DNA from: Kiritimatiellia bacterium
GTDB taxonomy: Bacteria; Verrucomicrobiota; Kiritimatiellia; JAQICX01
Assembly (NCBI GenBank): GCA_027858345.1
Contig: JAQICX010000252.1
Coordinates: 5,297 to 69,296 of the forward strand
Length of the DNA: 64,000 bases
Direction: 5' to 3'
The notes beneath the pieces were generated by a model. The model saw only the letters and a list, made by a program, of their open reading frames with translations, made no database searches and was not told the DNA's origin. How positions within the stretch are numbered: position 1 is the first letter of the stretch; every line of letters begins with the position of its first letter. Below are positions 1-64,000 of the stretch, one piece after another. Made by a program: the position numbers and the translations under genes.

Positions 1-1
1 C

Positions 2-197
2 GATAGAAATATCAATTCTGATGTGTTGTGTAAAAAATTGGAAAAGTACATTAGTGTGTCGGTTGGTGAGTATGAAGATTTTAGGGATGAGATTTTGGAG
101 AATGCCAAGGATGGCGATGTGATAGTTGTTATGGGGGCGAGGGATCCATATTTGGAGGTCTTTGCAAGGGGATTGACGGTAAAATCAATTAATAATT
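2..197 (+). CDS. 3' end of an upstream gene (partial); the C-terminal 'DGDVIVVMGARD' tail resembles Mur-ligase family C-termini
   Basis: Frame 2 is open from the window edge to a TAA at 195-197. The tail motif VIVVMGA.D resembles the MurC/Mpl-type C-terminus. It is only 65 aa, so the family call is weak. Confidence 0.4.
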
Positions 198-808
198 AAA
201 GATTAATAATTAAGAATTGTGGAGTGCCGCCGGCGGTATTTATAATAGAGGAGAACGTTCAATCCACGCTTTGCGGGACTAGCAAAGCTAGCACGTTCAA
301 CATTCATTCGACCAACGGGAGAACAGCTTTAGGTAGGGCATTACACTGCGTTTCATTGTTGTCGCAAGCTCCAGCCTCACTTCCGCTGGTCGTGTCCCTA
401 AAGCAACGATCCCGCAGAGCGGGAGAAGTGGTCATTATGAATGGCTGACATGCTGTCAGCGGAATTAAGGAATGGCAGAGCCATTGTTTATTTCCTAGGG
501 CGTTGCCGCCAATCATGGCTCCACGGGGGCAAGCCCCGAGGTGACCTCCCCCGTGTCTGCCGTAGCCCAGCGGGCGAAGGTTTATAAAAGCGGGAGGAGC
601 TTTTGCGAACTAGGGTTTGTTTGCAGGCACAACGCCTGTCTTGTCGCGCCGTTGTCTGGGACAGCGAAGGAGGAAGCGTTGGGCGTCATTCTTCGCTTTT
701 CAAGCTTCGCAGGACACAGTTGACCGACGAATAACGAGATATAAACAACAAATTAATAGAATTTAACAAAGAGAAAATTTAAGAGAAAATTGAGATAAGA
801 AAGGGAAA

Positions 809-1486
809 ATGATGAGTTATAAACCAATAACGGAAGCAGGAAAAAAGATTGCACCATATATAGATCATACTGTTTTGAAGCCGGATACAACAACAGATAC
901 TGTTGTGAGGCTATGTGAGGAAGCCATTGAGTATGGTTTTGCCTCTGTTTGTGTTAACCCCAATATGTTGCCGATAGTTGTTGAAAAACTGGCAGGTTCA
1001 AAAGTTCTCCCATGTGTTGTTGTCGGATTCCCATTGGGAACAGAGACTTCAGATGTGAAAGCATATGAAACAGCAAAAGCAGTTGAAGCTGGTGCCGAAG
1101 AAGTTGATATGGTTTTGGATATTTGTGCAGCCAAAGAAGACCGCTTTAAAGATGTAGAAAAAGATGTTGCAGCAGTTGTTGCAGCTGCCGAGGGCAAGCT
1201 TGTGAAAGTTATTTTGGAAACATGTTTTTTAACAGATGAAGAGAAGGTTAAAGCATGTGTCGCTGTAAAAAATGCAGGTGCAGACTACGTGAAAACATCA
1301 ACGGGATTTATGGGTGGAGGTGCAACGGTTGAAGATGTTGCTTTAATGAGAAAAACCGTTGGAGAAAATTTTGGTGTAAAAGCCTCAGGTGGAATTAGAA
1401 ATAGAGATGCAGCATTGGCAATGCTTGAAGCAGGAGCATCACGAATTGGTGTAAGTGCTAGCATTGCAATTGTTACTGAAAATTAG
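809..1486 (+). CDS. deoC: deoxyribose-phosphate aldolase
   Basis: 225 aa. It has the DeoC hallmarks '[10 protein letters not shown]', 'VCVNP' and a Schiff-base lysine in 'VKASGGIR', and the typical DERA length. Confidence 0.9.
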
Positions 1487-1740
1487 TGCACAGTACACAG
1501 TTCACAGTAATCAGCTGAACTTTACAGTCAAAAATTCTAAACCATGAAGAGCATGAAGCTCATGAAGTTTTTTCATGGCTGACAGCCTATGATAGCACAG
1601 CCTGGGGCAACGCCCTAGGAAAACACAAAGAGCAAGGCTCTTTACCTGCTCACGGCAGTGTCTTGGCTAAAAACTAACAACTTTTATGTGGATATTAAAA
1701 AAGAAAGACTGTGTACTGTATACTGTGAACTGTACACTTG
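1487..1740. repeat. about 250 bp element bounded by imperfect inverted repeats rich in CACAGT/ACTGTG, with a GC-rich hairpin core
   Basis: Left arm 'gcacagtacacagttcacagtaatc...tttacagtc' (1488-1529). Right arm 'gactgtgtactgtatactgtgaactgtacac' (1708-1738). The interior has 'catgaag' x3 and 'ggggcaacgccctagg'. Confidence 0.5.
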
Positions 1741-1746
1741 TTATAA

Positions 1747-2523
1747 ATGATAGATGATGTGACAAAATTTGAGTGGTGGAAAAATCTTCTGCTTTATAGT
1801 GAAAAACCATCAGATGTGTTGAACCGTATGCGTGATGATGGAAAAATTTCTCAACTATCGGAACTTGATGCACTTATTGGTTGTGAGCAGAATGCAAGAT
1901 GGCATCCGGAAGGTGATGTGTGGAATCATACTGTCAACTGTCTAGATGAGTTTGCCAAAAATAGAATTGGCGATGAGTCAGATGATCTGCTTCTTGGTTT
2001 TGCTGTGCTTTGTCATGATTTTGGTAAGCCGTTAAGTTCATTCGTGGAAAAAGGCGAGATTCGTGCCCATGGGCATGATATAAAATCTGTCGAACCGGTG
2101 ACGAGTTTTCTGACATCGCTTGGGGCTGATGAAGATTTTATAGAGAATGTAGTTGCTCTTACTAAAAACCACATGCGTGTTTTTGCTCTTTATCAAGGAA
2201 AATCTGGTAATAATGCAATAAGAAGACTTATGAGAGAAGTTGATAGAATAGATCTGCTTGTGCGTTTGAATAATGCAGATGAGTGTGGTCGCGGGATGGT
2301 TCCGGAGGATGCTGGTCAGGCTGGGAACTGGTTGATTAGCAGGGTCGAGAAGGTTATGGAAAAGGATGCCCTGCCAGAACCTTTAGTCGGCGGAGATGAT
2401 CTTATTAAACTTGGTTATAAGCCTGGTAAGGATATGGGAAGGTTGTTAAAGAAAATGTATAATATTCAGCTTAATAAAGGTGTTGAGAGTAAGGATGAAC
2501 TGCTTTCGAAGATTAATTTGTGA
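1747..2523 (+). CDS. HD-domain metal-dependent phosphohydrolase
   Basis: 258 aa with H..HD-type motifs ('WHPEGDVWNHT', 'LCHDFGK') resembling the HD domain of CCA-adding/YqeK-type enzymes. Confidence 0.7.
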   Translation: MIDDVTKFEWWKNLLLYSEKPSDVLNRMRDDGKISQLSELDALIGCEQNARWHPEGDVWNHTVNCLDEFAKNRIGDESDDLLLGFAVLCHDFGKPLSSFVEKGEIRAHGHDIKSVEPVTSFLTSLGADEDFIENVVALTKNHMRVFALYQGKSGNNAIRRLMREVDRIDLLVRLNNADECGRGMVPEDAGQAGNWLISRVEKVMEKDALPEPLVGGDDLIKLGYKPGKDMGRLLKKMYNIQLNKGVESKDELLSKINL

Positions 2524-2778
2524 TTTTTTTATTAGGTGACCCCTCAGTCATGCTTCGCATGACAGCTCCTCCCGCAGAGCGGGACTAGTTGAACTAGCCG
2601 GGGAGCAGTTTTGGCGAACTGAACTATTACTTTGTTTCAAAAAGCAGGGACTCATATTCTTACTCCTCCCAGGCTAGCTCGCTAGTCCCGCTCTGCGGGA
2701 GGAGGTGACCTCGCGTGCGAGGTCGGAGGGGTGGTATTTCGGCATCGGGAGACCAGTCAATACCTTGCCAGGTAAGGC

Positions 2779-2816
2779 AAAAAAAAACACGTTGTGAGAA
2801 CAACGTGTTTTTTTGT
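2779..2816. terminator. bidirectional intrinsic terminator (A8 - 10 bp perfect stem AACACGTTGT/ACAACGTGTT with 4 nt loop - T7)
   Basis: A perfect hairpin at 2786-2809 is flanked by an A-run on one side and a T-run on the other. It lies between the convergent HD gene (+) and the trpB-like gene (-). Confidence 0.7.
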
Positions 2817-2831
2817 GTAAGAACAGGTTTT

Positions 2832-4037
2832 TTAGTCGCCAGTTCCCCAGTTTTCAATTACGTAATCAAGGTCTTTGTCACCACGACCACTTAGGTTTAC
2901 CAGGATTGAGCCTGTATCCATCTCTTTTGCTTTTTTGAGTGCAAATGCAAGAGCATGAGCACTTTCAATTGCAGGTATAATACCTTCTTGTCTCGAGAGT
3001 TTAAAGAATGCATCGCGACATTCAGAGTCAAGGCATGTTGTGTATTCAACTCGCCCTGTATCTTTCAAGTAGCAATGTTCAGGTCCGACGCCCGGATAGT
3101 CTAAACCACTTGCGCATGAATATACTGGTGCAGGTTCGCCTGCCTCATCTTGAAGAAGATAGCATTTGAATCCATGGATAATACCTTCCGTACCATATGT
3201 CATTGTTGCAGCGTGTTCGCCGATTTTTGTGCCAGTGCCAAGAGGTTCAACACCGATAATTTCACATGGATCATTAAGGAAGGCTGAGAAAAGACCAATA
3301 GCATTGGAACCGCCACCAACACAAGCTGTTACTACATCAGGAAGATTACCTGTCATTTCAAAGAATTGCTCTCTTGCTTCAATACCAACAACTTTCTGGA
3401 AGTCTCTGACCATTAACGGAAATGGATGAGGTCCTACAACTGAACCAATACAGTAAATGGAATTTTCATAATCTTCCAGATAGGCCATAAATGCAGAGTC
3501 AACCGCTTCTTTAAGAGTCTTTAGTCCAAATGAAACTGGCACAACTTTTGCACCCAGCAGTTGCATTCTGCTAACGTTTGGAGCCTGTTTTACAATATCA
3601 ACATCGCCCATATGAATTTCACATTCAAGTCCAAAATATGCAGCAGCAGTTGCAAGAGCAACACCATGTTGTCCGGCACCTGTTTCAGCAATAAGCTTTT
3701 TCTTGCCCATATATTTTGCAAGTAGACCTTCACCCATACAATGGTTGATTTTGTGGGCACCAGTGTGGTTTAAGTCTTCTCGTTTTAGATAAATTTGAGC
3801 TCCACCATTGTTATCTGAAAGTGTTTTTGCATGAAATACCGGTGTCGGTCTTCCTTGAAAATGTTTTCTAATTGAACGAAGTTCTGATATAAATGATGCA
3901 TCGTCTTGTATTTTGTTGTATGCTTCAATAATTTCAGCAAATGGCTTTTCCAGTTGTGGTGGAAGGAACTTGCCTCCATAGTTGCCGAAGAACCCTTCGC
4001 TGTTTGGCACGCAATTTTTTTTGAACTTATTTGTCAT
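2832..4037 (-). CDS. trpB: tryptophan synthase beta chain-like PLP enzyme (TrpB2-type, standalone)
   Basis: 401 aa. It has the PLP-lysine motif 'HTGAHKINH' and the 'GGGSNAIG' glycine loop. The N-terminal extension is typical of TrpB2. No trpA is adjacent. Confidence 0.85.
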
Positions 4038-4203
4038 TGTTACTCCTGTATTTCAAGTTTTGTGAAAAAAATTTGTTATTGCGAATGATAACAGTAATTT
4101 TGTTGATTTACAATATTTTTTTATTGAAAAAAATGAGAATTTTTGCTAAATATAACCGCTTACTTTTTTAGGCAGAAAAGATTTACAAATATATACTTAA
4201 GGA

Positions 4204-5892
4204 ATGAAAATGAAAATAGTTTTTGGAGCGGATCATGGTGGGGCTGAATTGAAGAAACAATTGATTGATTCTTGTAAAGAGGGTGGATATGATTTTGAAG
4301 ATTTTGGTTGTTTAGGAGAAGAGTCAGTTGATTATTCAGATTATGCATTGAAAGTTTGTGATGCTGTCAGCCGCGGCAGTGCAGATCGGGGAGTTTTAAT
4401 CTGCACAACTGGAATTGGTATGTCCATGGGGGCTAACCGTTTCCCTGGAATAAGAGCAGCTCTTTGTAGCGATATTGATTCTGCAGAGATATCTCGTGAC
4501 CACAATAATTCAAATGTTTTGGTTCTTGCAGGCAAAAACATTGAGTCCAAAGATAATGTTTCAATACTTGAAGCTTGGCTAAATAAGCCATTTTCAAATG
4601 GGGAAAGACATATACGCCGTTTAGAAAAACTGGAATCAAATAGTAAATTTTATGCAGAAACTGCAGAGTTATTTGAAAGTGATCCTGAAATTTATGAAGC
4701 AATTCTAAATGAAAACAAACGTCAGAACACAATGTTGAACCTTATTGCTTCAGAAAACTATACTACACCAGCTGTTAGAGAAGCTCAAGGCTCTGCAATG
4801 ACCAATAAATATGCAGAAGGTTACCCAGCGAAACGTTGGTATAATGGTTGTGATTTTGTTGATGTTGCAGAAAAATTTGCAATTGATAGAGCCAAAGAGC
4901 TATTTGGTGCGGACCATGCAAATGTTCAGCCTCATTCGGGTAGTTCTGCTAACATGGGCGTATACTTTGCTGTACTGAAGCCAGGTGACAAGATTCTTGC
5001 AATGGAATTGGCTCATGGTGGTCATCTTACACACGGTAGTCCTGTAAACTTTTCTGGTATTCTATATGACTTTGTATCTTATGGTGTATCTGCTGAAACA
5101 GGTTGTATTGATTATGATGCTTTAGCTAAACAGGCTTTAGAAGAAAAACCAAAAATGATTGTTGCAGGAGCAAGCGCTTATTCAAGAATTTTGGAGTTTG
5201 ATAAATTCAAAGCGATTGCTGATAGCGTTGGGGCATACCTAATGGTTGATATGGCTCATATTGCTGGCTTGGTTGCTGCCGGGGTTCATCCTAACCCTGT
5301 TCCATACTCTGATTTTGTTACAACAACAACGCATAAAACACTTAGAGGTCCTCGAGGTGGTATGATTCTTTGTAAAGAGGAGTATGCAGCAGCAATTGAC
5401 AAAGCTATTTTTCCTGGATTACAAGGAGGCCCACTGATGCACGTTATTGCAGCTAAAGCCGTTTGCTTCCATGAAGCAATGCAACAAAACTTTAAGGAAT
5501 ATGGTGTGCAAGTTGTTAAGAATGCTGCTGTTTTATGCGAAAAAATTAAAGCAGCTGGTTTTAGGGTTATTTCTGATGGGACAGATAATCATCTGTTTCT
5601 TGTAGATGTTTTAAGTAGTGGTTTGACTGGCAAGACTGCTGCGATTGCTTTGGATAAAGCGGGGATTATTGTTAACAAAAATGGTATTCCTTTTGATACT
5701 AAAAGCCCATTTGTAACTTCTGGTATCAGAATTGGTTCGCCAACTGTGACATCTCATGGAATGAAAGAGGCAGAAATGGAGCAGATTGCTGACTTGATTA
5801 TTCGTGTTCTACAGGATCATGAAAATGAAGAGTTACTTGCTCAGGTTAAAGTTGAAGTTGAACAATTGGCAGAAACGTTTCATAAAGATTAA
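4204..5892 (+). CDS. glyA: fusion protein: ribose-5-phosphate isomerase B (RpiB/LacAB) N-domain + serine hydroxymethyltransferase
   Basis: N-terminal residues 1-150 ('[18 protein letters not shown]...[23 protein letters not shown]') match RpiB. From about residue 160, '[18 protein letters not shown]', '[14 protein letters not shown]' (PLP lysine) and the rest are canonical SHMT. It is one uninterrupted 562 aa ORF. Confidence 0.85.
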
Positions 5893-5949
5893 CACAATAT
5901 TTGTATATAGTTAATCGTATTATCCTTAGTCTTTCGGTTAGAGATAAAT

Positions 5950-6030
5950 ATGTACGTTTGAGTCAATAAAATTAGCAGAAAACACATTGTTTATCACCAA
6001 TAGGGTGATAAATATGAAAAATAATTTTTA
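5950..6030 (+). repeat. about 80 bp repeat carrying the inverted repeat TTTATCACC-n5-GGTGATAAA (copy 1)
   Basis: Near-identical to the reverse complement of 26870-26960. The core palindrome is at about 5996-6018. Confidence 0.7.
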
Positions 6031-6214
6031 ATGACGATGAGGACATCGTCGCTCCCATTCCTACAAGACAATATTGATTTGCAAGTTTGGGAGCGAGAAC
6101 GTCCTCGTTCTCATAAAGTGTCTTAACCGAAAAGTTGAGGGTAATATAATTAGTAGTTGATAATTAGTTAATTACATGGGATATTATGTATATAAGTAGG
6201 GTTGTGGTTCTATT

Positions 6215-6898
6215 TTGATATTGAGGGTTATTATGGAAAAAAATATTTTTAAATTATATATTATTATATTTAGTGTTTTATTGTTTGGTTGCGGCGGAGG
6301 AGGGTCTGGCAGTGGTCCTGAACCACCAGATCCGGGACCAGAGATCGTTTTAGATCCCGGAACGTATATTGCACTTGGCTGTGGTATTACAGAGGGATCT
6401 GCTCATGGACAGACCATAGCATGGCCTGAGTTTCTTGATGACATGCTGCGTGGTGTTATAGTGGTGAATCTGGGTAATAGTCGAACATATGCTGTTTATG
6501 GTGCATATCACATTGAGGATTATATATTAGAATATAAGCCTAGATGTGTTATGGTTCTTTATGGTGTTAATGATATTGCTGCTGGATTGCCGGCTAACGA
6601 TATACTTGAGGATCTGGAGAGCATTGTTCAGGTTTGTCAGTATTACGGTTCGGATGTGATTTTGGGTACACTACCTGATGTACCTGTGTTTACATCTGAA
6701 AACAGACGTGAATTAGTCGATTTAAATATAGGCATCATCTCATTATGCTCAAGATATGGAATTAACTACGCAGATGTATATAAAGCTCTTAGAGATCCAT
6801 CGTTGTTTAGAGATGATGGACTGCATCCAACAGATGAAGGAGAAGATGATATTGCGATTGTTTATCGCCGTGTCATCAGAGACATGTATGGTTTTTAG
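6215..6898 (+). CDS. SGNH/GDSL-family hydrolase lipoprotein
   Basis: Signal peptide plus a Cys-Gly-rich lipobox region ('LLFGCGGGGSGSG'). SGNH blocks: 'LGNSRT', 'VLYGVNDI', 'DGLHPTDEG'. Confidence 0.7.
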   Translation: MILRVIMEKNIFKLYIIIFSVLLFGCGGGGSGSGPEPPDPGPEIVLDPGTYIALGCGITEGSAHGQTIAWPEFLDDMLRGVIVVNLGNSRTYAVYGAYHIEDYILEYKPRCVMVLYGVNDIAAGLPANDILEDLESIVQVCQYYGSDVILGTLPDVPVFTSENRRELVDLNIGIISLCSRYGINYADVYKALRDPSLFRDDGLHPTDEGEDDIAIVYRRVIRDMYGF

Positions 6899-7534
6899 GT
6901 TGAACAACCTATTGTTGTTAAAATATATTAACTGTTAATTTCATAATCTAATTGAAACTTATCTGATTGTTGTTACCCTCGTTTTTTTTGCTTAATGCCG
7001 TTAGGAGCTGGCATGTACCTCGCTCCTATAATTTGTAATTTTTTTCAATTGCTCTGCCAACGAATAACGAGCTGTGTTCAAAAATAAGCGAACTATGTTA
7101 GGGCATCCTGTTCGATTAATAAACTGCCTATTGATAAAGTGTTAAACCATCGCAAATATACTAAAAGTGCAAGTTTTTCTCTTTTTTGCAAAAAAAAGAG
7201 TGCAGATGACGTTGTTAAAATTATATTCATTTTATGAATCTGTAATGCGATAATACCTGATTTTTTACTATGCAACAAGTATCCCGCGGAGCGGGATCCC
7301 GCAAGGCGGGACCGCGAGCTAAAGGCGAAAGTGTCTTATTGCAAAATCTCCAGCATTCTCACATTAAACAGTAAGCCCTATGTCATTCAACCTAAAAGAT
7401 GAAATTATAGTTGTTTTCTATAAAAAAAACAGCATATATTTGATATTATGGTTGAAAATAATTTCTATATATATTATCGTACGACCATTATAAATTGAAA
7501 CCGTTTTACATATAAAGATTTGGAGTAATTAAAC

Positions 7535-9022
7535 ATGGCAAAAGTCAAATTTATTAATGGACCATATGATGGACAGGAACTTGCGATACCAGAAGACGGA
7601 ATAACAATTGGACGAGGTAAAAGTTGTTCTGTAGTGATTGATGATAACAAAGTATCCAGAGAGCACGCAGCTGTTCGTATTGAAAATGGTAATTGGTGGG
7701 TTTACGATCTGCAAAGTTCAAACGGCACACGGGTGAATGATTCAGATATTTCAGCTTATGAACTTTCCGATGGTGATGTTATTGAAGTTGGTGGTCTTAA
7801 GTTTGTTTTTGAAACAGAAGGAGAAGCTATCTCTTCTCCTGATACACTTTTGTCAATTGAAAGTGACAGACCAATTCCATCATCAAAACATAAAGCTCAA
7901 ACAAGTAAGCAGAAAGCTGTTAGTACCATCGATGGCAAAGCAGAAACCAGTGTTAGTGATGAAAAAAATGCAGAAGTACGTCCTGCTCCATCACCAGGTA
8001 TTAATGCATCTGACATCTCGGACGATGATGTAGAAGCTGTTGCAGAGCTTAATGCCGCATATAAAACAATGCATGAGCAGTTAGGTAAAGTTATTATTGG
8101 TCAAAAAGATGTTATTGAAGAAGTTCTTATTGCAATTTTCTGTAGAGGACATGCACTTCTTGTTGGTGTTCCTGGTGTTGCTAAGACTCTAATGATTAGT
8201 ACTCTTAGTCATGTGCTTGATTTAAGTTTTAAGAGAATTCAGTTTACTCCTGACTTGATGCCTTCTGATATTTCTGGTACAGACGTGCTTGAAGAAAATA
8301 AATCAACAGGGATGCGTGAGTTTAGATTTGTTAAAGGTCCAATTTTTGCCAACATGCTACTTGCTGATGAAATTAACAGAACACCACCAAAGACACAGGC
8401 ATCATTGCTTGAAGCCATGCAGGAGCATAGAGTTACAGTTGGTGACAAAACCTATCATCTTCCTGAGCCGTTTTTTGTGCTTGCCACACAGAACCCAATT
8501 GAACAGGAAGGTACATATCCTTTGCCGGAAGCTCAGCTTGACCGTTTTATGTTTAATATCATTGTTGATTATCCAACATTTGAAGAAGAGCATGCAATTA
8601 TTCGTCAAGTGACAGGTACACACAAGGCTGAACTTGAAGTTGCAATTAATGCACAAGATGTTCTCAAACTGCAACAATTGATTAAACGTGTTCCTGTTGC
8701 GGATCATGTTATTGAGTTTGCTTGCAGTTTGGTTCGTGCAACTCGTCCTAAGTCAGACGAAGCTCCAGATTTCATAAAAGAACTTGTTAGTTGGGGTGCA
8801 GGACCACGTGCTGGTATCAGTTTGATTACAGCATCCAAAGCTAGAGCTGTTTTACATGGTCGCTTTCATGCTACAAGCGAAGATGTTGAGATTATGGCAT
8901 ATCCAGTTCTTCGTCATCGTGTTATCACCACTTTTAATGCTGAAGCAGCTGGTGTAACAAGTGATGATGTTATCAAAAGATTAATTGAATATAAACGCCC
9001 AAAAGAATCACTTAGAGTATAA
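7535..9022 (+). CDS. FHA domain fused to MoxR-family AAA+ ATPase
   Basis: The N-terminal 100 aa is an FHA domain ('[25 protein letters not shown]...NGTRVN'). The C-terminal 320 aa is MoxR-like ('[14 protein letters not shown]', '[23 protein letters not shown]'). Its stop overlaps the next gene's start codon. Confidence 0.85.
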
Positions 9023-9945
9023 TGCTTGAAACACCATCATATATGAAATTGCTGCCTACCGAGACAGTTTCAACTCTTGGTAGGTTAGAGTTCCTTGCAA
9101 AAGGCGTTATGGAGGGGACGATTAGCGGTCGTCATCGAAGCCCTCATAAAGGATCGTCTGTTGAATTTGCAGAACATAGGCAGTATGTTCCAGGAGATGA
9201 TTTAAGAAACTTGGACTGGCGAGTTCTAGGTCGTACTGACAAGTATTATATTCGTCAGTATGATGATGAGACGAATCTTCGTGCGACATTAATGGTTGAT
9301 GCCTCTGGGTCTATGAATTATCGTGGAGAGCAAAGTGCTGAACTAGATGGTAAAAAACTTTCCAAATTTGAATATGCACAGCATTTAGCTGCAGCATTGA
9401 CCTATCTATTGATTCATCAGCAGGATGCAGTTGGGTTGGTTACATTTGATTCCAAGTTACGACGTTATATGCCGGCAAAAGGTAAGCCTAGTCAGATTCG
9501 TTTGATTTTACAGGAGCTTGAGAACACAGAACCAGGTGGTGACACTTCTATACCTGATATTTTTCATGATATTGCAGAAAGAATTCATGCTCGTGGTGTT
9601 GTCGTTATAATCAGTGATTTGTTTGATTCTGCAGAAGAGATAATCAAAGCACTGCATCATTTCAAATATAGAAAACATGAAGTAATTGTTCTTCATATTA
9701 TGGCAGAAGAAGAACTTACATTTCCATTTAACAGTTTCACGCGTTTTAAGGACCTTGAAGATTCAGAGGTGGCATTGCCAATTGATCCAAAAACACTTAA
9801 AGCTATGTATCTTGATAAAGTGTCGTCATTTCTATCAACTTTGGAAAATGATTGTGGCAAATTGAAAATTGAGTATATTCCAATATCAACAGCGAAACCT
9901 TATGATGCAGCTTTAGCTGAATATTTAACGGCAAGGAGAATGTAA
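9022..9945 (+). CDS. DUF58 family protein (vWA-like MoxR partner)
   Basis: 'GRHRSPHKGSSVEFAEHRQYVPGDDLRNLDWRV' is the conserved DUF58 core. It is translationally coupled to the MoxR gene. Confidence 0.85.
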   Translation: MLETPSYMKLLPTETVSTLGRLEFLAKGVMEGTISGRHRSPHKGSSVEFAEHRQYVPGDDLRNLDWRVLGRTDKYYIRQYDDETNLRATLMVDASGSMNYRGEQSAELDGKKLSKFEYAQHLAAALTYLLIHQQDAVGLVTFDSKLRRYMPAKGKPSQIRLILQELENTEPGGDTSIPDIFHDIAERIHARGVVVIISDLFDSAEEIIKALHHFKYRKHEVIVLHIMAEEELTFPFNSFTRFKDLEDSEVALPIDPKTLKAMYLDKVSSFLSTLENDCGKLKIEYIPISTAKPYDAALAEYLTARRM

Positions 9946-9946
9946 T

Positions 9947-12838
9947 ATGCTGTTTTTCAATATTTCACTTCTTCTAGGTTTGGCAATGATTTCTGTTCCG
10001 GTGATTATCCATCTGCTTAACAGAAAGTCTGCAAAAGATGTTATGTGGGGGGCAATACAATTTCTATTGGATTCCATTAACAGTCGTCGCCAGAAAATTC
10101 TTTTAGAAGAAATTCTACTTTTAGTTGTGCGTTGTATACTGGTTGGTTTGCTTGCGTTAGCCATGGCAAGACCATTTATTCCATCCGGCTCTAGTTTGCC
10201 GTGGTTAGTTGTTCTGCCAATCGGATTATTAGGTATTGCATCCTTTGCAGCATCTTTTGCTTTGCTTGACTATCCGTTGTGGCGCAAAAGGCTTGTTATG
10301 GCAGCTATTGGCTGTGCACTGCTTGCAACCATTCTTGTTGGACTTCAGAAATGGATGAATTTTAACATTTTTGGTTCATCAGGAAAGCGAGATGTTGTTC
10401 TTATAATTGATGGTTCAACATCAATGAGCCGAATGAATGAAAAAGGTATTACTTTTTTTGAACAGGCAGTTCAAGAGGCAATGGATTTGGTTGAAGAATC
10501 ACCAAGAGGTGTGGCATATTCTATTATTGTTGGTTCTGATGTTCCGCATGTGCTGGAGGCGGCTCCAATAATTGAACATAGACGTCTGACAGAAAAACTT
10601 GGTATGCTTAAGCAGCCTGGTGGTGAACTTAATCTTCCTGATTGTATGGCCTCTGCATCAATTTGTTTGTCACAGGGAAATAATGTCGCCAAACAGGTTG
10701 TTATATTTGCAGATGAACAAGCATGCAGTTGGCAGTCATCAAACTCATCTGGTTGGAAGATGGTTCAAAAGGCATTTAGAAAACTTTCAACATACCCACA
10801 GGTAACTTGGATGAGTTATTCTGTTCCGATAAATTATCGAAATATTTCAGTCGTAGATATCACTCCAAGTCGTAATATTATCGGTACAGATAGAGCAGTT
10901 GATTTTGATGTTACTGTTGAAAACACAGGAAATGAAGCCATCACACCTGGTGTTTTGTTTTTCGAAATTGATGGTAAGAAAATGATCGATAACACACTTG
11001 GCCAACTTGATGTTGGGGAGCAGGCAACGGTTAGTTTCAAACATCGCTTTATGGATTCAGGAACGCATATTGCAAACGCAAGATTAGCAACAACAGATGA
11101 GTTGCTTGCAGATAATGAACGCCAATATATTATACCTGTTGTTGATGAACTATCTGTTCTTGTTGTAGAAGGTCGTCCTGGCGATAGCTTCGTTAAAAAG
11201 AGTGCTGGATTCCTGACTTTGGCTCTTCTTCCCAGTCAAGAGAAGTTGGACACGCAGGATGATAACAATGAATATCTTGTTCAACCTGTTGAGGTGACAT
11301 CTTTGCAGTTGGCAAAAATCGTAGATTTCTCAATGTATAATGCTGTTGTATTAGCAGATGTTCAACGAATGCCTTTTGATGTCGCCGACGCTTTGGCCTC
11401 ATTTGTTAAATCAGGTGGTGGTTTGCTTGTTCTTTCTGGTGAAAAATCTGATTCAAAGTTTTATAATGAGTGGAAGTATGGCGGTGATGCAGTTTTGCCG
11501 ATGAAACTGTCAACATGGAATAAAAACTATGAAGAGCCCTTGAAGCCTGCACTTGAAACATTTAGAGTTGAAACACTTGACCGGTTGTTGAACAGACAGG
11601 ATAACGATTTTTCAACCTGGTTAATAAAAGGCTCGTGGGATGTTGATCAGGAAGCAGGGGATCCAAATAAGATTGAAGGTCGTTATAGTTCAGGTAGTCC
11701 AATGTTTGCAGTAAATAATTTGGGTAATGGTAAAATTATCCAGCTGACAACAACACTTGATGCAAATGCAGGAAATATTGTTTCCAGAAAAATATATGTG
11801 CCATTGGTGCATGAATTAATTTATACACTGGCTATGCCAAATCAGACAGATTTGAATTTGACTCCTCTGACAGCGCAAAGCTTTGCATTAAGTGTAGGAG
11901 TTGGAGGTTTTGATGCTTCCGGGAAAAGTCATGGACTTAAGTCAACTTTTTATAAAGGAGATAGTGAAAACAGAAATTCAAAGTTAACTAAAACAACAAA
12001 GACTGTTCGAAACATTGATTTTGACTGGAAAGATAAAAATCCTTATGGCGGAACTCCAGATAATTTTACTGCTATTTTTGAAGGTCGCCTAACTCCAACA
12101 ATTTCAGGGGAATTTGAGTTTACAATCGCTGGTGATGATAGAGCTATTTTATGGTTGGATGGCAGAGAAATTGTTAATTTAAGAAATGCTGGTTCAGCTA
12201 CAGGCAAAGCTAATCTGGTTGCAAATAAAGACTACAAGTTGAAAATGAAGTATCAGGAAGATACAGGTGATGCATTTGTCAAAATGTATTGGCAAACAGC
12301 TGGACTCCCCAAAGAGATTGTTCCTCAAGCGAATTTTTCCATGCCTGTTACAGAACAGAAAAACTTACCAACAGGTATTAAAACATTTGCAACTGGTCCT
12401 GGAAAAGAAAAGTTTCAAATGTCAATTAATCAGCTTGGACCTTCGCTTTATGCACAAATGAAGACTCCACCAATACCCGGACTTTTCAAACTGGAGGTTC
12501 CATCAATGTTTGACCAGAATTTATCTTGGATGTTTGAGAAAAACACATCATTAATACCATTTGTAATCACTCTTAACAGCGAAGAGAGTTTGATGGCTGC
12601 ACTGTCTGAGGGTGCTCTTGCTGATATTACAAAATATGTGGATATAATGAGCACTTCAAAACTTGAAGATGTTAAAGCATCAGTTGAAGGTAAATCATTT
12701 GGTCGGGAAATATGGCGTTTTCTTGCGGTTGGAGCCCTTATCTTAGTTTTGGCTGAAATCATGCTGTCAAGATGGATTGCTGTACAGAGAAGAACAGGAA
12801 AAGAAGAACGCGTTAAGTTTGAAGAAATGTCAAATTAA
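9947..12838 (+). CDS. BatA-like membrane protein: N-terminal double-TM aerotolerance-type domain + vWA domain + PA14 domain + C-terminal TM
   Basis: 'ISLLLGLAMISVPVIIHLLNRK' is the N-terminal double-TM BatA_N type. 'VVLIIDGSTSMS' is a vWA MIDAS motif. 'DFDWKDKNPYGG...FEGRLTP..SGEFEFTIAGDDRAILWLDG' is PA14. A C-terminal hydrophobic helix follows. It is third in the moxR-DUF58 operon. Confidence 0.75.
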   Translation: MLFFNISLLLGLAMISVPVIIHLLNRKSAKDVMWGAIQFLLDSINSRRQKILLEEILLLVVRCILVGLLALAMARPFIPSGSSLPWLVVLPIGLLGIASFAASFALLDYPLWRKRLVMAAIGCALLATILVGLQKWMNFNIFGSSGKRDVVLIIDGSTSMSRMNEKGITFFEQAVQEAMDLVEESPRGVAYSIIVGSDVPHVLEAAPIIEHRRLTEKLGMLKQPGGELNLPDCMASASICLSQGNNVAKQVVIFADEQACSWQSSNSSGWKMVQKAFRKLSTYPQVTWMSYSVPINYRNISVVDITPSRNIIGTDRAVDFDVTVENTGNEAITPGVLFFEIDGKKMIDNTLGQLDVGEQATVSFKHRFMDSGTHIANARLATTDELLADNERQYIIPVVDELSVLVVEGRPGDSFVKKSAGFLTLALLPSQEKLDTQDDNNEYLVQPVEVTSLQLAKIVDFSMYNAVVLADVQRMPFDVADALASFVKSGGGLLVLSGEKSDSKFYNEWKYGGDAVLPMKLSTWNKNYEEPLKPALETFRVETLDRLLNRQDNDFSTWLIKGSWDVDQEAGDPNKIEGRYSSGSPMFAVNNLGNGKIIQLTTTLDANAGNIVSRKIYVPLVHELIYTLAMPNQTDLNLTPLTAQSFALSVGVGGFDASGKSHGLKSTFYKGDSENRNSKLTKTTKTVRNIDFDWKDKNPYGGTPDNFTAIFEGRLTPTISGEFEFTIAGDDRAILWLDGREIVNLRNAGSATGKANLVANKDYKLKMKYQEDTGDAFVKMYWQTAGLPKEIVPQANFSMPVTEQKNLPTGIKTFATGPGKEKFQMSINQLGPSLYAQMKTPPIPGLFKLEVPSMFDQNLSWMFEKNTSLIPFVITLNSEESLMAALSEGALADITKYVDIMSTSKLEDVKASVEGKSFGREIWRFLAVGALILVLAEIMLSRWIAVQRRTGKEERVKFEEMSN

Positions 12839-13040
12839 CGGTCTGCTGGTGAGTCACGGATGGACACGGTAAGAGCGTTGTACCTATAGTGACTCTCTCT
12901 CTTTGTAGAGCCATTGTCTCGGAGAGCGAAGGCTAATACCCTAGGCTTTGTTATTCCGGGCTATCAGTCCTGCTTTTCTCTACCTTTTTTGTCCTTTGGG
13001 GCTTTTTCGTCGTTTGCTTTCCTGAACTCATAATTCTTTA

Positions 13041-14081
13041 TTATTTTTCAAAGTTGATTCGCGGGTCGATGATTACGTAGCATAGATCGGATAGGATGTT
13101 GCCTAGAAGCCCGAATATTGATGTTAGTGATAGTATCCCCATAAAAACAGCATAGTCACGGCTTGTAATTGCAGTGAGACTAAGACGTCCCATTCCTGGA
13201 ATCTCAAATACTCGTTCTATTATTACTGAACTTGCAAAAATTAAGGTTAGTATTGAACCAAATCCAGTTGCTATTGGAATAAGACTGTTTCGTAGAGCAT
13301 GTTTCCAGACTGCTGTTTTGTAGTGAACGCCTGTTGCAATAACAGTTCTCATATAATCTTTGCCGACTTGATCAAGTAGAGAATTTTTCATCAGCATTGT
13401 AAGCACTGCAAAATTGCCTGCCACGTAACATAGAACGGGTAGAAACATGTGGGTGAAAACATCTTTAAATTTGCCAAATGAACTCATCGATGCAAAGTTG
13501 TCAGATTGATATCCGGAGATAGGGAAGATGTCAAACAGTCCATCTGTTGTGCCGCACAGTAACATTTTCAATAACATGCCCAGTGCAAATGCCGGAATTG
13601 AGTAGGCGATGAAAACAGTCATACTGCTTGTGAAGTCGAAGACTGAACCGTGTTTTAGTGCTTTTGCAATGCCCAGCGGAATACATATTAGGTAACTGAG
13701 AAGAAAGCCTGAGAGTCCAAATGTTAGAGACACAGGAAATCGCTTGCGAATAAGCTGCCAGGCGGTTTTGTCTGTATACATGTATGATTTCATTCGCAAG
13801 CCAACGCAGTCGCGTATCAGCCAGTTGTAATAACGCACTATTAGTGGCTTGTCAAAACCAAAGGCCTTTTCAAGTTCTTCTCTCTGTTGTTCCGAGATAG
13901 TGTTTGCATTACCTTGCGGTGAAGATTGTTCGCCGCCAAAACCTCGCATCTCCATTAGCTTTTGTTCCACTGGACCGCCAGGCACAATCTGGGCAATTGA
14001 GAAACATAGAAAGGTTATTGCCAAGAATGTTGGTATTATCAGCAATAGCCTTCTTATAAAATATGCAAGTTTATTGTTCAT
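13041..14081 (-). CDS. ABC transporter permease, OppB/DppB/YejB family
   Basis: 346 aa with 6 TM helices and the EAA-like region 'SLLDQVGKDYMRTVIATG' typical of peptide/microcin-type ABC permeases. Confidence 0.8.
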   Translation of the reverse strand: MNNKLAYFIRRLLLIIPTFLAITFLCFSIAQIVPGGPVEQKLMEMRGFGGEQSSPQGNANTISEQQREELEKAFGFDKPLIVRYYNWLIRDCVGLRMKSYMYTDKTAWQLIRKRFPVSLTFGLSGFLLSYLICIPLGIAKALKHGSVFDFTSSMTVFIAYSIPAFALGMLLKMLLCGTTDGLFDIFPISGYQSDNFASMSSFGKFKDVFTHMFLPVLCYVAGNFAVLTMLMKNSLLDQVGKDYMRTVIATGVHYKTAVWKHALRNSLIPIATGFGSILTLIFASSVIIERVFEIPGMGRLSLTAITSRDYAVFMGILSLTSIFGLLGNILSDLCYVIIDPRINFEK

Positions 14082-14337
14082 TGTGTTAAAAGATAAGTAT
14101 CTTATTCATTGTTAAAATTTAGTGTGTAGTTTGTTTTGTTATTTGTTATATAATTATTTAACGTCAACTTAACATAAAGCTCAACACATTTCCATATCAA
14201 AATCTGTCTAAATTTTCCAGACCATTATAATCTATATTCTATGATTCTATTAAATATTTGTAATGCTCAGAATTATAGTCTATCCAATTCCTTTTAACAA
14301 TAAATAATTTGTTCCGTTTTTTGTTTTATGATTGATA

Positions 14338-15048
14338 TCAATGCTGTAGTTGAAGAAGTTCTGTTTTAATAGAAATATAAAGATTTGATACCCATATTGG
14401 AGCATAAATGAAATCATCAGGCAATTCTTGCTTACGAAAATCTATTGGAGTTAGAATAACGGATATGTTATCAATTCCTGTTTCTGCTGACATAACAAAC
14501 AGCTCTTCAATCGCTTCATTTCCCATGGCAAGACATCCAATAGAACAATTGCTGCCATGTATCATTATATCAGAACCAAGGTTATTACGATATTCAATTT
14601 GTGCTTTCTCAATATCAAAGGAATTAGGATAGTTTAAGCGGAGAGCCAGATGAAACATACTGTTGGGGTTAAGAGACTCTACTTTATAAAATCCTTCTGG
14701 CACCTGTTTGTCTCCCTCTTTGAGTTTGTGACCAAGTTTGCCACTAGCTCCCAAAATGGAGTATGATTTAAGAAAAACAGGAGGTTGGGAAACCCAAACT
14801 TCAAGTTTTTTATCCTGCTTGATACCAACCAATACAATGTTCTGAGGAGGATAATCAACGCCAATTCGCTCGAAATCAGGGGTAATGCGTTCATGGACTA
14901 TTGAACCAAATTGCTCAATACGTTCCGCAACAGTTTTATTCCCCCTTAAATTTTGTACTTTCGCATATATATCTTTGTGGCATTTTAAAAGCACAAGCCC
15001 AACTACAGTAATAGCCACAAGAAAAATGTAAACACTTTTAATTTTCAT
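14338..15048 (-). CDS. L,D-transpeptidase (YkuD-fold)
   Basis: N-terminal TM anchor. Catalytic 'IMIHGSNCSIGCLAMGN' (His/Cys motif of LD-TPases). Confidence 0.7.
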   Translation of the reverse strand: MKIKSVYIFLVAITVVGLVLLKCHKDIYAKVQNLRGNKTVAERIEQFGSIVHERITPDFERIGVDYPPQNIVLVGIKQDKKLEVWVSQPPVFLKSYSILGASGKLGHKLKEGDKQVPEGFYKVESLNPNSMFHLALRLNYPNSFDIEKAQIEYRNNLGSDIMIHGSNCSIGCLAMGNEAIEELFVMSAETGIDNISVILTPIDFRKQELPDDFIYAPIWVSNLYISIKTELLQLQH

Positions 15049-15703
15049 TCTCTATGTTTATTGAGCTTTTCATATTCTTTTTTGTCAAAATAATAAAATC
15101 TTTTAGTAACGACTTGTATTGGGGATGATTTATTTGCTTTAAAATTATTTCAGCTTGATCAGGTCTATCAATATAGCACCATGCACTTGCCTCTATCATT
15201 ATAAGAGTTTCTTTTAGTGTTGTACCTTCGTATGGAGTATAAAGCTTAACAATTCCCTTACAAACAGAATCTTGTTGTTTTTCGACAAGAACAAAATCAA
15301 TGTTTTTTCGGGCTTCTTGTGCCAATTTGATCTGAGTAAGGTGTTCGCCTGTATTACCATATTGCAAAACTTTGTAAAATTTTGCAATTTGTGCCTCCCA
15401 GGATTTTTGGTCATTTTTCAAAATATCATCGCATATTTTGAATGGTTCCTGTACTTTCTGTTTGTTCATGTTTGTTGTATCTTGACAAATTAAATATGTT
15501 GCAAGCGTAATTTTAACCTTTCTTAAATCATTGCTTGTAAGATTAGCATTGGATACATTTGTTCTTAATAATTGTATCGTTTTAGGGTTATTCCATTTGT
15601 TTGTAGAATTCAAATCATCCTCTACAATGCTAAAAACATTTTCTTTCGCAAAACAAGTAATTAAAGCTATTAAGTTAATAGCAACCATAAGTTTAACTTT
15701 CAT
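15038..15703 (-). CDS. secreted hypothetical protein (signal peptide ...CFAKE)
   Basis: ORF with a cleavable signal peptide. A J1-junction remnant (KTHESATNAYFRLDFDENNIKLW) lies immediately upstream at 15704-15798. Confidence 0.5.
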   Translation of the reverse strand: MKVKLMVAINLIALITCFAKENVFSIVEDDLNSTNKWNNPKTIQLLRTNVSNANLTSNDLRKVKITLATYLICQDTTNMNKQKVQEPFKICDDILKNDQKSWEAQIAKFYKVLQYGNTGEHLTQIKLAQEARKNIDFVLVEKQQDSVCKGIVKLYTPYEGTTLKETLIMIEASAWCYIDRPDQAEIILKQINHPQYKSLLKDFIILTKKNMKSSINIENEN

Positions 15704-15798
15704 CTTACCAATTTCCTTTCTCTACTTCTGTCCAAAGTTTAATGTTGTTCTCATCAAAATCTAATCTAAAATATGCATTAGTTGCCGACTCATGAGTT
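15704..15798 (-). pseudogene. orphan remnant of the conserved J1 junction of the large secreted-protein family
   Basis: Minus-strand translation gives 'KTHESATNAYFRLDFDENNIKLWTEVEKGNW*'. This matches 'VKTHESATNAFFRLEFDENKLNIWTKDS' of 22328..25528 and 16444..17505. Confidence 0.55.
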
Positions 15799-16428
15799 TT
15801 AATCAGCGCTATCTTTACTTAGAATTGTTGAAATTCTTTTATTTAACAGATTCAAGTCTTGGGTATAAGAAGAATCACCTTTTTGGGGTAAACTATGCAG
15901 TCCATATCTCTTTGCATAATTGAGTTCGACAATCTGAAGTCCTATCGGAGACATTTTCTTGTTAGACTTTGCATCAGGAAGTAAAAGCTTAACTAAACTA
16001 CAATTATTCGTCCAACTAATAATACCATAACCTTTGTTCTTTTCAACATTAATACCAGCAGGAGTTCCATACTTTTCAAATGTCTCACGCACAACATATG
16101 TTTGTTCTTCTTCCGAACTTGTATGTTCCTGTGTATAAATCACAGATATAAGTTTATTAGTACTAAAAAGGTAAATAGCCTTGTCAAAGAGATTAGTACT
16201 ATACTTTTCGACAAGCCCTCCTTGAGGCTTATTTTTATCAGGCTTTGTATTTACAATATCTAGACCTACGTTAAAGACTTCGGCATTTGGATGGTTTTCC
16301 ACAAACGTTTTCCAATCCATTCCAATCTGAACATGATATACTGTATCAGGAATTATGTTTTTATTATCTTCTTTGGCAAATAATGCTATAGCACATGTCA
16401 TTAAACTTATAATTACGATCTTTTTCAT
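15799..16428 (-). CDS. secreted hypothetical protein (candidate partner/immunity for the 353 aa module)
   Basis: Signal peptide 'MKKIVIISLMTCAIALFAKED'. It sits directly downstream of the 353 aa alternative C-terminal module. Confidence 0.5.
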   Translation of the reverse strand: MKKIVIISLMTCAIALFAKEDNKNIIPDTVYHVQIGMDWKTFVENHPNAEVFNVGLDIVNTKPDKNKPQGGLVEKYSTNLFDKAIYLFSTNKLISVIYTQEHTSSEEEQTYVVRETFEKYGTPAGINVEKNKGYGIISWTNNCSLVKLLLPDAKSNKKMSPIGLQIVELNYAKRYGLHSLPQKGDSSYTQDLNLLNKRISTILSKDSAD

Positions 16429-16443
16429 TTTATTATATCCTTA

Positions 16444-17505
16444 CTATTTATTTGATGGTTGTAACATTCCTGCTCTACCAATATTGTTTAAATCATCTAA
16501 TATTAACAAATCACCTAAGTCCAATAATTGAATAATTTCAGTTTCAATCTGAACTCTTGTGGTAGCACCATTCTCAACAATAGTACGACCTGTCAAATTA
16601 TTGTTTAAATCCATAACTGTTTCATTATGCGGGTTACCATTAAAAATTCCTGTTCTTTCATGAGCATCTGCTAGTCCTTGAGCATCTTCGGAATTCCAGT
16701 CTAAAGTCATTATTGCATTCCAATAAGCATGCCTTGCAGCATCTGCTCGACCATTATGAATTCCTCCTCCTAAACCTGTTAGATTTACTTGAGCCCAGAG
16801 TACTGCTTCATCTCTTAATTGATCAACGGTTAAACTACGGACAGGATGGCTAATACACCATGCAATCTCACCTTCTCCTACCGACAAATTAAATACAAAT
16901 AGTTTTGCAAAACAGTTGGTCATTTCTGCGACTTCAACCTGTTCCGTCTGTAAACCTGATGTCCAACAATAAATATTTATATCCTTACCTGTACCAGACT
17001 TCATTCCTGACCAGATATAATATTCGGCAGGAAGTTCTACTTCCATTTCAACATCTAGCTCAACATCGTCTTCTTGTAGAACACCAATACTTTTATAGGA
17101 ATTTACAGTTGCAGGGTCAATGAGTTTTGAGCTTGACATATCATCAGTCTTAAAATACAGCTCTGGTGATATCCAAAATAAAATCTCAAAATCATTCGTC
17201 CACAAATCAGTATTATCAAGAACATAAGTTACATCAATATCATGCTCTCCTGCCTCAATCCCCTGAACAAAATAGGTTTGCTCGGCACCATCAGAAAACA
17301 GATCATCATAAGAGTAATTATGATACGCCTGAATAAGGTTGCCATTTGGAATATATGAATTCGTTCTTGTTATCATAGCATTACTGTCTTTTGTCCAAAT
17401 TTTTATTTTTGTTTCATCAAACTCTAATCTGAAGAAGGCATTTGTTGCACTCTCATGAGTTTTGACTAAGATTGGCATAAAATCCAGCCATGTGCAGTTC
17501 CCCAT
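16444..17505 (-). CDS. alternative C-terminal module of the large secreted-protein family (begins at the J1 junction, then diverges)
   Basis: The first 95 aa ('FMPILVKTHESATNAFFRLEFDETKIKIWTKDSNAMITRTNSYIPNGN...AYHNYSYDD') are about 80% identical to the mid-region of 22328..25528. The remaining 250 aa are unrelated (ending '...RHAYWNAIMTLDW...'). Confidence 0.6.
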   Translation of the reverse strand: MGNCTWLDFMPILVKTHESATNAFFRLEFDETKIKIWTKDSNAMITRTNSYIPNGNLIQAYHNYSYDDLFSDGAEQTYFVQGIEAGEHDIDVTYVLDNTDLWTNDFEILFWISPELYFKTDDMSSSKLIDPATVNSYKSIGVLQEDDVELDVEMEVELPAEYYIWSGMKSGTGKDINIYCWTSGLQTEQVEVAEMTNCFAKLFVFNLSVGEGEIAWCISHPVRSLTVDQLRDEAVLWAQVNLTGLGGGIHNGRADAARHAYWNAIMTLDWNSEDAQGLADAHERTGIFNGNPHNETVMDLNNNLTGRTIVENGATTRVQIETEIIQLLDLGDLLILDDLNNIGRAGMLQPSNK

Positions 17506-17760
17506 CGACAGATATACTGCCTACCCCTGCAATAAACTCAAGATCAGCAGTTCCACCTACTAGAGCCGAATACGATCCAGCTTTTAATTCAACTTCAATA
17601 AGATCATTTTCATTTGCACCAGTTTCGGAGTCTCCAGTCTCCATTCACACTGATTCCCGCACCAGGACCTTCTTCCAGATCATCGGGGATTTCATGCTTC
17701 TGAAATGGGCTTCCATATCCAGGAACTTCAGTCTGAGGACGGTAAGCTTTTAGGTCTACT
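17453..17760 (-). pseudogene. frameshifted fragment of the J2 junction ('..AYRPQTEVPGYGSPFQKH..GDSETGANENDLIEVELK..GGTADLEF')
   Basis: Homologous to residues 740-800 of the 1066 aa protein. There is an internal 'gagactggagact' duplication, and the fragment is fused out of frame onto the start of 16444..17505. Confidence 0.55.
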
Positions 17761-17788
17761 TTCGGAACAATGATTTTCCCTTCTTTAT

Positions 17789-18271
17789 CTAAGCAATAAA
17801 TACCATACCAAGAATTATCAGTTCAATAATTCCTATTAATAACAGCATAGCATTAATTATTGTGTGCATTCTGCATTTTTTTCTAATACTAGCAATATAA
17901 TTCCAAGATGTAGATGCAATAATAAAGGTGGCAAAAACACCAACAAGTATCACTTGTAGACCGTCAGGCAAGCAACCATATAATATTTGCATTGCATCGG
18001 GACCAAAAAAAAGAACTAGCAAAAAAACAGAAAGAATAAATTCCCAAAATGGCCAACGTGGATTACTATTAGCAACAAGAAAAAAACCTGAAATAAAGCT
18101 TACAATACTAACCGTAAATGCCGGACCACCAACTAAAAACAAAGCAAGTAACATTGCCCATCCCCCCGTTGGCCTAACATCTCCACTGATTAAAAATATA
18201 GCATACTTGGCAATTAACATGGACAAAGTTACAGCAACTATGCACACAGACATATGAATTAATTTTTTCAT
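17789..18271 (-). CDS. small polytopic membrane protein (about 5 TM)
   Basis: 160 aa, strongly hydrophobic with about 5 predicted helices. It is embedded in the cassette array. Confidence 0.5.
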   Translation of the reverse strand: MKKLIHMSVCIVAVTLSMLIAKYAIFLISGDVRPTGGWAMLLALFLVGGPAFTVSIVSFISGFFLVANSNPRWPFWEFILSVFLLVLFFGPDAMQILYGCLPDGLQVILVGVFATFIIASTSWNYIASIRKKCRMHTIINAMLLLIGIIELIILGMVFIA

Positions 18272-18319
18272 TATTATAAAATCCTAAATTTAAAATATAA
18301 CATTCCCTAAAGCAAGTAA

Positions 18320-19201
18320 TTAAGGTATAGTTTCCCATTTTTGAGTCACAAGACCTTGAGTAGTACTTAGCACATAAGAATTAGTACTAGCTTTCAAATG
18401 TCTAATCAGTTCAACATTTATTTTCTGAGGTTTTTCCTTTAGCACCTCGACAACATAAACATCAAGCCACCATTTATCTTTCTTCGAAAGAGCAACAAGA
18501 TCTGAAATGTTTTGCAGTTCAATTCTCTTTTTCACATCTTTAAGTTCTTCGTTATCAGAAAAAAAATGTTCTGAAAGTAGCTTAGCTCCATCTTGCAGGG
18601 AAACGTTATATAGATACCGAATAAAACCTGGTTTAGCTTGAATTTTATGTTTTTCAAGAAGTCGTTTATAGGTTGAAAAATCAGCAGAACCATTCTCATT
18701 ATATGCATGTACCTCACCAAGCCAGTTTTCTGCGATTGAAACATCTACCATGTTTGTACATTCTAAAACAGGTAATAAACCACAAGTAATATCATCCTTA
18801 CTCATTGAAAGTTCACGCATAATAATACCAACAATTAATGGAGATCGAGCATCTTTAGATGTTTGACGAAAAAATAGTAGCTGCCTCATTATCTCTGGAC
18901 CATCATCTGACAGTAAACGTGAAAAAGAGTTTAGTTTTTCTTGAAGTTCTTCTTTAGTGTCAACTGCCAGAAACTCCACATTATTGGATGATACTAAACT
19001 AAGTAAGAGTTCCTGTGCCTCAATATGTGGTTTAATACTTGTGTGATTTTTTTTCTTATTAGGTTCTTGAGCATAAATACATACAGAAAATAAAATAAAG
19101 ACTATAGTTAGCACAGCAATACCAGTAAATCGATTAACGATACAGTTATTGAATTGAATATCAGGTATACCAATTTCATTGTTTTTTACATTTGTGTTCA
19201 T
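18320..19201 (-). CDS. secreted/membrane-anchored helical 'partner' protein, paralog 3 (candidate immunity or foldase)
   Basis: Shares 'QLLFFRQ' and a C-terminal 'KWWLDVYVVEVLKEKPQ' block with 19654..20466 and 21395..22306. It has an N-terminal hydrophobic segment. Confidence 0.55.
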   Translation of the reverse strand: MNTNVKNNEIGIPDIQFNNCIVNRFTGIAVLTIVFILFSVCIYAQEPNKKKNHTSIKPHIEAQELLLSLVSSNNVEFLAVDTKEELQEKLNSFSRLLSDDGPEIMRQLLFFRQTSKDARSPLIVGIIMRELSMSKDDITCGLLPVLECTNMVDVSIAENWLGEVHAYNENGSADFSTYKRLLEKHKIQAKPGFIRYLYNVSLQDGAKLLSEHFFSDNEELKDVKKRIELQNISDLVALSKKDKWWLDVYVVEVLKEKPQKINVELIRHLKASTNSYVLSTTQGLVTQKWETIP

Positions 19202-19208
19202 AATAATT

Positions 19209-19568
19209 TTATCTTTCTATCTTGAGTTTAAGCATACTTGTAGTAGGCGTAAGAACGATTGGGTAATCATCAATGGTGCCATGCGTAACTGATGGAGTTG
19301 GTATATCAACATTCCAACCTAAGTTTTGCCCTGGTGGGTCAGTCGCATCACCAGAAAGTCCCGTAACAGCTGTCTGCCAAAAATTTACATGATATTCACT
19401 CGATGGCGGATATTTTGTTTCGGCATTCACATCAATTTCAGAGTCATTTTCAATAGCATCAATATATGCAGTGAATTTGATTGTAAAAGAGCCTATAGTG
19501 GAGCGATTATCATTAAGTCGCTTTGCAAGATCATATACCGAGCCTCCACCATGACTATAACCAATCAT
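19209..19568 (-). pseudogene. N-terminally truncated alpha/beta-hydrolase (lipase-like) C-terminal module
   Basis: It starts exactly at the 'GYSHGGGSVYDLA' nucleophile-elbow motif and is homologous to the last 120 aa of 22328..25528. No upstream homology remains. Confidence 0.55.
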
Positions 19569-19653
19569 AGCTATTTGATTAACAAACTGGTTTAATACTG
19601 TAGTCTTTCACCCCCCGCGACACCGTGAACTGACATAACAAAAAGCCTGTTTC

Positions 19654-20466
19654 TTATTCAAAGTTTATTTGTTCGTTTTGGATTTTTTGAACCATGTTAC
19701 TGACGATATAATTATTGCTAAGTTCGAATTCTTTAATAATTTCTGGAACTATAAGTTTAGGTTTTTGGCTCATTAACTCCAATATATATAGCTGTATCCA
19801 CCATTCTGTATTATCAGCAAGCACCTTAATCGTTTTGGATTTGTCAGAGTATTTTGTTTTATCCATAAGTGATTTTGCTTTATATTTACTAAAATTGATA
19901 TTTGCAAAGGTTGACAATGCACTCTCTGGTGATGTTGTATACATATATTTTACGAGCTCCATATTTTTTGTATACATATTTTTTTGTATTAGATTCTTAT
20001 AGTGATTAAATTGATATGAATGTTTTTTTTGATCATAGTCAATATTTTCAAGCCATTCGTAAATCTCTGCTTTCATAACATCATTTGTTGTTCCAATATA
20101 CGGAATAATTCCAGCATACTGATCTGTTTTTGAAATATTTAATTGTTCCATAATATATAATGGCAACAATTTCTCCATTTCATTATTAGCATTCACCTTG
20201 AAAAATAGTAATTGTGCAATAAACTCTGAATTCCCTCCTGATTCTTCTTTAAAATCATTTAGTTTTGCTTTAAGTACAAACTCTGATGTTATTCCATCTG
20301 GAAATAATTTCTGTCTTTCTAATAAATTTGTTGAACTCAACATTTGCAAAAAACATTGGACTTGTTCGTTTGGATTAATTACTTGATTCTTTACTTTTAT
20401 TTGTTCTTCTGCATTTCCAAAAGATATAATCATAATAGTTCCCAATAAAATTAATTTTTTATACAT
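19654..20466 (-). CDS. secreted helical 'partner' protein, paralog 2
   Basis: Signal peptide. Shares the 'IAQLLFFKV' and C-terminal 'EWWIQLYILELMSQKPKL' blocks with its paralogs. Confidence 0.55.
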   Translation of the reverse strand: MYKKLILLGTIMIISFGNAEEQIKVKNQVINPNEQVQCFLQMLSSTNLLERQKLFPDGITSEFVLKAKLNDFKEESGGNSEFIAQLLFFKVNANNEMEKLLPLYIMEQLNISKTDQYAGIIPYIGTTNDVMKAEIYEWLENIDYDQKKHSYQFNHYKNLIQKNMYTKNMELVKYMYTTSPESALSTFANINFSKYKAKSLMDKTKYSDKSKTIKVLADNTEWWIQLYILELMSQKPKLIVPEIIKEFELSNNYIVSNMVQKIQNEQINFE

Positions 20467-20485
20467 TGTTTTTCTTCCTTTAATA

Positions 20486-21398
20486 TTATTTTGTAATTAC
20501 GGACATAAGCTGTCCCTCTATACCGTTTAAAACAACAGGCAAATCATCTATAGTCATGTGTGTACACGTTTGTTGTGCCGCATCAATATTCACTTCTGCC
20601 GGATCTCCTAAAGCCGGATTAGCGATCAACCCTCCATCTAGTCCGTAATCAAACCAGTCACTCAAAGGATTTGCTACACCTTCCTGATAATACGTAACAT
20701 GATATTGAGACCCAGGAGGTCGTCTGTTTTCTTGCGATGATGATACTTGAGTAACAGCATCTATATATCCAGTAAAGCCAATAGAAAACGTACCAATTGC
20801 TGACCTATTAGTATTCAAGCGTTCGGCGAGATCATGGGTGGAGCCGCCTCCATGGCTATATCCAAAAATAGCAACATTTGAAATATTTCTCATTTGTATA
20901 GCGTTTACAATCTCATCATAGACTTGCCCGTCCCCATTGTTCTGTACATTATCTTCTCCATACATATGAACATCATAACCTTGCGAAAACAGATCAACAG
21001 CTAAGTTAAAAGTTCCTTCATTTGGAGCTGCTGGATCAATAGGATTGTCCTGAGATTCTCCCCCTAAAGCAATTACAATACTTGTAAATGGATAAAAATG
21101 AATTTTGTCCGACTCAACATCTATACTGCCTACCCTTGCAATAAACTCAAGATCAAGCAGTGCCGCCTGCTGGATTTTCCACCCATACTGTTTTCGTGTC
21201 ACTGCTGAATGTTACTGTTGCCTCTGTTCCTGAATCTAATATGGCATTCCCCATACTCTGGCTGTCCCACACCTTGATATTTGTGTTATTGCGTTTAAGC
21301 ACATAGGTCAAGCCTGCTGGAGCAGGATACGGTTCGGCTTTTAATTCAACTTCAATAAGATCATTTTCATTTGCACCAGTTTCGGTATCTCCATTCAC
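20486..21398 (-). pseudogene. orphan J2 + alpha/beta-hydrolase C-terminal module, frameshifted by a 1 bp insertion near 21160
   Basis: ORFs 21153..21398 and 20486..21202 together are collinear with residues 765-1066 of 22328..25528 (about 60-70% identity). The 'GYSHGGGSTHDLA' motif is retained. Confidence 0.6.
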
Positions 21399-22306
21399 TC
21401 TGATTCCTGCACCGGGATCTTACTTTTGTTTTCATACTTATTGTTTTTCTCAATTTCATGAACAACATCAAGAACAGCAGTATTATCACTCTTTTTTAAT
21501 TGTTTCATTAATTCAGGAGTGCTAAGCTCTGGATTCTTTTTAATCTTCTCGGCAACATAAAGTTGTATCCACCATTCTGGACGTTTTGAAAAGTTAGAAA
21601 GAGCATTAGTAACATTTGTATTAATAGGAGGTAAAGGTTTTGATAATCGATGCTTTTTTGCTTTAGAGTCACTGCGTATTATTTCAGCAGATTCTATTAA
21701 GTTAGTTTTTGCCTTATCGTTGTCATTAACAAGAGAGAGAATTAGTGATTTAAGAGCTTCATCCGGAAGACCACTATACATGTACTCAATTAGAGCTTTA
21801 GGCGGATCGTATTTCCGTGCCGTTAGGTAAGCTTCAAATGGCTGGTAGTATCCTTCTGCAATCTTACTATTTCCTCGTATTCCATCAAGAATTTCTCTTG
21901 TCTCATCATAAACAGTGGGATTATCAGTTTCTAAATACATAGCAACTGCCTCTATAATGTTAGTGTCAGAAACAGATTTAATTAAAAAAGATCCAATAAT
22001 CATTGTTGCATGATATTTTTTTTCATCTTTTATAATAGTAACACGATACAAAATTAGTTGCGGAATAATTTCAGCAATATTCGACTGTGTGCTTTTTAAT
22101 TTTTCAATAGATTTCATAACATCTTCCTCTGATGCTTGCTTTTTCCAATGGCGTAGCAAAATGGAAGTAGTCTGCTCAAACTGTTCTTGTACTTCGGGTT
22201 CAGCAACAAGCTGTTTTCCATCTTTATTTATTTGTTCTGCATTTGCTACGTGTAAAAGACACATAAACAAAACAATTTCTATTATCAATCTTACTTTTGT
22301 TTTCAT
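21395..22306 (-). CDS. secreted helical 'partner' protein, paralog 1
   Basis: Signal peptide 'LIIEIVLFMCLLHVANA'. The C-terminal block is 'EWWIQLYVAEKIKKNPEL'. Its stop codon overlaps the start of the downstream orphan module. Confidence 0.55.
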   Translation of the reverse strand: MKTKVRLIIEIVLFMCLLHVANAEQINKDGKQLVAEPEVQEQFEQTTSILLRHWKKQASEEDVMKSIEKLKSTQSNIAEIIPQLILYRVTIIKDEKKYHATMIIGSFLIKSVSDTNIIEAVAMYLETDNPTVYDETREILDGIRGNSKIAEGYYQPFEAYLTARKYDPPKALIEYMYSGLPDEALKSLILSLVNDNDKAKTNLIESAEIIRSDSKAKKHRLSKPLPPINTNVTNALSNFSKRPEWWIQLYVAEKIKKNPELSTPELMKQLKKSDNTAVLDVVHEIEKNNKYENKSKIPVQESE

Positions 22307-22327
22307 ACTTATTCTTTCCTTTTATAT

Positions 22328-25300
22328 TTACGGATTAACATGTCCTATAAGTTGATTTATAACACCATTTATAACATTTAGATGGTCATCTATGTTGCCA
22401 TGTTCCAAGTTTGCCCCCCATGCCGTCGTTGTAACATCTAGTTCAAAATCTGCCCCTGGAACAGGTCCACCACCCAATTCAAGAACTCCATTATTTTGAT
22501 AATAATTTCCAAGAAAAGCAGTACCTGGAGGCCTTCTATTTTCCTGTTCCGCAAGTGGCTGCTTAACGGCATCAATATAAGCCGCATAAGTAATAGTATA
22601 CTCGTGGTTATTAAGATTCACAGCCAGATCATATGTAGACCCACCTCCATGGCTGTAGCCAAAAACTGCAATCTGTGTAACATTTCGATTGTTAACAGCG
22701 TTTTCAACTTCTTCATAAGCAACTCCTCCCCGATCTTCAGAGGCAACAACATCCTCATTGTACATATGAACGTCATAGCCCTGTTGATAAAGATCTATTG
22801 CAATCTCGAATGTACCATGATTACCTGGATCATTAACAGGATCATCTGGATTCTGCCCTTCACCACCCAACACAATAACTACACTTGTAAACGGATAAAA
22901 ATGAATTTTGTCCGAGTCGACATCTATACTGCCTACCCTTGCAACAAACTCAAGATCAGCTGTGCCACCATCTGGATTCTCAACCCATACTGTTTTAGTA
23001 TCACTGCTGAATGTTACTGTTGCTTCTGTTCCTGAATCTAATATAGCATTCCCCATACTCTGGCTGTCCCATACCTTGATATTTGTGTTATTGCGTTTAA
23101 GTATATATGCTAAGCCTGCTGGAGCAGGATATGACTCAATTTTTAATTCAACTTCAATAAAATCATTTTCATTTGCACCAGTTTCAGTATCTCCATTCAC
23201 TCTAATTCCTGTACCTGGATTTTCTTCCTGATCATCAGGAACTGCATGTTTCTGGAATGGATTTCCATAACCAACACCTTCAGTCTGCGGACGGTATGCT
23301 GTCATGCCTATCGAAATAAAACTAAAACTAACATCCTCTGAATCCAATTCATAATTATCTAGCAAATATGTAATTCCAACACTATGCACCCCCGGCTGAA
23401 GACCTTGAACATAAAGTGTTTTCTCCGCTCCTTCTTCAAAAATATCATCATAAGAATAATTATGATATGCCTGAAGTCGATTGCCATTAGGAATATATGA
23501 ATTTGTTCTTGTTATCATTGCGTTACTGTCTTTTGTCCAGATGTTTAGTTTGTTTTCATCAAACTCTAATCTAAAGAAGGCATTTGTTGCACTCTCGTGA
23601 GTTTTGACTAAGAATGGCATAAAATCTCCAGCATTGTCAAGGTCATTAACATTATTTGTGCCGTCGTTGTCAGCATCTTCAAGTCCGGTAAACATGGAGA
23701 TATTGTCAGATTGGTTTGAAACAACAAGAGCACAGGAGGTAAGAGAATAAGATGCTGAATGATATTCGTCACCACTAAACTCCAGATCAACAATCATATC
23801 TCCTAAATCATCGCTACAGCCTATGACTGAGAAACCTTCACTGGTTGAATAAGGAGACTCCTCAATATCAATTTCCCGAGATATGTCGCCTAATGTAAAA
23901 ATATCAGTATTCCCATCAGGTGTAATATCCAATGTTCCATTAAGACCATAATTTGCACACACGCTGTGCAAAAAATCTATATTAACAGACGCATTAGGTG
24001 AATTTAAAATATTGATTACATTTTCCGGACACATCTCAGAATCAATTATCCATGTTCCATGACTGTAAGCAACATAGATGGATACATCAATATCATCGGA
24101 ATCGGGTTCCATCTTTTCCTCTGTAGCCTCAACTGAAATATTATATTGGTAATACCCAGCATGATCAAGGGTTGTCAGACTGTCAACGCCCGTATCCAAC
24201 GAAAAAGAAGCATACTTAAAGGCATCCTGCAGTCCAATAATTGGACTGCCAATAATTGTACTGCCGAAATCAATTGTATCCACGTCACTGTCCTGTTGAA
24301 AAACAGAACCGCTTCCTGTGGCAGTGCAAGTTATTGGTTCTGGATTAAAAATATATGGTGTTGTGCCATACAATAAAGCCGGACTACCTATACTTACTTT
24401 TGCATTAACGTTCAGATCGCCATACAAATTGTTACATCCACACAAAATATAATAATAATAACCATCATATAATGAACCTATATCAACTGTCATTGTCGGT
24501 ATGTAAAACGAAACATCTACTCCTCCTCCACCAGCAGTTGTTTCCATCGTCAGGGGTGAAGAGGTTGTAGTCATCGTCAAAGGTGAAGTAGAACTGCTTG
24601 ATTCTTTAAATTGGCTATTCCCAAGATAAGGATAATACCAACCATAACACGTGATTACCCAAGGATCCATTGTATACACTCTAAAGGCAACATCAGATTC
24701 CGTAAGTTCAGGAGAATAATTTGACTCAACTTCAAGATTTCTAGACAACTCGACATTCAACGGTTGTCCTATAGAACAAATTTTATTCGTAAATAATATA
24801 TTATTTGTATATGATGTGAGGAAGATATTGGTTGAACTACTCCCCATGATCATTAACATATAATCATTATCATCCACTGCAGATAGCTCCATGATACAAT
24901 TAACCACTGTCTCTGCATACTCATTGTTGCTATCTAATGGGTCAGTATGATTAAAATGAACTTCGTCATAGTCATTTGTACTATCTCCGTCTGTATCAAA
25001 CAACCATGGATTTGTTCCATATTGCATTTCTTCAGCATTATTAAGTTCATCTTCGTCAGGATCTCCAAACAAAGATTCTCCTTCAAAAGAGTTGGAAACA
25101 CATGGATTGAAGTTTGTATACATGACTTCAAAAAGATCTGGCAGCTTATCACCATCTGAGTCAAATAGTTTGGCATTCAACCGTTCGATACCATTAGTTG
25201 AAATTGAATTTGTGCAGTAATATTCAAAATTGTTTGATAGACCATCATTATCCCAGTCTGGCGGGGTATAAGCCTTAGGATCAAAACCATAATAAATTTC

Positions 25301-25528
25301 AACAATATCATAAGTACCATCACCATCTGTATCTGAATTAGTGATGCTAGTTCCATACAGTAGAGTTTCTCGACCATCGCTTATTCCATCACCATCTGTA
25401 TCATACAAAGTCCAGCATGTATAAAACCTTGAAGTATCATTGGTAGCATTATAGTCCACCCATGTGTAAACATTAGTTGAAAGATCTACTTCTTCTGTAT
25501 CCTCAATAAACCAATTCCTGTTGACCAA
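22328..25528 (-). CDS. large multidomain protein: TSP3-type Ca-binding repeats, Ser/Thr/Cys-rich middle, J1 and J2 junction motifs, C-terminal alpha/beta-hydrolase (GxSxG lipase/esterase-like) domain
   Basis: It has many 'DTDGDG..D', 'DSDGDKLPD' and 'DTDGDSTNDYDE' aspartate repeats, and a 'FGYSHGGGSTYDLA' nucleophile elbow near the C-terminus. The ORF opens at a TTG immediately after two stop codons. Confidence 0.7.
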   Translation of the reverse strand: MVNRNWFIEDTEEVDLSTNVYTWVDYNATNDTSRFYTCWTLYDTDGDGISDGRETLLYGTSITNSDTDGDGTYDIVEIYYGFDPKAYTPPDWDNDGLSNNFEYYCTNSISTNGIERLNAKLFDSDGDKLPDLFEVMYTNFNPCVSNSFEGESLFGDPDEDELNNAEEMQYGTNPWLFDTDGDSTNDYDEVHFNHTDPLDSNNEYAETVVNCIMELSAVDDNDYMLMIMGSSSTNIFLTSYTNNILFTNKICSIGQPLNVELSRNLEVESNYSPELTESDVAFRVYTMDPWVITCYGWYYPYLGNSQFKESSSSTSPLTMTTTSSPLTMETTAGGGGVDVSFYIPTMTVDIGSLYDGYYYYILCGCNNLYGDLNVNAKVSIGSPALLYGTTPYIFNPEPITCTATGSGSVFQQDSDVDTIDFGSTIIGSPIIGLQDAFKYASFSLDTGVDSLTTLDHAGYYQYNISVEATEEKMEPDSDDIDVSIYVAYSHGTWIIDSEMCPENVINILNSPNASVNIDFLHSVCANYGLNGTLDITPDGNTDIFTLGDISREIDIEESPYSTSEGFSVIGCSDDLGDMIVDLEFSGDEYHSASYSLTSCALVVSNQSDNISMFTGLEDADNDGTNNVNDLDNAGDFMPFLVKTHESATNAFFRLEFDENKLNIWTKDSNAMITRTNSYIPNGNRLQAYHNYSYDDIFEEGAEKTLYVQGLQPGVHSVGITYLLDNYELDSEDVSFSFISIGMTAYRPQTEGVGYGNPFQKHAVPDDQEENPGTGIRVNGDTETGANENDFIEVELKIESYPAPAGLAYILKRNNTNIKVWDSQSMGNAILDSGTEATVTFSSDTKTVWVENPDGGTADLEFVARVGSIDVDSDKIHFYPFTSVVIVLGGEGQNPDDPVNDPGNHGTFEIAIDLYQQGYDVHMYNEDVVASEDRGGVAYEEVENAVNNRNVTQIAVFGYSHGGGSTYDLAVNLNNHEYTITYAAYIDAVKQPLAEQENRRPPGTAFLGNYYQNNGVLELGGGPVPGADFELDVTTTAWGANLEHGNIDDHLNVINGVINQLIGHVNP

Positions 25529-26355
25529 ATCAGTACATACAAAAAATCTAGTTCGTCATCAGAAAGTGTAGCTTCTCCCCATTCAACAGTAAGTTGTACA
25601 CCATTTGTCAGTTGGTTCACGGCAGAGAATCTAAGATTACTTACAACACTTGAACTTCTCATTGCCATAGGTATGCTGAATATAAACAGTTCATCTAAGT
25701 CAGGCTGTGACTGCTCCCAGACATATGCCATTAGATCGTCTTCTCCAACAATCAAATCATAACGCATAACAATTCGTGAAGGATCATAACATGCCAACAA
25801 CCAATCCTGCTGATCTTGTTCTTTCTCTGAAAAATCAAAAAGTTCATTAAAGACAAACCAGTCAGGAGAATAGTTGATCTCTCTGTCAAAAGATATTAGT
25901 TCTTTACCATCTTTATTGGCAATTACAACTTTGGAATCATCCGAATTTTCATATACCCATACTGGATAAGTGCGAACTCCATCTTTCTCTTCGGCAACAA
26001 GTCCTGCAAGGAAACTGTAATCAAACCCCTTATAATTAAGAAGTGCAATTGGTCTGCCTTTCTGATAAAGAGGTACACTTGGATCAGGAGGTGCAACCCA
26101 TAAATATTGATATTGATCATCAAGATACCTGGTTGCAAGGTCTTCAACATTTAAAACTTGATTAGTCTCAAAATTATAATATGCTCTGTAATCATATATC
26201 AGTTTTTTTTCTAAAACACAGGTAGATGCGTTAAGAATAAAATTGGAAAGAATTAGTAACAGGACAAAGATGATTTTGTTTTTCATTGGAATAACATCCT
26301 TACTTATAGTTTGTGTAAAAGTTGCTATTTTACATACTTTAGCAAATATACACAA
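25486..26355 (-). CDS. secreted protein with Sec signal peptide; possibly the frameshift-separated N-terminus of 22328..25528
   Basis: An internal start 'MKNKIIFVLLLILSNFILNAS' gives a good signal peptide. The ORF ends 43 bp inside the start of the next ORF, in a different frame. Confidence 0.5.
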   Translation of the reverse strand: MCIFAKVCKIATFTQTISKDVIPMKNKIIFVLLLILSNFILNASTCVLEKKLIYDYRAYYNFETNQVLNVEDLATRYLDDQYQYLWVAPPDPSVPLYQKGRPIALLNYKGFDYSFLAGLVAEEKDGVRTYPVWVYENSDDSKVVIANKDGKELISFDREINYSPDWFVFNELFDFSEKEQDQQDWLLACYDPSRIVMRYDLIVGEDDLMAYVWEQSQPDLDELFIFSIPMAMRSSSVVSNLRFSAVNQLTNGVQLTVEWGEATLSDDELDFLYVLIWSTGIGLLRIQKK

Positions 26356-26380
26356 GAAAAAATCACAAAAACTATAGTCC

Positions 26381-26575
26381 CCTTAATTTTTAGGTTGAGT
26401 ACCCCTCAGTCATGCACGCATGACAGCTCCACTAAAAGAGGGAGCAGTTGTAAAACTTGCAATTCAAACGGTTTGCACAACAACTCACCCACTCCTCCCC
26501 TTGAAGGGGAGGTGCCGAAGGCGGAGGGGGCGTATCGGGCATAATTTATTGAATATTAAGCTTTTACACATATTT
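26381..26575 (+). repeat. about 190 bp GC-rich structured repeat, copy 1 (family A)
   Basis: About 90% identical over the first 130 bp to 57343..57565. It contains the hairpins GTCATGC-n2-GCATGAC and GCTCC-n-GGAGC. Confidence 0.8.
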
Positions 26576-26869
26576 TTTGGTTCTTCGTAGATTATTGTGG
26601 ATGAGAATTGTTAATAATAGACATTTATATTCAAAAATAAGGGGCAACGCCCCGAAATAGCAAAGCCTAGGGCAGCGCCCTAGGTATATAACAATGCAAT
26701 ACGCATTAAGGGGTGAAGCCCCGAGATAAACATGCTTTAAAGATAGCTTATCTCAGGCTTTCAGCCCTTAATTATTATGTTATATGTTAACCCAGAGCGT
26801 TGCTCTGGGCTATGTTATTACGGGCTTTCAGCCCTGAATATGCTAGCAATATCAATATAATTATCCACA

Positions 26870-26960
26870 ATAATTTACGAAGAAACTATTTTTTATATTT
26901 ATCACCCGTTTGGTGATAAAATAATGTTTTTTCTGCTAGTTTTATTGACTCAAAGGAACA
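26870..26960 (-). repeat. about 80 bp repeat with TTTATCACC-n5-GGTGATAAA palindrome (copy 2, inverted orientation)
   Basis: Its reverse complement matches 5950-6030 ('tttgagtcaataaaa.tagcagaaaa.acatt.ttt.tcaccaa..gggtgataaatat.aaaaata'). Confidence 0.7.
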
Positions 26961-26987
26961 TTTAGTCATTCAAACGTAAAATTAAGG

Positions 26988-28721
26988 TTACTCTTTGAAG
27001 TTTTCATCAAAGAAAACTTTTTCTGGTTCCTCGATTAGTGAGTCATCTGCTTCTATTGCATCTTTTAGTTCCGCATTCAAATCAGGATCCAGCCACCAGT
27101 ATGAAAGCACAGAGCTCTCATTGCCGAATTTTGATAGAATGGTGTCTGGCCTACCAAATTTGTTCCAGTATAGCAATCTTGTTGACTGTATATTCCATAG
27201 TAGAACATATGGGCATGACTCTGTGAGAATTCCGTCAATTTCTCGGCAAATGGCATTTCTTTCATCCACATCAAATATTGATTTTTGTTTCTCTATGAGT
27301 TTATCAACTTTTTCGTTTTTAAAGCCAGTGATGTTATTGCCACTTTTTCTATCTGCCTCTTCTGATAGCCACATTGATTCTGGATCTTTAAATATGCCTG
27401 CGCCGTATGCAGCGGTTGTCATATCAAAGTTAAAACCATCCATATCCTTCATCCATGCAGCCCAGTCCTTGTTGTCAACTTCCATTTTGATTCCCGCTGC
27501 CGCCAAATCTTCCGTATAGATTGCCAGATATTTGTCAAAACCTGGTCCACGAGCCAGATACTTGAACGTAAACTCCTTGCCGTTTTTTTCGAGAATACCA
27601 TTGCTGTTTGGTTTCCAGCCTGCCTCCTTCAGCAGTTTTTTTGCTTTTGCGGGGTTATACTCATAATTAGGATTATTGCATGGAAATTCATCTGTGTAAA
27701 GATCTTCGTAATATGATTTGTGCAGAAAGTATTGATTGTATGCAAGTGTTTTGTTCATATGTTCCCGGTTGACAAGGTGAGCCAGTGCTTTACGAACTTT
27801 GGGATCCTTGAATGGCTCACGGCGCATGTTCATTGCAAAGCCTTGAAAACCTACTGGTTTATGATTTGTGATTTTTTGCTTCACAATCCAATTTTTAATG
27901 AACTTATCATCATCAGTTTCTTTCATCCACAAGCGAGATGTATATACGGGAAATATGTCCATAGTACCTTTTTTGAACTCTTCAAATGCATTCATACGGT
28001 CTGAATAGTATCTGAACGTAATGGTGTCAAAGTTATATATATTTTGATTTCTGTTATAATCCTGCTGCCACCAGTTGTTTCTTCTTTTTAGTCTTGTTAG
28101 TGTGCCTGATTTAATTTCATCTAGTTTGTATGGACCAGATACGACAGGGAACTGAGTATTTTGTTCGTTAAAAATTTTGTTTTTAAATGCATGTTTAGGC
28201 AGGATTTGAAATCCACCGGCGGCCCCAAGGTTTCTCCAGTGTATTGAGTCGGCTGTGAAACGAACAAATTTATTGCTTATAATTTCAGGTTCTTTAAAAA
28301 CAGCAAGACTTATTTTATGTGGACCTGTTAGATTTGTTGGATTCATGATTGCATTAAATGTCCAAACAATGTCCTCGGCTGTGATTGGTTTGCCGTCGCT
28401 CCACTTTGCATTTGAATCAATCTCAAAAGTAAATGTTTTTTTGTCTTCAGATATGGTCCAACTTTTTGCAATGTTTGCTGTATATTTTGAAGTAATAGGA
28501 TCCATACCTATGAGACTTTCGTATAGAAGTCCGAAAACTTCAGATGCTGTATAGCTTGTCTCTAAATAGTAGTTGAATGACTTTGGAAATTGTCCGCCGA
28601 ATAAATTTATATTTCCTCCTGGTATTGCATAGTCTGATGCTATTGGATCGAAGTTGTCCTGAGCTTTGATGCTCATAGCAATTAAAATTGCTGATAAAAA
28701 TGTAATAATTGTTTTTCTCAT
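26988..28721 (-). CDS. ABC transporter substrate-binding protein, family 5 (OppA/DppA/YejA-like)
   Basis: 577 aa with a signal peptide. Its length and motifs are those of the extracellular solute-binding protein family 5. Confidence 0.8.
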   Translation of the reverse strand: MRKTIITFLSAILIAMSIKAQDNFDPIASDYAIPGGNINLFGGQFPKSFNYYLETSYTASEVFGLLYESLIGMDPITSKYTANIAKSWTISEDKKTFTFEIDSNAKWSDGKPITAEDIVWTFNAIMNPTNLTGPHKISLAVFKEPEIISNKFVRFTADSIHWRNLGAAGGFQILPKHAFKNKIFNEQNTQFPVVSGPYKLDEIKSGTLTRLKRRNNWWQQDYNRNQNIYNFDTITFRYYSDRMNAFEEFKKGTMDIFPVYTSRLWMKETDDDKFIKNWIVKQKITNHKPVGFQGFAMNMRREPFKDPKVRKALAHLVNREHMNKTLAYNQYFLHKSYYEDLYTDEFPCNNPNYEYNPAKAKKLLKEAGWKPNSNGILEKNGKEFTFKYLARGPGFDKYLAIYTEDLAAAGIKMEVDNKDWAAWMKDMDGFNFDMTTAAYGAGIFKDPESMWLSEEADRKSGNNITGFKNEKVDKLIEKQKSIFDVDERNAICREIDGILTESCPYVLLWNIQSTRLLYWNKFGRPDTILSKFGNESSVLSYWWLDPDLNAELKDAIEADDSLIEEPEKVFFDENFKE

Positions 28722-28996
28722 TATAGTAAACCTTATTAAAGTTATTAGATTTTAGTTGTCAGTTAGTTATTAGTAAAGACACTACCTTGAGTAGGTAAAG
28801 AGCATCGCTTTTTGTGTTTTTCGTCGGTCAACGCCCGACGCTACAGTCGTTATTTTTGCAATTAATCCTTAGTTCGCAAAAGCTCCTCCTCTTTAAGGGG
28901 AGGTGGCGAGCGACCTGTCGCGCCGTAGTAGGAACTGCTAAGGCGGAAGCGAATTCCAAAATTTTTAATTCTTAATTTTTAATTCTTAATTTGCTT

Positions 28997-30172
28997 TTAA
29001 CCCAGTTTCTCTTTGTTATTATTAGCAATATTTCCTAAAAGTGCAATTATGCACCATGAGACCAGCAGACTTGTTCCACCATAGCTCACAAATGGCAGTG
29101 GAAATCCTTTTGGCGGAATCATTCCTGTTACCGTGGAAATACTCACTAATGCCTGAACTGTTATAATAAGTGTAAGTCCAACAGCTAACAGACGACCAAA
29201 TAGATTGATTGTCTGGAAAGCAATTGTAAGCCCGCAAATGCATATTGCAGCATAGCATATAACTACCAGCAATGTGAAAAGAAGTCCCATCTCTTCACCG
29301 ATGATTGCAAGGATAAAGTCAGTGCTTGCCTCTGGCAGGTATAATTCTTTTTGGATGCCCTGACCAAATCCTTGTCCCCAAATTCCTCCACGGGCAAACG
29401 ATATCAATGACTGCTGTAGATTATATGCTTTTCCCGGATAGTCTTCTGGATGAAGCCATGCCTGAATTCTTGTCATTCTGTTCATGTTCATCATTAAAAA
29501 AGCAATCACACCTGTCAGGGCAACTGCACCAACAGGAACAAGATATCTCAGTTGTGCTCCACCAAGAAGCATCATTGTTGCACAGACCAAGCCCATAAGC
29601 ATAACTGTACCAAAGTCAGGTTCTAGAATTATCAAGGCTAATAAAGAGCCGACAAGTAGTCCGGGGTAGATAATTAGATGTAAAATCTTGTTGCGATGCT
29701 CCATTACATTGTTATACCAACTCGCTAGAACAACAACGAGGGCTATCTTTGCAAATTCAGATGGCTGAACCGAAAATCCAAGTAGGCTAAGCCATCGATA
29801 ACTACCATTAAACTCTCTTCCAATCCCAGGCATGAAGACCAGCACTAATGCTATAAATGTTAGTGCAAATATTATTGGATAATATTTTCCTAAAATAGTG
29901 TAGTCAATATTAAGAATAATCACAAATGCAATGGCACTTAGTCCAAGCCAGATTAGCTGTTTCTTGAGCTTGTGAAACTTTGTTTTTTCTGGTGCGTTAT
30001 TCTCATGTTCTTGAGTTACTTTTTCCAGTTTGTTGAGTTCAAATGACTTAATGTTTTCTGTATATGTTACTTTTCCAATACTCGCAGCTGTAATTATTCC
30101 CAGAATTGTTAGTGTTAAAGCACATATAAAAATTGTAATTGCAAGTTTAGACATTATTATATCATGGAGCAA
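28997..30172 (-). CDS. ftsW: SEDS-family peptidoglycan glycosyltransferase (FtsW/RodA); dcw context favours FtsW
   Basis: 391 aa with about 10 TM. It carries conserved SEDS blocks ('PSEFAKIALVV', 'DFGT'). It is near murD. Confidence 0.8.
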   Translation of the reverse strand: MLHDIIMSKLAITIFICALTLTILGIITAASIGKVTYTENIKSFELNKLEKVTQEHENNAPEKTKFHKLKKQLIWLGLSAIAFVIILNIDYTILGKYYPIIFALTFIALVLVFMPGIGREFNGSYRWLSLLGFSVQPSEFAKIALVVVLASWYNNVMEHRNKILHLIIYPGLLVGSLLALIILEPDFGTVMLMGLVCATMMLLGGAQLRYLVPVGAVALTGVIAFLMMNMNRMTRIQAWLHPEDYPGKAYNLQQSLISFARGGIWGQGFGQGIQKELYLPEASTDFILAIIGEEMGLLFTLLVVICYAAICICGLTIAFQTINLFGRLLAVGLTLIITVQALVSISTVTGMIPPKGFPLPFVSYGGTSLLVSWCIIALLGNIANNNKEKLG

Positions 30173-30236
30173 AAAAAACCGGAAATATACACGATGATGT
30201 ATTCCCGGTAATAAATTTGCTTGTATTCTCTGTGTG

Positions 30237-31133
30237 TTACTCTGTAACGCTAGGAATTAGAACGGAATCACCTTTTTTAAGGATTGTTTCAACAGGAATA
30301 TTATTAAAAGTTGCAATTTCTTCAACTGTGCAACCCCACATCTGTGCAACAGAATGTAAATCTTCTGTTTCTGATGCAATATGCTTGTTTGGCTCAAGAA
30401 CAGGTGTTGATGGTATAGCTTCTTCAACTACAACTGGAGCATCTGTAGTAGGGGCAACCACAACTTCTGTTTCTTCCATCATCATTCCATCATCAAAGTT
30501 GATTTCAGGTGCTTGTGTTTCTTTGTTTTTTACAACAGGAGCAGGCTTTGTCTTTCTAGTAGTGCTTTTCTGTGTGGCTCCAGGAATGACAAGCTTTTGT
30601 CCTGCATAAATACTGTTTACGTTTGTTATCTTGTTAGCTTCTGCCAGTTCAGATGTTTTAATGCCAAATTTGCTGGCGATTTTTGACAGACAATCACCCT
30701 TTTGAACAGTGTATTCACTGCCTTCAATCTTTTTTGTTGAAGTAACTGTTTGTGTTTTATTTGCAGAAACAGTTCCAAATGTTGGAATCGCAAGTTCTTG
30801 TCCGACAAAAATCTTGTCTTTGTTTTTAATGTCATTTAGTTCGCAGATGTCAGCAACGCCAACGCCGAATTTTATAGCAATCTTGCCAAGATTATCACCC
30901 TTTTGAACTTCGTATATGATTTCAGATACTTCTGCTGTTTCAGTTATAGTAGTTTCTTCAATCACAACGTCATCGTTATAGACTGGGGCAACTTCTGTTA
31001 CAGGAAGAATTTCTGCAGGAGCAATATTATTGCCGCTGGATCCCTTCATTGTGTTTGATGTTGTACAACTTGTTGTGAATAGAAGAGCTCCTGTCAAAAC
31101 TACGGAACCCAATAAAATATTCTTTGTAAGCAT
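30237..31133 (-). CDS. LysM-repeat secreted protein (3 LysM domains)
   Basis: Signal peptide plus three LysM units: 'YEVQKGDNLGKIAIKFG', 'YTVQKGDCLSKIASKFG', '...DSVLIP'. Confidence 0.8.
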   Translation of the reverse strand: MLTKNILLGSVVLTGALLFTTSCTTSNTMKGSSGNNIAPAEILPVTEVAPVYNDDVVIEETTITETAEVSEIIYEVQKGDNLGKIAIKFGVGVADICELNDIKNKDKIFVGQELAIPTFGTVSANKTQTVTSTKKIEGSEYTVQKGDCLSKIASKFGIKTSELAEANKITNVNSIYAGQKLVIPGATQKSTTRKTKPAPVVKNKETQAPEINFDDGMMMEETEVVVAPTTDAPVVVEEAIPSTPVLEPNKHIASETEDLHSVAQMWGCTVEEIATFNNIPVETILKKGDSVLIPSVTE

Positions 31134-31479
31134 TTGTTTCTCCTAATGGTTTGATTATTAATAAACATGGCTTTGTCACGTTTTTTGTGGGTCATGCCTT
31201 TTTGTTCGCCCCAGCTATTAACTAGCGGTTATTTCGCTGAGTTAGTAGCTGGGTCGTATTATTTTCTTATAACTAACCCCGTATTGCATACGGGGCTACT
31301 AAAGTTGAACTACTTCGTAGTTTAGGAACAGCAAAGCTGTTCAATATTAATTGCCATTACGCTACGCTTCATTGCTCCAGCCTATATTGATTTATTTTTA
31401 TTTACTGAAGCATCTCTCTGCGACTGCGTCTTGAGTGCCATGTATAAAATGCATGGTTAATTAATCATTATTAATGTAA

Positions 31480-31545
31480 CGACTACAACGTAGTCGAACT
31501 TTTTATTCATTATCCGTGTATATCAGTGTCAATCCGTGGCTAAGA
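31480..31545 (-). promoter_or_regulatory. 'TTAGCCACGGATTGACACTGATATACACGGAT' motif (copy a of 3)
   Basis: The same 30-40 nt motif, with a duplicated CACGGAT core and an embedded TTGACA, recurs at 54590-54640 and 63600-63650. Confidence 0.4.
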
Positions 31546-31595
31546 TTAGTAAGTTAAACACTTACCCACACAAACAGTGACAGAGCCATAAAAAT

Positions 31596-32963
31596 TTAAA
31601 AACTATTTGCAAGTTTCTGGAATACTTGACCTCTTTCCTTATATCCGGAAAACTGGTCAAAGCTGGCACATGCAGGTGATAACAAAATTATATCTCCACT
31701 TTCGGACTCTTGAAATGCACTTTTTGCAGCATTTTCTAAAGTCTTTTTGTATTCGCATGATACAATATCTTTCCATGCGTCTAACATGACATTTCCATCA
31801 TTCCCTATAAGATATATTTTTTTGACAAATTTATCCAGCAAATCTTTTGTATATTCCAGTTTTTTTTCCTTTAAAATGCCTCCAGCGATAAGAATTATGT
31901 TTTTTTTGGTTCCAAACGTGTTTAATGCCGCTTCTAAGGATGCAAGATTTGTTGCTTTTGAATCATCAATGAAGATTCGATTATCAATTTTTCTGACAAA
32001 TTCAGTTCTATGAGATAGTGATTTGAAGTTGAGTATGGTCTCTTTTATGATCTCTTTATCTATTTTAAAAAAACTAGTTGCAATGTATGCAGCAATTGCA
32101 TTCAGACTTAACACTTTATTGTCAAAATAACTGTTTGAAATTGATATGCACTTTTTAGTTCCCTGATATATTGAATTATTTAAATAATGAAACTCGGAGT
32201 CATTAGTTTTTGAATCTGTAAATACGGTAACTTTTGCATCTGTAGATATATCATTGAAGTCATCTAAAGTTTTTTTGAAAGCAATTGCAAGCTCAGATGA
32301 ATCCATGTTTTTGAATAATAGCTTTTTTGTTGAAGCATATTCATTAATTGTTCCGTGCCTGTCAAGGTGGTCGGCTTGCACATTTAGGATTATGCCTACT
32401 TTTGGTTTGAAATCATGAATCCACTCAAGCTGAAAGGAACTGACTTCCGCAACATAATAGTCGGGCTGATGTTCTTGTAACACAAAAGCAGCTAGAGGAG
32501 TTCCATAGTTTCCGCATGGAATAGCTTCTTTCCCTGAGTTATTTATTATTTCACTTATTAGTTTCGTCGTTGTGCTTTTTCCATTGCTTCCGGTTATTGC
32601 AATTATTGGCCGCTTACAAAATTGGAATGCCAATTCAAGTTCTGAAACTATTAATATATTGTTTTCTTGAGCAGTTGAATGCAGTATATGAGCTTTTGGA
32701 ATTCCAGGGCTGGTGACAACTAAATCAAACTCCTTTAATTCAACCATTTTGTTTATAAGGTCAAGATTGTTTGTCGCTTCAATATTTATAGCATCAAATG
32801 TTTTGACGTTTTTATCCTCATCATAGTTGTCATCATATAAAAGTATATTTTTATCTAGGGATTTCAGAAGCTTTGCAGCCTCAATTCCGCTTTTCCCACA
32901 ACCAATGACAAGTACTTCTGATGATTCTTGTATTATTTTGTCTATCATTTTGTTTTTTTTCAA
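31596..32963 (-). CDS. murD: UDP-N-acetylmuramoylalanine--D-glutamate ligase
   Basis: N-terminal 'VLVIGCGKSGIEAAKLL' Rossmann motif, 'ITGSNGKSTTT' P-loop, and C-terminal 'LLSPACASFDQF'. Confidence 0.85.
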   Translation of the reverse strand: MKKNKMIDKIIQESSEVLVIGCGKSGIEAAKLLKSLDKNILLYDDNYDEDKNVKTFDAINIEATNNLDLINKMVELKEFDLVVTSPGIPKAHILHSTAQENNILIVSELELAFQFCKRPIIAITGSNGKSTTTKLISEIINNSGKEAIPCGNYGTPLAAFVLQEHQPDYYVAEVSSFQLEWIHDFKPKVGIILNVQADHLDRHGTINEYASTKKLLFKNMDSSELAIAFKKTLDDFNDISTDAKVTVFTDSKTNDSEFHYLNNSIYQGTKKCISISNSYFDNKVLSLNAIAAYIATSFFKIDKEIIKETILNFKSLSHRTEFVRKIDNRIFIDDSKATNLASLEAALNTFGTKKNIILIAGGILKEKKLEYTKDLLDKFVKKIYLIGNDGNVMLDAWKDIVSCEYKKTLENAAKSAFQESESGDIILLSPACASFDQFSGYKERGQVFQKLANSF

Positions 32964-33454
32964 TATTATTCTTCATTTTTTCGTCGGTCAACGACCGACG
33001 CTACAGGTGTTGTGTCTGTAAATGAACCCTAGTCCTCAAAAGCTCCTCCCGGGAACGCCGAGCTTGAAGGACAAACTCGGCATAATCATAACATGAGCGT
33101 AGCTAATTCCCCCCCTTACGCCTTAGTCCGCCAAAGCTCCTCCCGCTTTTAGGGGAGGTGGCGATCCCGCTACCATTTGCTTTTTTTAAAGCAAAGTGGC
33201 GGCGGTAGAGACGGAGGGGTACTTACACCCCAACTATCCGTCCTCCAAGAAGGACTCAATGACTCAGGACTCTGGACTCAAACCCACCACGCAGACTTTG
33301 CCATTGCCAGCCACTCTACTATCGTTTTTCGTTGGTCGTAAATCGTTGGTCGCAGCACACCCCAATAAAACTGCACGCCAACCACCAGTCCGCCAAAGTT
33401 CCTCCCTCTTTTAGGGGAGGTGGCGAGCAACGCGAGACGGAGGGGTATCCCTTA

Positions 33455-33492
33455 ACCTTAACCTTAACCTTAATCTTAACCTTAATCTGCTG
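33455..33492. repeat. hexanucleotide microsatellite (CCTTAA)6 with one TCTTAA variant
   Basis: 'ccttaaccttaaccttaaccttaatcttaaccttaa' is read directly from the sequence. It is intergenic, between the murD promoter region and the lon 3' end. Confidence 0.9.
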
Positions 33493-33557
33493 GCTTCCGC
33501 CTCCGTTCCTACGGCGCGACAGGCCGCCAGCTTTGGTTGCGGCTATGCCGCCCCAAG

Positions 33558-36005
33558 CTAAATCCCGGTGATCTTCAAAACATCATCAAAATGAGAGACA
33601 AAATGTGCTTTCAGTCCATCTCTGATATAATCTGGTATTTCCGCATAATCCTTCTCATTTGACTTTGGCAGGATGATATCAGAAACACTTGCACGTTTTG
33701 CAGCAATTGTCTTTTCCTTTACACCACCAATTGGTAGAACTCTGCCGGTTAATGATAGTTCGCCTGTCATGGCAATGTTTTTTCTGACAGCTTTTCCTGT
33801 TGCAAGTGAGTATAGAGCAAGAGCCATTGTTATACCAGCCGATGGACCATCTTTGCGTGTTGCTCCAGCGGGAACGTGCATATGGATTGCACTGTTCTTG
33901 AAAAATTCCCTCATATCCTCATTATCATCAAAAATAGATTGAATATATGAATATGCAATTTGAGATGATTCGATCATGACATTGCCTAATTGTCCAGTTT
34001 GTTTAAATGCTGAAGTACCTGTATTGATTTTGTTTGCCTCAATATATAGTGTAACACCACCAAGACTTGTCCATGCAAGCCCCATAACAACACCAGGAAT
34101 TTCCTCTTTATATAGTTCTTCATCATTGTACTTTGGTTCCCCAAGAAAATCTTTCAGGTTCTTTTTTGTTAATGAAAGGTTTTTAAGCTTTTTGTTCAAT
34201 ATGAACCTTTTTGCAACTTTTCTGCATGCTTTTTTAATCTGCTTGTCTAATGTTCTAACTCCAGGCTCACGGGCATACCCACTGATCATATTGTTCAATG
34301 CAGCATTGGTAATCCTAAACTTAGAACTTTTTAATCCAGCACTACCTAAGGCTTTTGGAATCAGATATTTTTTTGCAATCTCCACTTTTTCCTCTTGAAT
34401 ATATCCTGCCAGTTCAATAACTTCCATTCTGTCCAGCAACGGTCGTGGTATTGTATCCAGTTGATTTGCTGTGCAGATGAAAAATACATTTGACAGGTCA
34501 AAGCGAACATCAATATAATGATCCAAGAAGTCAGAATTCTGTTCAGGGTCAAGAACTTCCAATAGAGCTGATGCAGGGTCGCCGTTATAGCTTTTGCTAA
34601 TCTTGTCAATTTCATCAAGCATGATTACCGGATTTGCTGTTTTACAAGTTTTAAGAGCTTGTATAAACTTGCCCGGCATTGCCCCTATGTAGGTGCGTCG
34701 ATGTCCCTTGATTTCCGCCTCATCTTTAGCTCCTCCAACAGAAAACCTGTAGAATTTTCTGCCAAGACTTCTGGCAATCGATTGACCTAGTGAGGTTTTA
34801 CCTACCCCCGGAGCACCAACAAGACAAAGAATCGTTCCACTGATTTCACCTTTGTTAATTCCAACAGCAAGGAACTCAAGAATTCTCTCTTTTACATCTT
34901 CAAGTCCATAATGATCTTCATTTAATATTGTTTCAGCTTTCCTAAGGTCAAGATTATCTTTACTATGCACGCCCCATGGAATTGAGGTCAGCCAGTCCAG
35001 ATAGTTTCTTGTAACTGTAAATTCAGGTGAGTGCTGTTCGATGATATTAAATTTTTGCAGCTCTTCCTGATATTTTTCTTTGGCCTCTTTTGTAAGTTTT
35101 AGTTTCTTAAGCCTTTTGTTGAAGATGTCAACATCTGCTTCTTTTCCATCTTTGGATATACCAAGCTCATTTTTGATCATCTTAAGTTGTTCACGCAGAA
35201 AGAATTCTCTCTGCTGCTTGTTCATATTGTCTTCAACTTTTTTGCTGATCTTTGCCTGAATTTTTGAAATATCAATTTCGTTTTTCAATAGTATAAGCAC
35301 TTTTGAAAGGCGTTCTTTTATGTCAAGCTCTTCAAGTACCTCCTGAAGTTCAGCTCCAGATGCAGTTGTCAGTGCGGCAGCAATGTCAGCAAGTCTTCCT
35401 GGTTCGTTCAGTGATGAGTGAGACATAAAGATGCTTAAATCTTCTTTGTGTAGAGGATTAAGTTTGATTAACTCTTTTATACACTTTATGACAGCAACTG
35501 TATATGCCTTTAAGTTATTGTCATTTTCGATATAGTTCTTTTGGAGAAATTCAACTCTGGCAATTAAATACGGATCACAAGAGACTTCTTGTATTGCACG
35601 TATGCGATGACCAATGTTGATCACAACCTGTATTGGTGCATGGGCATCCGGCGGAACGTTTAGGTGAACAATATCACCAATAACACCAATTTCATATAGT
35701 TCATCAAGCTTGATGTCTGATACAGATTTTTTATTGCTGGTATTTGGTTTTTTGAAAAACAGGGCAATCTTTTTGTCTTTCAGTTTATTGACTTCTATGA
35801 TCATTTTTTTTGTCACTTTATTGTCAATAATCATTGGAACCGTAAGCATTGGGAATAATGGTTGGTCAATTAATGGCAATACCGGCAGTGTAAAAGGTAA
35901 AATATCTTTTGGTAAAACTAACTGACCATCTTTGTCATACAATTGTTCATCATCTGAAATTATATCAATCTCTTCCGGTTCTCTTTTTTCTTGTTCTTCA
36001 CTCAT
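33558..36005 (-). CDS. lon: ATP-dependent Lon protease
   Basis: 815 aa with an N-terminal LON domain, an AAA+ Walker A 'GAPGVGKTS', and the proteolytic 'DGPSAGITMALAL' with its Ser-Lys dyad region. Confidence 0.9.
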   Translation of the reverse strand: MSEEQEKREPEEIDIISDDEQLYDKDGQLVLPKDILPFTLPVLPLIDQPLFPMLTVPMIIDNKVTKKMIIEVNKLKDKKIALFFKKPNTSNKKSVSDIKLDELYEIGVIGDIVHLNVPPDAHAPIQVVINIGHRIRAIQEVSCDPYLIARVEFLQKNYIENDNNLKAYTVAVIKCIKELIKLNPLHKEDLSIFMSHSSLNEPGRLADIAAALTTASGAELQEVLEELDIKERLSKVLILLKNEIDISKIQAKISKKVEDNMNKQQREFFLREQLKMIKNELGISKDGKEADVDIFNKRLKKLKLTKEAKEKYQEELQKFNIIEQHSPEFTVTRNYLDWLTSIPWGVHSKDNLDLRKAETILNEDHYGLEDVKERILEFLAVGINKGEISGTILCLVGAPGVGKTSLGQSIARSLGRKFYRFSVGGAKDEAEIKGHRRTYIGAMPGKFIQALKTCKTANPVIMLDEIDKISKSYNGDPASALLEVLDPEQNSDFLDHYIDVRFDLSNVFFICTANQLDTIPRPLLDRMEVIELAGYIQEEKVEIAKKYLIPKALGSAGLKSSKFRITNAALNNMISGYAREPGVRTLDKQIKKACRKVAKRFILNKKLKNLSLTKKNLKDFLGEPKYNDEELYKEEIPGVVMGLAWTSLGGVTLYIEANKINTGTSAFKQTGQLGNVMIESSQIAYSYIQSIFDDNEDMREFFKNSAIHMHVPAGATRKDGPSAGITMALALYSLATGKAVRKNIAMTGELSLTGRVLPIGGVKEKTIAAKRASVSDIILPKSNEKDYAEIPDYIRDGLKAHFVSHFDDVLKITGI

Positions 36006-36269
36006 AAATTATCTTTCTGTATTTTTTTGGTTCTGTCAAAAGTTTGCAGGCTGAGCCTGCACTCAATTCTTTATAAATTCTATAAAAGTGTACGGTTTAC
36101 AGTGTACAGTACCAGTTTTCTTATTTCTTCGCTCTGAGAGCTGCGAAAAACACTGCCGCCTTCGCTGTTCCAGTCTACGGCGCGACATGCCGTGGGTAAC
36201 AACGTGGTCACTGCGTTGCTTTAGACGAGCTAAAGCCTCTCTTAAGCTTTGCTACGAGTTTAGGTTGTA

Positions 36270-37330
36270 AGCGTTTTAAGCTTCCCGAGCCGTAGCGACT
36301 CGGCTACAGTTGCTGAAACTGCAAGTTCACCGTTAACCTGCAACGTTCACCCTGTAGCCGTGTCGCTTCGGCACGGACAATGTTTTCCTGATCTTTTCAC
36401 ACTTGCATAAAACCAGCGGGAGTACAGCTGGAGCCAGCGACAGTAATGAAGCGAAGCGTAATGATCTAACCTTGAAGCTTGCGTTACCTTTCGTCGGTCA
36501 ACGCCCGACGCTACAGGCGTTGTTTTTGCAACCCAACATTGTCCGCCAAAGCTCCTCCCCGGCTAGCTCGCTAGTCCCGCTCTGCGGGAGGAGGTCACCT
36601 CGCCTGCGAGGTGGGAGGGGTATTCCATTTCATATTTTTTCATATAATTACAGAAATATTTTTACAAATATCCTTGGTTCTTATGTCCGGATGTTTGCTG
36701 ATCAGTCATTGAACTCTGACTCTTGTGCGGAACATATTCATCATCTCGTCGCCTTATATGATCCTTCTTTTCCATCTTCTCGATTGCTTCTCTGGTTCTT
36801 CGCATATCTTCTTTATAAAATGCCTGCGGAGCTTTTCATCAATTCATAATTTATAATTCAGCATTCATAATTATCATGATTATTTATGACACTTCTTTCT
36901 TTTAAGATTGACTAATAATATAATAACACTTTTATACTGTCAACACTAACATCATCAAATCATCAAAAACCTCATTTTTTCGATTGTTTAACTTTTATGT
37001 TTGAATTTATGTAATACGGCGGGGTGAAGCACCCCGACCCTACAGCAGTTGAATTTGCAGTTTAACGATGGAATTACAAATCAGCGTCTGTAGGGACGGG
37101 GCCGTGACCCCGCCGGGAAAACGAATCAACTAAAATTGAGAAATCTTCCGAGCCGTAGCGACTCGGCTATAGGTGTGAGATTTGCAGTTTAACGATGGAT
37201 TTGTGAATCACCGTCTGTAGCCGAGTCCCGTGGGCTCGGAAAAAATAAAGTTACGTATTCCGAAATCAAAGCTAAAAGCTTAATTCGCAGGTGTTTTGTA
37301 GGGTCGGGGTGCTTCACCCCGCCGTAAAGA
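36270..37330. repeat. cluster of REP/BIME-like palindromic units (GC hairpin + CTACAG/CTGTAG box), arranged as inverted pairs about 100 bp apart
   Basis: Examples: 'ccgagccgtagcgactcggctacag' (36288, 37150), 'ctgtagccgagtcccgtgggctcgg' (37213), 'ggcggggtgaagcaccccgaccctacag' (37011) with its inverse at 37293, and 'tcgtcggtcaacgcccgacgctacag' (36490). Confidence 0.75.
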
Positions 37331-37476
37331 GTATACAACCAAAAAATAGAGGGATAAAAACTTTCTAAAAAAAATAGAAGTTGCATTTTTTGCACAATAT
37401 ATATAATATAGCTCTACAATTATTTAAAATAGAGAACACATAATGATAATAACAAAAAACTTAGAAAGATCCACTC

Positions 37477-39171
37477 ATGCACTATCTTGATGAAAATATG
37501 ATTTTTATTTTTCTTGTGCAGGTTAGTCTGCTTCTCGGCTTTTCAAGAGCCGCAGGACTACTATTACGACGAATCGGACAACCTGCCATTTCTGGGGAAA
37601 TTCTAGTCGGAATTTTACTTGGTCCCACCCTGTTCGGACGAATGCTGCCTGGTCTGCATGCTGCCATCTTTCCTCCTGACGCTATGCAACAGAATATGCT
37701 TGAGACAGTTGCCTGGCTGGGTATTCTTTTTTTTCTACTGGATGCCGGACTGAATACCAATCTAGTTGCCGCCCTAAGACAACGCCGCGATGCACTTAAA
37801 ATCTCACTATCGGATCTTATTCTTCCAATGATAATAGCCTTTATACCTGTATGGTTCCTACCTGAATGCTATATAGGGTCAGGTGCCAACCGACTGCTAT
37901 TCTCTCTGTTCATTGCTACAATCATGACCATCAGTGCCTTGCCTGTAACTGCCCGCATACTTCAGGATCTTGGAATCTATAAGAGCGACGCCAGTTTGCT
38001 AACAATGTGTGCATTGACAATAAATGACATTGCTGGATGGCTTGTATTTGCCGTCATCCTCGGCTTCGTGACCGGTGGTCATGCTAGTCTTCTCAAAATT
38101 CCCATAATCATAGCTGCCACCATTGTGTTCACACTGTTCTGCTTCACAGCAGGCAAAAAAATAACAGACCGCCTGCTCAGTGAGATTAACTACCTTGAGC
38201 TACCCCAGTCAGGAACATCACTAACACTGATTTTCATCCTCGGAATGGTCGGTGGAGCGACCACGCTGGCTATAGGCATACACGCATTGTTTGGATTTTT
38301 CATAGTGGGCATCATGGCTGGCGAATCGCGTCACCTATCAGAAAATAGCCGGGAAACCATTTCTCAACTAGTTAGAGCACTGCTCGTGCCGCTATTTTTT
38401 GCTTCTATTGGGCTTAAGATTGACTTCCTTAAAGAACTCGATCTGCCACTGATCGCACTCATGTTGGGTATCGGTGTCGCAGGACGGTTCATCGGAGCCT
38501 GGGTAGGAGTAAGCATTACCAGTCACCCTAAAACTAATCGTCACCTGATCTCGGCAGCACACACACCAGGAGGTGAGATGCAGATTGTCATTGGAATTCT
38601 GGCGATGGAGTACGCAGTAATCACCCCTCCAGTATTTGTCTCTATCATTGTAAGTGCGGTGCTCTCATCAGTGCTGGCTGGTCCATGGATGAAAGTTGCG
38701 CTAAAACGCGGACGAAAATTCCACCCGGCCACCTCGCTGAATTCTTCAAACATTATTCCATCGCTTATCGCCGCCAACCGCGACGAGGTTATCCAAACAC
38801 TATGCGAACGAACCGGGATGGGACTTAATCCACAAGAGGTGACCGCCGCCGTGCTTAAGCGCGAAGAACTGATGGGGACAGCTTTAGGTTATGGCGTAGC
38901 AGTTCCACATGCAAGAATGGAAGAAATTGCCACCCCCCGCCTAGGCTTCGCACGTGTACCTGCCGGGATTGAATGGAATGCCCCAGACGGTAAGCCAGTT
39001 CAATTCATCTTTCTACTGCTGACACCAGCCGGCGAAGACGACTCCCAACTTCATATGCTACGTGCCATTGGAAAAACCATGAACTGTACCCAAAATAGGG
39101 AACAGCTACTGAGTGCACACGACAGCGAAATCGGCTCGCAGTTAATCACCATGTTCGGGGAACCATGTTGA
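37477..39171 (+). CDS. monovalent cation/H+ antiporter (CPA/KefB-like) fused to a C-terminal PTS EIIA-Ntr (PtsN-like) domain
   Basis: About 400 aa with 11-12 TM helices of the Na_H_Exchanger type. The C-terminal 150 aa ('...AVPHARMEEIATPRLGFARVPAGIEWNAPDGKPVQFIFLLLTPAGEDDSQLHMLRAIGK') is the EIIA-Ntr/fructose-type PTS IIA fold with its His region. Confidence 0.75.
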   Translation: MHYLDENMIFIFLVQVSLLLGFSRAAGLLLRRIGQPAISGEILVGILLGPTLFGRMLPGLHAAIFPPDAMQQNMLETVAWLGILFFLLDAGLNTNLVAALRQRRDALKISLSDLILPMIIAFIPVWFLPECYIGSGANRLLFSLFIATIMTISALPVTARILQDLGIYKSDASLLTMCALTINDIAGWLVFAVILGFVTGGHASLLKIPIIIAATIVFTLFCFTAGKKITDRLLSEINYLELPQSGTSLTLIFILGMVGGATTLAIGIHALFGFFIVGIMAGESRHLSENSRETISQLVRALLVPLFFASIGLKIDFLKELDLPLIALMLGIGVAGRFIGAWVGVSITSHPKTNRHLISAAHTPGGEMQIVIGILAMEYAVITPPVFVSIIVSAVLSSVLAGPWMKVALKRGRKFHPATSLNSSNIIPSLIAANRDEVIQTLCERTGMGLNPQEVTAAVLKREELMGTALGYGVAVPHARMEEIATPRLGFARVPAGIEWNAPDGKPVQFIFLLLTPAGEDDSQLHMLRAIGKTMNCTQNREQLLSAHDSEIGSQLITMFGEPC

Positions 39172-39750
39172 CCAACGAGGGCAATATGTCTCCGCAGCAA
39201 AGAATTTAACAAAAATATGCAAGGCTATTAATATGTCCCCCCTACAGGGCTTGCAATTGCTTGTTTCAAAGTTGCTAACATGCATTGTTCCATAAACTTT
39301 TGGCACTTTTTAATCAGCCACGATTGTTGCAGTGCATTTAAAGCGATTTAACATGTGTTGTTCCATTTGCTTTTGGTTATATTGTTTGTGACAACAAAAG
39401 CAATGTAACCAAAGGTGAATGGCAACACATTCTTCAAGAATATCCAGCTATTACTGCTCCCTTTTCGTGTCTTTTCGTGCCTTTCGTGGTAAAAAACTCT
39501 TTTCTTCTTTGTGTCCTTTGTGCCTCTTTGTGGCTAAAATTCTTCTCTTTCTTAATCCCATTAATCTGCGAAATCTGCGGATAAAACTATTTTGGTTGCC
39601 TGCCTGTTCGTGTACTCACGCAGACAGGCGACTAGGCCGCTCTAAGTTTATTCGTGGCTAAGAGAAAAAAAGAATCTGCAACCGAAAAATCAAGGTCATC
39701 TTTGGTCTTGCCAGTTTTTTGTTGAAAGATTTTGTTCAATGCTTTAAAGT

Positions 39751-41508
39751 ATGCGGATGAAAAAGCCCTTTTTAAGTTACAAAGATTATATGCAGGATGT
39801 TTATGGAGAACCATTGTTTCGTATTCCGTTGGATTTGGGATTAGGATGTCCAAATCGTCTGGAAGATGGAACAGGTGGCTGTGCATTCTGTCCGGAAGAT
39901 GGAGCTCGTGCCCAGCAGACAATCAACGCGGCAAGTTTGGCTCAACAGGTTGAGGATGCAACTCGTTTTGCAAAGCGTCGCTATGGAGCAAAATCATTCA
40001 TGGCATATATACAGGCTTTTACAGGAACTTTTGCATCGGCTTCTGAGCAACGAAGAATATATTCGGAAGCACTTTCTCTTTTTAAGCACAAGGCAATTGC
40101 AATTGGAACGAGACCTGATTGTCTGTCGGACGAAACCCTTGATTTTCTGATGGAACTTAATAGTAATGAAGAAGTGTGGGTTGAGCTTGGAGTTCAGACT
40201 GCTAACGATGCAACACTCAAGTTGATCAATAGGGGACACTCTTGGCACGATAGCAGGAATGCAATTTTGAAATTATCATCATTGGGAATCAAGATTGTTG
40301 CACATGTGATTCTTGGTTTTCCAGGTGAGACGGCAGATGATTTTAATAGCACTGCAGAAGAGTTGGCTGCATTACCCATTGATGGAGTGAAACTTCATAA
40401 TCTGCATATCATAAAAGGTGCTAAACTGGGTAATATGTTCGATGAAGAACCTTTTAAAGTTTATAATGAATTTGAGTATGCAGAAGCTGCAATGGAGTTT
40501 ATTCGCAGAATGCCTGAAAATATTCCAATTATGCGAGTTTGCACTGATACTGATGAAGAAAAATTGATTGCACCAAAATGGGGAATGAACAAAAGTATTT
40601 TTTTGAATTATCTGACACAACAGATGGTCATGCTTGGGTATTATCAGGGTGAACTTTGCGGTAAAACTGATTGTGTAGGCACTTTTCAAGATGATGTAAG
40701 TCAGAAGATACTCAAGACCGATGATGGTAGTTTGACTTTCTGGAGTGAAGATTTCAAAGAGCATTATCACTCAAAAAATGGTGCACTTCTTGAGACCATG
40801 GGAAAGTTTATTAATCCTTCAAACATTTCACAACTGCTTCAACAGCGTGATGTTAGGCTATTAGATATATGCTTTGGACTTGGTTATAATTCGCTTGCAA
40901 CAATGAATGTTGCTGAACAGTTGAAAAAACATAAATTGAGAATTACGGCTTTAGAAATTGATAAAAGAGTGGTTTTTAATAGTTCAAAAAATATGGCTGA
41001 TGTATTTGAGTTTCTTGCTGAACGTAATATTCTGAAAAGTATTGTTGACAGTTCTCAATATAGCTCTGAGTTTACTTCTGTTGATATGCTTTTGGGAGAT
41101 GCCAGGTATTCTGCTCAAAAGTTAGATGGTAGCTACGATGTGATATTTCTCGATGCCTTTTCTTCGCAAAGAAATGCAGATCTTTGGACTGTTGATTTTT
41201 TTAAGGTACTGGCTGGTTTAATATCTCCCCAAGGAGTACTTTTGACCTATTCCACGGCTTTGCCTATTTGGGCCGGCTTGATTGAAGCTGGTTTTCATGT
41301 TGGAGAGAGTGCTGGTGGTGAAAAGTTGCGAGGAGGAACCATTGCCTCTTTGTCTGAAAACATGATTGATGAGCCTGTGCCATATGAAAAACTTGCGATT
41401 ATCAAAAACACCACAAAAGGTATTTCTTACAAAGATCCATATTTGTCTGCCCCCAGTCGCGAAATTCTCAAAAATCGCGAGAAAGCAATGAAAAACTTTG
41501 AATTATAA
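39751..41508 (+). CDS. radical SAM protein (TIGR01212/YhcC-YtqA family) fused to an MnmC-type (DUF752) SAM-dependent methyltransferase domain
   Basis: The N-terminus has the Cys cluster 'GCPNRLEDGTGGCAFC' and a TIM-barrel radical SAM region. The C-terminal 'LLDICFGLGYNSLA' and 'DVIFLDAFSSQRNADLWTVDFFKVLAGLISPQGVLLTYSTA' match the MnmC methyltransferase half. Confidence 0.7.
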   Translation: MRMKKPFLSYKDYMQDVYGEPLFRIPLDLGLGCPNRLEDGTGGCAFCPEDGARAQQTINAASLAQQVEDATRFAKRRYGAKSFMAYIQAFTGTFASASEQRRIYSEALSLFKHKAIAIGTRPDCLSDETLDFLMELNSNEEVWVELGVQTANDATLKLINRGHSWHDSRNAILKLSSLGIKIVAHVILGFPGETADDFNSTAEELAALPIDGVKLHNLHIIKGAKLGNMFDEEPFKVYNEFEYAEAAMEFIRRMPENIPIMRVCTDTDEEKLIAPKWGMNKSIFLNYLTQQMVMLGYYQGELCGKTDCVGTFQDDVSQKILKTDDGSLTFWSEDFKEHYHSKNGALLETMGKFINPSNISQLLQQRDVRLLDICFGLGYNSLATMNVAEQLKKHKLRITALEIDKRVVFNSSKNMADVFEFLAERNILKSIVDSSQYSSEFTSVDMLLGDARYSAQKLDGSYDVIFLDAFSSQRNADLWTVDFFKVLAGLISPQGVLLTYSTALPIWAGLIEAGFHVGESAGGEKLRGGTIASLSENMIDEPVPYEKLAIIKNTTKGISYKDPYLSAPSREILKNREKAMKNFEL

Positions 41509-41636
41509 ATTTCAGAAATGTTCTTGAATATTATAGTGACTGAACAATGAATTTATAACCCAATCGTTAATCTTGGATTCAACCTCGAAGTACGATAAAT
41601 GTTTGTTTGAGAAAACTAAAAATTTATAACTAAATG

Positions 41637-42683
41637 CTAATGATTTAAAATACAGTTTTTGACTGATTTTCTTTGTACAAGGGTAGGGGTGATAATTTTC
41701 TTTTCAGTTTCATCTGTCTGGTGGTTGATTTGTTTGAACAACAGCTCAACAAGTTTGTGTATATGTTCTTCCAGATTATTGTCAATTGTTGTCAGTGCGG
41801 GAGTAAAATATTCTGATTCAGGAAGGTTGTCGCAACCAATAATTGAAATATCATCCGGAATTTTTATGCCTAGAGATGATAGCGCAGATATGGAAGTCAT
41901 AGCAACCTGATCATTGTTGCAGAACATTGCTGTTGGCTTTTTGTTGTCATCTGAGGATATCCATTCTTTTCCAAATTCCAAAGAGGCACTGTAATAGTCC
42001 TTGAAATCACCGGTATCTGGACATACAACCTTCCACTTTGAGTCGTAATCTGGTATTGCATCGACGAAGCCTAGAAATTTTGATCCGGATTTCTCTGGTT
42101 TGTCAGATGGAGAACACATGAAATTAATGTTTTTGTGTCCGTTCTCATGCAAAAGTCTTGCAGCAATCTGTCCGCATTTGTAGTAGTCAACCTCAACACT
42201 ATATTTTTTTTCAGGTTGCTGCCCGAAAAATACAGCTGGCATTCCTTTTGGAAGAAGTGCTTCTATTTTAACCAAGTCCTCTTTGTCGTATACTGGCACA
42301 AAGAATAGTCCATCAAATAAAGAATGACTCAAAAACTTTGTCGGATTTTTCTCCAATTCCTCAATTGTGGAAATTGAAAATTGCAATTTGTAATCATGTT
42401 GGTGCAATTCGCGTTCAATATGGCTTAAAAGACGTGCCCAGAATGGATTTGAGAAGTCTCGTAAGAATAAAATGCCAATTTCGCGTGTTTTGCCGCTTGC
42501 AAGTTGCTGTGCAGCACGAAACGGAACATATCCCAATTCCTTAACAGCGATGTTGACTTTGTCTCTTGTCTTTGGATTATAACGTCCTGCATCATTTTTT
42601 CTGTTAAGGATATCTGATACTGTTGTAATTCCAAGTCCTGTATGTTCTGCAACTTGCGATAGTGTGACTCTTTTTTTTCTCAT
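41637..42683 (-). CDS. LacI-family transcriptional regulator
   Basis: N-terminal HTH 'VTLSQVAEHTGLGITTVSDILN' followed by a periplasmic-binding-fold sugar sensor domain. Confidence 0.85.
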   Translation of the reverse strand: MRKKRVTLSQVAEHTGLGITTVSDILNRKNDAGRYNPKTRDKVNIAVKELGYVPFRAAQQLASGKTREIGILFLRDFSNPFWARLLSHIERELHQHDYKLQFSISTIEELEKNPTKFLSHSLFDGLFFVPVYDKEDLVKIEALLPKGMPAVFFGQQPEKKYSVEVDYYKCGQIAARLLHENGHKNINFMCSPSDKPEKSGSKFLGFVDAIPDYDSKWKVVCPDTGDFKDYYSASLEFGKEWISSDDNKKPTAMFCNNDQVAMTSISALSSLGIKIPDDISIIGCDNLPESEYFTPALTTIDNNLEEHIHKLVELLFKQINHQTDETEKKIITPTLVQRKSVKNCILNH

Positions 42684-42706
42684 ATTTTAAACTATTCAAT
42701 AATGTT

Positions 42707-43618
42707 CTATAGAACAATTAATACTGTTCCTGCTGGTTTTAATGGAAGTACATCTGCCAATGTTCCGCCAATTCTAATTTCGTCAAATGTGCATATTGAT
42801 GAACTACCAGAGGTCAAATAGTTGTCAAACATGAAATAGTAGTCTGATTCCAGTCCGTATGTTCCCCAATCACCATAAGCAACTCTTTGTACGTTTGTTA
42901 AGTTATTTGCATTTAAAGAATCAAAAGAAAACTCACTTTTACATAGATTGTTGAAGTTGTCTTCTGTTAAAATCCAAACTTTGTTTGTTGTTGCATATGA
43001 GCCTGAATAGCTTGGCAACTTCATGTTGAGCATGCCCACAACAACCATATATGTGCTATCACTTACTACAGGAATAGTGACTGAATCTTTTGCATCACTA
43101 TTAATTATAGCTTGAGTGTTAAGTACTGTGTCCCATGTGCCAGCATCAAGAAATCTTACACCAAATCGATATGCATCATTTTTTTGGTCGATTGGATCAA
43201 CAGAACCATTTGTAAAACGGTTGCCGACGTTTTGTTCTTGATATGCTGACGATGATGTTGGTCCCGTGTAGTGTATAATATATGTCAGCCATGCATCATC
43301 GCCTCTTGATGAGTTTGCAAAATTGGTGAGTCTCGCAAATCTTATTAGCTTTGTATTGGATGATGTAGATTGCCATGCGTTCCCTGATGTTTCAAGTCGC
43401 CCAAATTGCAAACCATCAACTATCTCTTCTGTTCCACGGGAAACTATGTTAGTGATAACATTTGTCCAAGCATTTGCCCCCCAGGTTCCAGAACCTCCTG
43501 TCTCTGTATCCAAAGAAGTTCCTAGCGTGTAGTCAAAGTTTTCAGATAAAAACAGCTCGGCTTTTGCAAATGTTGCTGTTAGAACAACAATCCCTATCAT
43601 CTCTAGCATTTTTTTCAT
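42707..43618 (-). CDS. secreted hypothetical protein (signal peptide ...TATFAKA), in the carbohydrate locus
   Basis: ORF with a signal peptide and no recognisable catalytic motif. It lies between the LacI gene and a GH gene. Confidence 0.45.
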   Translation of the reverse strand: MKKMLEMIGIVVLTATFAKAELFLSENFDYTLGTSLDTETGGSGTWGANAWTNVITNIVSRGTEEIVDGLQFGRLETSGNAWQSTSSNTKLIRFARLTNFANSSRGDDAWLTYIIHYTGPTSSSAYQEQNVGNRFTNGSVDPIDQKNDAYRFGVRFLDAGTWDTVLNTQAIINSDAKDSVTIPVVSDSTYMVVVGMLNMKLPSYSGSYATTNKVWILTEDNFNNLCKSEFSFDSLNANNLTNVQRVAYGDWGTYGLESDYYFMFDNYLTSGSSSICTFDEIRIGGTLADVLPLKPAGTVLIVL

Positions 43619-43699
43619 TTCATTTACTCCTGTTTAGGTTGTTAGATAATTAATATTGCAATAATAATCGGAACGCTCCGAAAATGCAAGTACTTTTTT

Positions 43700-45415
43700 T
43701 TATTTTTCTGCAATTAATGTTAAAGAGTATCCTGGGACAGTGATTTCTCCTGTTGATAATGGATGAATTTCACCTTTTGGGTTATCAAAGCAGATTTCAG
43801 CTGTGACCAATGTTTTATTACTGTTTAATAAAGTTTCTGCAGGTGGAATAATCATTGCGTGGTCGCTTTTATTGATAACCATTAGGCTTTTTTTGCCATC
43901 TAATCTTTTTATAGCCATCAGCTCTATTTTAGATGAATCAGCAGATATGTCTTCGCAAAGAATTCCGCAGAACCATGGTTTACCCCAAAGGAAAAGGTAT
44001 GCAGGAGTGCGGAGTTGCCCATCGCTTCCCATCAGCCCATAGATATTATCTTTAATATGCCAGACCATCATGCCGGTTGCACCTTTTAAAGCAACTTTTT
44101 TGATAACCAAGGCATCAAAGATTGCCCCGACATTTGTTTTCATTCTTTCATCACGAGTTGTCCATGTCCAGCTTATGTTATATTCCGTTAAGAATGATTC
44201 AAACTTCTTATTAGGATACATTTCTTTTGCTTTTGAAATAAAGTATTCTGCATGTCCGGCCATTGTGTCTGTGGTATCAAAAACTTTCTTATTGCTTGCA
44301 TATGCATCGCCGACTGCATAATTATGCCATGTTATAAAATCAAAATTTTCTCCGCATGTTGATAGGAAGCCTTCAACCCAAAGTGGCTTTGGCCAGGTTA
44401 GAGCAGGACCACCAACTAGAATTGTTGAATCGGCCTCTTTCATTTTCTTTGCAATCTTATTATGAAGATTCCAAAGTTTAGGTAATTCACCGGCTTTTTC
44501 AAATGTGTTATCGCATTCATTTAGGACTTCCCAATACTTTATTGGCAGCTTTTGGTCAATTCTTATATATTTTACAAGCCGTGCACAATATTCCGCAATT
44601 CTATCCTGATCAGTTTCAGTCATGGTTTTTGCATCAATGTTCATCCATTTGGGCCATCCTGGAATATTAATTATTATTTCACTGTTGGTATAAGCATATG
44701 CGTCTTTAAATGCGGTTCCGATTTTTTCATAGTCCCAGTCCTGTTTCGTTTCATCAGACCATGTATCGGCACTGCCGGCATGATGTAGACGAATAAATGC
44801 CGGTTTTAGTTCTGTTATGAATTCATTTACATCTTTACTTGAAGGATTCTTGTGAATCTCATAATCAGCGACTGACCAGTGTTTGCCATTTAGCTCACCA
44901 ATTGACTTGTCCCAGTTTACACTAACATCAATCTTTTCTGCTTTTTTTGTTTCATCAGGTTTCGATGTTGGTTTTGGAGGAGTTGTATTTTTGTCTTCAG
45001 AAAATACTATTGCATCAATTGCAATTGTTTTTCCCTTTGTTGGTCCGGCAATCACAAGTAATTCGTTGCCGAGCATCTCGGGTTGAAAATATCCAAAACA
45101 ACTCCATTGCCACTCTTGAGGTTTGCTCCATATCCACGACAGTTCTTTTTGCGTTCCATCGGTTGACTGTTTGAGACATATTGGCCCGTTTCTATGCCTG
45201 ACCCAAATTGCAACTGGTTGTTTAGGACTTTTTGTTTTTACCAGAGGTTGCCAATCTTTATTTATAACAACCGCTTTGTCGTTTAAAGCACCTTCGATGA
45301 TTTGAACAGAACCATTTGCTTTAATATCTTCGCCTTGAATTAATTCGCCTTTTGGTGTTGCTGCTGATAATGTTATACATATTAATAGTAGCAATGTTTG
45401 AATTGTATATCTCAT
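43700..45415 (-). CDS. secreted glycoside hydrolase, clan GH-A TIM barrel (GH39/GH5-like), with N-terminal beta-sandwich domain
   Basis: Acid/base 'IKYWEVLNECDN' and nucleophile 'FLTEYNISW' lie about 110 aa apart. This spacing and the motifs are classic for GH-A. The family within the clan is uncertain. Confidence 0.6.
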   Translation of the reverse strand: MRYTIQTLLLLICITLSAATPKGELIQGEDIKANGSVQIIEGALNDKAVVINKDWQPLVKTKSPKQPVAIWVRHRNGPICLKQSTDGTQKELSWIWSKPQEWQWSCFGYFQPEMLGNELLVIAGPTKGKTIAIDAIVFSEDKNTTPPKPTSKPDETKKAEKIDVSVNWDKSIGELNGKHWSVADYEIHKNPSSKDVNEFITELKPAFIRLHHAGSADTWSDETKQDWDYEKIGTAFKDAYAYTNSEIIINIPGWPKWMNIDAKTMTETDQDRIAEYCARLVKYIRIDQKLPIKYWEVLNECDNTFEKAGELPKLWNLHNKIAKKMKEADSTILVGGPALTWPKPLWVEGFLSTCGENFDFITWHNYAVGDAYASNKKVFDTTDTMAGHAEYFISKAKEMYPNKKFESFLTEYNISWTWTTRDERMKTNVGAIFDALVIKKVALKGATGMMVWHIKDNIYGLMGSDGQLRTPAYLFLWGKPWFCGILCEDISADSSKIELMAIKRLDGKKSLMVINKSDHAMIIPPAETLLNSNKTLVTAEICFDNPKGEIHPLSTGEITVPGYSLTLIAEK

Positions 45416-46098
45416 TCTTATCCTTTTTTTTGATTTTTAACGAGTATATCGGAGCGTTCCGAAAATTGCAAGTTTTTTTTTGCAATTGCTTCACTTAAGC
45501 TCCTTCCGGGCTATCCACGCCTTGCGGGATAGTCTCGCTCTGAGGGAGGAGGTCACCTCGCCCCTGTCGCGCCGTAATGCAACGAAGGCGGATGCGAGGT
45601 GGGAGGGGTACCTCCTTTATCATTTGGTCAGTTAGTCATCGCGTTGTTCGATTCCAGAGGCCTGTCATGTGAGGCGTCTCTCAACCGCATTCTGCGTAGT
45701 TCGCAGAACTAAGCGGGAAGATCGGCGCCTTATGACCTCGGTTATTCACGCCTTACGGGACTAGCAGAGCTAGCGGAAAAGTGCAGTTTCAAGTTGAATT
45801 ATTGAACCAGCGAATGTCTTGTCGCACTGGAGGAACGTAGGAGAAAACTGACCTCGCCAGCTCGGAATTTTTCCCCAGCTGGCCGATAGGCAGCCTCTCA
45901 ATCTTTATCTTAATCTTCTTTTATGATGGGACTTATGGGACGGATGTGCTTTAAAAATAGCCGTTAAGATGATGGAAGGGGGCGAACAAAAATGCATGAC
46001 CCACGGAAACCGTGACAGAACCAAGATTCGTAATTTAGACAATTGACTTTACTTGTTTTGAATGCTATTGTTGGAAAAAATAAATAGGGTAAATTATA

Positions 46099-47742
46099 AT
46101 GAGAAAAACATATTGTAATCCAATAAATTTGGACTATCGTTTTCAGCCTGAAAAACGGGCAAAAGAAATTTTTAGAGAGGCAGCCGACCCATCAATAATA
46201 TTTTATGATGGATATTATTGGATGTTTATTTCTAAATCAAAGGGATATTATTATTCAAAAGATATGAGGGATTGGTCTCTTGTAAAAACATCGGTTTTAC
46301 CACTTGAAGATTATGCACCAGATGTGCGTGAAGTTAATGGAAAAGTCTGGTGTACGGCTTCAAGGACGGCTGAGCCGTCGCCCATTTATGTGTCTGATAA
46401 ACTTATGGATGGTGATAGCTGGAAACTTGCGGGTTCACCGTTCCCTTGGCATGATCCTCACCATTTTCAGGATGTTGATGGTCGTGTTTATGCATATTGG
46501 GGATGTTCAAATAAGGTGCCGATTCGAGGTGTAGAGTTTGATGCAGAGACCTTAGAACCAGTTGGTGATGTTATTGAACTGTTTGGTGGAAACACAGCTG
46601 AACATGGATGGGAACGTACCGGTGTAGATAACAGTACTGATGCTGCTCCATTTATTGAAGGTCCTTGGGTGACGAAGTATGATAATAAATACTATATGCA
46701 ATATGCCGGTCCAGGAACCGAGTGGAATGTTTATGCAGATGGGGTATATATTGCAGAATCACCATTAGGTCCGTATGAATATCAGAAGCATAATCCATAT
46801 TCTCTTAAGCTTGGAGGTTTCATTAATGGTGCTGGACATGGAAGCACTTTCAACGATTCTTACAATAACTACTGGCATACTGCAACTATGTCAATCAGTA
46901 TGAAATTTGATTTTGAAAGACGAATTGGAATATGGCCTGCCGGATTTGATGCTGACGGAGTTATGTTCTGCAATTGTCGTTTTGGAGACTACCCAACAAA
47001 GTTTGGTGATGGCAAGTGGAATGCAAATGAGGACTCTTTTGCCGGCTGGATGCTTTTGTCTTACAAAAAGCCAGTGACATGTTCCAGTGAAAATGGTGCC
47101 CATGCATCGAATGCACTGAATGAGGATATCCATAATGGTTGGATTGCAGAGTCCTGTCAAGATGAGTGGCTTCAGGTGGATTTGCAAACACTTTCTACTA
47201 TCAATTCAATACAGGTGAACTTTGGAGAATATGATTGCCGGTTTGTTGATGACAATCCTTATCATCAGTATGAGATTCTTGTATCTTGCGACGGTAAACG
47301 CTGGGACATCATTGTTGATAAGAGTGAAAATGTGTGCGATGTTCCTCATGACTATATTGAGTTTGATACAGCTGTTCAGGCACGATATGTTAAGATAAGC
47401 ATTAAGCATATGCCAGCTGGCGGCAAATGTTCACTTTATGGACTACGTGTTTTTGGTAAAGGAAGCGGAACAATTCCTGTTGCCCCGCAAGAATTGTCTG
47501 TAGCCACGGTGGATAAACCTAATACTGCACTATTCAAATGGACTCCAGTTGAAGGAGCTTCTGGTTACAATCTACGTTGGGGGATTGCCAAGGATAAACT
47601 TTATAGTGATAGAATGATCTATGACGATTGCCAAATTGTAATCAGTTCCTTCAGCAAAAACACCACATACTATATCGCCGTTGAAGCCTTCAATGAAAAT
47701 GGCATCTCCGAACTTTCTGACTTTGTCCAAGTCGTTTTTTAG
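46099..47742 (+). CDS. GH43-family glycoside hydrolase (beta-xylosidase/arabinofuranosidase-like) with C-terminal F5/8-type-C (discoidin) and FN3-like domains
   Basis: 'AADPSIIFYDGYYWMFIS' is the GH43 catalytic-Asp motif at blade 1. 'NGWIAESCQDEWLQVDL...YVKISIKHM' is the discoidin domain. 'KWTPVEGASGYNLRW' is FN3. Confidence 0.8.
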   Translation: MRKTYCNPINLDYRFQPEKRAKEIFREAADPSIIFYDGYYWMFISKSKGYYYSKDMRDWSLVKTSVLPLEDYAPDVREVNGKVWCTASRTAEPSPIYVSDKLMDGDSWKLAGSPFPWHDPHHFQDVDGRVYAYWGCSNKVPIRGVEFDAETLEPVGDVIELFGGNTAEHGWERTGVDNSTDAAPFIEGPWVTKYDNKYYMQYAGPGTEWNVYADGVYIAESPLGPYEYQKHNPYSLKLGGFINGAGHGSTFNDSYNNYWHTATMSISMKFDFERRIGIWPAGFDADGVMFCNCRFGDYPTKFGDGKWNANEDSFAGWMLLSYKKPVTCSSENGAHASNALNEDIHNGWIAESCQDEWLQVDLQTLSTINSIQVNFGEYDCRFVDDNPYHQYEILVSCDGKRWDIIVDKSENVCDVPHDYIEFDTAVQARYVKISIKHMPAGGKCSLYGLRVFGKGSGTIPVAPQELSVATVDKPNTALFKWTPVEGASGYNLRWGIAKDKLYSDRMIYDDCQIVISSFSKNTTYYIAVEAFNENGISELSDFVQVVF

Positions 47743-47931
47743 CCATACTTTGAAAATTCGTTTGTTAATATCAAGTAATTGCTACTAAGAAAATTACTTC
47801 AAAAAGCGTATCAAATCATATGTAAAGGCGGTTAGACGAGAAAAAATCACGTTTTCGGTCTTTTTTTGTTGTGAATGACTATAGTTTTTGTTAAATTTGC
47901 CTCAAGTTAAAAAACAATAGAGGTCAATATA

Positions 47932-49071
47932 ATGTTAGTAAGTTTTACAGTAGAAAATTTTTGTTCAATAAAAGAAAAAAATACGCTTAGTATGGAGCGG
48001 ATCAAACGCTTAAAAGATCTTGAAGAAAATATTGTAGAAGATGCAGGGAAAAGTGGTTTGCTTAAGTCTGCTGTTATCTACGGTGCTAATGCTAGCGGTA
48101 AATCTAATATTGTACGTGCTTTGGCATATATGAGGAAATTTATTGGCAATTCGCATGAAAACAGAAGTGGTGATGATATTGATATATATGAGCCTTTTCT
48201 GTTAAACGAGCAGTCAAGAGAACAACCTACTCTTTTTGAAATAAAATTTGTTGTAAATGAAAAAATATATCGCTATGGTTTTAAGCTTGATAAGGAAAAT
48301 ATTCATTCCGAGTGGCTGTTTGAAGGCAACAAAAGTCTTTTTCTTCGTACCAAACAAGAGTTTGACTTAAAAGGAGATGGCAAAACAGCTAAAGATATTA
48401 TTGAAAAAACAAAAGAGAATATGCTTTTTCTATCAACCTGCGATCAGTGGAATGTGAGTTTTGCTACTGAACTAATGAAAAAGTTTTTTAATAAACTTTT
48501 GGTTGTTCCTGGTCATGCAGATGGTTTGTTCACCACTGATACTCATAGATTTGTTGAAGAATCGCTAGAGAATAAGCAAAAAGTCATAGATTTGTTGAAG
48601 TTTGCAGATACAGGTATAACAGACTTGGAGATTGAAGATTTAAAAATTCAGATGCAACATGAAGAATTTGGTTCGTTAAGTTTAAATCAGGAATCAGAAG
48701 GTACGAAAAAGTTGTTTAATCTTGCTGGTTTATATTTTGTATCTATAGCAAATGATAATATTTTAGTTGTTGATGAGTTTGATGCTCGTTTGCACACCTC
48801 TCTTGCTAAAGCTTTAATTAATATGTTTCAACAAAATTCAAACAAGGCTCAACTTATTATAGCCAGTCATGATACTAATATCATGACTAAAGAGCTATTT
48901 CGTAGGGATCAGGTTTGGTTCACAGAAAAAGATATCAAGCAACAAACACACCTATATTCACTAGCTGAATTTAAAATTCGTAATGATGAGGTATATGAAA
49001 AAAATTATTTAGCAGGAAAATATGGTGCAATTCCATTCTTTGGTGAATTTGATTTCTTGGAAACGGAGTGA
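47932..49071 (+). CDS. AAA_21/ABC-type ATPase of an OLD/AbiL-like two-gene module
   Basis: Walker A 'GANASGKSN', signature-like 'SEGTKK', Walker B 'ILVVDEFDARLH', H-loop 'IASHD'. It is 4 bp from the next gene. Confidence 0.75.
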   Translation: MLVSFTVENFCSIKEKNTLSMERIKRLKDLEENIVEDAGKSGLLKSAVIYGANASGKSNIVRALAYMRKFIGNSHENRSGDDIDIYEPFLLNEQSREQPTLFEIKFVVNEKIYRYGFKLDKENIHSEWLFEGNKSLFLRTKQEFDLKGDGKTAKDIIEKTKENMLFLSTCDQWNVSFATELMKKFFNKLLVVPGHADGLFTTDTHRFVEESLENKQKVIDLLKFADTGITDLEIEDLKIQMQHEEFGSLSLNQESEGTKKLFNLAGLYFVSIANDNILVVDEFDARLHTSLAKALINMFQQNSNKAQLIIASHDTNIMTKELFRRDQVWFTEKDIKQQTHLYSLAEFKIRNDEVYEKNYLAGKYGAIPFFGEFDFLETE

Positions 49072-49074
49072 AAT

Positions 49075-49746
49075 ATGCCAATTGATATTAAACAATTTCA
49101 AGATCAAGCCAAATCAAGGGTATATGATGAAGTTGATGAACGACAGTATTTTTTTATTCTTACAAATGGGAAAGTAACAGAGAAAGTATACTTTGAAAGG
49201 TTTAAACACAAACTTCATAAAGGTATGGTTCTTAATGTTGAATTTAAGAATAAGTCACCAGATGGATTATCTAAGTTTGCAGAAAGGCGTTTGAGAAACC
49301 AAAGCATTGTATATGATGAAATTTGGGTAGTTTTTGATAAAGATGATTTTGATTGTTTTGAAGATACTGTAAAGAAATTGTCTAATGGTAACAAGTTTAG
49401 CGTTGCCTTTAGTAATGAATGCTTTGAAATTTGGTTGTTGCTGCACTTTTGTGATATCAATGAGGCTTTGAATAGAGTTAAGTGTTTGAGTTTATTTAAA
49501 GAACAGATTAATTTACATAGCATAAAGAAAAAGTATAGCCAGAGCAGTCAATTAAAGAAACAAGCTAATATTAATGATATTTTAGATGTTGTTGAGAAAT
49601 CTGGTTGCCGAGAAGATGCTATTAATAGGGTAACGACATGGCAGAATAACATGGATGATATTGAGTTTTGTAAAGTTAATCCGTCAACAACTGTTTATAA
49701 ATTAGTTGATAAACTTGATAAGGCTATTCAAAATTATCAAGAATAG
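49075..49746 (+). CDS. RloB-like (OLD-family TOPRIM-like) protein, partner of the ATPase
   Basis: 'IWVVFDKDDFD' and 'SNECFEIWLLLHF' are the hallmark RloB motifs. Confidence 0.7.
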   Translation: MPIDIKQFQDQAKSRVYDEVDERQYFFILTNGKVTEKVYFERFKHKLHKGMVLNVEFKNKSPDGLSKFAERRLRNQSIVYDEIWVVFDKDDFDCFEDTVKKLSNGNKFSVAFSNECFEIWLLLHFCDINEALNRVKCLSLFKEQINLHSIKKKYSQSSQLKKQANINDILDVVEKSGCREDAINRVTTWQNNMDDIEFCKVNPSTTVYKLVDKLDKAIQNYQE

Positions 49747-49759
49747 TTTGGGGGGGGGA

Positions 49760-50526
49760 AACTGTTTTTTAGCACTTGGCGATTCCGTGGCACTCAGGAT
49801 ATGCAGAGCAACCCCAGAATTGTTGTCCTGCATTCTTGCCTGTTTGGGCAGTACGTAAAACCATTGGTTTTCCACATTGTGGACAATTGGGGATTAGTGT
49901 TTGAGTACCCTCTGTGTTTTGTTGGTTTTTCTGTTGGGTTCGAGTCGCGAGTCTAGCGGTTGCCAGCTGTTCGCTGTAGCCTCCGTCGCTGACAAATTGT
50001 TCCTCAAGTCCTGCAATTTGGCGATCCAGCAGATAGTTTGCCTGATGGATCAGACAAATAATCGCATTTGCTCGAATCTCTGGATTCTCGTTCTCTAACC
50101 ATGGGGCGTATAACGCCCAGCGTTGTTCATCAGACAGATCAGTCAGATTTTATCGATCTTTTTTGTGGGTGCGAGGGACGTTGCGCACTGCCATGGAATC
50201 TTCACTGTTTGGAGTCCACTGTTTCAGATGACGATGTCTAAGAAAGTCTTCGTAGTCGAGTAGCAACTCTTCTAGGCTAGCCCTTGCAACGTTTACAAGG
50301 CGGAGTTCGGTTTGAGATGAAGAGTTGCGGCTGCTCGGCTTCCTTCGGCAATGTTTTGCCTTCCTGAGCGAGCTGCTTGTACCATTTGATCAACCGTACG
50401 TGAACGTGAACTCAAAAACTTTTCACAAAACCAGTAAGTTGCATCATAAATGATTGTTGCAGTCTGAAAACTGCAGGTGTTTCGGTAGCCACCGCTTGGC
50501 CTAAGTTTTTTGTGCGTTGTCGTCAT
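49760..50526 (-). pseudogene. frameshifted paralog of the four-helix-bundle (Avd/23S-IVS-like) + zinc-ribbon gene
   Basis: About 90% nucleotide identity to 54745..55488 over about 760 bp. A 2 bp insertion near 50325 truncates the ORF after 77 aa. Confidence 0.75.
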
Positions 50527-50531
50527 TTTAT

Positions 50532-51914
50532 CTATTCCTCGGGGAGTTTGTCGATTTTCTTGATGCAGGAGGCTACTACGAATGCTAATGTTATTAGGAC
50601 AATTATTATGATTATATATAGTGAGATTTTTCGTGTTAAGAAGGAGAATGCGGCTTTTGGTGATTTGTTATATTCCGGGTTTTGTTCCTGTTGTCCAAGC
50701 TTGACCATGTTAAAGGTTGGATTTGGTAGGGCATTGAGTATACGATTAATATCATACTTTGGTGCTGCGATTTGAGTTCCACCGTAATATACAGTCAAAT
50801 CAGTAAGTGGTTCTGGCATCAAGAACTCTGCATAATATACAGGACCTTGAACATTGACTTTTTCTATCTCAATTGGATGTGAGTCTTCGTTATATATTAT
50901 TAGCTTTATATAGTGAGTTCTAGTCTCTGCAAAACTGATTTTTAGATTTTCTTTTGAGATGTTTGCAATATGCAAACTGCTGATTTCAGCACTTGTAACC
51001 CTGTGCCAAGTCTCTTGATCTGTTGATTTTAAAATTTGAGTCTTTCTGAAAAAGTTATCTGATGTTGGAATAATATCCAATTTGGATATTGGTTGTCTAA
51101 ATGTGTCAATGACGATTTCAGTTGTTTGTTTAACTTGCTCTGTTTTGATGTGCTGGGTTTCAACAATTTGAGTTATCGGTTGTTTGTCTGTATATACATA
51201 TGAAATTTCAGTTAGTACAATGTTGTTGATGTGAAACTGCTTGTTGTAGACTGTCTTTTTCTTTATCTCGGAGAAGTCTTTCCCCAACTGTTTCTCGGTA
51301 ATTATTTCCATCTTCTCAGCTGTTTTTGCCTCTGAAACATTGGAAATTACAAATTTATAAAAGGTTGCATTGGTGTTTTCAATTGTTATTGAATCTTTTC
51401 TAAGTTTAATTATGTCTGAGTAGTCATATATGGGTTGCTGTTTTTGAGGAGATTTGAAATTGTCAATTGAATCGCCTGAATAGACAACAACATCCTTGTC
51501 AAAGTTTCTGTCATGTGTATTGAATGTCACTAGAGAAGGGAAGGTTTCTTCTTTACTCTTTTTGACAATGATTTCAATACTATTATCAGCTTCGTTCTTT
51601 TTTAGTGAAACAATTTCTGATGGACATGTTTTGGCAATCTGCTGCTTCTTTTTCTTGAACTGCTTGTTTACCCTGAATGGTACTTGCTTGTCACCAAGAA
51701 TTCTTATGCAGGAGAAGCTGTCGATGTTTTCATATATGGTTTTATCTAACTGGAATGCAGTTAGTGTTGAACCTTTTACATCTTCCACTTTGCGCATGTA
51801 CTGTAACTCATTGATTACTGTTTTTTCTGTTGCTGCAATGGTTATGGTGAGTGTTGCAAAAAGTGCTGCCAATGTTAATAATTTTTTACTCATCGTCTGA
51901 CTCCTTAATTTCAA
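50532..51914 (-). CDS. secreted protein with C-terminal TM anchor (DUF3999-like by architecture)
   Basis: 460 aa with a signal peptide and a C-terminal hydrophobic helix + KK motif. Its start overlaps the upstream membrane gene. The family name is from recall of the typical DUF2339/DUF3999 pairing. Confidence 0.5.
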   Translation of the reverse strand: MKLRSQTMSKKLLTLAALFATLTITIAATEKTVINELQYMRKVEDVKGSTLTAFQLDKTIYENIDSFSCIRILGDKQVPFRVNKQFKKKKQQIAKTCPSEIVSLKKNEADNSIEIIVKKSKEETFPSLVTFNTHDRNFDKDVVVYSGDSIDNFKSPQKQQPIYDYSDIIKLRKDSITIENTNATFYKFVISNVSEAKTAEKMEIITEKQLGKDFSEIKKKTVYNKQFHINNIVLTEISYVYTDKQPITQIVETQHIKTEQVKQTTEIVIDTFRQPISKLDIIPTSDNFFRKTQILKSTDQETWHRVTSAEISSLHIANISKENLKISFAETRTHYIKLIIYNEDSHPIEIEKVNVQGPVYYAEFLMPEPLTDLTVYYGGTQIAAPKYDINRILNALPNPTFNMVKLGQQEQNPEYNKSPKAAFSFLTRKISLYIIIIIVLITLAFVVASCIKKIDKLPEE

Positions 51915-54462
51915 AGTTGTCTTTATATTTTACGTATGCGAATGATGCCACTAGGAAAATAAGTCCCAGAATAATGAATGCTGCAATCTTGTATCCTTGG
52001 CTGAGTTCTCTAAGGTCAAAGATAAAGACTTTGGCAATTACCACCGCAAATAGAATTAAAGAAGCTTTTCGAAAGTTTTTGCTGCTCTTCAATATTCCAT
52101 AAACCAGGAATGCTATGGCAAATATGCTCCATAGGATGGATATGCCACCATACTGAAAATCAGGTACTTTGTATGCAAGTAGTGAATTGAATTCAAAGGT
52201 TGAATACAAAAATAGGATTGCAATTGCACAAGTCATAAAGTTGGTGTGATTAACCAGTTTATTTGTTTTTTCATTGCTAGTCTCAAAACCTTTTGATAGC
52301 CAGCTGAAGTATGCAAATACTAGAATTATTGGTATAAAATTGATCATTCTGAACATTCCGTCTAAATAACTATAACTGGTGTTTTGAAAGATGAAACGAT
52401 AGTATGAAAAATCCCAGAAAAGGAGATCAATAGTGGCAATCTTTATTAAGAATATACAACATAGTACATAGAAAACAACGACAAATACCGGCTTTGTGAA
52501 ATCAGATGATTTTCTGATGAGGTAGTATATTGCACCTAACCATATTGCAGCAATCAGAGGCATTTCCAGGTTTGTCAAAATGTTTTTACATATGTGGTAG
52601 ATTTCAAATTGTGAATATAAGAATATTGCAACGAAAACCAGCCAGAAGAAAAGAGTTAATATGCCGGGGATTTCATTGTCCTTCACAATGTTATTCTTTT
52701 CCATAACTTTTGTGTATTCGTTGTTGTCATTAATATTCTTTTTGAGAATGTACGATGAGCATGCAAAAGATGCGATTGTGGTACCAAATGTCAGAACTCG
52801 ACCAAGCATATACTTCCAGTAGTTGTTAAACGATGCGTTACTAATGAAATTGTCATAAAAATCGCATGTTATCAATCTGCCGATAGTCAGTCCGTATAAG
52901 ATATATGCAATTATTCGTAGAATGTTACATTTCAGTTTTTTGCTCATCCATACAAATATCAGTGCCATTAATGCCCAGGCGGTAGTAATCATCTTGCCGC
53001 TGAGGAGAACAGGGATTGTGAATATAAGAAAGAATGCTGCAACACCTGCAAAGAATACTAAAAGTTTCTTGTCTATTATGTTCTTCCTCAAGAAAATATA
53101 TATTTGTATGACAAAGAATAATGCAAGAGCAACTGTTAAGATTGCTGCATACTGTCTATCAAAATTATTGGTAATTAATTCATATGATTTGCAGAAAAAC
53201 ATGGTGGCATTCAGGAACATAAAGATTAATTCAATATAGGTTGCCTTAATTTTATTAAAGATGTTGTAGACAATTGGTATAAGTGAAAATAGAACAAAAT
53301 ATGCAGAGAAGAATGATAAGATTGTAATAAAATCTTTTGGAGGACAGGTTCTGATTTTACTGACAGAATAGAAGAAAAGCGCGTATGTAAATATGAATGC
53401 CAGAGCATTAAGAATCTTCCAATCTTTGAATTTAGCAATAACAAGAATTGCTATAGTTAGAATTAGAACGTATGAATAAAAAGAAATTAGGCTAGGGGTA
53501 CTGCCTGTTACAAGTAAAGGTGTGACATATCCACCGACAACACCAAATATTGCCGTGAGCATTGAATTGAGCTTTACGGAGATATAGCCGGCAACCAGCG
53601 TTACGACAAACATTAAGCCAAATGCAAATAGGTATGGAATGATATGATACTGAGCAAATCCTGTGTATATGCCAATATATAGAAATCCTATTCCTGCACC
53701 AAGAAGACCTTGAGAAATTGGGTGATATTTTGTGAAAGCGAGTTTTATTCCTCCAACAAGCAGTACAACACCTATAAGAAGAATACCCATAACCCTTGGT
53801 ATTGGTCCTAATATACCTTTCTCCATTGCATAGTTGGCAATGAAAATTCCACCAAGTAAGAATATAATAATTGTAACTCTTAGCAACCATGCACTTGCAA
53901 CTGCATATTCCATGGAAAATTTGGGATTTCTAAACTCTTCACCAACAATAATCCAATTCCAGCTTTTTTGCAGAATTTCTTGAACCCTTTCACTTGCTGC
54001 ATTGATTTTATTTTCGAAGTCCGATGGCACCCTGGGTTCATATGGCTCGGTAATTTTGTCTTCAATAATTTCTTCTTTTATCGGTTTAGATCCGAGTGCT
54101 TCTGTGGTGAGAGGAGGTGTTTCTTGTACTGGTAATGCTTCTGTTTTCTCAAAGCTTGCAGAAGATACTGTAGCTGATTTTTGGGTTGCTTGTTCCGGTG
54201 TTTTAGTTGCATAAGCAGGATGAATCTTTATCGCTTCTTTAGTTTCTGTAGGAAAATCTTCTTTGTTTTCGGAAGCTTTGTCAGAAATATCTGGTTTTTC
54301 TCTTGTTTTTAAAAGTGCTGTGAATGTTTTTTCCAGACTTGAAATTTTTTCCTGGAGAGTTTCTAAATATTTGCTATCTTTATTTTGTTTGGATTTGACA
54401 GAACAGATATTAATGAGAATTATTATAAGCAGTATTAAAGCACATCCAAGCATAAATTCCAT
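51886..54462 (-). CDS. large polytopic membrane protein (DUF2339-like): N-terminal TM, coiled-coil, Pro/Thr-rich linker, about 20 TM helices
   Basis: 858 aa. The hydrophobicity pattern and domain order are read from the translation. Confidence 0.5.
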   Translation of the reverse strand: MEFMLGCALILLIIILINICSVKSKQNKDSKYLETLQEKISSLEKTFTALLKTREKPDISDKASENKEDFPTETKEAIKIHPAYATKTPEQATQKSATVSSASFEKTEALPVQETPPLTTEALGSKPIKEEIIEDKITEPYEPRVPSDFENKINAASERVQEILQKSWNWIIVGEEFRNPKFSMEYAVASAWLLRVTIIIFLLGGIFIANYAMEKGILGPIPRVMGILLIGVVLLVGGIKLAFTKYHPISQGLLGAGIGFLYIGIYTGFAQYHIIPYLFAFGLMFVVTLVAGYISVKLNSMLTAIFGVVGGYVTPLLVTGSTPSLISFYSYVLILTIAILVIAKFKDWKILNALAFIFTYALFFYSVSKIRTCPPKDFITILSFFSAYFVLFSLIPIVYNIFNKIKATYIELIFMFLNATMFFCKSYELITNNFDRQYAAILTVALALFFVIQIYIFLRKNIIDKKLLVFFAGVAAFFLIFTIPVLLSGKMITTAWALMALIFVWMSKKLKCNILRIIAYILYGLTIGRLITCDFYDNFISNASFNNYWKYMLGRVLTFGTTIASFACSSYILKKNINDNNEYTKVMEKNNIVKDNEIPGILTLFFWLVFVAIFLYSQFEIYHICKNILTNLEMPLIAAIWLGAIYYLIRKSSDFTKPVFVVVFYVLCCIFLIKIATIDLLFWDFSYYRFIFQNTSYSYLDGMFRMINFIPIILVFAYFSWLSKGFETSNEKTNKLVNHTNFMTCAIAILFLYSTFEFNSLLAYKVPDFQYGGISILWSIFAIAFLVYGILKSSKNFRKASLILFAVVIAKVFIFDLRELSQGYKIAAFIILGLIFLVASFAYVKYKDNFEIKESDDE

Positions 54463-54589
54463 GATAAACTCCAGGTTGGTTTTTTTAAATTATAGGTAAC
54501 TTTTAACATTGTATGAAAACCGTTCTGTTATGTCAAATAAACATTTGTATAAACAATCAATCCTTGATTTTTAGGTTGAAGGTTCTTTT

Positions 54590-54640
54590 TTCTCTTAGCC
54601 ACGGATAAACACGGATTTTCACGGATAAAGACAAAAAGTT
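54590..54640 (+). promoter_or_regulatory. 'TTAGCCACGGATAAACACGGATTTTCACGGATAAAGAC' motif (copy b)
   Basis: Three direct CACGGAT(A/T) repeats lie upstream (on the other strand) of the DUF2339-like operon. Confidence 0.4.
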
Positions 54641-54744
54641 TTATTGCACGAGTCAAAACAAAGTCGAGACAGGCTTCAGCACGCTGGAGCAATGAACAAA
54701 GTGAGTGGCACCGCGCAGAAAGACAGATAAGAGTTTTTAGTTTT

Positions 54745-55488
54745 TTAGCATTTGGTTGTTCCATGGCAATCAGGATATGCTGAGCAACCCCAAAATTGTT
54801 GTCCTGCGTGATTGCCCGCTTGGGCTGTACGCAAAACCATAGGCTTTCCGCATTTCTGACAATCAGGGATTAGTGTTTGAGAGTTGCTGTTTTTGTGTTG
54901 TGCACGGGATGCAAGTCGTGCTGTTGCCAGCTGTTCGCTGTAACCACCATCATTGACAAATTGCTCTTCAAGTCCTGCAATTTGACGATCTAGCAAATAG
55001 TTCGCCTGATGAATCAGGCAAATGATAGCATTGGCACGAACTTCTGGATTCTCGTTTTCTAACCATGGGGCGTATAATGCCCAGCGTTGTTGATCGGACA
55101 GATCTGTCAGATCCGACTGATCATTTTTGTAGTTTCGCGGTACATTACGCACTGCCATGGAATCTTCACTGTTTGGAGTCCACAGTATTAGATGGCGATG
55201 CCTAAGAAAGTCTTCGTAGTCGAGTAGCAACTCTTCTAGGCTAGCCCTTGCAACGTTTATAAGGCGGAGTTCTGTTTGAGATGATGTTGCGGCAGCCCGG
55301 CTTCCTTCTGCAATATTTTGCCTTCCTGAGCGAGCTGCTTGCACCATTTGATCCACGGTACGTGAACGTGAACTCAGAAACTTCTCACAAAACCAGTAAG
55401 TTGCATCATAAATGATTGTTGCAGTCTGAAAACTGCAAGTATTTCGGTAGCCACCGCTTGGCCTAAGTTTTTTGTGCATAGTCTTCAT
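54745..55488 (-). CDS. four-helix-bundle protein (TIGR02436/Avd-like) fused to a C-terminal topoisomerase-type C4 zinc ribbon
   Basis: 'QMVQAARSGRQNIAEGSRAA' and 'LEELLLDYEDFLRHRHL' match the 4HB family. The C-terminus is 'CQKCGKPMVLRTAQAG...FWGCSAYPDCHGT'. Confidence 0.65.
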   Translation of the reverse strand: MKTMHKKLRPSGGYRNTCSFQTATIIYDATYWFCEKFLSSRSRTVDQMVQAARSGRQNIAEGSRAAATSSQTELRLINVARASLEELLLDYEDFLRHRHLILWTPNSEDSMAVRNVPRNYKNDQSDLTDLSDQQRWALYAPWLENENPEVRANAIICLIHQANYLLDRQIAGLEEQFVNDGGYSEQLATARLASRAQHKNSNSQTLIPDCQKCGKPMVLRTAQAGNHAGQQFWGCSAYPDCHGTTKC

Positions 55489-55529
55489 CTTCCATCCGGT
55501 TCTGACTTTTTGTCACTGTTTGTTTATAG

Positions 55530-57182
55530 TTATTTGTCGCCGCAGATGGCTTCGGCAATATTAAATGCATGAGCACGAATTTTTCGGTATGATTGAACCA
55601 TATCAATGAATGATAGAGTAAAGACACTATCAATAGTTTTGTTATCTTTTATGGCAGCCAAATGGGTATCTCTTATGTTTTTAGCCATCTTTATAATGTT
55701 TTCGCTCTCAGCTTTGGCTCTAACCATAATATCCATGTCATTATCTTTCAGTGCTGTACCGATCATGTTTAAATATGAGTATAGACGTTCGTGAAGTTTA
55801 AGAAGCTTCTCAATATCTTGTGGTAATATTGAACTGTCGGATTTCTGTAACTTGCCATAACGTTTAACTAAAACATTTATATAGTCACCTATGGATTCAT
55901 ACTCGTCGGCAATTCTCAACTGGTGTCTACATTCATCGACCAATTCCATAGATATATCACTACGCATTAAATTACTTACAAAATCCACAATTTCACGCTG
56001 AATATTATCTGTAATCTCTTCACGATGAAGTATTTTTTCGTAGGCTTTGTTATTGTAATCTTTTCCTTCCAAGATTATGGTCGTGCTGTCCATCATCTTG
56101 ATTATTCCTTCATGCATCTTGACAATTGCATTAAATGATTCCTGTATTGATAATGTTGGTGCCTCATTGAATCTGGAGTTTATATAAGTTAAGTGAGGTG
56201 TTTCTTTCTTCTTGTGACCTGGAAAGACTTTTTCAAGCAATAAACATAATGGAGTGACTAATGGCAGAAATAAAATTATGATAATAATATTAAAGATAGT
56301 GTGCGAGAATGCAATCTGTTTGGCAATATCACCACTTAAAGCACTCGGCATAATTGCATATAATAGTTTTATGAATAGATAGAAAAACGGGAAGACAAAG
56401 GCAACACCAAGTATTTTTATTAAAATATGTGCATATGCTGTTCTTTTACTGGCAGATGTCATGCCGAATGATGCCAGGTAAGCTGTGATTGTTGTGCCTA
56501 TGTTTTGACCCAAAACAAGTGCAATAGCCGTTTCAAAATTGATATTTCCAGAAGATGCCAATACAATTGTGATTGCAATTGTAGCAGAACTGGATTGCAT
56601 AACCGCTGTAACAAGTGAGCCAACTAAAACACATCGTAATAGCCCCCAATAAGTGTTGGGAGCAAAAGCCGCCATAGCATTGCAAAATGCTACGTTGTTT
56701 GACAATGGTTCCATACCATCTTTCATAACTGTCAGACCAAAGAAGACCATCCCAAGTCCAAGCCAGAACATTGCATGAAATCTGACTCGTTCGCTTCGTC
56801 CAAAAAGATAAATTAAACCGGCAATACCAAGAATAGCGATTCCATATTCTGTGACCTTTAAAGAAACAATCCATGCCGTGATTGTTGTTCCGATGTCTGC
56901 ACCCAAAAGAATACCAATGCTTTGACGCAATGTCATTAATCCTGCATTAACCATTGATATAGCCATTACCGCAGTCACACTGCTGGACTGAATCAGACAC
57001 GTAACTGAAGCCCCGGTTAAACATGCAGTAAAGCGGTTATCCGTAACCTTGCCAATCATTTTACGCATTTTTGCCCCTGCAAGAGTCTGCATACCATCGG
57101 ACATATAACGCATACCCAGAAGAAAAATAAATAAGCCGCCAAGTAAGTTAAAACACATATCAAAAATTGTTTGTATCCCCAT
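55530..57182 (-). CDS. Na/Pi cotransporter family protein with C-terminal PhoU-like domain
   Basis: Duplicated 'QSSSAT' repeats of the NptA type. The C-terminal 200 aa is a helical PhoU-like region. Confidence 0.85.
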   Translation of the reverse strand: MGIQTIFDMCFNLLGGLFIFLLGMRYMSDGMQTLAGAKMRKMIGKVTDNRFTACLTGASVTCLIQSSSVTAVMAISMVNAGLMTLRQSIGILLGADIGTTITAWIVSLKVTEYGIAILGIAGLIYLFGRSERVRFHAMFWLGLGMVFFGLTVMKDGMEPLSNNVAFCNAMAAFAPNTYWGLLRCVLVGSLVTAVMQSSSATIAITIVLASSGNINFETAIALVLGQNIGTTITAYLASFGMTSASKRTAYAHILIKILGVAFVFPFFYLFIKLLYAIMPSALSGDIAKQIAFSHTIFNIIIIILFLPLVTPLCLLLEKVFPGHKKKETPHLTYINSRFNEAPTLSIQESFNAIVKMHEGIIKMMDSTTIILEGKDYNNKAYEKILHREEITDNIQREIVDFVSNLMRSDISMELVDECRHQLRIADEYESIGDYINVLVKRYGKLQKSDSSILPQDIEKLLKLHERLYSYLNMIGTALKDNDMDIMVRAKAESENIIKMAKNIRDTHLAAIKDNKTIDSVFTLSFIDMVQSYRKIRAHAFNIAEAICGDK

Positions 57183-57342
57183 TAATTTTTCCTATCTGTT
57201 TTTCTATGCTATAATATATAAATTCATTATGTAAGATAATACATTTAAAATGTCTTAAAATCTCAATTAGTTCCTTAAAATCTGAAAGGAATTTTAAACT
57301 AAAACACCGTAAATTGCAAATTATTTATATTGGTAAAAAGTG

Positions 57343-57565
57343 TAACCTCAATTTTTCGGTTGAGTACCCCTCAGTCATGCACGCATGACAGCTCCCCTAA
57401 AAGAGGGAGCAGTTGTAAACTTGCAATTCAAACGGTTTACACAACAACTCACCCTCTCCTCCCGGCTAGCTTTGTCAGTCCCGCTCGGCGGGAGGAGGTG
57501 CCGAAGGCGGAGGGGTCGTATTGGGCATAATTTATTGAATATTAAGCATCTACACATATTTTTCC
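57343..57565 (+). repeat. about 220 bp GC-rich structured repeat, copy 2 (family A), with a nested 'GGCTAGC..GTCCCGCTC.GCGGGAGGAGG' unit
   Basis: Aligns with 26381..26575. The inserted 35 bp sub-unit is itself a member of the repeat family seen at 2668 and 36556. Confidence 0.8.
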
Positions 57566-57805
57566 GTTTTATCACCCACTGTGTTCTGTATAGCTCGCTG
57601 TGTCCTGAGTAGCTGCAAGCGAAGAATGGTAGAGCGACGCATGGAAAAAATGAGTTGAAAAAATCATCCCCTTATTTTATCAGGCTAAGAAGCTAATTAT
57701 TACCATCAACTGAAAAACTAGTGGATTAAGGGGGTAATTGCTTGTAAAATTGATTAACAAGTGTTATTATGCAATGCATTATAAAGATTTTTTGGAGAAT
57801 TTGAA

Positions 57806-58504
57806 ATGTTAGAAAAATTAAGAGAAGAAGTTTGCATTGCTAATAGGGAACTTGGGACGTCCGGATTAGTTAAGTTAACTTGGGGAAATGTTAGCGGTAT
57901 TGATAGGTCCAGTGGGATAATGGTTATCAAGCCAAGTGGTGTTCCTTATGAGGATTTGATACCTGAGAATATGGTTCTAGTTGACATGGAAGGGAATATT
58001 CATGATGACAAACTTGGACTTAGACCATCGTCTGATACACCAACACATATTGAGCTTTACAAAGCATTTGGAAATATTGGTGGAATTACTCATACGCATA
58101 GTCTTTATGCTGTAAAATTTGCTCAAGCTAGAAAAGACATTCCATGTCTTGGCACTACTCACGCTGATCATTTTTATGGATCAATCCCTGTCACAAGGTT
58201 AATGCATGATGATGAAATTGATAATGATTATGAAAAAAACACCGGCAAAGTGATTGTTGATGCTTTTGATGGTATTAATCCTGATGATATGCCTGCTGTA
58301 CTGGTTGCCAATCATGGTCCTTTTACATGGGGTAAGGATGCTATGGCATCTGTTGTTAATAGCATTGTGCTTGAGGAAGTAAGCTCAATGGCTCTCGAAA
58401 CAATTTTGTTGAATCCTAATGTGTCACCTATCAAGCAGATTCTTTTGGATAAACACTATTTGAGAAAACATGGTGTTGATGCATATTATGGGCAAGAGAG
58501 ATAA
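57806..58504 (+). CDS. araD: L-ribulose-5-phosphate 4-epimerase / class II aldolase-adducin family
   Basis: 'LVKLTWGNVSGIDR', 'VIKPSGV' and 'HTHS' metal-binding histidines. The length is 232 aa. Confidence 0.8.
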   Translation: MLEKLREEVCIANRELGTSGLVKLTWGNVSGIDRSSGIMVIKPSGVPYEDLIPENMVLVDMEGNIHDDKLGLRPSSDTPTHIELYKAFGNIGGITHTHSLYAVKFAQARKDIPCLGTTHADHFYGSIPVTRLMHDDEIDNDYEKNTGKVIVDAFDGINPDDMPAVLVANHGPFTWGKDAMASVVNSIVLEEVSSMALETILLNPNVSPIKQILLDKHYLRKHGVDAYYGQER

Positions 58505-58608
58505 TTAAAAATTAATAATTAAGAATTTGGGGTCAAGATGTTTGCTTCGCAAGGCGTTGGTCTTGGAGCGAGGATCGTTAAGAGAGACGCGATAAATCTC
58601 GTCTGTAC

Positions 58609-60696
58609 ATGAATAAGGATGAAATGGAAAAAATAAATTTTAAGGACAATCCGCTTTTTAATTATAAGCAAATGCCGGCATTTGACGTCATAAAACCAAA
58701 ACATGCAGAGGAAGCAGTTCCAATTCTTTTGGAAACAGCAACTGAAAAATTTAAGGAACTTGAGGAGTCAAGTGTTTCGGATTGGCAGGAATTGTTTGGT
58801 TCATTACAGGATTTGGAAGAGCCTGTTGATTATGCATGGGGAATTGTCGGGCATTTTATGTCTGTTATGAATAGTGATGACTGGCGTGCCGTTCATGAAA
58901 AGCTGCAACCTGAAGTTGTACATTTTTCTCTTATGTGCGGTCAGAGCAAAAGTCTTTATAAAAAGATGGTTGACATTGCTGAAGGTGAAGAATTTGATGG
59001 GTTGACCTCTGCACAGAAACGTATTCTTGAAAGTTCTCTGCGGGGAGCGAATTTCAGTGGTGTTGGGTTAGAAGGTGATGATAAGGAAGCTTTTAATGTA
59101 ATACAAAAAGAGCTTTCTAAAAGGTCAACATCGTTCTCAAATAATTTGCTTGATGCAACAAATGGTTTTTCTATGCTGCTTAGAGATAAAACTGATGTTA
59201 AAGGTTTGCCAGTTTCTCTATTGGAATCTTCTGCAGTTGCGGCCGTTCGAAATGGTCATGATGGCGCCACTGCTGATCAAGGTCCTTGGGTAATTACTCT
59301 TGATGGCCCATGCTTTACCTCGTTTATGAAGTTTTCAGAGAATGCGCAATTGCGAGAAAAACTTTATCGTGCATATGTTACAAAGGCATCTTCTGGGAAA
59401 AGTGATAACAGACAAAATATTGTTGAAATTCTTAAGTTGAGAAGAGAGAAATCGGCACTTTTGGGATTTAAAAATTATGCAGAGCAAAGCGTTGCTTCAA
59501 AGATGGCTCCATCTGTGGAAGCCATTGAAGGGCTTTTGGAAGATTTAAGGAGTGCCTCTTATCCTTATGCAGAAGATGATTTTTCAGAATTGAATGCTTT
59601 TGCAAAACAAGATGCAGGTGTTGAAACACTTTTGAATTGGGATATTCCGTATTGGAGTGAGAAGCGTAAAAAAGCTCTTTATGATTATAATGAAGAAGAT
59701 TTGCGACCATACTTTCAGTTTTCCAAGGTGTTAACAGGGATGTTTGAACTTGCTGATAATATTTTTGATATAAACATTGAAAGTGCAGATGGAACGGTTG
59801 CTGTTTGGCATGAAGACGTGAAGTATTTTGTTGTTAAGGATGCTGCAGGCAAGATGATTGCATCATTTTTTCTTGATCCATATGTTCGACCTGGTTTGAA
59901 ACGAGATGGAGCCTGGATGAATTCTTTGTGGGGGTTGGATATGAAAAAGCCTGAAGTTCAATTGCCTGTTGCATATATTGTTTGTAACCAGAGTAGACCT
60001 ACAGAAACAAGACCTTCTCTTATGACTTTTTCAGACGTAAACACTATTTTCCATGAGTTTGGACATGCCTTGCAGCACATGCTGACAAAGGTTGATGAAC
60101 CTTTTGCAGCAGGAATTAACAATGTGGAGTGGGATGCTGTGGAGCTCGCAAGTCAGTTTATGGAAAATTGGTGCTATGAAAAGGATGTTGCGACATCTTT
60201 AAGCTGTCATTTTGAAACAGGAAAATCTTTGCCGGATGAACTTTTTGAAAGGGTATATAAATCTAAAAATTATATGGCTGGGTCAGCGATGTTGAGACAA
60301 TTGTATTTTGGTATATTAGATATGAATCTGCATGATGCTGATATTGCTGATTATGATGATGTAATGAAAATCAAAAAACAAGCTGCCCAAAGTACGACAG
60401 TGATACCTCCCATTAAGAATGATAGATTCCTTTGTTCCTTTGGCCATATTTTTGCAGGAGGATATGCTGCAGGTTATTATAGCTATAAATGGGCTGAGGT
60501 TTTGTCTGCAGATGCTTTTGCAGCATTTGAAGAGGCTGGTCTTGATGATGAAGCTGCAATTTGGAAAGTTGGTTTGAAATTTAGAAATACAGTTCTTGCT
60601 TTGGGTGGAAGTGAATCGCCGATGGATGTCTTTGAGATGTTTAGAGGAAGAAAACCGAGTATTGATGCATTGCTGAGACATTCAGGACTTAAATAG
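58609..60696 (+). CDS. M3-family zinc oligopeptidase (oligopeptidase A/Dcp-like)
   Basis: 'HEFGHALQHM' zincin motif plus a downstream Glu. The length is about 690 aa. Confidence 0.85.
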   Translation: MNKDEMEKINFKDNPLFNYKQMPAFDVIKPKHAEEAVPILLETATEKFKELEESSVSDWQELFGSLQDLEEPVDYAWGIVGHFMSVMNSDDWRAVHEKLQPEVVHFSLMCGQSKSLYKKMVDIAEGEEFDGLTSAQKRILESSLRGANFSGVGLEGDDKEAFNVIQKELSKRSTSFSNNLLDATNGFSMLLRDKTDVKGLPVSLLESSAVAAVRNGHDGATADQGPWVITLDGPCFTSFMKFSENAQLREKLYRAYVTKASSGKSDNRQNIVEILKLRREKSALLGFKNYAEQSVASKMAPSVEAIEGLLEDLRSASYPYAEDDFSELNAFAKQDAGVETLLNWDIPYWSEKRKKALYDYNEEDLRPYFQFSKVLTGMFELADNIFDINIESADGTVAVWHEDVKYFVVKDAAGKMIASFFLDPYVRPGLKRDGAWMNSLWGLDMKKPEVQLPVAYIVCNQSRPTETRPSLMTFSDVNTIFHEFGHALQHMLTKVDEPFAAGINNVEWDAVELASQFMENWCYEKDVATSLSCHFETGKSLPDELFERVYKSKNYMAGSAMLRQLYFGILDMNLHDADIADYDDVMKIKKQAAQSTTVIPPIKNDRFLCSFGHIFAGGYAAGYYSYKWAEVLSADAFAAFEEAGLDDEAAIWKVGLKFRNTVLALGGSESPMDVFEMFRGRKPSIDALLRHSGLK

Positions 60697-60853
60697 AAGC
60701 TCGCAAGTGCGTAAATGCGTAAGTGCGCGAGTTATTCTGTTTTTCTCATACTCAAAAGAACAATTGGGGAACAGTTGCGGAGCTATTGCGGAACGATAGA
60801 CAAAAACACAGCGATTAAATTACGCACTTGCGCACTCTCGAACTTACGAATTT

Positions 60854-63439
60854 CTACGTTTCTTTTTTGGGAATCTCAAACTTGAATGTACTACCGCGGT
60901 TTTCACGGCTTGTGACACTTATTTTTCCGTCATGAGCTTCTATGGTTAGTTTGCAGAATGCAAGTCCTAAACCTATGGATGATTTTGCACGTGCTTTACC
61001 TTTTTTTGCACTTGCAAATTTTTCAAAGATTTTTTCTTGCTGGTCTTCTGGTATTCCGTGACCTGTGTCCACTACTTCACCAATGATTGAATCTTCACAG
61101 TCGTATGTTCTTACTGTTATTTTTGTGTTTTCATCTGATGCATGTATGGCATTATTGATTAAGTTAACACAAACTCTAAGGACTAATTCTTTGTCAAATA
61201 GGGCTGATGCTGATTCTCCATCAAATACAAGTCTAATATTCTTAGATATGCTTTGAATCTGCATATTGTTAATTGCTGCAAGAGCAATATTTTTCAGATC
61301 ATTTTTTTCTTTGTTTAATGGCATTTTGTCGTTTTCGAACTTGTTAATATCTAGTAGTGATTGAATCATTCTGTTAAGTGTCTGTGAACCTGATTTTGCC
61401 ATGTTTATGTATTTTGTGTTTTCATCGTCGATTTTCTCAGGGTCTATATATTTTTCTATAAAGTAAATTGCACCATCTATGACTGTGATAGGAGAACGCA
61501 TATCGTGGATTACCATATGAATTAGGTTATCCCGTAGTTCTTCCAGCTCTTCTAGTTTTGCATAGTTTTTGCGAAGTTCTTTTTCTCTTACAGATAGTTC
61601 ACCCTCTATTACTTTACGTCTTTTTATTTCCTTTGATAAAACCCTGTTCCAGATTGCAATCAGAAATATTATAACCGCAGTACTTAAGAAGATTTTCCAG
61701 AATAGAGAATAGTTAAACCCATGTTCATATTCAACAAACATCCATTTTCTATATATTGAGTTTTCTTCAGCTTCTGGAAGTTGGTTTAGAGCCTTGTTAA
61801 GTATATGAATGAAAATTGGCCAGTCATTTCGAGTTGCCATTCCTAATTTTAGTGTGTATTGTGTTTCCCCGATGATTTTGATATCATGATATTTGTTGTT
61901 ACTCAGACAGTAGTTACCCATTAGACTGTTACAGATGACAACATCAATTGTTCTATTTTCTAAAAGAGAAAATGCTTCTTTGACAGTTGATGTTTTTATT
62001 ATGTTAAAGTCTGGATAATCCTTTGCTATCAATTCATCTGTTCCATGACTTTTTGGAATGCCAATTTTTAGCGGTTGAAGGTTTATCATTTTACTGATAT
62101 GTGACATATCCTTCTTTCCAAAGATTACTATTTCACTTGTAAGGTATGGATGTGTGAAATTGAGGTGTTCAAGATTGTTTGTGGTTGGTGAAATTGCTGC
62201 ATATAGATCATATTCATATTTTTTTATTTCATTACGTGTTGAAGATGTATGTACTACAAATTTTATTCCTAATATATTTTCAATGGCATTTAAGTATTCA
62301 AAAGATATACCTTTTGGGGCACCATCTTTATCTAAAAACTCTATTGGCGGTGAGTTTTTGTTGTATACTACGTTTATTGTAGAATGTTCTTTTAACCAAT
62401 CCTGTTCCATCTTTGTTAGTTTGGTACTGAACCCAAGTGGCAAGTTAGACGTGCGACGGTTTTCCATTGTGTCTCGTGTATACTTTTTAGTGTCTCTTTT
62501 TTCTCCTCCGATATAGTTTTCAAGCGTCTGGTAGTATATGGAGTTTGAGTCTTTTTTCAGATCTCTTAAGCTGTTATCAATTTGTTCAAGGATGCGATAA
62601 CCAACATCTGAACCTTTTTTTACGGCAAAATGTAGAGTATTTGGGTTTAATATAATTGGAGTTGGGGACACATCAAAGTCTTTTTGATGACTGCCTGCAA
62701 ATATTCGGTCAACAATTCCTACGTCAACCTGCTTGCTGTCTATCAGCATCATAACTTCCTGGTCATTTTGAACTTCTGTAAATTGGCATGGAATACCAAG
62801 GTCTTTTAATCTTCTTTTTATATCTCGACTTCCATCGTTGTCAAAGGTTGTGCTTGTAATTGCAATTGTTTTCTCAGATAGATCCTGTAGTGATTTTATT
62901 AATATGTCACTTCTTGAATATGCAACCTTCCATGTTGTTATCAAAGGTTCCTTGGATAGGACAAAACGATTGTTGTTGTTTTCATGTTCTACAACATTGA
63001 TTAATAAATCAATCTTATCTTGTTCAAGATTTGCGATGCATTGTTCGCGAGTTGCTGGCACATAATCGATTATCCAGCCTTGTTCTTCGGCAATTGCATC
63101 TAAAATCTCAGGAAATAATCCGGCAACATATCCATATTCGGATGTAAACATTATTGGAATTGCTTCGTATAGTCCTATACGAACTACTCTTGTTTCAAGA
63201 TCAATGCTGCTTTTCTCAACTTGGATTGGTAACATTTCGGTAACATTTGTGTAGGGGAAAACTTCAGGCAAATGATTGTCAGCCTGCACTAATGATGGTA
63301 CAAGTGCAGTTATAATAATTAGTGTTAGTGGTATGGTTTTATTTAGCACTCTCATGATTATCCTCATAAATTTCTTATAACTTATATTATTATCATCATG
63401 TTGACAAGTTTTTTCTGAAAAAATTTGATGAATCCTCAA
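60854..63439 (-). CDS. sensor histidine kinase with two periplasmic SBP_bac_3-type binding domains, TM, HisKA and HATPase_c
   Basis: Signal/TM, then two about 230 aa solute-binding-like modules, then the TM 'FLSTAVIIFLIAIW', H-box 'HDMRSPI', and N/G boxes 'NLINNAIHAS' and 'DTGHGI...GLGLAFCK'. No response regulator is adjacent. Confidence 0.85.
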   Translation of the reverse strand: MRIHQIFSEKTCQHDDNNISYKKFMRIIMRVLNKTIPLTLIIITALVPSLVQADNHLPEVFPYTNVTEMLPIQVEKSSIDLETRVVRIGLYEAIPIMFTSEYGYVAGLFPEILDAIAEEQGWIIDYVPATREQCIANLEQDKIDLLINVVEHENNNNRFVLSKEPLITTWKVAYSRSDILIKSLQDLSEKTIAITSTTFDNDGSRDIKRRLKDLGIPCQFTEVQNDQEVMMLIDSKQVDVGIVDRIFAGSHQKDFDVSPTPIILNPNTLHFAVKKGSDVGYRILEQIDNSLRDLKKDSNSIYYQTLENYIGGEKRDTKKYTRDTMENRRTSNLPLGFSTKLTKMEQDWLKEHSTINVVYNKNSPPIEFLDKDGAPKGISFEYLNAIENILGIKFVVHTSSTRNEIKKYEYDLYAAISPTTNNLEHLNFTHPYLTSEIVIFGKKDMSHISKMINLQPLKIGIPKSHGTDELIAKDYPDFNIIKTSTVKEAFSLLENRTIDVVICNSLMGNYCLSNNKYHDIKIIGETQYTLKLGMATRNDWPIFIHILNKALNQLPEAEENSIYRKWMFVEYEHGFNYSLFWKIFLSTAVIIFLIAIWNRVLSKEIKRRKVIEGELSVREKELRKNYAKLEELEELRDNLIHMVIHDMRSPITVIDGAIYFIEKYIDPEKIDDENTKYINMAKSGSQTLNRMIQSLLDINKFENDKMPLNKEKNDLKNIALAAINNMQIQSISKNIRLVFDGESASALFDKELVLRVCVNLINNAIHASDENTKITVRTYDCEDSIIGEVVDTGHGIPEDQQEKIFEKFASAKKGKARAKSSIGLGLAFCKLTIEAHDGKISVTSRENRGSTFKFEIPKKET

Positions 63440-63599
63440 TTTTTCGGTTGATTCATTTTTTCAGGTTGAATTTGGAAAGCCATTTTTGCCCAAACAAGTC
63501 ACCTGCGTGACAGTAAATATAGAAAATGACAGGTGTTTTGCATTAGGATTAATGTCGTTTAGACCTTTTTTCATTATGTTCTTAGTTTTTCGGTTAAAC

Positions 63600-63650
63600 G
63601 GCTATATTCTTTTAATCAGCCACGGATTGACACTGATAAACACGGATTTT
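63600..63650 (+). promoter_or_regulatory. 'TCAGCCACGGATTGACACTGATAAACACGGATTTTGATT' motif (copy c)
   Basis: The same motif as at 31480-31545 (reverse complement) and 54590-54640. Confidence 0.4.
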
Positions 63651-64000
63651 GATTGTGTAAGCTGTTGTAGATAAGTTCTTTCTGCTTGTTTTTATGATTT
63701 GCCATTCCAATGCAACAGATCAAAACTCTAAATGGTTGGATTTTACTGATTATTACATTTATACTAAATTCTTCAAACTGCATTTTAATAAAATGGATCT
63801 TGATGATTATATTACTATGGATCATAAGACTATTGCTCTTGTCAGTGGTGGCGAAGGTTCGGATATATTCAAAGATTGGGCTAGTAGTGTTGATACTTAT
63901 TACTTCCCCACATATTTCCATGACCATCGTGATTGCTATAAATCATTTAAAAGCCAAGAATCTACTTCAATGCTTTTAGAATCCTTGTATGATAATGATG

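Follow-up and report, generated by a model that had tools for sequence, protein, structure and literature searches.

Much is known of polymorphic toxins in Proteobacteria, Firmicutes and Bacteroidota. To our knowledge, they have hardly been studied in Kiritimatiellae and Lentisphaerae, and a literature search retrieved no paper joining Kiritimatiellae to polymorphic toxins. In CDI systems (CdiA-CT/CdiI), a constant body ends in a variable C-terminal toxin with the cognate immunity gene directly downstream, and this pair is followed by 5'-truncated toxin/immunity cassettes that keep a short conserved stretch and are exchanged by homologous recombination. The C-terminal tips of Rhs/YD proteins are displaced together with their immunity genes, and the resulting orphans retain a fragment of the core. 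Neisseria MafB is a signal-peptide-dependent toxin with alternative 3' cassettes (MafB-CT) and immunity genes and without dedicated secretion genes nearby; Sec-dependent polymorphic toxins correspond to the T2SS/Sec class of Zhang et al. (2012) (PMC3482391). T6SS Tle/Tli pairs and Tox-ABhydrolase toxins combine a GxSxG alpha/beta-hydrolase tail with an exported immunity candidate, implying action in the envelope. The locus described here resembles all of these systems in the features named, with immunity genes that are putative and an exchange that is probable.

The locus lies on the minus strand of a Kiritimatiellae MAG, at 14.1-26.9 kb of a 64-kb window (the whole stretch of DNA that was analysed), and its features are collected in Table 1. 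We consider it probable that this is a polymorphic toxin island in which cassettes of a tail and an immunity gene have been exchanged by homologous recombination at two coding blocks, J1 and J2. The island encodes one protein of ~1330 aa with a Sec signal and TSP3 repeats, followed by exported putative immunity genes and five 5'-truncated cassettes or remnants. At its C-terminus, a J1 domain, a J2 domain and a small Ser-Asp-His alpha/beta-hydrolase follow one another. Of the features by which Zhang et al. (2012) recognize polymorphic toxins, a constant body with unrelated C-termini and downstream arrays of 5'-truncated cassettes were found. Such a locus would be a bacterial weapon of an ordinary kind, and the family itself is absent from the libraries searched: Pfam recovered only TSP3_bac on the main protein, NCBIfam gave nothing beyond TSP3-type matches and a YafK-like neighbor, and PADLOC and PHROGs gave zero matches. 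No secretion-system genes were found in the window. A contig from a second metagenome (L019), which stops within the array, matches the window at 99.98% identity and shows no alternative arrangement.

Table 1. Features of the island, by position in the window
Feature	Position	Strand	Basis
Main toxin gene, N-terminal part: signal peptide (MKNKIIFVLLLILSNFILNAS) and N-terminal domain	25486..26355	-	Sequence read directly
Main toxin ORF, 1066 aa: TSP3-type Ca-binding repeats, central region, J1, J2, hydrolase	22328..25528	-	TSP3_bac (Pfam), TSP3-type (NCBIfam)
J1 domain, ~127 aa (DADNDG...FMPFLVKTHESATNAFF...ITYLLDN...); pre-toxin-like, beta-rich, conserved	23288..23668	-	J1 profile and identity breaks
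J2 beta-sandwich domain (TAYRPQTEG...GIRVNGD...ENDFIEVELK...IKVW...TVWVENP...KIHFYPF)	22890..23310	-	AF2 pLDDT ~90
C-terminal minimal alpha/beta-hydrolase, putative lipase/esterase toxin domain, GYSHGG serine	22331..22888	-	AF2 pLDDT 92
303-aa exported protein, putative cognate immunity of main hydrolase	21395..22306	-	Signal peptide; start 21 nt past toxin stop
Apparent recombination scar: copy of the junction of toxin stop, spacer and ATGAAAACAAAAGTAAGAT (22341-22288)	21417..21468	-	29/30 nt identical; 54 nt at 80%
Orphan A: J2 domain without first ~29 codons, divergent hydrolase allele	20486..21428	-	Sequence comparison
270-aa exported protein, putative immunity for orphan A	19654..20466	-	Paralogy
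Orphan B: 5'-truncated hydrolase fragment, neither J1 nor J2	19209..19634	-	tblastn matches hydrolase aa 43-175
293-aa membrane-anchored or exported protein, putative immunity for orphan B	18320..19201	-	Paralogy
160-aa polytopic membrane protein, possibly orphan immunity gene	17789..18271	-	Sequence only
Orphan C': decayed J2-module remnant starting AYRPQTE	17505..17758	-	Sequence comparison
Orphan C: intact 353-aa ORF, J1 domain (17500-17175) and unrelated DUF6973 tail	16444..17505	-	Pfam and J1 block identity
209-aa exported protein, putative immunity for DUF6973 tail	15799..16428	-	Position, co-variation test
Remnant D: ~85-100 nt J1 fragment (LIKTHESATNAYFRLDFDENNIKLWTE)	15699..15800	-	BLASTN
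221-aa exported protein	15038..15703	-	Directly after remnant D; signal peptide

The ORF for the N-terminal part of the main gene is 100% identical to a database protein (NCBI MAG Kiritimatiellae protein PF692_15695). A T6 run (25546-25541) holds the 1-nt frameshift that parts it from the 1066-aa ORF; this site is read straight through as a continuous ORF (LDFFVC(T/N)D) in the homologs P0074, P0076, P0077, P0078 and P0079. As a result, the main gene in this assembly may be inactive; alternatively, the frameshift could be an assembly error. The 1066-aa ORF carries DxDxDG motifs at aa 43, 66, 91 and 618, and the constant body is conserved among homologs (N1/N2 matches).

A first-pass annotation of this DNA had described J1 and J2 as short junction motifs. 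The peptides it picked out (J1 at 23614-23555 and 23542-23480, J2 at 23209-23141) are instead the first strands, at the 5' edges, of ~330-nt blocks within the 1066-aa ORF that encode whole domains of 110-140 aa. The recurrences it had seen were largely recovered. By BLASTN, the J1 block (23644-23319) returns as the start of the 353-aa module (17500-17175; 328 nt aligned at 78% nt identity, E 1e-70) and as a stranded remnant of ~85-100 nt (15800-15699; 77%, E 1.7e-13). J2 returns at 21421-21087 (89-94% nt identity) and at 17758-17556 (78%, E 5e-41). In the latter copy the J2 motif is not the 5' end, as homology begins ~90 nt further upstream than had been marked, at AYRPQTE (17758). Across these repeats E ranges from 1e-13 to 1e-141; a tblastn search of the whole window found no further copies of either block. 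The proposed nucleotide-level conservation is moderate, with J1 at 81% and a synonymous difference (pS) of 0.42 between the main gene and orphan C, and J2 at 89-94% and pS 0.15-0.31 between the main gene and orphan A. With dN/dS ~0.13-0.23 in both blocks, much of the conservation sits at the protein level; these values also indicate that the copies diverged under purifying selection, as parts of working genes before they became orphans.

No model of Pfam, NCBIfam, PADLOC or PHROG covers J1 or J2, in agreement with the earlier remark that the motifs were undescribed, and a J1 profile found only 26 cluster representatives at E<=1e-3 among 1.84e9 proteins. In the PDB, Foldseek matched the J1-J2 region best to the N-terminal Ig-like domains of PAD2/3/4 (E 1e-11, TM only ~0.3), from an AF2 model of low confidence in its J1 part; a search for a PAD_N or PAD_M sequence match in Pfam found none. 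The two blocks are predicted to encode beta-sandwich domains that resemble the N-terminal Ig-like domains of PADs. Profile-profile alignment of J1 with J2 (hhalign) was topologically sensible yet weak (probability 18.6%).

J1 is followed by many different tails. Among 33 sequences, which come from narrow sampling (short metagenomic contigs from few samples only), we counted 16 tail clusters after J1, about 13 of them with a substantial tail. These tails include J2 plus hydrolase and DUF6973, and a separately found protein (P0051) has a Pfam PAD arginine deiminase catalytic domain after J1 (3e-17). Within the window, the tail of orphan C matches DUF6973 (PF22322; 67 bits against a gathering cut-off of 27, E 1.5e-18), a family for which a literature search found no papers. 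Four tail families form the expressed end of the protein in one locus and an orphan in another (L011/L004, L010/L007, L015/L016, L009/L013), and orphans were also present in L003, L004, L007, L010, L012, L013, L015 and L016. The family of the tail co-varies with the family of the next ORF (4/4, 2/2, 2/2 and 2/2), with gaps of -17 to +21 nt between the two and hydrophobic N-termini in all of the downstream ORFs.

Comparison of relatives places breaks in identity at the edges of J1. In L007 and L010, J1 is 85-98% identical at the nucleotide level, identity drops to 0.2-0.4 at its 3' edge and the tails are unrelated. The main gene of the window differs from that of L009 by 8 of 396 nt over 24068-23673, then falls to ~80% identity inside J1 and is unrelated after ~23340, so that breaks fall at both the 5' edge (~23673) and the 3' edge (~23340) of J1. 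The 5' ends of orphans lie at J1 positions 1, 3, 6, 10, 15, 16, 20 and 25, and some lie further upstream; the analogy that had been drawn with VENN and PxxxxDPxGL therefore overstates the precision of the junction. The clustering of 10 of 12 orphan 5' ends within ~25 codons at the J1 edge is what an integron-like or shufflon-like cassette system might leave, with J1 and J2 as recognition sites of a site-specific recombinase. We rejected this mechanism and regard it as exceedingly improbable, since the breakpoints are scattered rather than fixed at one position and neither an integrase, an invertase nor a transposase was found in or beside the island. All J1 and J2 copies in the window are, moreover, direct repeats inside coding sequence, and orphan A has the scar of an illegitimate junction at its 5' end.

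The hydrolase that follows J2 in the main gene is predicted to be a minimal alpha/beta-hydrolase. Its closest Foldseek matches were the A. fulgidus lipase, B. subtilis LipA and monoacylglycerol lipases (E ~3e-4, TM ~0.6). Besides the fold, it has the nucleophile elbow (GYSHG, at aa 957) of the alpha/beta-hydrolase superfamily and the Ser-Asp-His triad, in which Ser84 and Asp111 are invariant and His168 nearly so across 31 sequences. No sequence match to the lipase families of Pfam or NCBIfam was found, and sequence searches of PDB chains with the hydrolase, the J2+hydrolase profile and the DUF6973 tail returned nothing meaningful. From its modeled fold, the domain is probably a lipase or esterase that acts outside the cytoplasm.

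The hydrolases and their neighbors could alternatively be secreted or surface digestive enzymes, with the downstream exported proteins serving as dedicated chaperones or foldases (like the lipase-specific Lif) rather than as immunity proteins. A stand-alone secreted hydrolase with a signal peptide and a homologous partner gene does exist, ordinary lipases are the closest folds and no secretion or contact-delivery apparatus was found nearby. However, the same body carries at least ~13 unrelated tails, an arginine deiminase among them, and each tail has its own tightly coupled exported partner. There are also arrays of 5'-truncated, decaying cassettes that keep their partners, and partner divergence is extreme (26% identity); according to Zhang et al. 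(2012; PMC3482391), both typify toxins and immunity proteins that evolve in antagonism. We thus find the digestive reading rather improbable and prefer that of toxin-immunity pairs.

C-terminal swapping, which had been proposed for both blocks, is supported at J1 and takes a different form at J2. In every database protein that carries J2 and has its C-terminus present, J2 is followed by the same hydrolase family and never by a different fold; the first-pass annotation had named a constant downstream domain as what would refute swapping in favor of simple paralog duplication, and J2 shows just this. The J2+hydrolase module also occurs as a stand-alone secreted protein with J2 directly after the signal peptide, and in one such locus (L002) the hydrolase is followed by a gene like that for the 270-aa protein. 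J2 is the N-terminal domain of one putative toxin module, that of the hydrolase. Between the main gene and orphan A, a sharply bounded block of ~335 nt is ~90% identical, the hydrolases are 49% identical in amino acids and the putative immunity proteins only ~26%. Synonymous difference, at the J2 value given above within the block, jumps to 0.77 (saturated) in the adjoining hydrolase, which indicates that hydrolase alleles were exchanged there. By sequence comparison, what is exchanged after J2 is the allele of the hydrolase and not the fold.

A history without module exchange, in which the 3' end of a single gene was merely duplicated in tandem and the copies then diverged and decayed, would account for several of these observations: the main tail shares its hydrolase family with orphans A and B, the genes for the 303-, 270- and 293-aa proteins are paralogs (~26% identity) and J2 always precedes the hydrolase. 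For J1 this reading is already contradicted by the unrelated DUF6973 tail of orphan C. The jump in synonymous difference across the J2/hydrolase boundary gives the two parts different histories, the same tails are expressed in one locus and orphan in another, and the similarity of J1 copies does not follow the family of the tail. Further, the dN/dS of the orphan copies is well below 1, which argues against divergence after silencing. Duplication without exchange is therefore highly improbable as an account of the island, and module exchange remains the favored one.

The cassettes downstream of the main gene are in various states of decay. As the earlier annotation had noted, an orphan at 21398 (81 aa, GTG start) begins in the last codons of the 303-aa gene (stop 21395-21397), in another frame. 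It is the first part of orphan A, which a 1-nt insertion near 21156 splits into ORFs of 81 and 238 aa. The homology of orphan A to the main gene starts at ~21421-21428, and the scar abutting its J2 block now forms the 3' end of the 303-aa gene. Junction motifs had been said to mark every orphan, which is wrong for orphan B (19634-19209): its ORF starts at IGYSHGGG, in the middle of the hydrolase domain, and has neither motif. In orphan C', 7 nt are duplicated in tandem and ~148 nt are deleted internally; it ends before the hydrolase and is fused to J1. The 160-aa membrane protein had no family match in Pfam, NCBIfam or PADLOC/PHROG. Remnant D is flanked by the stop of the 209-aa gene on one side and, on the other, by the ribosome-binding site that serves the 221-aa gene; from its position, the 221-aa gene is probably an orphan immunity gene whose toxin tail was deleted.

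We also considered whether the orphans are independently expressed small effectors, with J1 and J2 merely their N-terminal domains. Orphan C is an intact ORF with an ATG, gene callers predict similar ORFs starting MPILVKTHES in other metagenomes, and stand-alone J2-hydrolase genes exist. The true stand-alone forms have signal peptides, however, whereas the orphans in the window, orphan C included, do not. Orphan A is frameshifted, B is truncated within the catalytic domain, only fragments are left of C' and D, and homology to the main gene often starts upstream of the called start codon, at variable points. A promoter and terminator scan was not above shuffled background, a result that in itself has no bearing on orphan expression. 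We judge small effectors a very unlikely reading and continue to treat the orphans as displaced tails.

Under module exchange, the body (N-terminal domain, TSP3 calcium-binding repeats and central region) would carry an exchangeable toxin at the C-terminus of a Sec-exported protein. J1 would lie between body and toxin as the general adaptor ("pre-toxin" domain) of the family, and every toxin tail would be followed by its own exported immunity gene. New cassettes of tail and immunity gene would arrive by ordinary homologous recombination, with the conserved J1 coding block as the homology arm, or the J2 block in the case of hydrolase alleles. The displaced resident tail would retain a piece of the block and remain downstream with its immunity gene as a promoter-less, 5'-truncated orphan, which frameshifts, deletions and truncations would then erode. 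On this account J1 and J2 would not be dedicated recombination signals but conserved sequences that code for domains, and recombinants at their edges would be intact functional chimeras.

Concerted evolution, by gene conversion of the J1 copies in one locus, was rejected, as intralocus nucleotide identity is 0.57-0.76 against a family mean of 0.71. Exact matches within the window run to at most 23 nt in J1 and 29 nt in J2. With intralocus identity this low and exact runs this short, the main gene would today recombine inefficiently with its own orphans, which may be fossils and not a reserve that can still be drawn on.

A more far-reaching and unlikely possibility is that the J1 domain, tail and immunity gene together form an integrase-free self-propagating cassette, and that PAD-like J1 and J2 are an unrecognized delivery or processing module of the PVC group. 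Such a cassette would loop out between direct J1 repeats and re-enter other genomes by a single J1 crossover. If this is true, the module would be able to take lipase-like hydrolases, an arginine deiminase and many folds without a family into target cells, and the locus would represent a new class of polymorphic toxin with two nested exchange points.

As a defined junction domain, J1 offers a handle for searches for the family. With ~13 or more unassigned C-terminal domains and a candidate immunity partner for each, the family would be a compact place to look for new toxin and immunity folds. It is also a clear natural example of domain-edge breakpoints at two nested levels, exchange of fold after J1 and of allele after J2; the general picture of how such loci evolve is unchanged by the island.

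Set against the known systems, the island has no TPS domain, FHA repeats, VENN motif or, within the window, CdiB-like gene of CDI; its junction is a folded domain of ~110-140 aa, whereas VENN is a motif of four residues, and export here is apparently Sec-dependent. Likewise, the YD repeats, PxxxxDPxGL motif and PAAR/VgrG context of Rhs/YD proteins are absent. From MafB it differs in its N-terminal domains (no DUF1020/MafB-N match), its phylum (PVC group) and its predicted Ig-like junction. With respect to the Tle/Tli systems, neither T6SS genes nor PAAR, VgrG or Hcp were found in the protein or the 64-kb window, and the hydrolase is very small (~185 aa), a minimal fold with its own preceding beta-sandwich domain. 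To the Ig-like (cupredoxin-like and middle) domains of PAD2/3/4, the likeness is one of predicted fold, together with acidic loops of Ca-binding type here (DxDxDG, NGDDDN...ENDL); in this family, however, the J1 and J2 domains precede a hydrolase or other tails.

The genes of the region all lie on the minus strand. The J1 peptides (23614-23555 and 23542-23480) and the J2 peptide (23209-23141), which the first-pass annotation described as recurring junction motifs, fall inside a 1066-aa ORF (25528-22328), the main gene, encoding a putative toxin. We compared 14.0-26.6 kb with itself by repeat finding and BLASTN and recovered every recurrence that had been listed for the two motifs; tblastn retrieved no additional J1 or J2 copies across the whole 64-kb window. 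The orphan ORF reported to start at 21398 does begin within the last codons of the preceding gene, which encodes a 303-aa protein, and in another frame. The original observation is real and largely accurate. However, J1 and J2 are not short motifs but the first strands of ~330-nt conserved blocks, and the J2-type copy near 17.6 kb, although present, runs ~90 nt further upstream, so that J2 is not its 5' end. Nor does every orphan carry a junction motif, as the cassette at 19634-19209 opens mid-hydrolase without J1 or J2.

Features of the main gene and repeated segments found by self-comparison
Feature	Position	Strand	Matching segment	Identity	E value (BLASTN)	Remark
Upstream 289-aa ORF	26355-25486	-				begins with a signal peptide
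J1 domain	23668-23288	-
J2 domain	23310-22890	-
Repeat	17175-17500		23319-23644	78%	1e-70
Repeat	15699-15800		23506-23605	77%	1.7e-13
Repeat	20685-21421		22497-23223	74% over 747 nt	1e-141
Repeat	17556-17758		23115-23310	78%	5e-41
Repeat	17505-17564		22917-22976	85%	2e-11

The 289-aa ORF has a 100% identical counterpart among the proteins of an NCBI Kiritimatiellae MAG and is split from the 1066-aa ORF solely by one missing base (T) in a T6 run (25546-25541, minus strand). Because five homologues are continuous across this site (LDFFVC(T/N)D), the real gene encodes ~1330 aa, and the present assembly carries either a mis-assembled or an inactivated version of it; possible readings of the T6 run are an assembly error, a pseudogene or an on/off site prone to slippage. 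The main protein consists, in order, of TSP3-type DxDxDG repeats, a central region, the J1 and J2 domains and a ~185-aa C-terminal domain. The window gene starts (25486-26355) with a Kiritimatiellae-type signal peptide and an N-domain also present on unrelated proteins, whereas Victivallales-type relatives (L007, P0048 and P0051) have a two-helix membrane hairpin and another ~300-aa domain at the N-terminus. These differing N-termini suggest that the trafficking end can be exchanged as well.

Behind the main gene, the array encodes a 303-aa exported protein, orphan A, a 270-aa exported protein, orphan B, a 293-aa protein, a 160-aa membrane protein, orphan C', orphan C, a 209-aa exported protein, a J1 remnant and a 221-aa exported protein. 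The orphans are 5'-truncated cassettes. Orphan A combines a J2 block with a divergent hydrolase, its ORF split by a 1-nt insertion, and orphan B is the hydrolase fragment at 19634-19209. Orphan C' is what remains of a J2 module after a 7-nt duplication and a ~148-nt deletion, and it is fused directly to orphan C, an intact 353-aa ORF in which a DUF6973 tail (Pfam 1.5e-18) follows a J1 domain. Only ~85-100 nt of J1 remain between the 209-aa and 221-aa genes. We infer toxicity of the main protein, immunity from the partner genes that follow the tails, the export route beyond Sec and silence of the orphans. The last gene of the array (15038-15703) overlaps by 11 nt with a gene for an exported YkuD/YafK-like protein (14338-15048; LdtF/DpaA-type, NCBIfam 1.7e-22).

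A word-indexed search with J1 and J2 identified 46 proteins, all metagenomic and unannotated, while a J1 profile retrieved only 26 proteins at E<=1e-3 from 1.84 billion cluster representatives. Among these profile hits, one (P0051) has a PAD arginine-deiminase tail (Pfam 3e-17) and one (P0055) a tail with a weak DUF900-like hydrolase match. Scans of genomes and metagenomes yielded 16 loci, for which a Victivallales MAG is the sole named source. Downstream of J1, these relatives carry many unrelated tails (16 clusters among 33 when pooled). Eight loci contain a full gene and then, 2-3 kb downstream, a second 5'-truncated J1 copy, and four tail families each serve as the expressed terminus at one locus and lie as an orphan at another. 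In whatever context, the ORF after the tail co-varies with the tail family; its N-terminus is hydrophobic in every case, and its start lies between -17 and +21 nt relative to the toxin stop. The tail of P0048 contains SGHGSH ... AGCS, which by eye suggests a His/Cys protease.

Two comparisons locate the edges of J1. Between L007, a locus with a hydrolase tail, and L010, with an unrelated tail, J1 is 85-98% identical, and identity drops to 0.2-0.4 at its 3' edge. The main gene and L009, from another metagenome (~110-505), differ at 8 of 396 positions over 24068-23673 (98% identity); 5' of this tract they are clearly diverged, and the tract stops at the DADNDG start of J1, inside which identity is ~80%, with unrelated sequence past ~23340. 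Both J1 edges are therefore natural breakpoints. In J1, the main gene and orphan C differ at a proportion of 0.42 of synonymous (pS) and 0.13 of nonsynonymous (pN) sites, and a dN/dS well below 1 indicates that the copies diverged within working genes, not after silencing.

The earlier reading of the junctions as products of recombination thus holds for J1 but applies to J2 only in modified form, with hydrolase alleles exchanged rather than folds. In all 28 proteins that extend from J2 to the C-terminus, the last domain belongs to a single hydrolase family, and a J2-only profile search returned extra fragments that left this picture unchanged. The J2-hydrolase module also stands alone, right behind a signal peptide in the database proteins P0036 and P0040 and as a gene of its own, with a 270-like partner behind it, in the related locus L002; the module naturally begins at TAYRPQTEG (23310) rather than at the J2 motif. 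The main gene and orphan A are ~90% identical over 23223-22890, falling to 55-60% toward the hydrolase, and their partner genes are ~26% identical. Synonymous differences amount to 0.15-0.31 in the J2 block and 0.77 (saturated) in the hydrolase, so these adjoining segments differ in history. On the 5' side, similarity stops at a scar (21417-21468) that duplicates the main gene's "toxin stop / immunity start" junction (22288-22341; 29/30 nt identical) and abuts the 5' end of orphan A. The scar supplies the final codons for the 303-aa protein, whose C-terminus it altered, and marks an illegitimate join, not a specific site.

An AlphaFold model of aa 601-1066 was confident for the J2 and C-terminal domains and poor for J1, which has a shallow alignment; its best PDB matches were the N-terminal Ig-like domains of human PAD2, PAD3 and PAD4 (E 1e-11). 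J1 and J2 share an order of elements (an acidic loop, D(F/L)..I.V.L, IK(I/V)W and T.(Y/W)V(Q/E)), but profile-profile comparison gave only a weak match (probability 18.6%) for a possible common origin. Modelled separately (pLDDT 92), the C-terminal domain matched small lipases/esterases (A. fulgidus lipase, B. subtilis LipA and monoacylglycerol lipases; E ~3e-4, TM ~0.6). Two residues, the serine of GYSHGG and an aspartate, never vary across 31 sequences, and a histidine is almost invariant.

Orphan 5' ends fall at J1 positions 1, 3, 6, 10, 15, 16, 16, 20 and 25, and further upstream in two cases; they are clustered, not fixed. J1 copies inside one locus resemble each other (57-76% identity) no more than the family does on average (71%), showing that homogenisation is not ongoing. 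Exact matches in the window reach at most 23 nt for J1 and 29 nt for J2; exchange of the main gene with its own orphans would be rare.

The island (14082-26987) has a G+C content of 0.31-0.37, below that of its flanks, and lies between same-strand genes for a family-5 solute-binding protein (26988-28721) and an ABC permease (13041-14081); this setting suggests insertion into a peptide-transporter operon. The 64-kb window contains no genes for secretion systems, integrases or transposases. Immediately upstream of the toxin gene are two Acido-Lenti-1 RNA motifs in inverted orientation (Rfam RF01687, 37 and 43 bits; 26640-26684 (-) and 26791-26835 (+)), also detected as terminator-like hairpins. 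At 47932-49746, an AAA_21 ATPase gene precedes a RloB-like gene, a pairing typical of abortive-infection/defence systems. A contig from an independent metagenome (L019, JGI 3300051639) is 99.98% identical to the window over 13.4 kb (6443-19857) and breaks inside the cassette array; one population was therefore sampled twice, its assembly hindered by repeats.

Polymorphic toxin systems join a 5' gene body that stays constant to toxin-immunity cassettes and replace the 3' tip through recombination (Zhang et al. 2012, PMC3482391). The window locus follows the same logic. It was tested against the CDI, Rhs, MafB and T6SS-effector families and fits none of them, and we found no TPS domain, VENN, YD repeat, PxxxxDPxGL, PAAR, LXG or adjoining secretion genes in it. 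Our literature searches retrieved no paper linking Kiritimatiellae with polymorphic toxins and, for Lentisphaerae, none on the J1 toxin family. The locus differs from known systems in its Kiritimatiellae/Victivallales lineage, in a junction predicted to be a folded, PAD-like beta-sandwich domain instead of a short motif, and in two nested levels of exchange, with different folds swapped behind J1 and hydrolase alleles behind J2.

Follow-up and report, generated by a model that had tools for sequence, protein, structure and literature searches.

A diverged AbiL-type ATPase and RloB gene pair as a probable anti-phage module in a Kiritimatiellia bacterium

The window analysed here, the whole 64 kb stretch of DNA, contains two adjacent genes on the same strand, coding for an ABC-type ATPase and for a protein of the RloB family (Table 1). 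The ATPase gene ends with a TGA codon, followed by AAT and then by the ATG of the RloB gene. The initial annotation had placed the two genes 4 bp apart on the + strand; its ORF coordinates and strand are right, with the second start four bases after the first end, and the real gap is 3 nt. A GGAG motif is found 8 nt upstream of the RloB start, within the 3' end of the ATPase gene. An identical 3-nt spacing is present in the pairs of the relatives, and the adjacent, co-oriented arrangement was found in 8/8 other loci, related or distant, in contexts that are unrelated to each other. For the distant RloB homologs, which belong to other phyla, an AAA_21 gene is located directly upstream and overlaps in 4/4 cases, with surroundings that include a resolvase with LPD38, and a terminase.

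DNA homology with all four relatives starts at window position 47836-47838, upstream of the ATPase gene. When the four upstream regions are aligned, conserved blocks stand out in this 5' region, among them an invariant 17-mer (GAGAAAAAATCACGTTT); an AGAGG ribosome-binding site is found 11 nt before the ATPase ATG. Reading the same alignment, we assign a putative sigma-70-type promoter (TTGTGA, 17 nt, TAAATT) upstream of the ATPase gene; the consensus promoter scan listed no + strand site in the cassette 5' region. A terminator scan of 47500-50600 found none. In terms of base composition, the two genes have a GC content of 32% and 30%, compared to an ORF mean of 37.3 +/- 4.0%.

Table 1. Position of the gene pair, its conserved motifs and the neighbouring features in the window.
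Feature	Position	Strand	Length or basis
AbiLi-type ABC (Rad50/SMC-like, AAA_21) ATPase gene	47932..49071	+	379 aa
AbiLii / RloB-family gene, putative TOPRIM-type nuclease effector	49075..49746	+	223 aa
Conserved cassette 5' region	47836..47931	+	DNA homology, alignment of four upstream regions
ATPase Walker A, G51-S58 (GANASGKS)	48082-48105	+	invariant columns
ATPase signature, E254-K260 (ESEGTKK)	48691-48711	+	invariant columns
ATPase Walker B, V279-E282, then ARLH; position for D281-E282	48772-48777	+	invariant columns
ATPase H-loop, S312-N316; position for H313	48868-48870	+	invariant columns
RloB N31	49165-49167	+	conservation counts
RloB T35-E36	49177-49182	+	conservation counts
RloB D88-K-D90	49336-49344	+	conservation counts
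RloB S113-E118	49411-49428	+	conservation counts
G9 homopolymer, boundary feature	49750..49758	.	within the 25 bp separating the convergent 3' ends of RloB and the decayed IVP-like gene
Frameshifted IVP-like paralog, flank, outside the system	49764..50529	-	DNA alignment, 2-bp insertion
Intact 247-aa four-helix-bundle (23S_rRNA_IVP) plus Zn-ribbon gene	54745-55488		Pfam domains

The first protein is assigned to AAA_21 by Pfam (6.8e-34, 118.7 bits, cutoff 27) and to AbiLi by PADLOC (PDLC02335, E 4.2e-96, 319.8 bits, residues 1-377), with the next-best PADLOC model 64 orders of magnitude weaker. Motif columns were scored in a 39-sequence family alignment, where Walker A, signature, Walker B, D-loop and H-loop are all intact. 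The ABC-type Walker A/B, signature and H-loop motifs named in the initial annotation are all present, in invariant columns of the family. The protein is without approximately 37 residues of a family insertion (arm) just before the signature motif, and falls some 50 aa short of the family median of 430. The pair had been called short, which applies to the ATPase and not to RloB, whose length is typical of its family. The AF2 model of the ATPase (pLDDT 84.8) has its best Foldseek matches in Rad50, PtuA and SMC, with E ~1e-11.

As for the second protein, Pfam reports RloB (PF13707, 9.2e-35, 121 bits, cutoff 31.5) as a full-length match, with residues 26-214 on profile positions 1-195, and PADLOC reports AbiLii (PDLC02337, 1.5e-24). 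In NCBI it is already entered under the RloB family, with a Kiritimatiellae MAG as its source. Both RloB motifs quoted in the initial annotation are in place, with 'VVFDKDD' at residues 85-91 and 'SNECFEIWLLLHF' at residues 113-125. D88, D90, N114 and W120 are invariant (120/120 homologs), and the group E36, D88, D90, N114 and E118 is kept in 119-120 of the 120, E36 itself in 119. The AF2 model (pLDDT 90.5) predicts a beta-alpha x4 core with D88-K89-D90 (DxD) at the end of beta3; the C-terminal helical domain corresponds to residues 134-222.

Position 31, the 'CEG' Glu that is the canonical TOPRIM glutamate, is E in 95/120 homologs and Asn in 9/120. The window protein has Asn31 here, and a second Glu, E36, five residues on. 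N31 is common to all four pair-bearing lineages, and both ORFs are intact in each of them. In the hhalign register, N31 and E36 correspond to E400 and E404 of Bp OLD, where the single mutation E400A did not discernibly affect cleavage (PMC6755086). Given N31 and the missing ATPase arm, the models may not fully describe how the pair is regulated or how it catalyses.

In favour of a putative TOPRIM fold for RloB are its motifs, the topology of its model, published work and some profile signals, the last being weak. With hhalign, the RloB profile had a weak match at the correct motif in a 24-sequence OLD C-terminal profile (P=0.016, control P=0.17), and no match to the single P2 Old sequence. For the OLD C-terminal profile, fragment P0243 was used in an exhaustive representative search. 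Pfam Toprim and Toprim_4 each had sub-threshold matches in 4/51 RloB members (best E 0.008), and the mad4 model matches 1/51. In the literature RloB is placed in the Toprim superfamily (PMC12065111; HHpred in PMC10440598), and the relationship is published as significant (PMC12065111, PMC10440598, PMC13064643). Foldseek of the RloB model against the PDB returned generic alpha/beta folds (best E 0.013) and no TOPRIM match, the sole match in BFVD was another RloB protein, and a PDB profile search with the RloB alignment returned nothing meaningful. No solved AbiL or RloB structure was found in PDB searches with RloB and the ATPase.

Purifying selection acts on both genes, with dN/dS of 0.11-0.19 for the ATPase and 0.19-0.35 for RloB; this holds for every comparison made, also for those that are not saturated. 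The combination of an AAA_21 ATPase and RloB had been proposed as an AbiL-class candidate defence pair, with PADLOC as a suggested check. This proposal stands, since PADLOC, which returned both AbiL components, and Pfam agree, and since the pairing is conserved across phyla. By its sequence, the pair belongs to the known AbiL anti-phage family, of which it is a diverged yet ordinary representative.

Downstream of the pair we found a decayed copy of an IVP-like gene, 83-93% DNA-identical to the intact gene located further along the window. A 2-bp insertion breaks its frame, and the tblastn match to it splits at residue 68, so a decayed duplicated gene does lie beside the pair, as had been noticed. 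Direct repeats D1-D3 were found in the comparison of the two copies. In three of the related loci (L004, L007 and L009), the IVP-like copy survives in fragments or is missing; it decays in every lineage and is an internal control for neutral decay at the AbiL locus. We also asked whether the AbiL system might have the IVP-like gene as a third part, and rejected this because the gene is absent from four distant loci and decaying in close relatives.

The G9 tract sits where the homology between the two IVP-like copies ends, and no other G or C run in the 64 kb reaches 8 bases. Its length is equal in the window and in L001, L002 and L003 (four assemblies). Phase variation was rejected, as the tract is outside both reading frames and does not change in length among these assemblies. 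The tract is present where the initial annotation reported it; being intergenic and invariant in length, it gives no sign of a role, and probably does not belong to the working parts of the AbiL system.

Furthermore, no defence families were found in the ten nearest neighbours or in the low-GC block at 13-26 kb, and there are no hsd genes among the window ORFs scanned. The neighbours of the pair within the window are housekeeping genes, and the window was rejected as a defence island, contrary to the typical defence-island neighbourhood first suggested. The character of a defence hotspot is visible only through comparison with relatives.

One such relative, L015, was found by a genome scan with DUF3999 as bait. 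Its DUF3999 is 84-86% identical to those of L004, L007 and L009, and its DUF2339 is 88% identical to that of L004. L015 is without the AbiL pair. The slot is filled instead by a type I restriction system, and the cargo comprises HsdR, a YgjP-like peptidase and a Schlafen/AlbA_2 protein. A genome scan with a 2-sequence DUF2339 alignment (poorly conserved N-terminal patterns) gave no matches, and a metagenome scan with the DUF3999 bait gave, among the matches listed, three loci, all known already. The AbiL similarity matrices are incongruent with the flank-protein matrix. The pair is accessory, its site being occupied by other defence cargo in a relative, and is not part of the core genome of all relatives, an outcome that would have spoken against a defence role. 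The restriction system in L015 points to selection for defence cargo at the AbiL site. Fragments of the IVP-like gene mark most cargo junctions in this slot, which is located beside the DUF3999/DUF2339 operon.

We then compared the pair with known systems. AbiL of the Lactococcus lactis plasmid pND861, modelled in PADLOC, likewise has the ATPase (ABC/AAA_21) first and the RloB-family protein second. The window pair differs in being chromosomal, in a PVC-group MAG host, with the shorter ATPase and the Asn in place of the TOPRIM Glu described above. When plasmids were searched with tblastn, none of the matches came from Lactococcus, and identity to the homologs obtained is <38%. According to a citation in PMC13064643 (Deng 1999), AbiL acts by abortive infection in Lactococcus and requires its two genes. 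RloB is also paired with an AAA ATPase in RloA/RloB of the Campylobacter jejuni type I R-M system, the namesake of PF13707, whereas the window pair is outside any hsd locus and only L015 carries type I R-M at this position.

PARIS, composed of the ABC ATPase AriA and the DUF4435 TOPRIM tRNase AriB, is also a two-gene operon in which the ABC ATPase is split from a TOPRIM-type effector. It is considered the best mechanistic template for the AbiL pair, and AbiL has been classed among the systems that combine an ABC ATPase with TOPRIM (PMC11464382). The term “PARIS-like” used in the initial annotation fits this general architecture and nothing more specific. DUF4435/AriB has no match in the window RloB or in 51 family members, even at E<=10, and AbiLii superposes poorly on AriB (PMC13064643). 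The “AriA” model, a generic 304-position AAA_21-like profile, matches the ATPase at 6.5e-32, against the far stronger AbiLi value, and AriA is missing from the PDB sequence matches of the ATPase and from its top 50 structural matches. The ATPase is nearest to Rad50 and to PtuA of Septu.

The combination of an ABC ATPase with a putative TOPRIM protein is shared with the OLD family (P2 Old; Class 1 and Class 2 OLD; Gabija GajA). The “CEGxxTE ... DxD” pattern of RloB parallels “VEGKTE ... DCD” in P2 Old, and hhalign aligns exactly these segments, with the weak profile similarity given above. OLD is a single polypeptide, whereas the window ATPase and RloB are two ORFs divided by a stop codon and the intergenic gap, and the helical domain that follows the putative TOPRIM part in RloB is unrelated by sequence. 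Next, the ATPase model is as near to PtuA of Septu/retron PtuA-PtuB (8eea, 8ee4, 8sux, 9n6c) as to Rad50, and PtuA is among the few sequence-level PDB matches of the ATPase; the partner in Septu is the HNH nuclease PtuB, in contrast with the RloB/TOPRIM protein of the window. Lastly, the window ATPase and RloB match the corresponding A and B partners of the PADLOC candidate systems PDC-M12, HEC-01, PDC-M38 and MADS (MAD3/MAD4). The A components are matched by the ATPase at 1e-27 to 1e-10 and the B components weakly by RloB family members (PDC-M12B by 19/51), all far weaker than the AbiL models. These matches show a wider superfamily of ATPase plus RloB/DUF4276-like pairs.

We consider it likely that the pair forms an AbiL-type module against phages, self-contained and inserted in the chromosome. 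As for its possible mechanism, a single promoter-bearing cassette (~47836-49746) would encode the Rad50/SMC-like AbiLi and a translationally coupled AbiLii, the latter with a predicted TOPRIM-type metal-binding centre of E36, D88-x-D90 and N114/E115/E118. In the uninfected cell, an ATPase oligomer would hold the nuclease bound and inactive. A phage-derived cue may shift the nucleotide or conformational state of the ATPase, by which the nuclease would be freed or activated, and the active nuclease would cleave nucleic acid (tRNA, other RNA, or DNA). Cleavage would halt phage production, with the growth of the infected cell as the price. This scheme is drawn by analogy with PARIS, P2 Old, Septu and Gabija, which are characterised systems of an ABC ATPase plus a nuclease; from these we infer that the AbiL proteins physically associate, what triggers them and what they cut, and that the outcome is abortive.

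The pair could instead be a selfish toxin-antitoxin module, with AbiLii as toxin and AbiLi as antitoxin, that persists because its loss kills the cell; the module would bring no meaningful anti-phage benefit to the host. Pairs of an AAA antitoxin and a TOPRIM_OLD toxin do act in this manner, validated by toxicity-neutralisation assays (PMC10440598), and the window pair is solitary among housekeeping genes and kept at one locus in four lineages. However, both activities are compatible, and PARIS does both (PMC13064643). The founding AbiL gives phage resistance, and the slot of the relative holds a restriction system. A purely selfish role seems unlikely to us.

A second alternative is that of an orphaned RloA/RloB accessory of a type I R-M system, normally a partner of Hsd proteins, whose Hsd genes were lost or moved. 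RloB owes its name to ORFs lying within type I R-M loci of Campylobacter (PMC10440598, PMC12065111), and L015 has its type I R-M at the equivalent position. This locus, however, has no AbiLi or AbiLii homolog, hsd genes were found beside the pair in 0/8 related or distant loci, and the pair has its own conserved, putative promoter region. Lactococcal AbiL also reportedly functions from a plasmid without R-M genes, and we find the accessory origin very improbable.

It is equally hard to defend the pair as a catalytically dead or decaying remnant, with its TOPRIM glutamate lost (E31N) and its ATPase arm truncated. N31 is indeed a minority state, the ATPase has its deletion and a decayed gene is found next door. 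Yet that IVP-like copy displays what real decay looks like at this locus, whereas the pair has low dN/dS throughout and intact ORFs in the four N31-sharing lineages. The other metal-site residues of RloB are also intact, and the Bp OLD mutant tolerates the corresponding change.

Finally, a vertically inherited housekeeping ATPase-nuclease for DNA repair or processing (cf. Rad50/Mre11, RecF/RecR) is scarcely credible: the structural matches to Rad50 and SMC heads, and the presence at the same locus in four lineages with a divergence similar to the flanks, which could reflect long vertical retention, are set against the absence from L015, the incongruent similarity pattern, homologs that turn up on plasmids, in phage records and next to genes of mobile elements, and AbiL as best family with NCBIfam repair models far below their cutoffs.

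A separate suggestion concerns the clade formed by the window and three metagenomic lineages, in which Asn may replace the metal-A glutamate. This clade would be a variant of AbiL that functions although its TOPRIM centre is non-canonical and its ATPase arm trimmed. Separately, the slot would be a site of defence-cassette exchange in PVC bacteria not described before, where the repeated IVP-like gene would mediate recombination; we hold this combined view as unlikely. If the clade is such a variant, catalysis or activation could differ from the PARIS/OLD template.

AbiL was among the first abortive-infection systems described (1999). The present finding is routine, at the level of annotation, and leaves the current understanding unchanged. 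The comparison of relatives provides a clean, small case of defence cargo being replaced at one chromosomal site, with AbiL on one side and type I R-M on the other, in a phylum that has been little studied. A diverged, compact and apparently functional member from the PVC group widens the diversity of AbiL available for structural and biochemical work. E31N is a natural active-site variant, and could reveal which acidic residues RloB nucleases need.

Both ORFs of the pair were found on the + strand exactly where the initial annotation had placed them (see table). The stop codon of the ATPase gene (TGA, 49069-49071) is followed by three bases, AAT, and then by the ATG of the RloB gene, with a GGAG 8 nt upstream of this ATG, within the ATPase gene. 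The 3-nt gap and internal GGAG form the layout of a putative translationally coupled operon.

All quoted motifs are present. In the ATPase these are the Walker-type GANASGKS (G51-S58), ESEGTKK (E254-K260), VVDEFD followed by ARLH (D281, E282, H288) and SHDTN (carrying H313); in an alignment of 39 family sequences, the columns of all four are invariant or nearly so. In the RloB protein, VVFDKDD spans residues 85-91 and SNECFEIWLLLHF residues 113-125, with D88, D90, N114 and W120 found in 120/120 homologs.

Pfam assigns the first protein to AAA_21 (6.8e-34) and the second, over its full length, to RloB (9.2e-35). PADLOC, run on the proteins, agrees, with AbiLi (4.2e-96, 320 bits) and AbiLii (1.5e-24). 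The NCBIfam scan of both proteins returned no model above its cutoff. Public databases already list both, under the names “RloB family protein” and “ATP-binding protein”, for a MAG that carries the label Kiritimatiellae. Their closest relatives form a small clade with 66-78% identity, beyond which identity drops to about 30-35% for RloB homologs and about 40-54% for ATPase homologs. The candidate AbiL-type defence pair was correctly spotted, recognisable already from sequence, and it is a diverged AbiL member with minor variant features.

Coordinates of the features in the window and in related loci
Feature	Sequence	Position	Strand	Remark
ATPase ORF (AbiLi)	window	47932-49071	+	379 aa
RloB ORF (AbiLii)	window	49075-49746	+	223 aa
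IVP-like copies	window	49764-50529, 54745-55488	-	first copy frameshifted
IVP-like fragments	L004	1-173, 2308-2963, 4845-4968		
IVP-like fragments	L005	233-607, 2742-3107		
IVP-like fragment	L007	8715-8879		
Ice-binding-protein gene (PF11999)	L004	3341-4192		
Ice-binding-protein gene (PF11999)	L009	6946-7845		
Ice-binding-protein gene (PF11999)	L010	793-1692		
GH39-like gene	window	43700-45415	-	571 aa
GH39-like gene	L001	4594-6341		split, 471 + 110 aa
Acido-Lenti-1 (RF01687)	window	26640-26684	-	37.4 bits
Acido-Lenti-1 (RF01687)	window	26791-26835	+	42.7 bits
ORFs without Pfam match	window	22328-25528, 18320-22306, 15038-16428	-	GC 31-37%

The ATPase and RloB genes form a conserved module. 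Three related metagenomic lineages (L004-L006, L007/L008 and L009/L010) carry both genes, again 3 nt apart. An AAA_21 gene also lies directly upstream of, and overlaps, the distant RloB homologs examined (4/4, from Chitinophaga, Desulfovibrio, a Clostridia MAG and a 1-Mb contig). These distant pairs lie in unrelated contexts: one has a resolvase and an LPD38 protein as neighbours, and a terminase is encoded near another. RloB homologs occur on 23 plasmid and 4 phage records, every one less than 38% identical. DNA homology to all four relatives begins at 47836-47838, 96 bp upstream of the ATPase ATG. Within this upstream block, a 17-mer is invariant, and a plausible -35/-10 pair and the ribosome-binding site AGAGG can be recognised. 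A putative promoter here, read from the alignment of relatives, is plausible; a consensus promoter scan listed no + strand site in the block.

The label “PARIS-like” holds for the architecture only, because the ATPase matches Rad50, SMC and PtuA proteins, not AriA. Its model (pLDDT 84.8) retrieves Rad50, SMC heads and Septu/retron PtuA ATPases in Foldseek (E about 1e-11), with AriA, GajA and OLD outside the top 50 structural matches. A PDB profile search gave only weak matches, to a retron/Septu-type “AAA family ATPase” (9n69, 4.6e-5), SMC and PtuA. The ATPase lacks about 37 residues directly before the signature motif, where a coiled-coil or insertion emerges in Rad50/SMC-like ATPases and AriA (PMC11464382).

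Evidence on the proposed TOPRIM/OLD fold of the RloB protein, whose absence the initial annotation had named as a refutation, is mixed, with layout and motifs in its favour and no significant structural match. The AlphaFold model is confident (pLDDT 90.5, pTM 0.84) and consists of four strand-helix units and then a helical domain; the DxD lies where strand 3 ends, and the conserved E36 just past strand 1. In Foldseek, no TOPRIM or OLD structure of the PDB matched significantly (best E 0.013, generic alpha/beta folds) and BFVD yielded only another RloB protein; the PDB sequence-profile search found nothing. Using an OLD C-terminal profile (P2 Old and 23 representatives), hhalign placed RloB “LIVCEG..TEp” on OLD “vLLvEG-KTE”, the right motif with weak statistics (P=0.016; P=0.17 for the ATPase half as control). 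When 51 RloB members were scanned singly, Pfam Toprim and Toprim_4 appeared below threshold in 4 each (best E 0.008), among the few recurrent sub-threshold families. Members also match weakly mad4 and the B partners of PDC-M12, HEC-01 and PDC-M38.

The glutamate of the family “CEG” motif is E in 95/120 homologs and Asn (N31) in the RloB protein of the window and its three relatives. In the hhalign register, N31 aligns with E400 of Bp OLD, which is the canonical Toprim Glu and a metal A ligand, and E36 aligns with E404. Replacing E400 or E404 of Bp OLD singly by alanine made no discernible difference; cleavage was lost only in triple mutants (PMC6755086). Since the pair is under purifying selection, a tolerated or adaptive variant is a better reading of N31 than an inactivation. 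The dN/dS values (ATPase 0.11-0.19, RloB 0.19-0.35) include comparisons far from synonymous saturation (L004 vs L007, dS 0.20), which argues for a functional pair rather than a relic.

The decayed duplicated gene beside the pair is real. This copy is 83-93% DNA-identical to the intact 247-aa IVP-like gene, and a 2-bp insertion truncates its frame at 77 codons. It persists as fragments in L004 and L005 and as about 165 nt in L007; it is gone in L009, where no IVP-like fragment was detected. This paralog is a same-locus control for neutral decay. The intact protein combines a four-helix-bundle (23S_rRNA_IVP) domain with a C-terminal topoisomerase-type Zn ribbon, and the two direct-repeat copies bracket the DUF3999/DUF2339 operon. 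In L004, L005 and L007 the fragments lie at most variable-region junctions, flanking the AbiL pair on both sides, and also between the ice-binding-protein gene and DUF3999. At this hotspot, the gene may serve as a recombination substrate, or it may be a selfish gene in decay.

The G9 tract is also present (49750-49758), in the 25 bp that separate two convergent 3' ends. No role is assigned to it, because it is outside both frames and its length is identical across four independent assemblies.

A typical defence-island neighbourhood is absent within the window. The ten nearest neighbours (radical-SAM enzyme, LacI, GH39, GH43, DUF3999, DUF2339, IVP-like protein, Na/Pi cotransporter, histidine kinase and one without Pfam or PADLOC match) gave no specific PADLOC match. 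No defence domains were found in the low-GC block at 13-26 kb, and a run of - strand ORFs, one of them encoding a 1066-aa protein, is without Pfam matches at E<=1e-4. The 64-kb window contains no tRNA genes. An intact GH39-like gene is present in the window and in assembly L002. In L001, whose remaining sequence agrees to at least 99.9%, the gene is split near window position 44040, through either pseudogenisation at strain level or an indel of the assembly.

Flank-like divergence first suggested vertical inheritance. Identity to the relatives is 73-78% for AbiLi, 66-69% for AbiLii, 67-69% for DUF2339 and 56-60% for DUF3999, and the DUF2339/DUF3999 operon adjoins the pair in the relatives too. 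DUF3999 was therefore chosen as a bait unbiased as to AbiL. The metagenome scan had the three known loci among the matches listed. The genome scan gave L015, a MAG labelled Victivallales, which carries the operon, with DUF3999 84-86% identical to L004, L007 and L009 and DUF2339 88% identical to that of L004. Its flanks are far closer to these three loci than any of them is to the window.

The L015 locus has neither the AbiL pair nor the IVP-like gene, so the pair is not core in all relatives, the case that the initial annotation had set against a defence role. The slot that the pair occupies in the window and its three relatives lies at 3459-9061 in L015 and encodes there a YgjP-like metallopeptidase, a type I restriction HsdR and a Schlafen/AlbA_2-HATPase_c_4-Fic_C protein, which is defence-cargo replacement at one chromosomal site. 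The similarity matrices of AbiL proteins and flanks are incongruent. L004 is closest to L009 in DUF3999 (95.9%) and to L007 in AbiLi (95.0%, vs 80.5% to L009), and the three AbiLii proteins are equidistant (about 81-82%; 82% between L004 and L007). This mismatch suggests recombination within or around the AbiL operon. The L015 slot and the matrices speak against vertical inheritance; together with the low GC of the two genes (32.2% and 29.9%, 1.3-1.8 SD under the window ORF mean) they mark the pair as accessory cargo at a site accepting alternative defence systems. In two related lineages an ice-binding-protein gene lies between the pair and DUF3999, so the variable slot takes non-defence, cold-adaptation cargo too.

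The placement of the MAG within the PVC group is uncertain. Window proteins are labelled Kiritimatiellae by NCBI and L015 is labelled Victivallales (Lentisphaerota); L015 is the sole GTDB genome locus from the bait, with DUF2339 67-68% identical to that of the window. The window also has two intergenic copies of the Lentisphaerae-associated Acido-Lenti-1 RNA motif, on opposite strands about 100 nt apart.

Past family membership, the reading is by analogy. In PARIS, which shares the architecture of the pair and differs in its ATPase, the ATPase keeps a TOPRIM effector bound; once a phage protein has triggered its release, the effector cleaves tRNA-Lys (PMC11464382). According to a 2026 preprint, P2 Old is an abortive tRNase, and Septu reportedly cleaves tRNA-Tyr (PMC13096335). 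Pairs of AAA antitoxin and TOPRIM_OLD toxin act as toxin-antitoxin pairs (PMC10440598), and lactococcal AbiL acts after phage transcription (PMC13064643). By analogy, the ATPase would most likely be a sensor or antitoxin restraining the putative RloB nuclease, which infection would most likely release.
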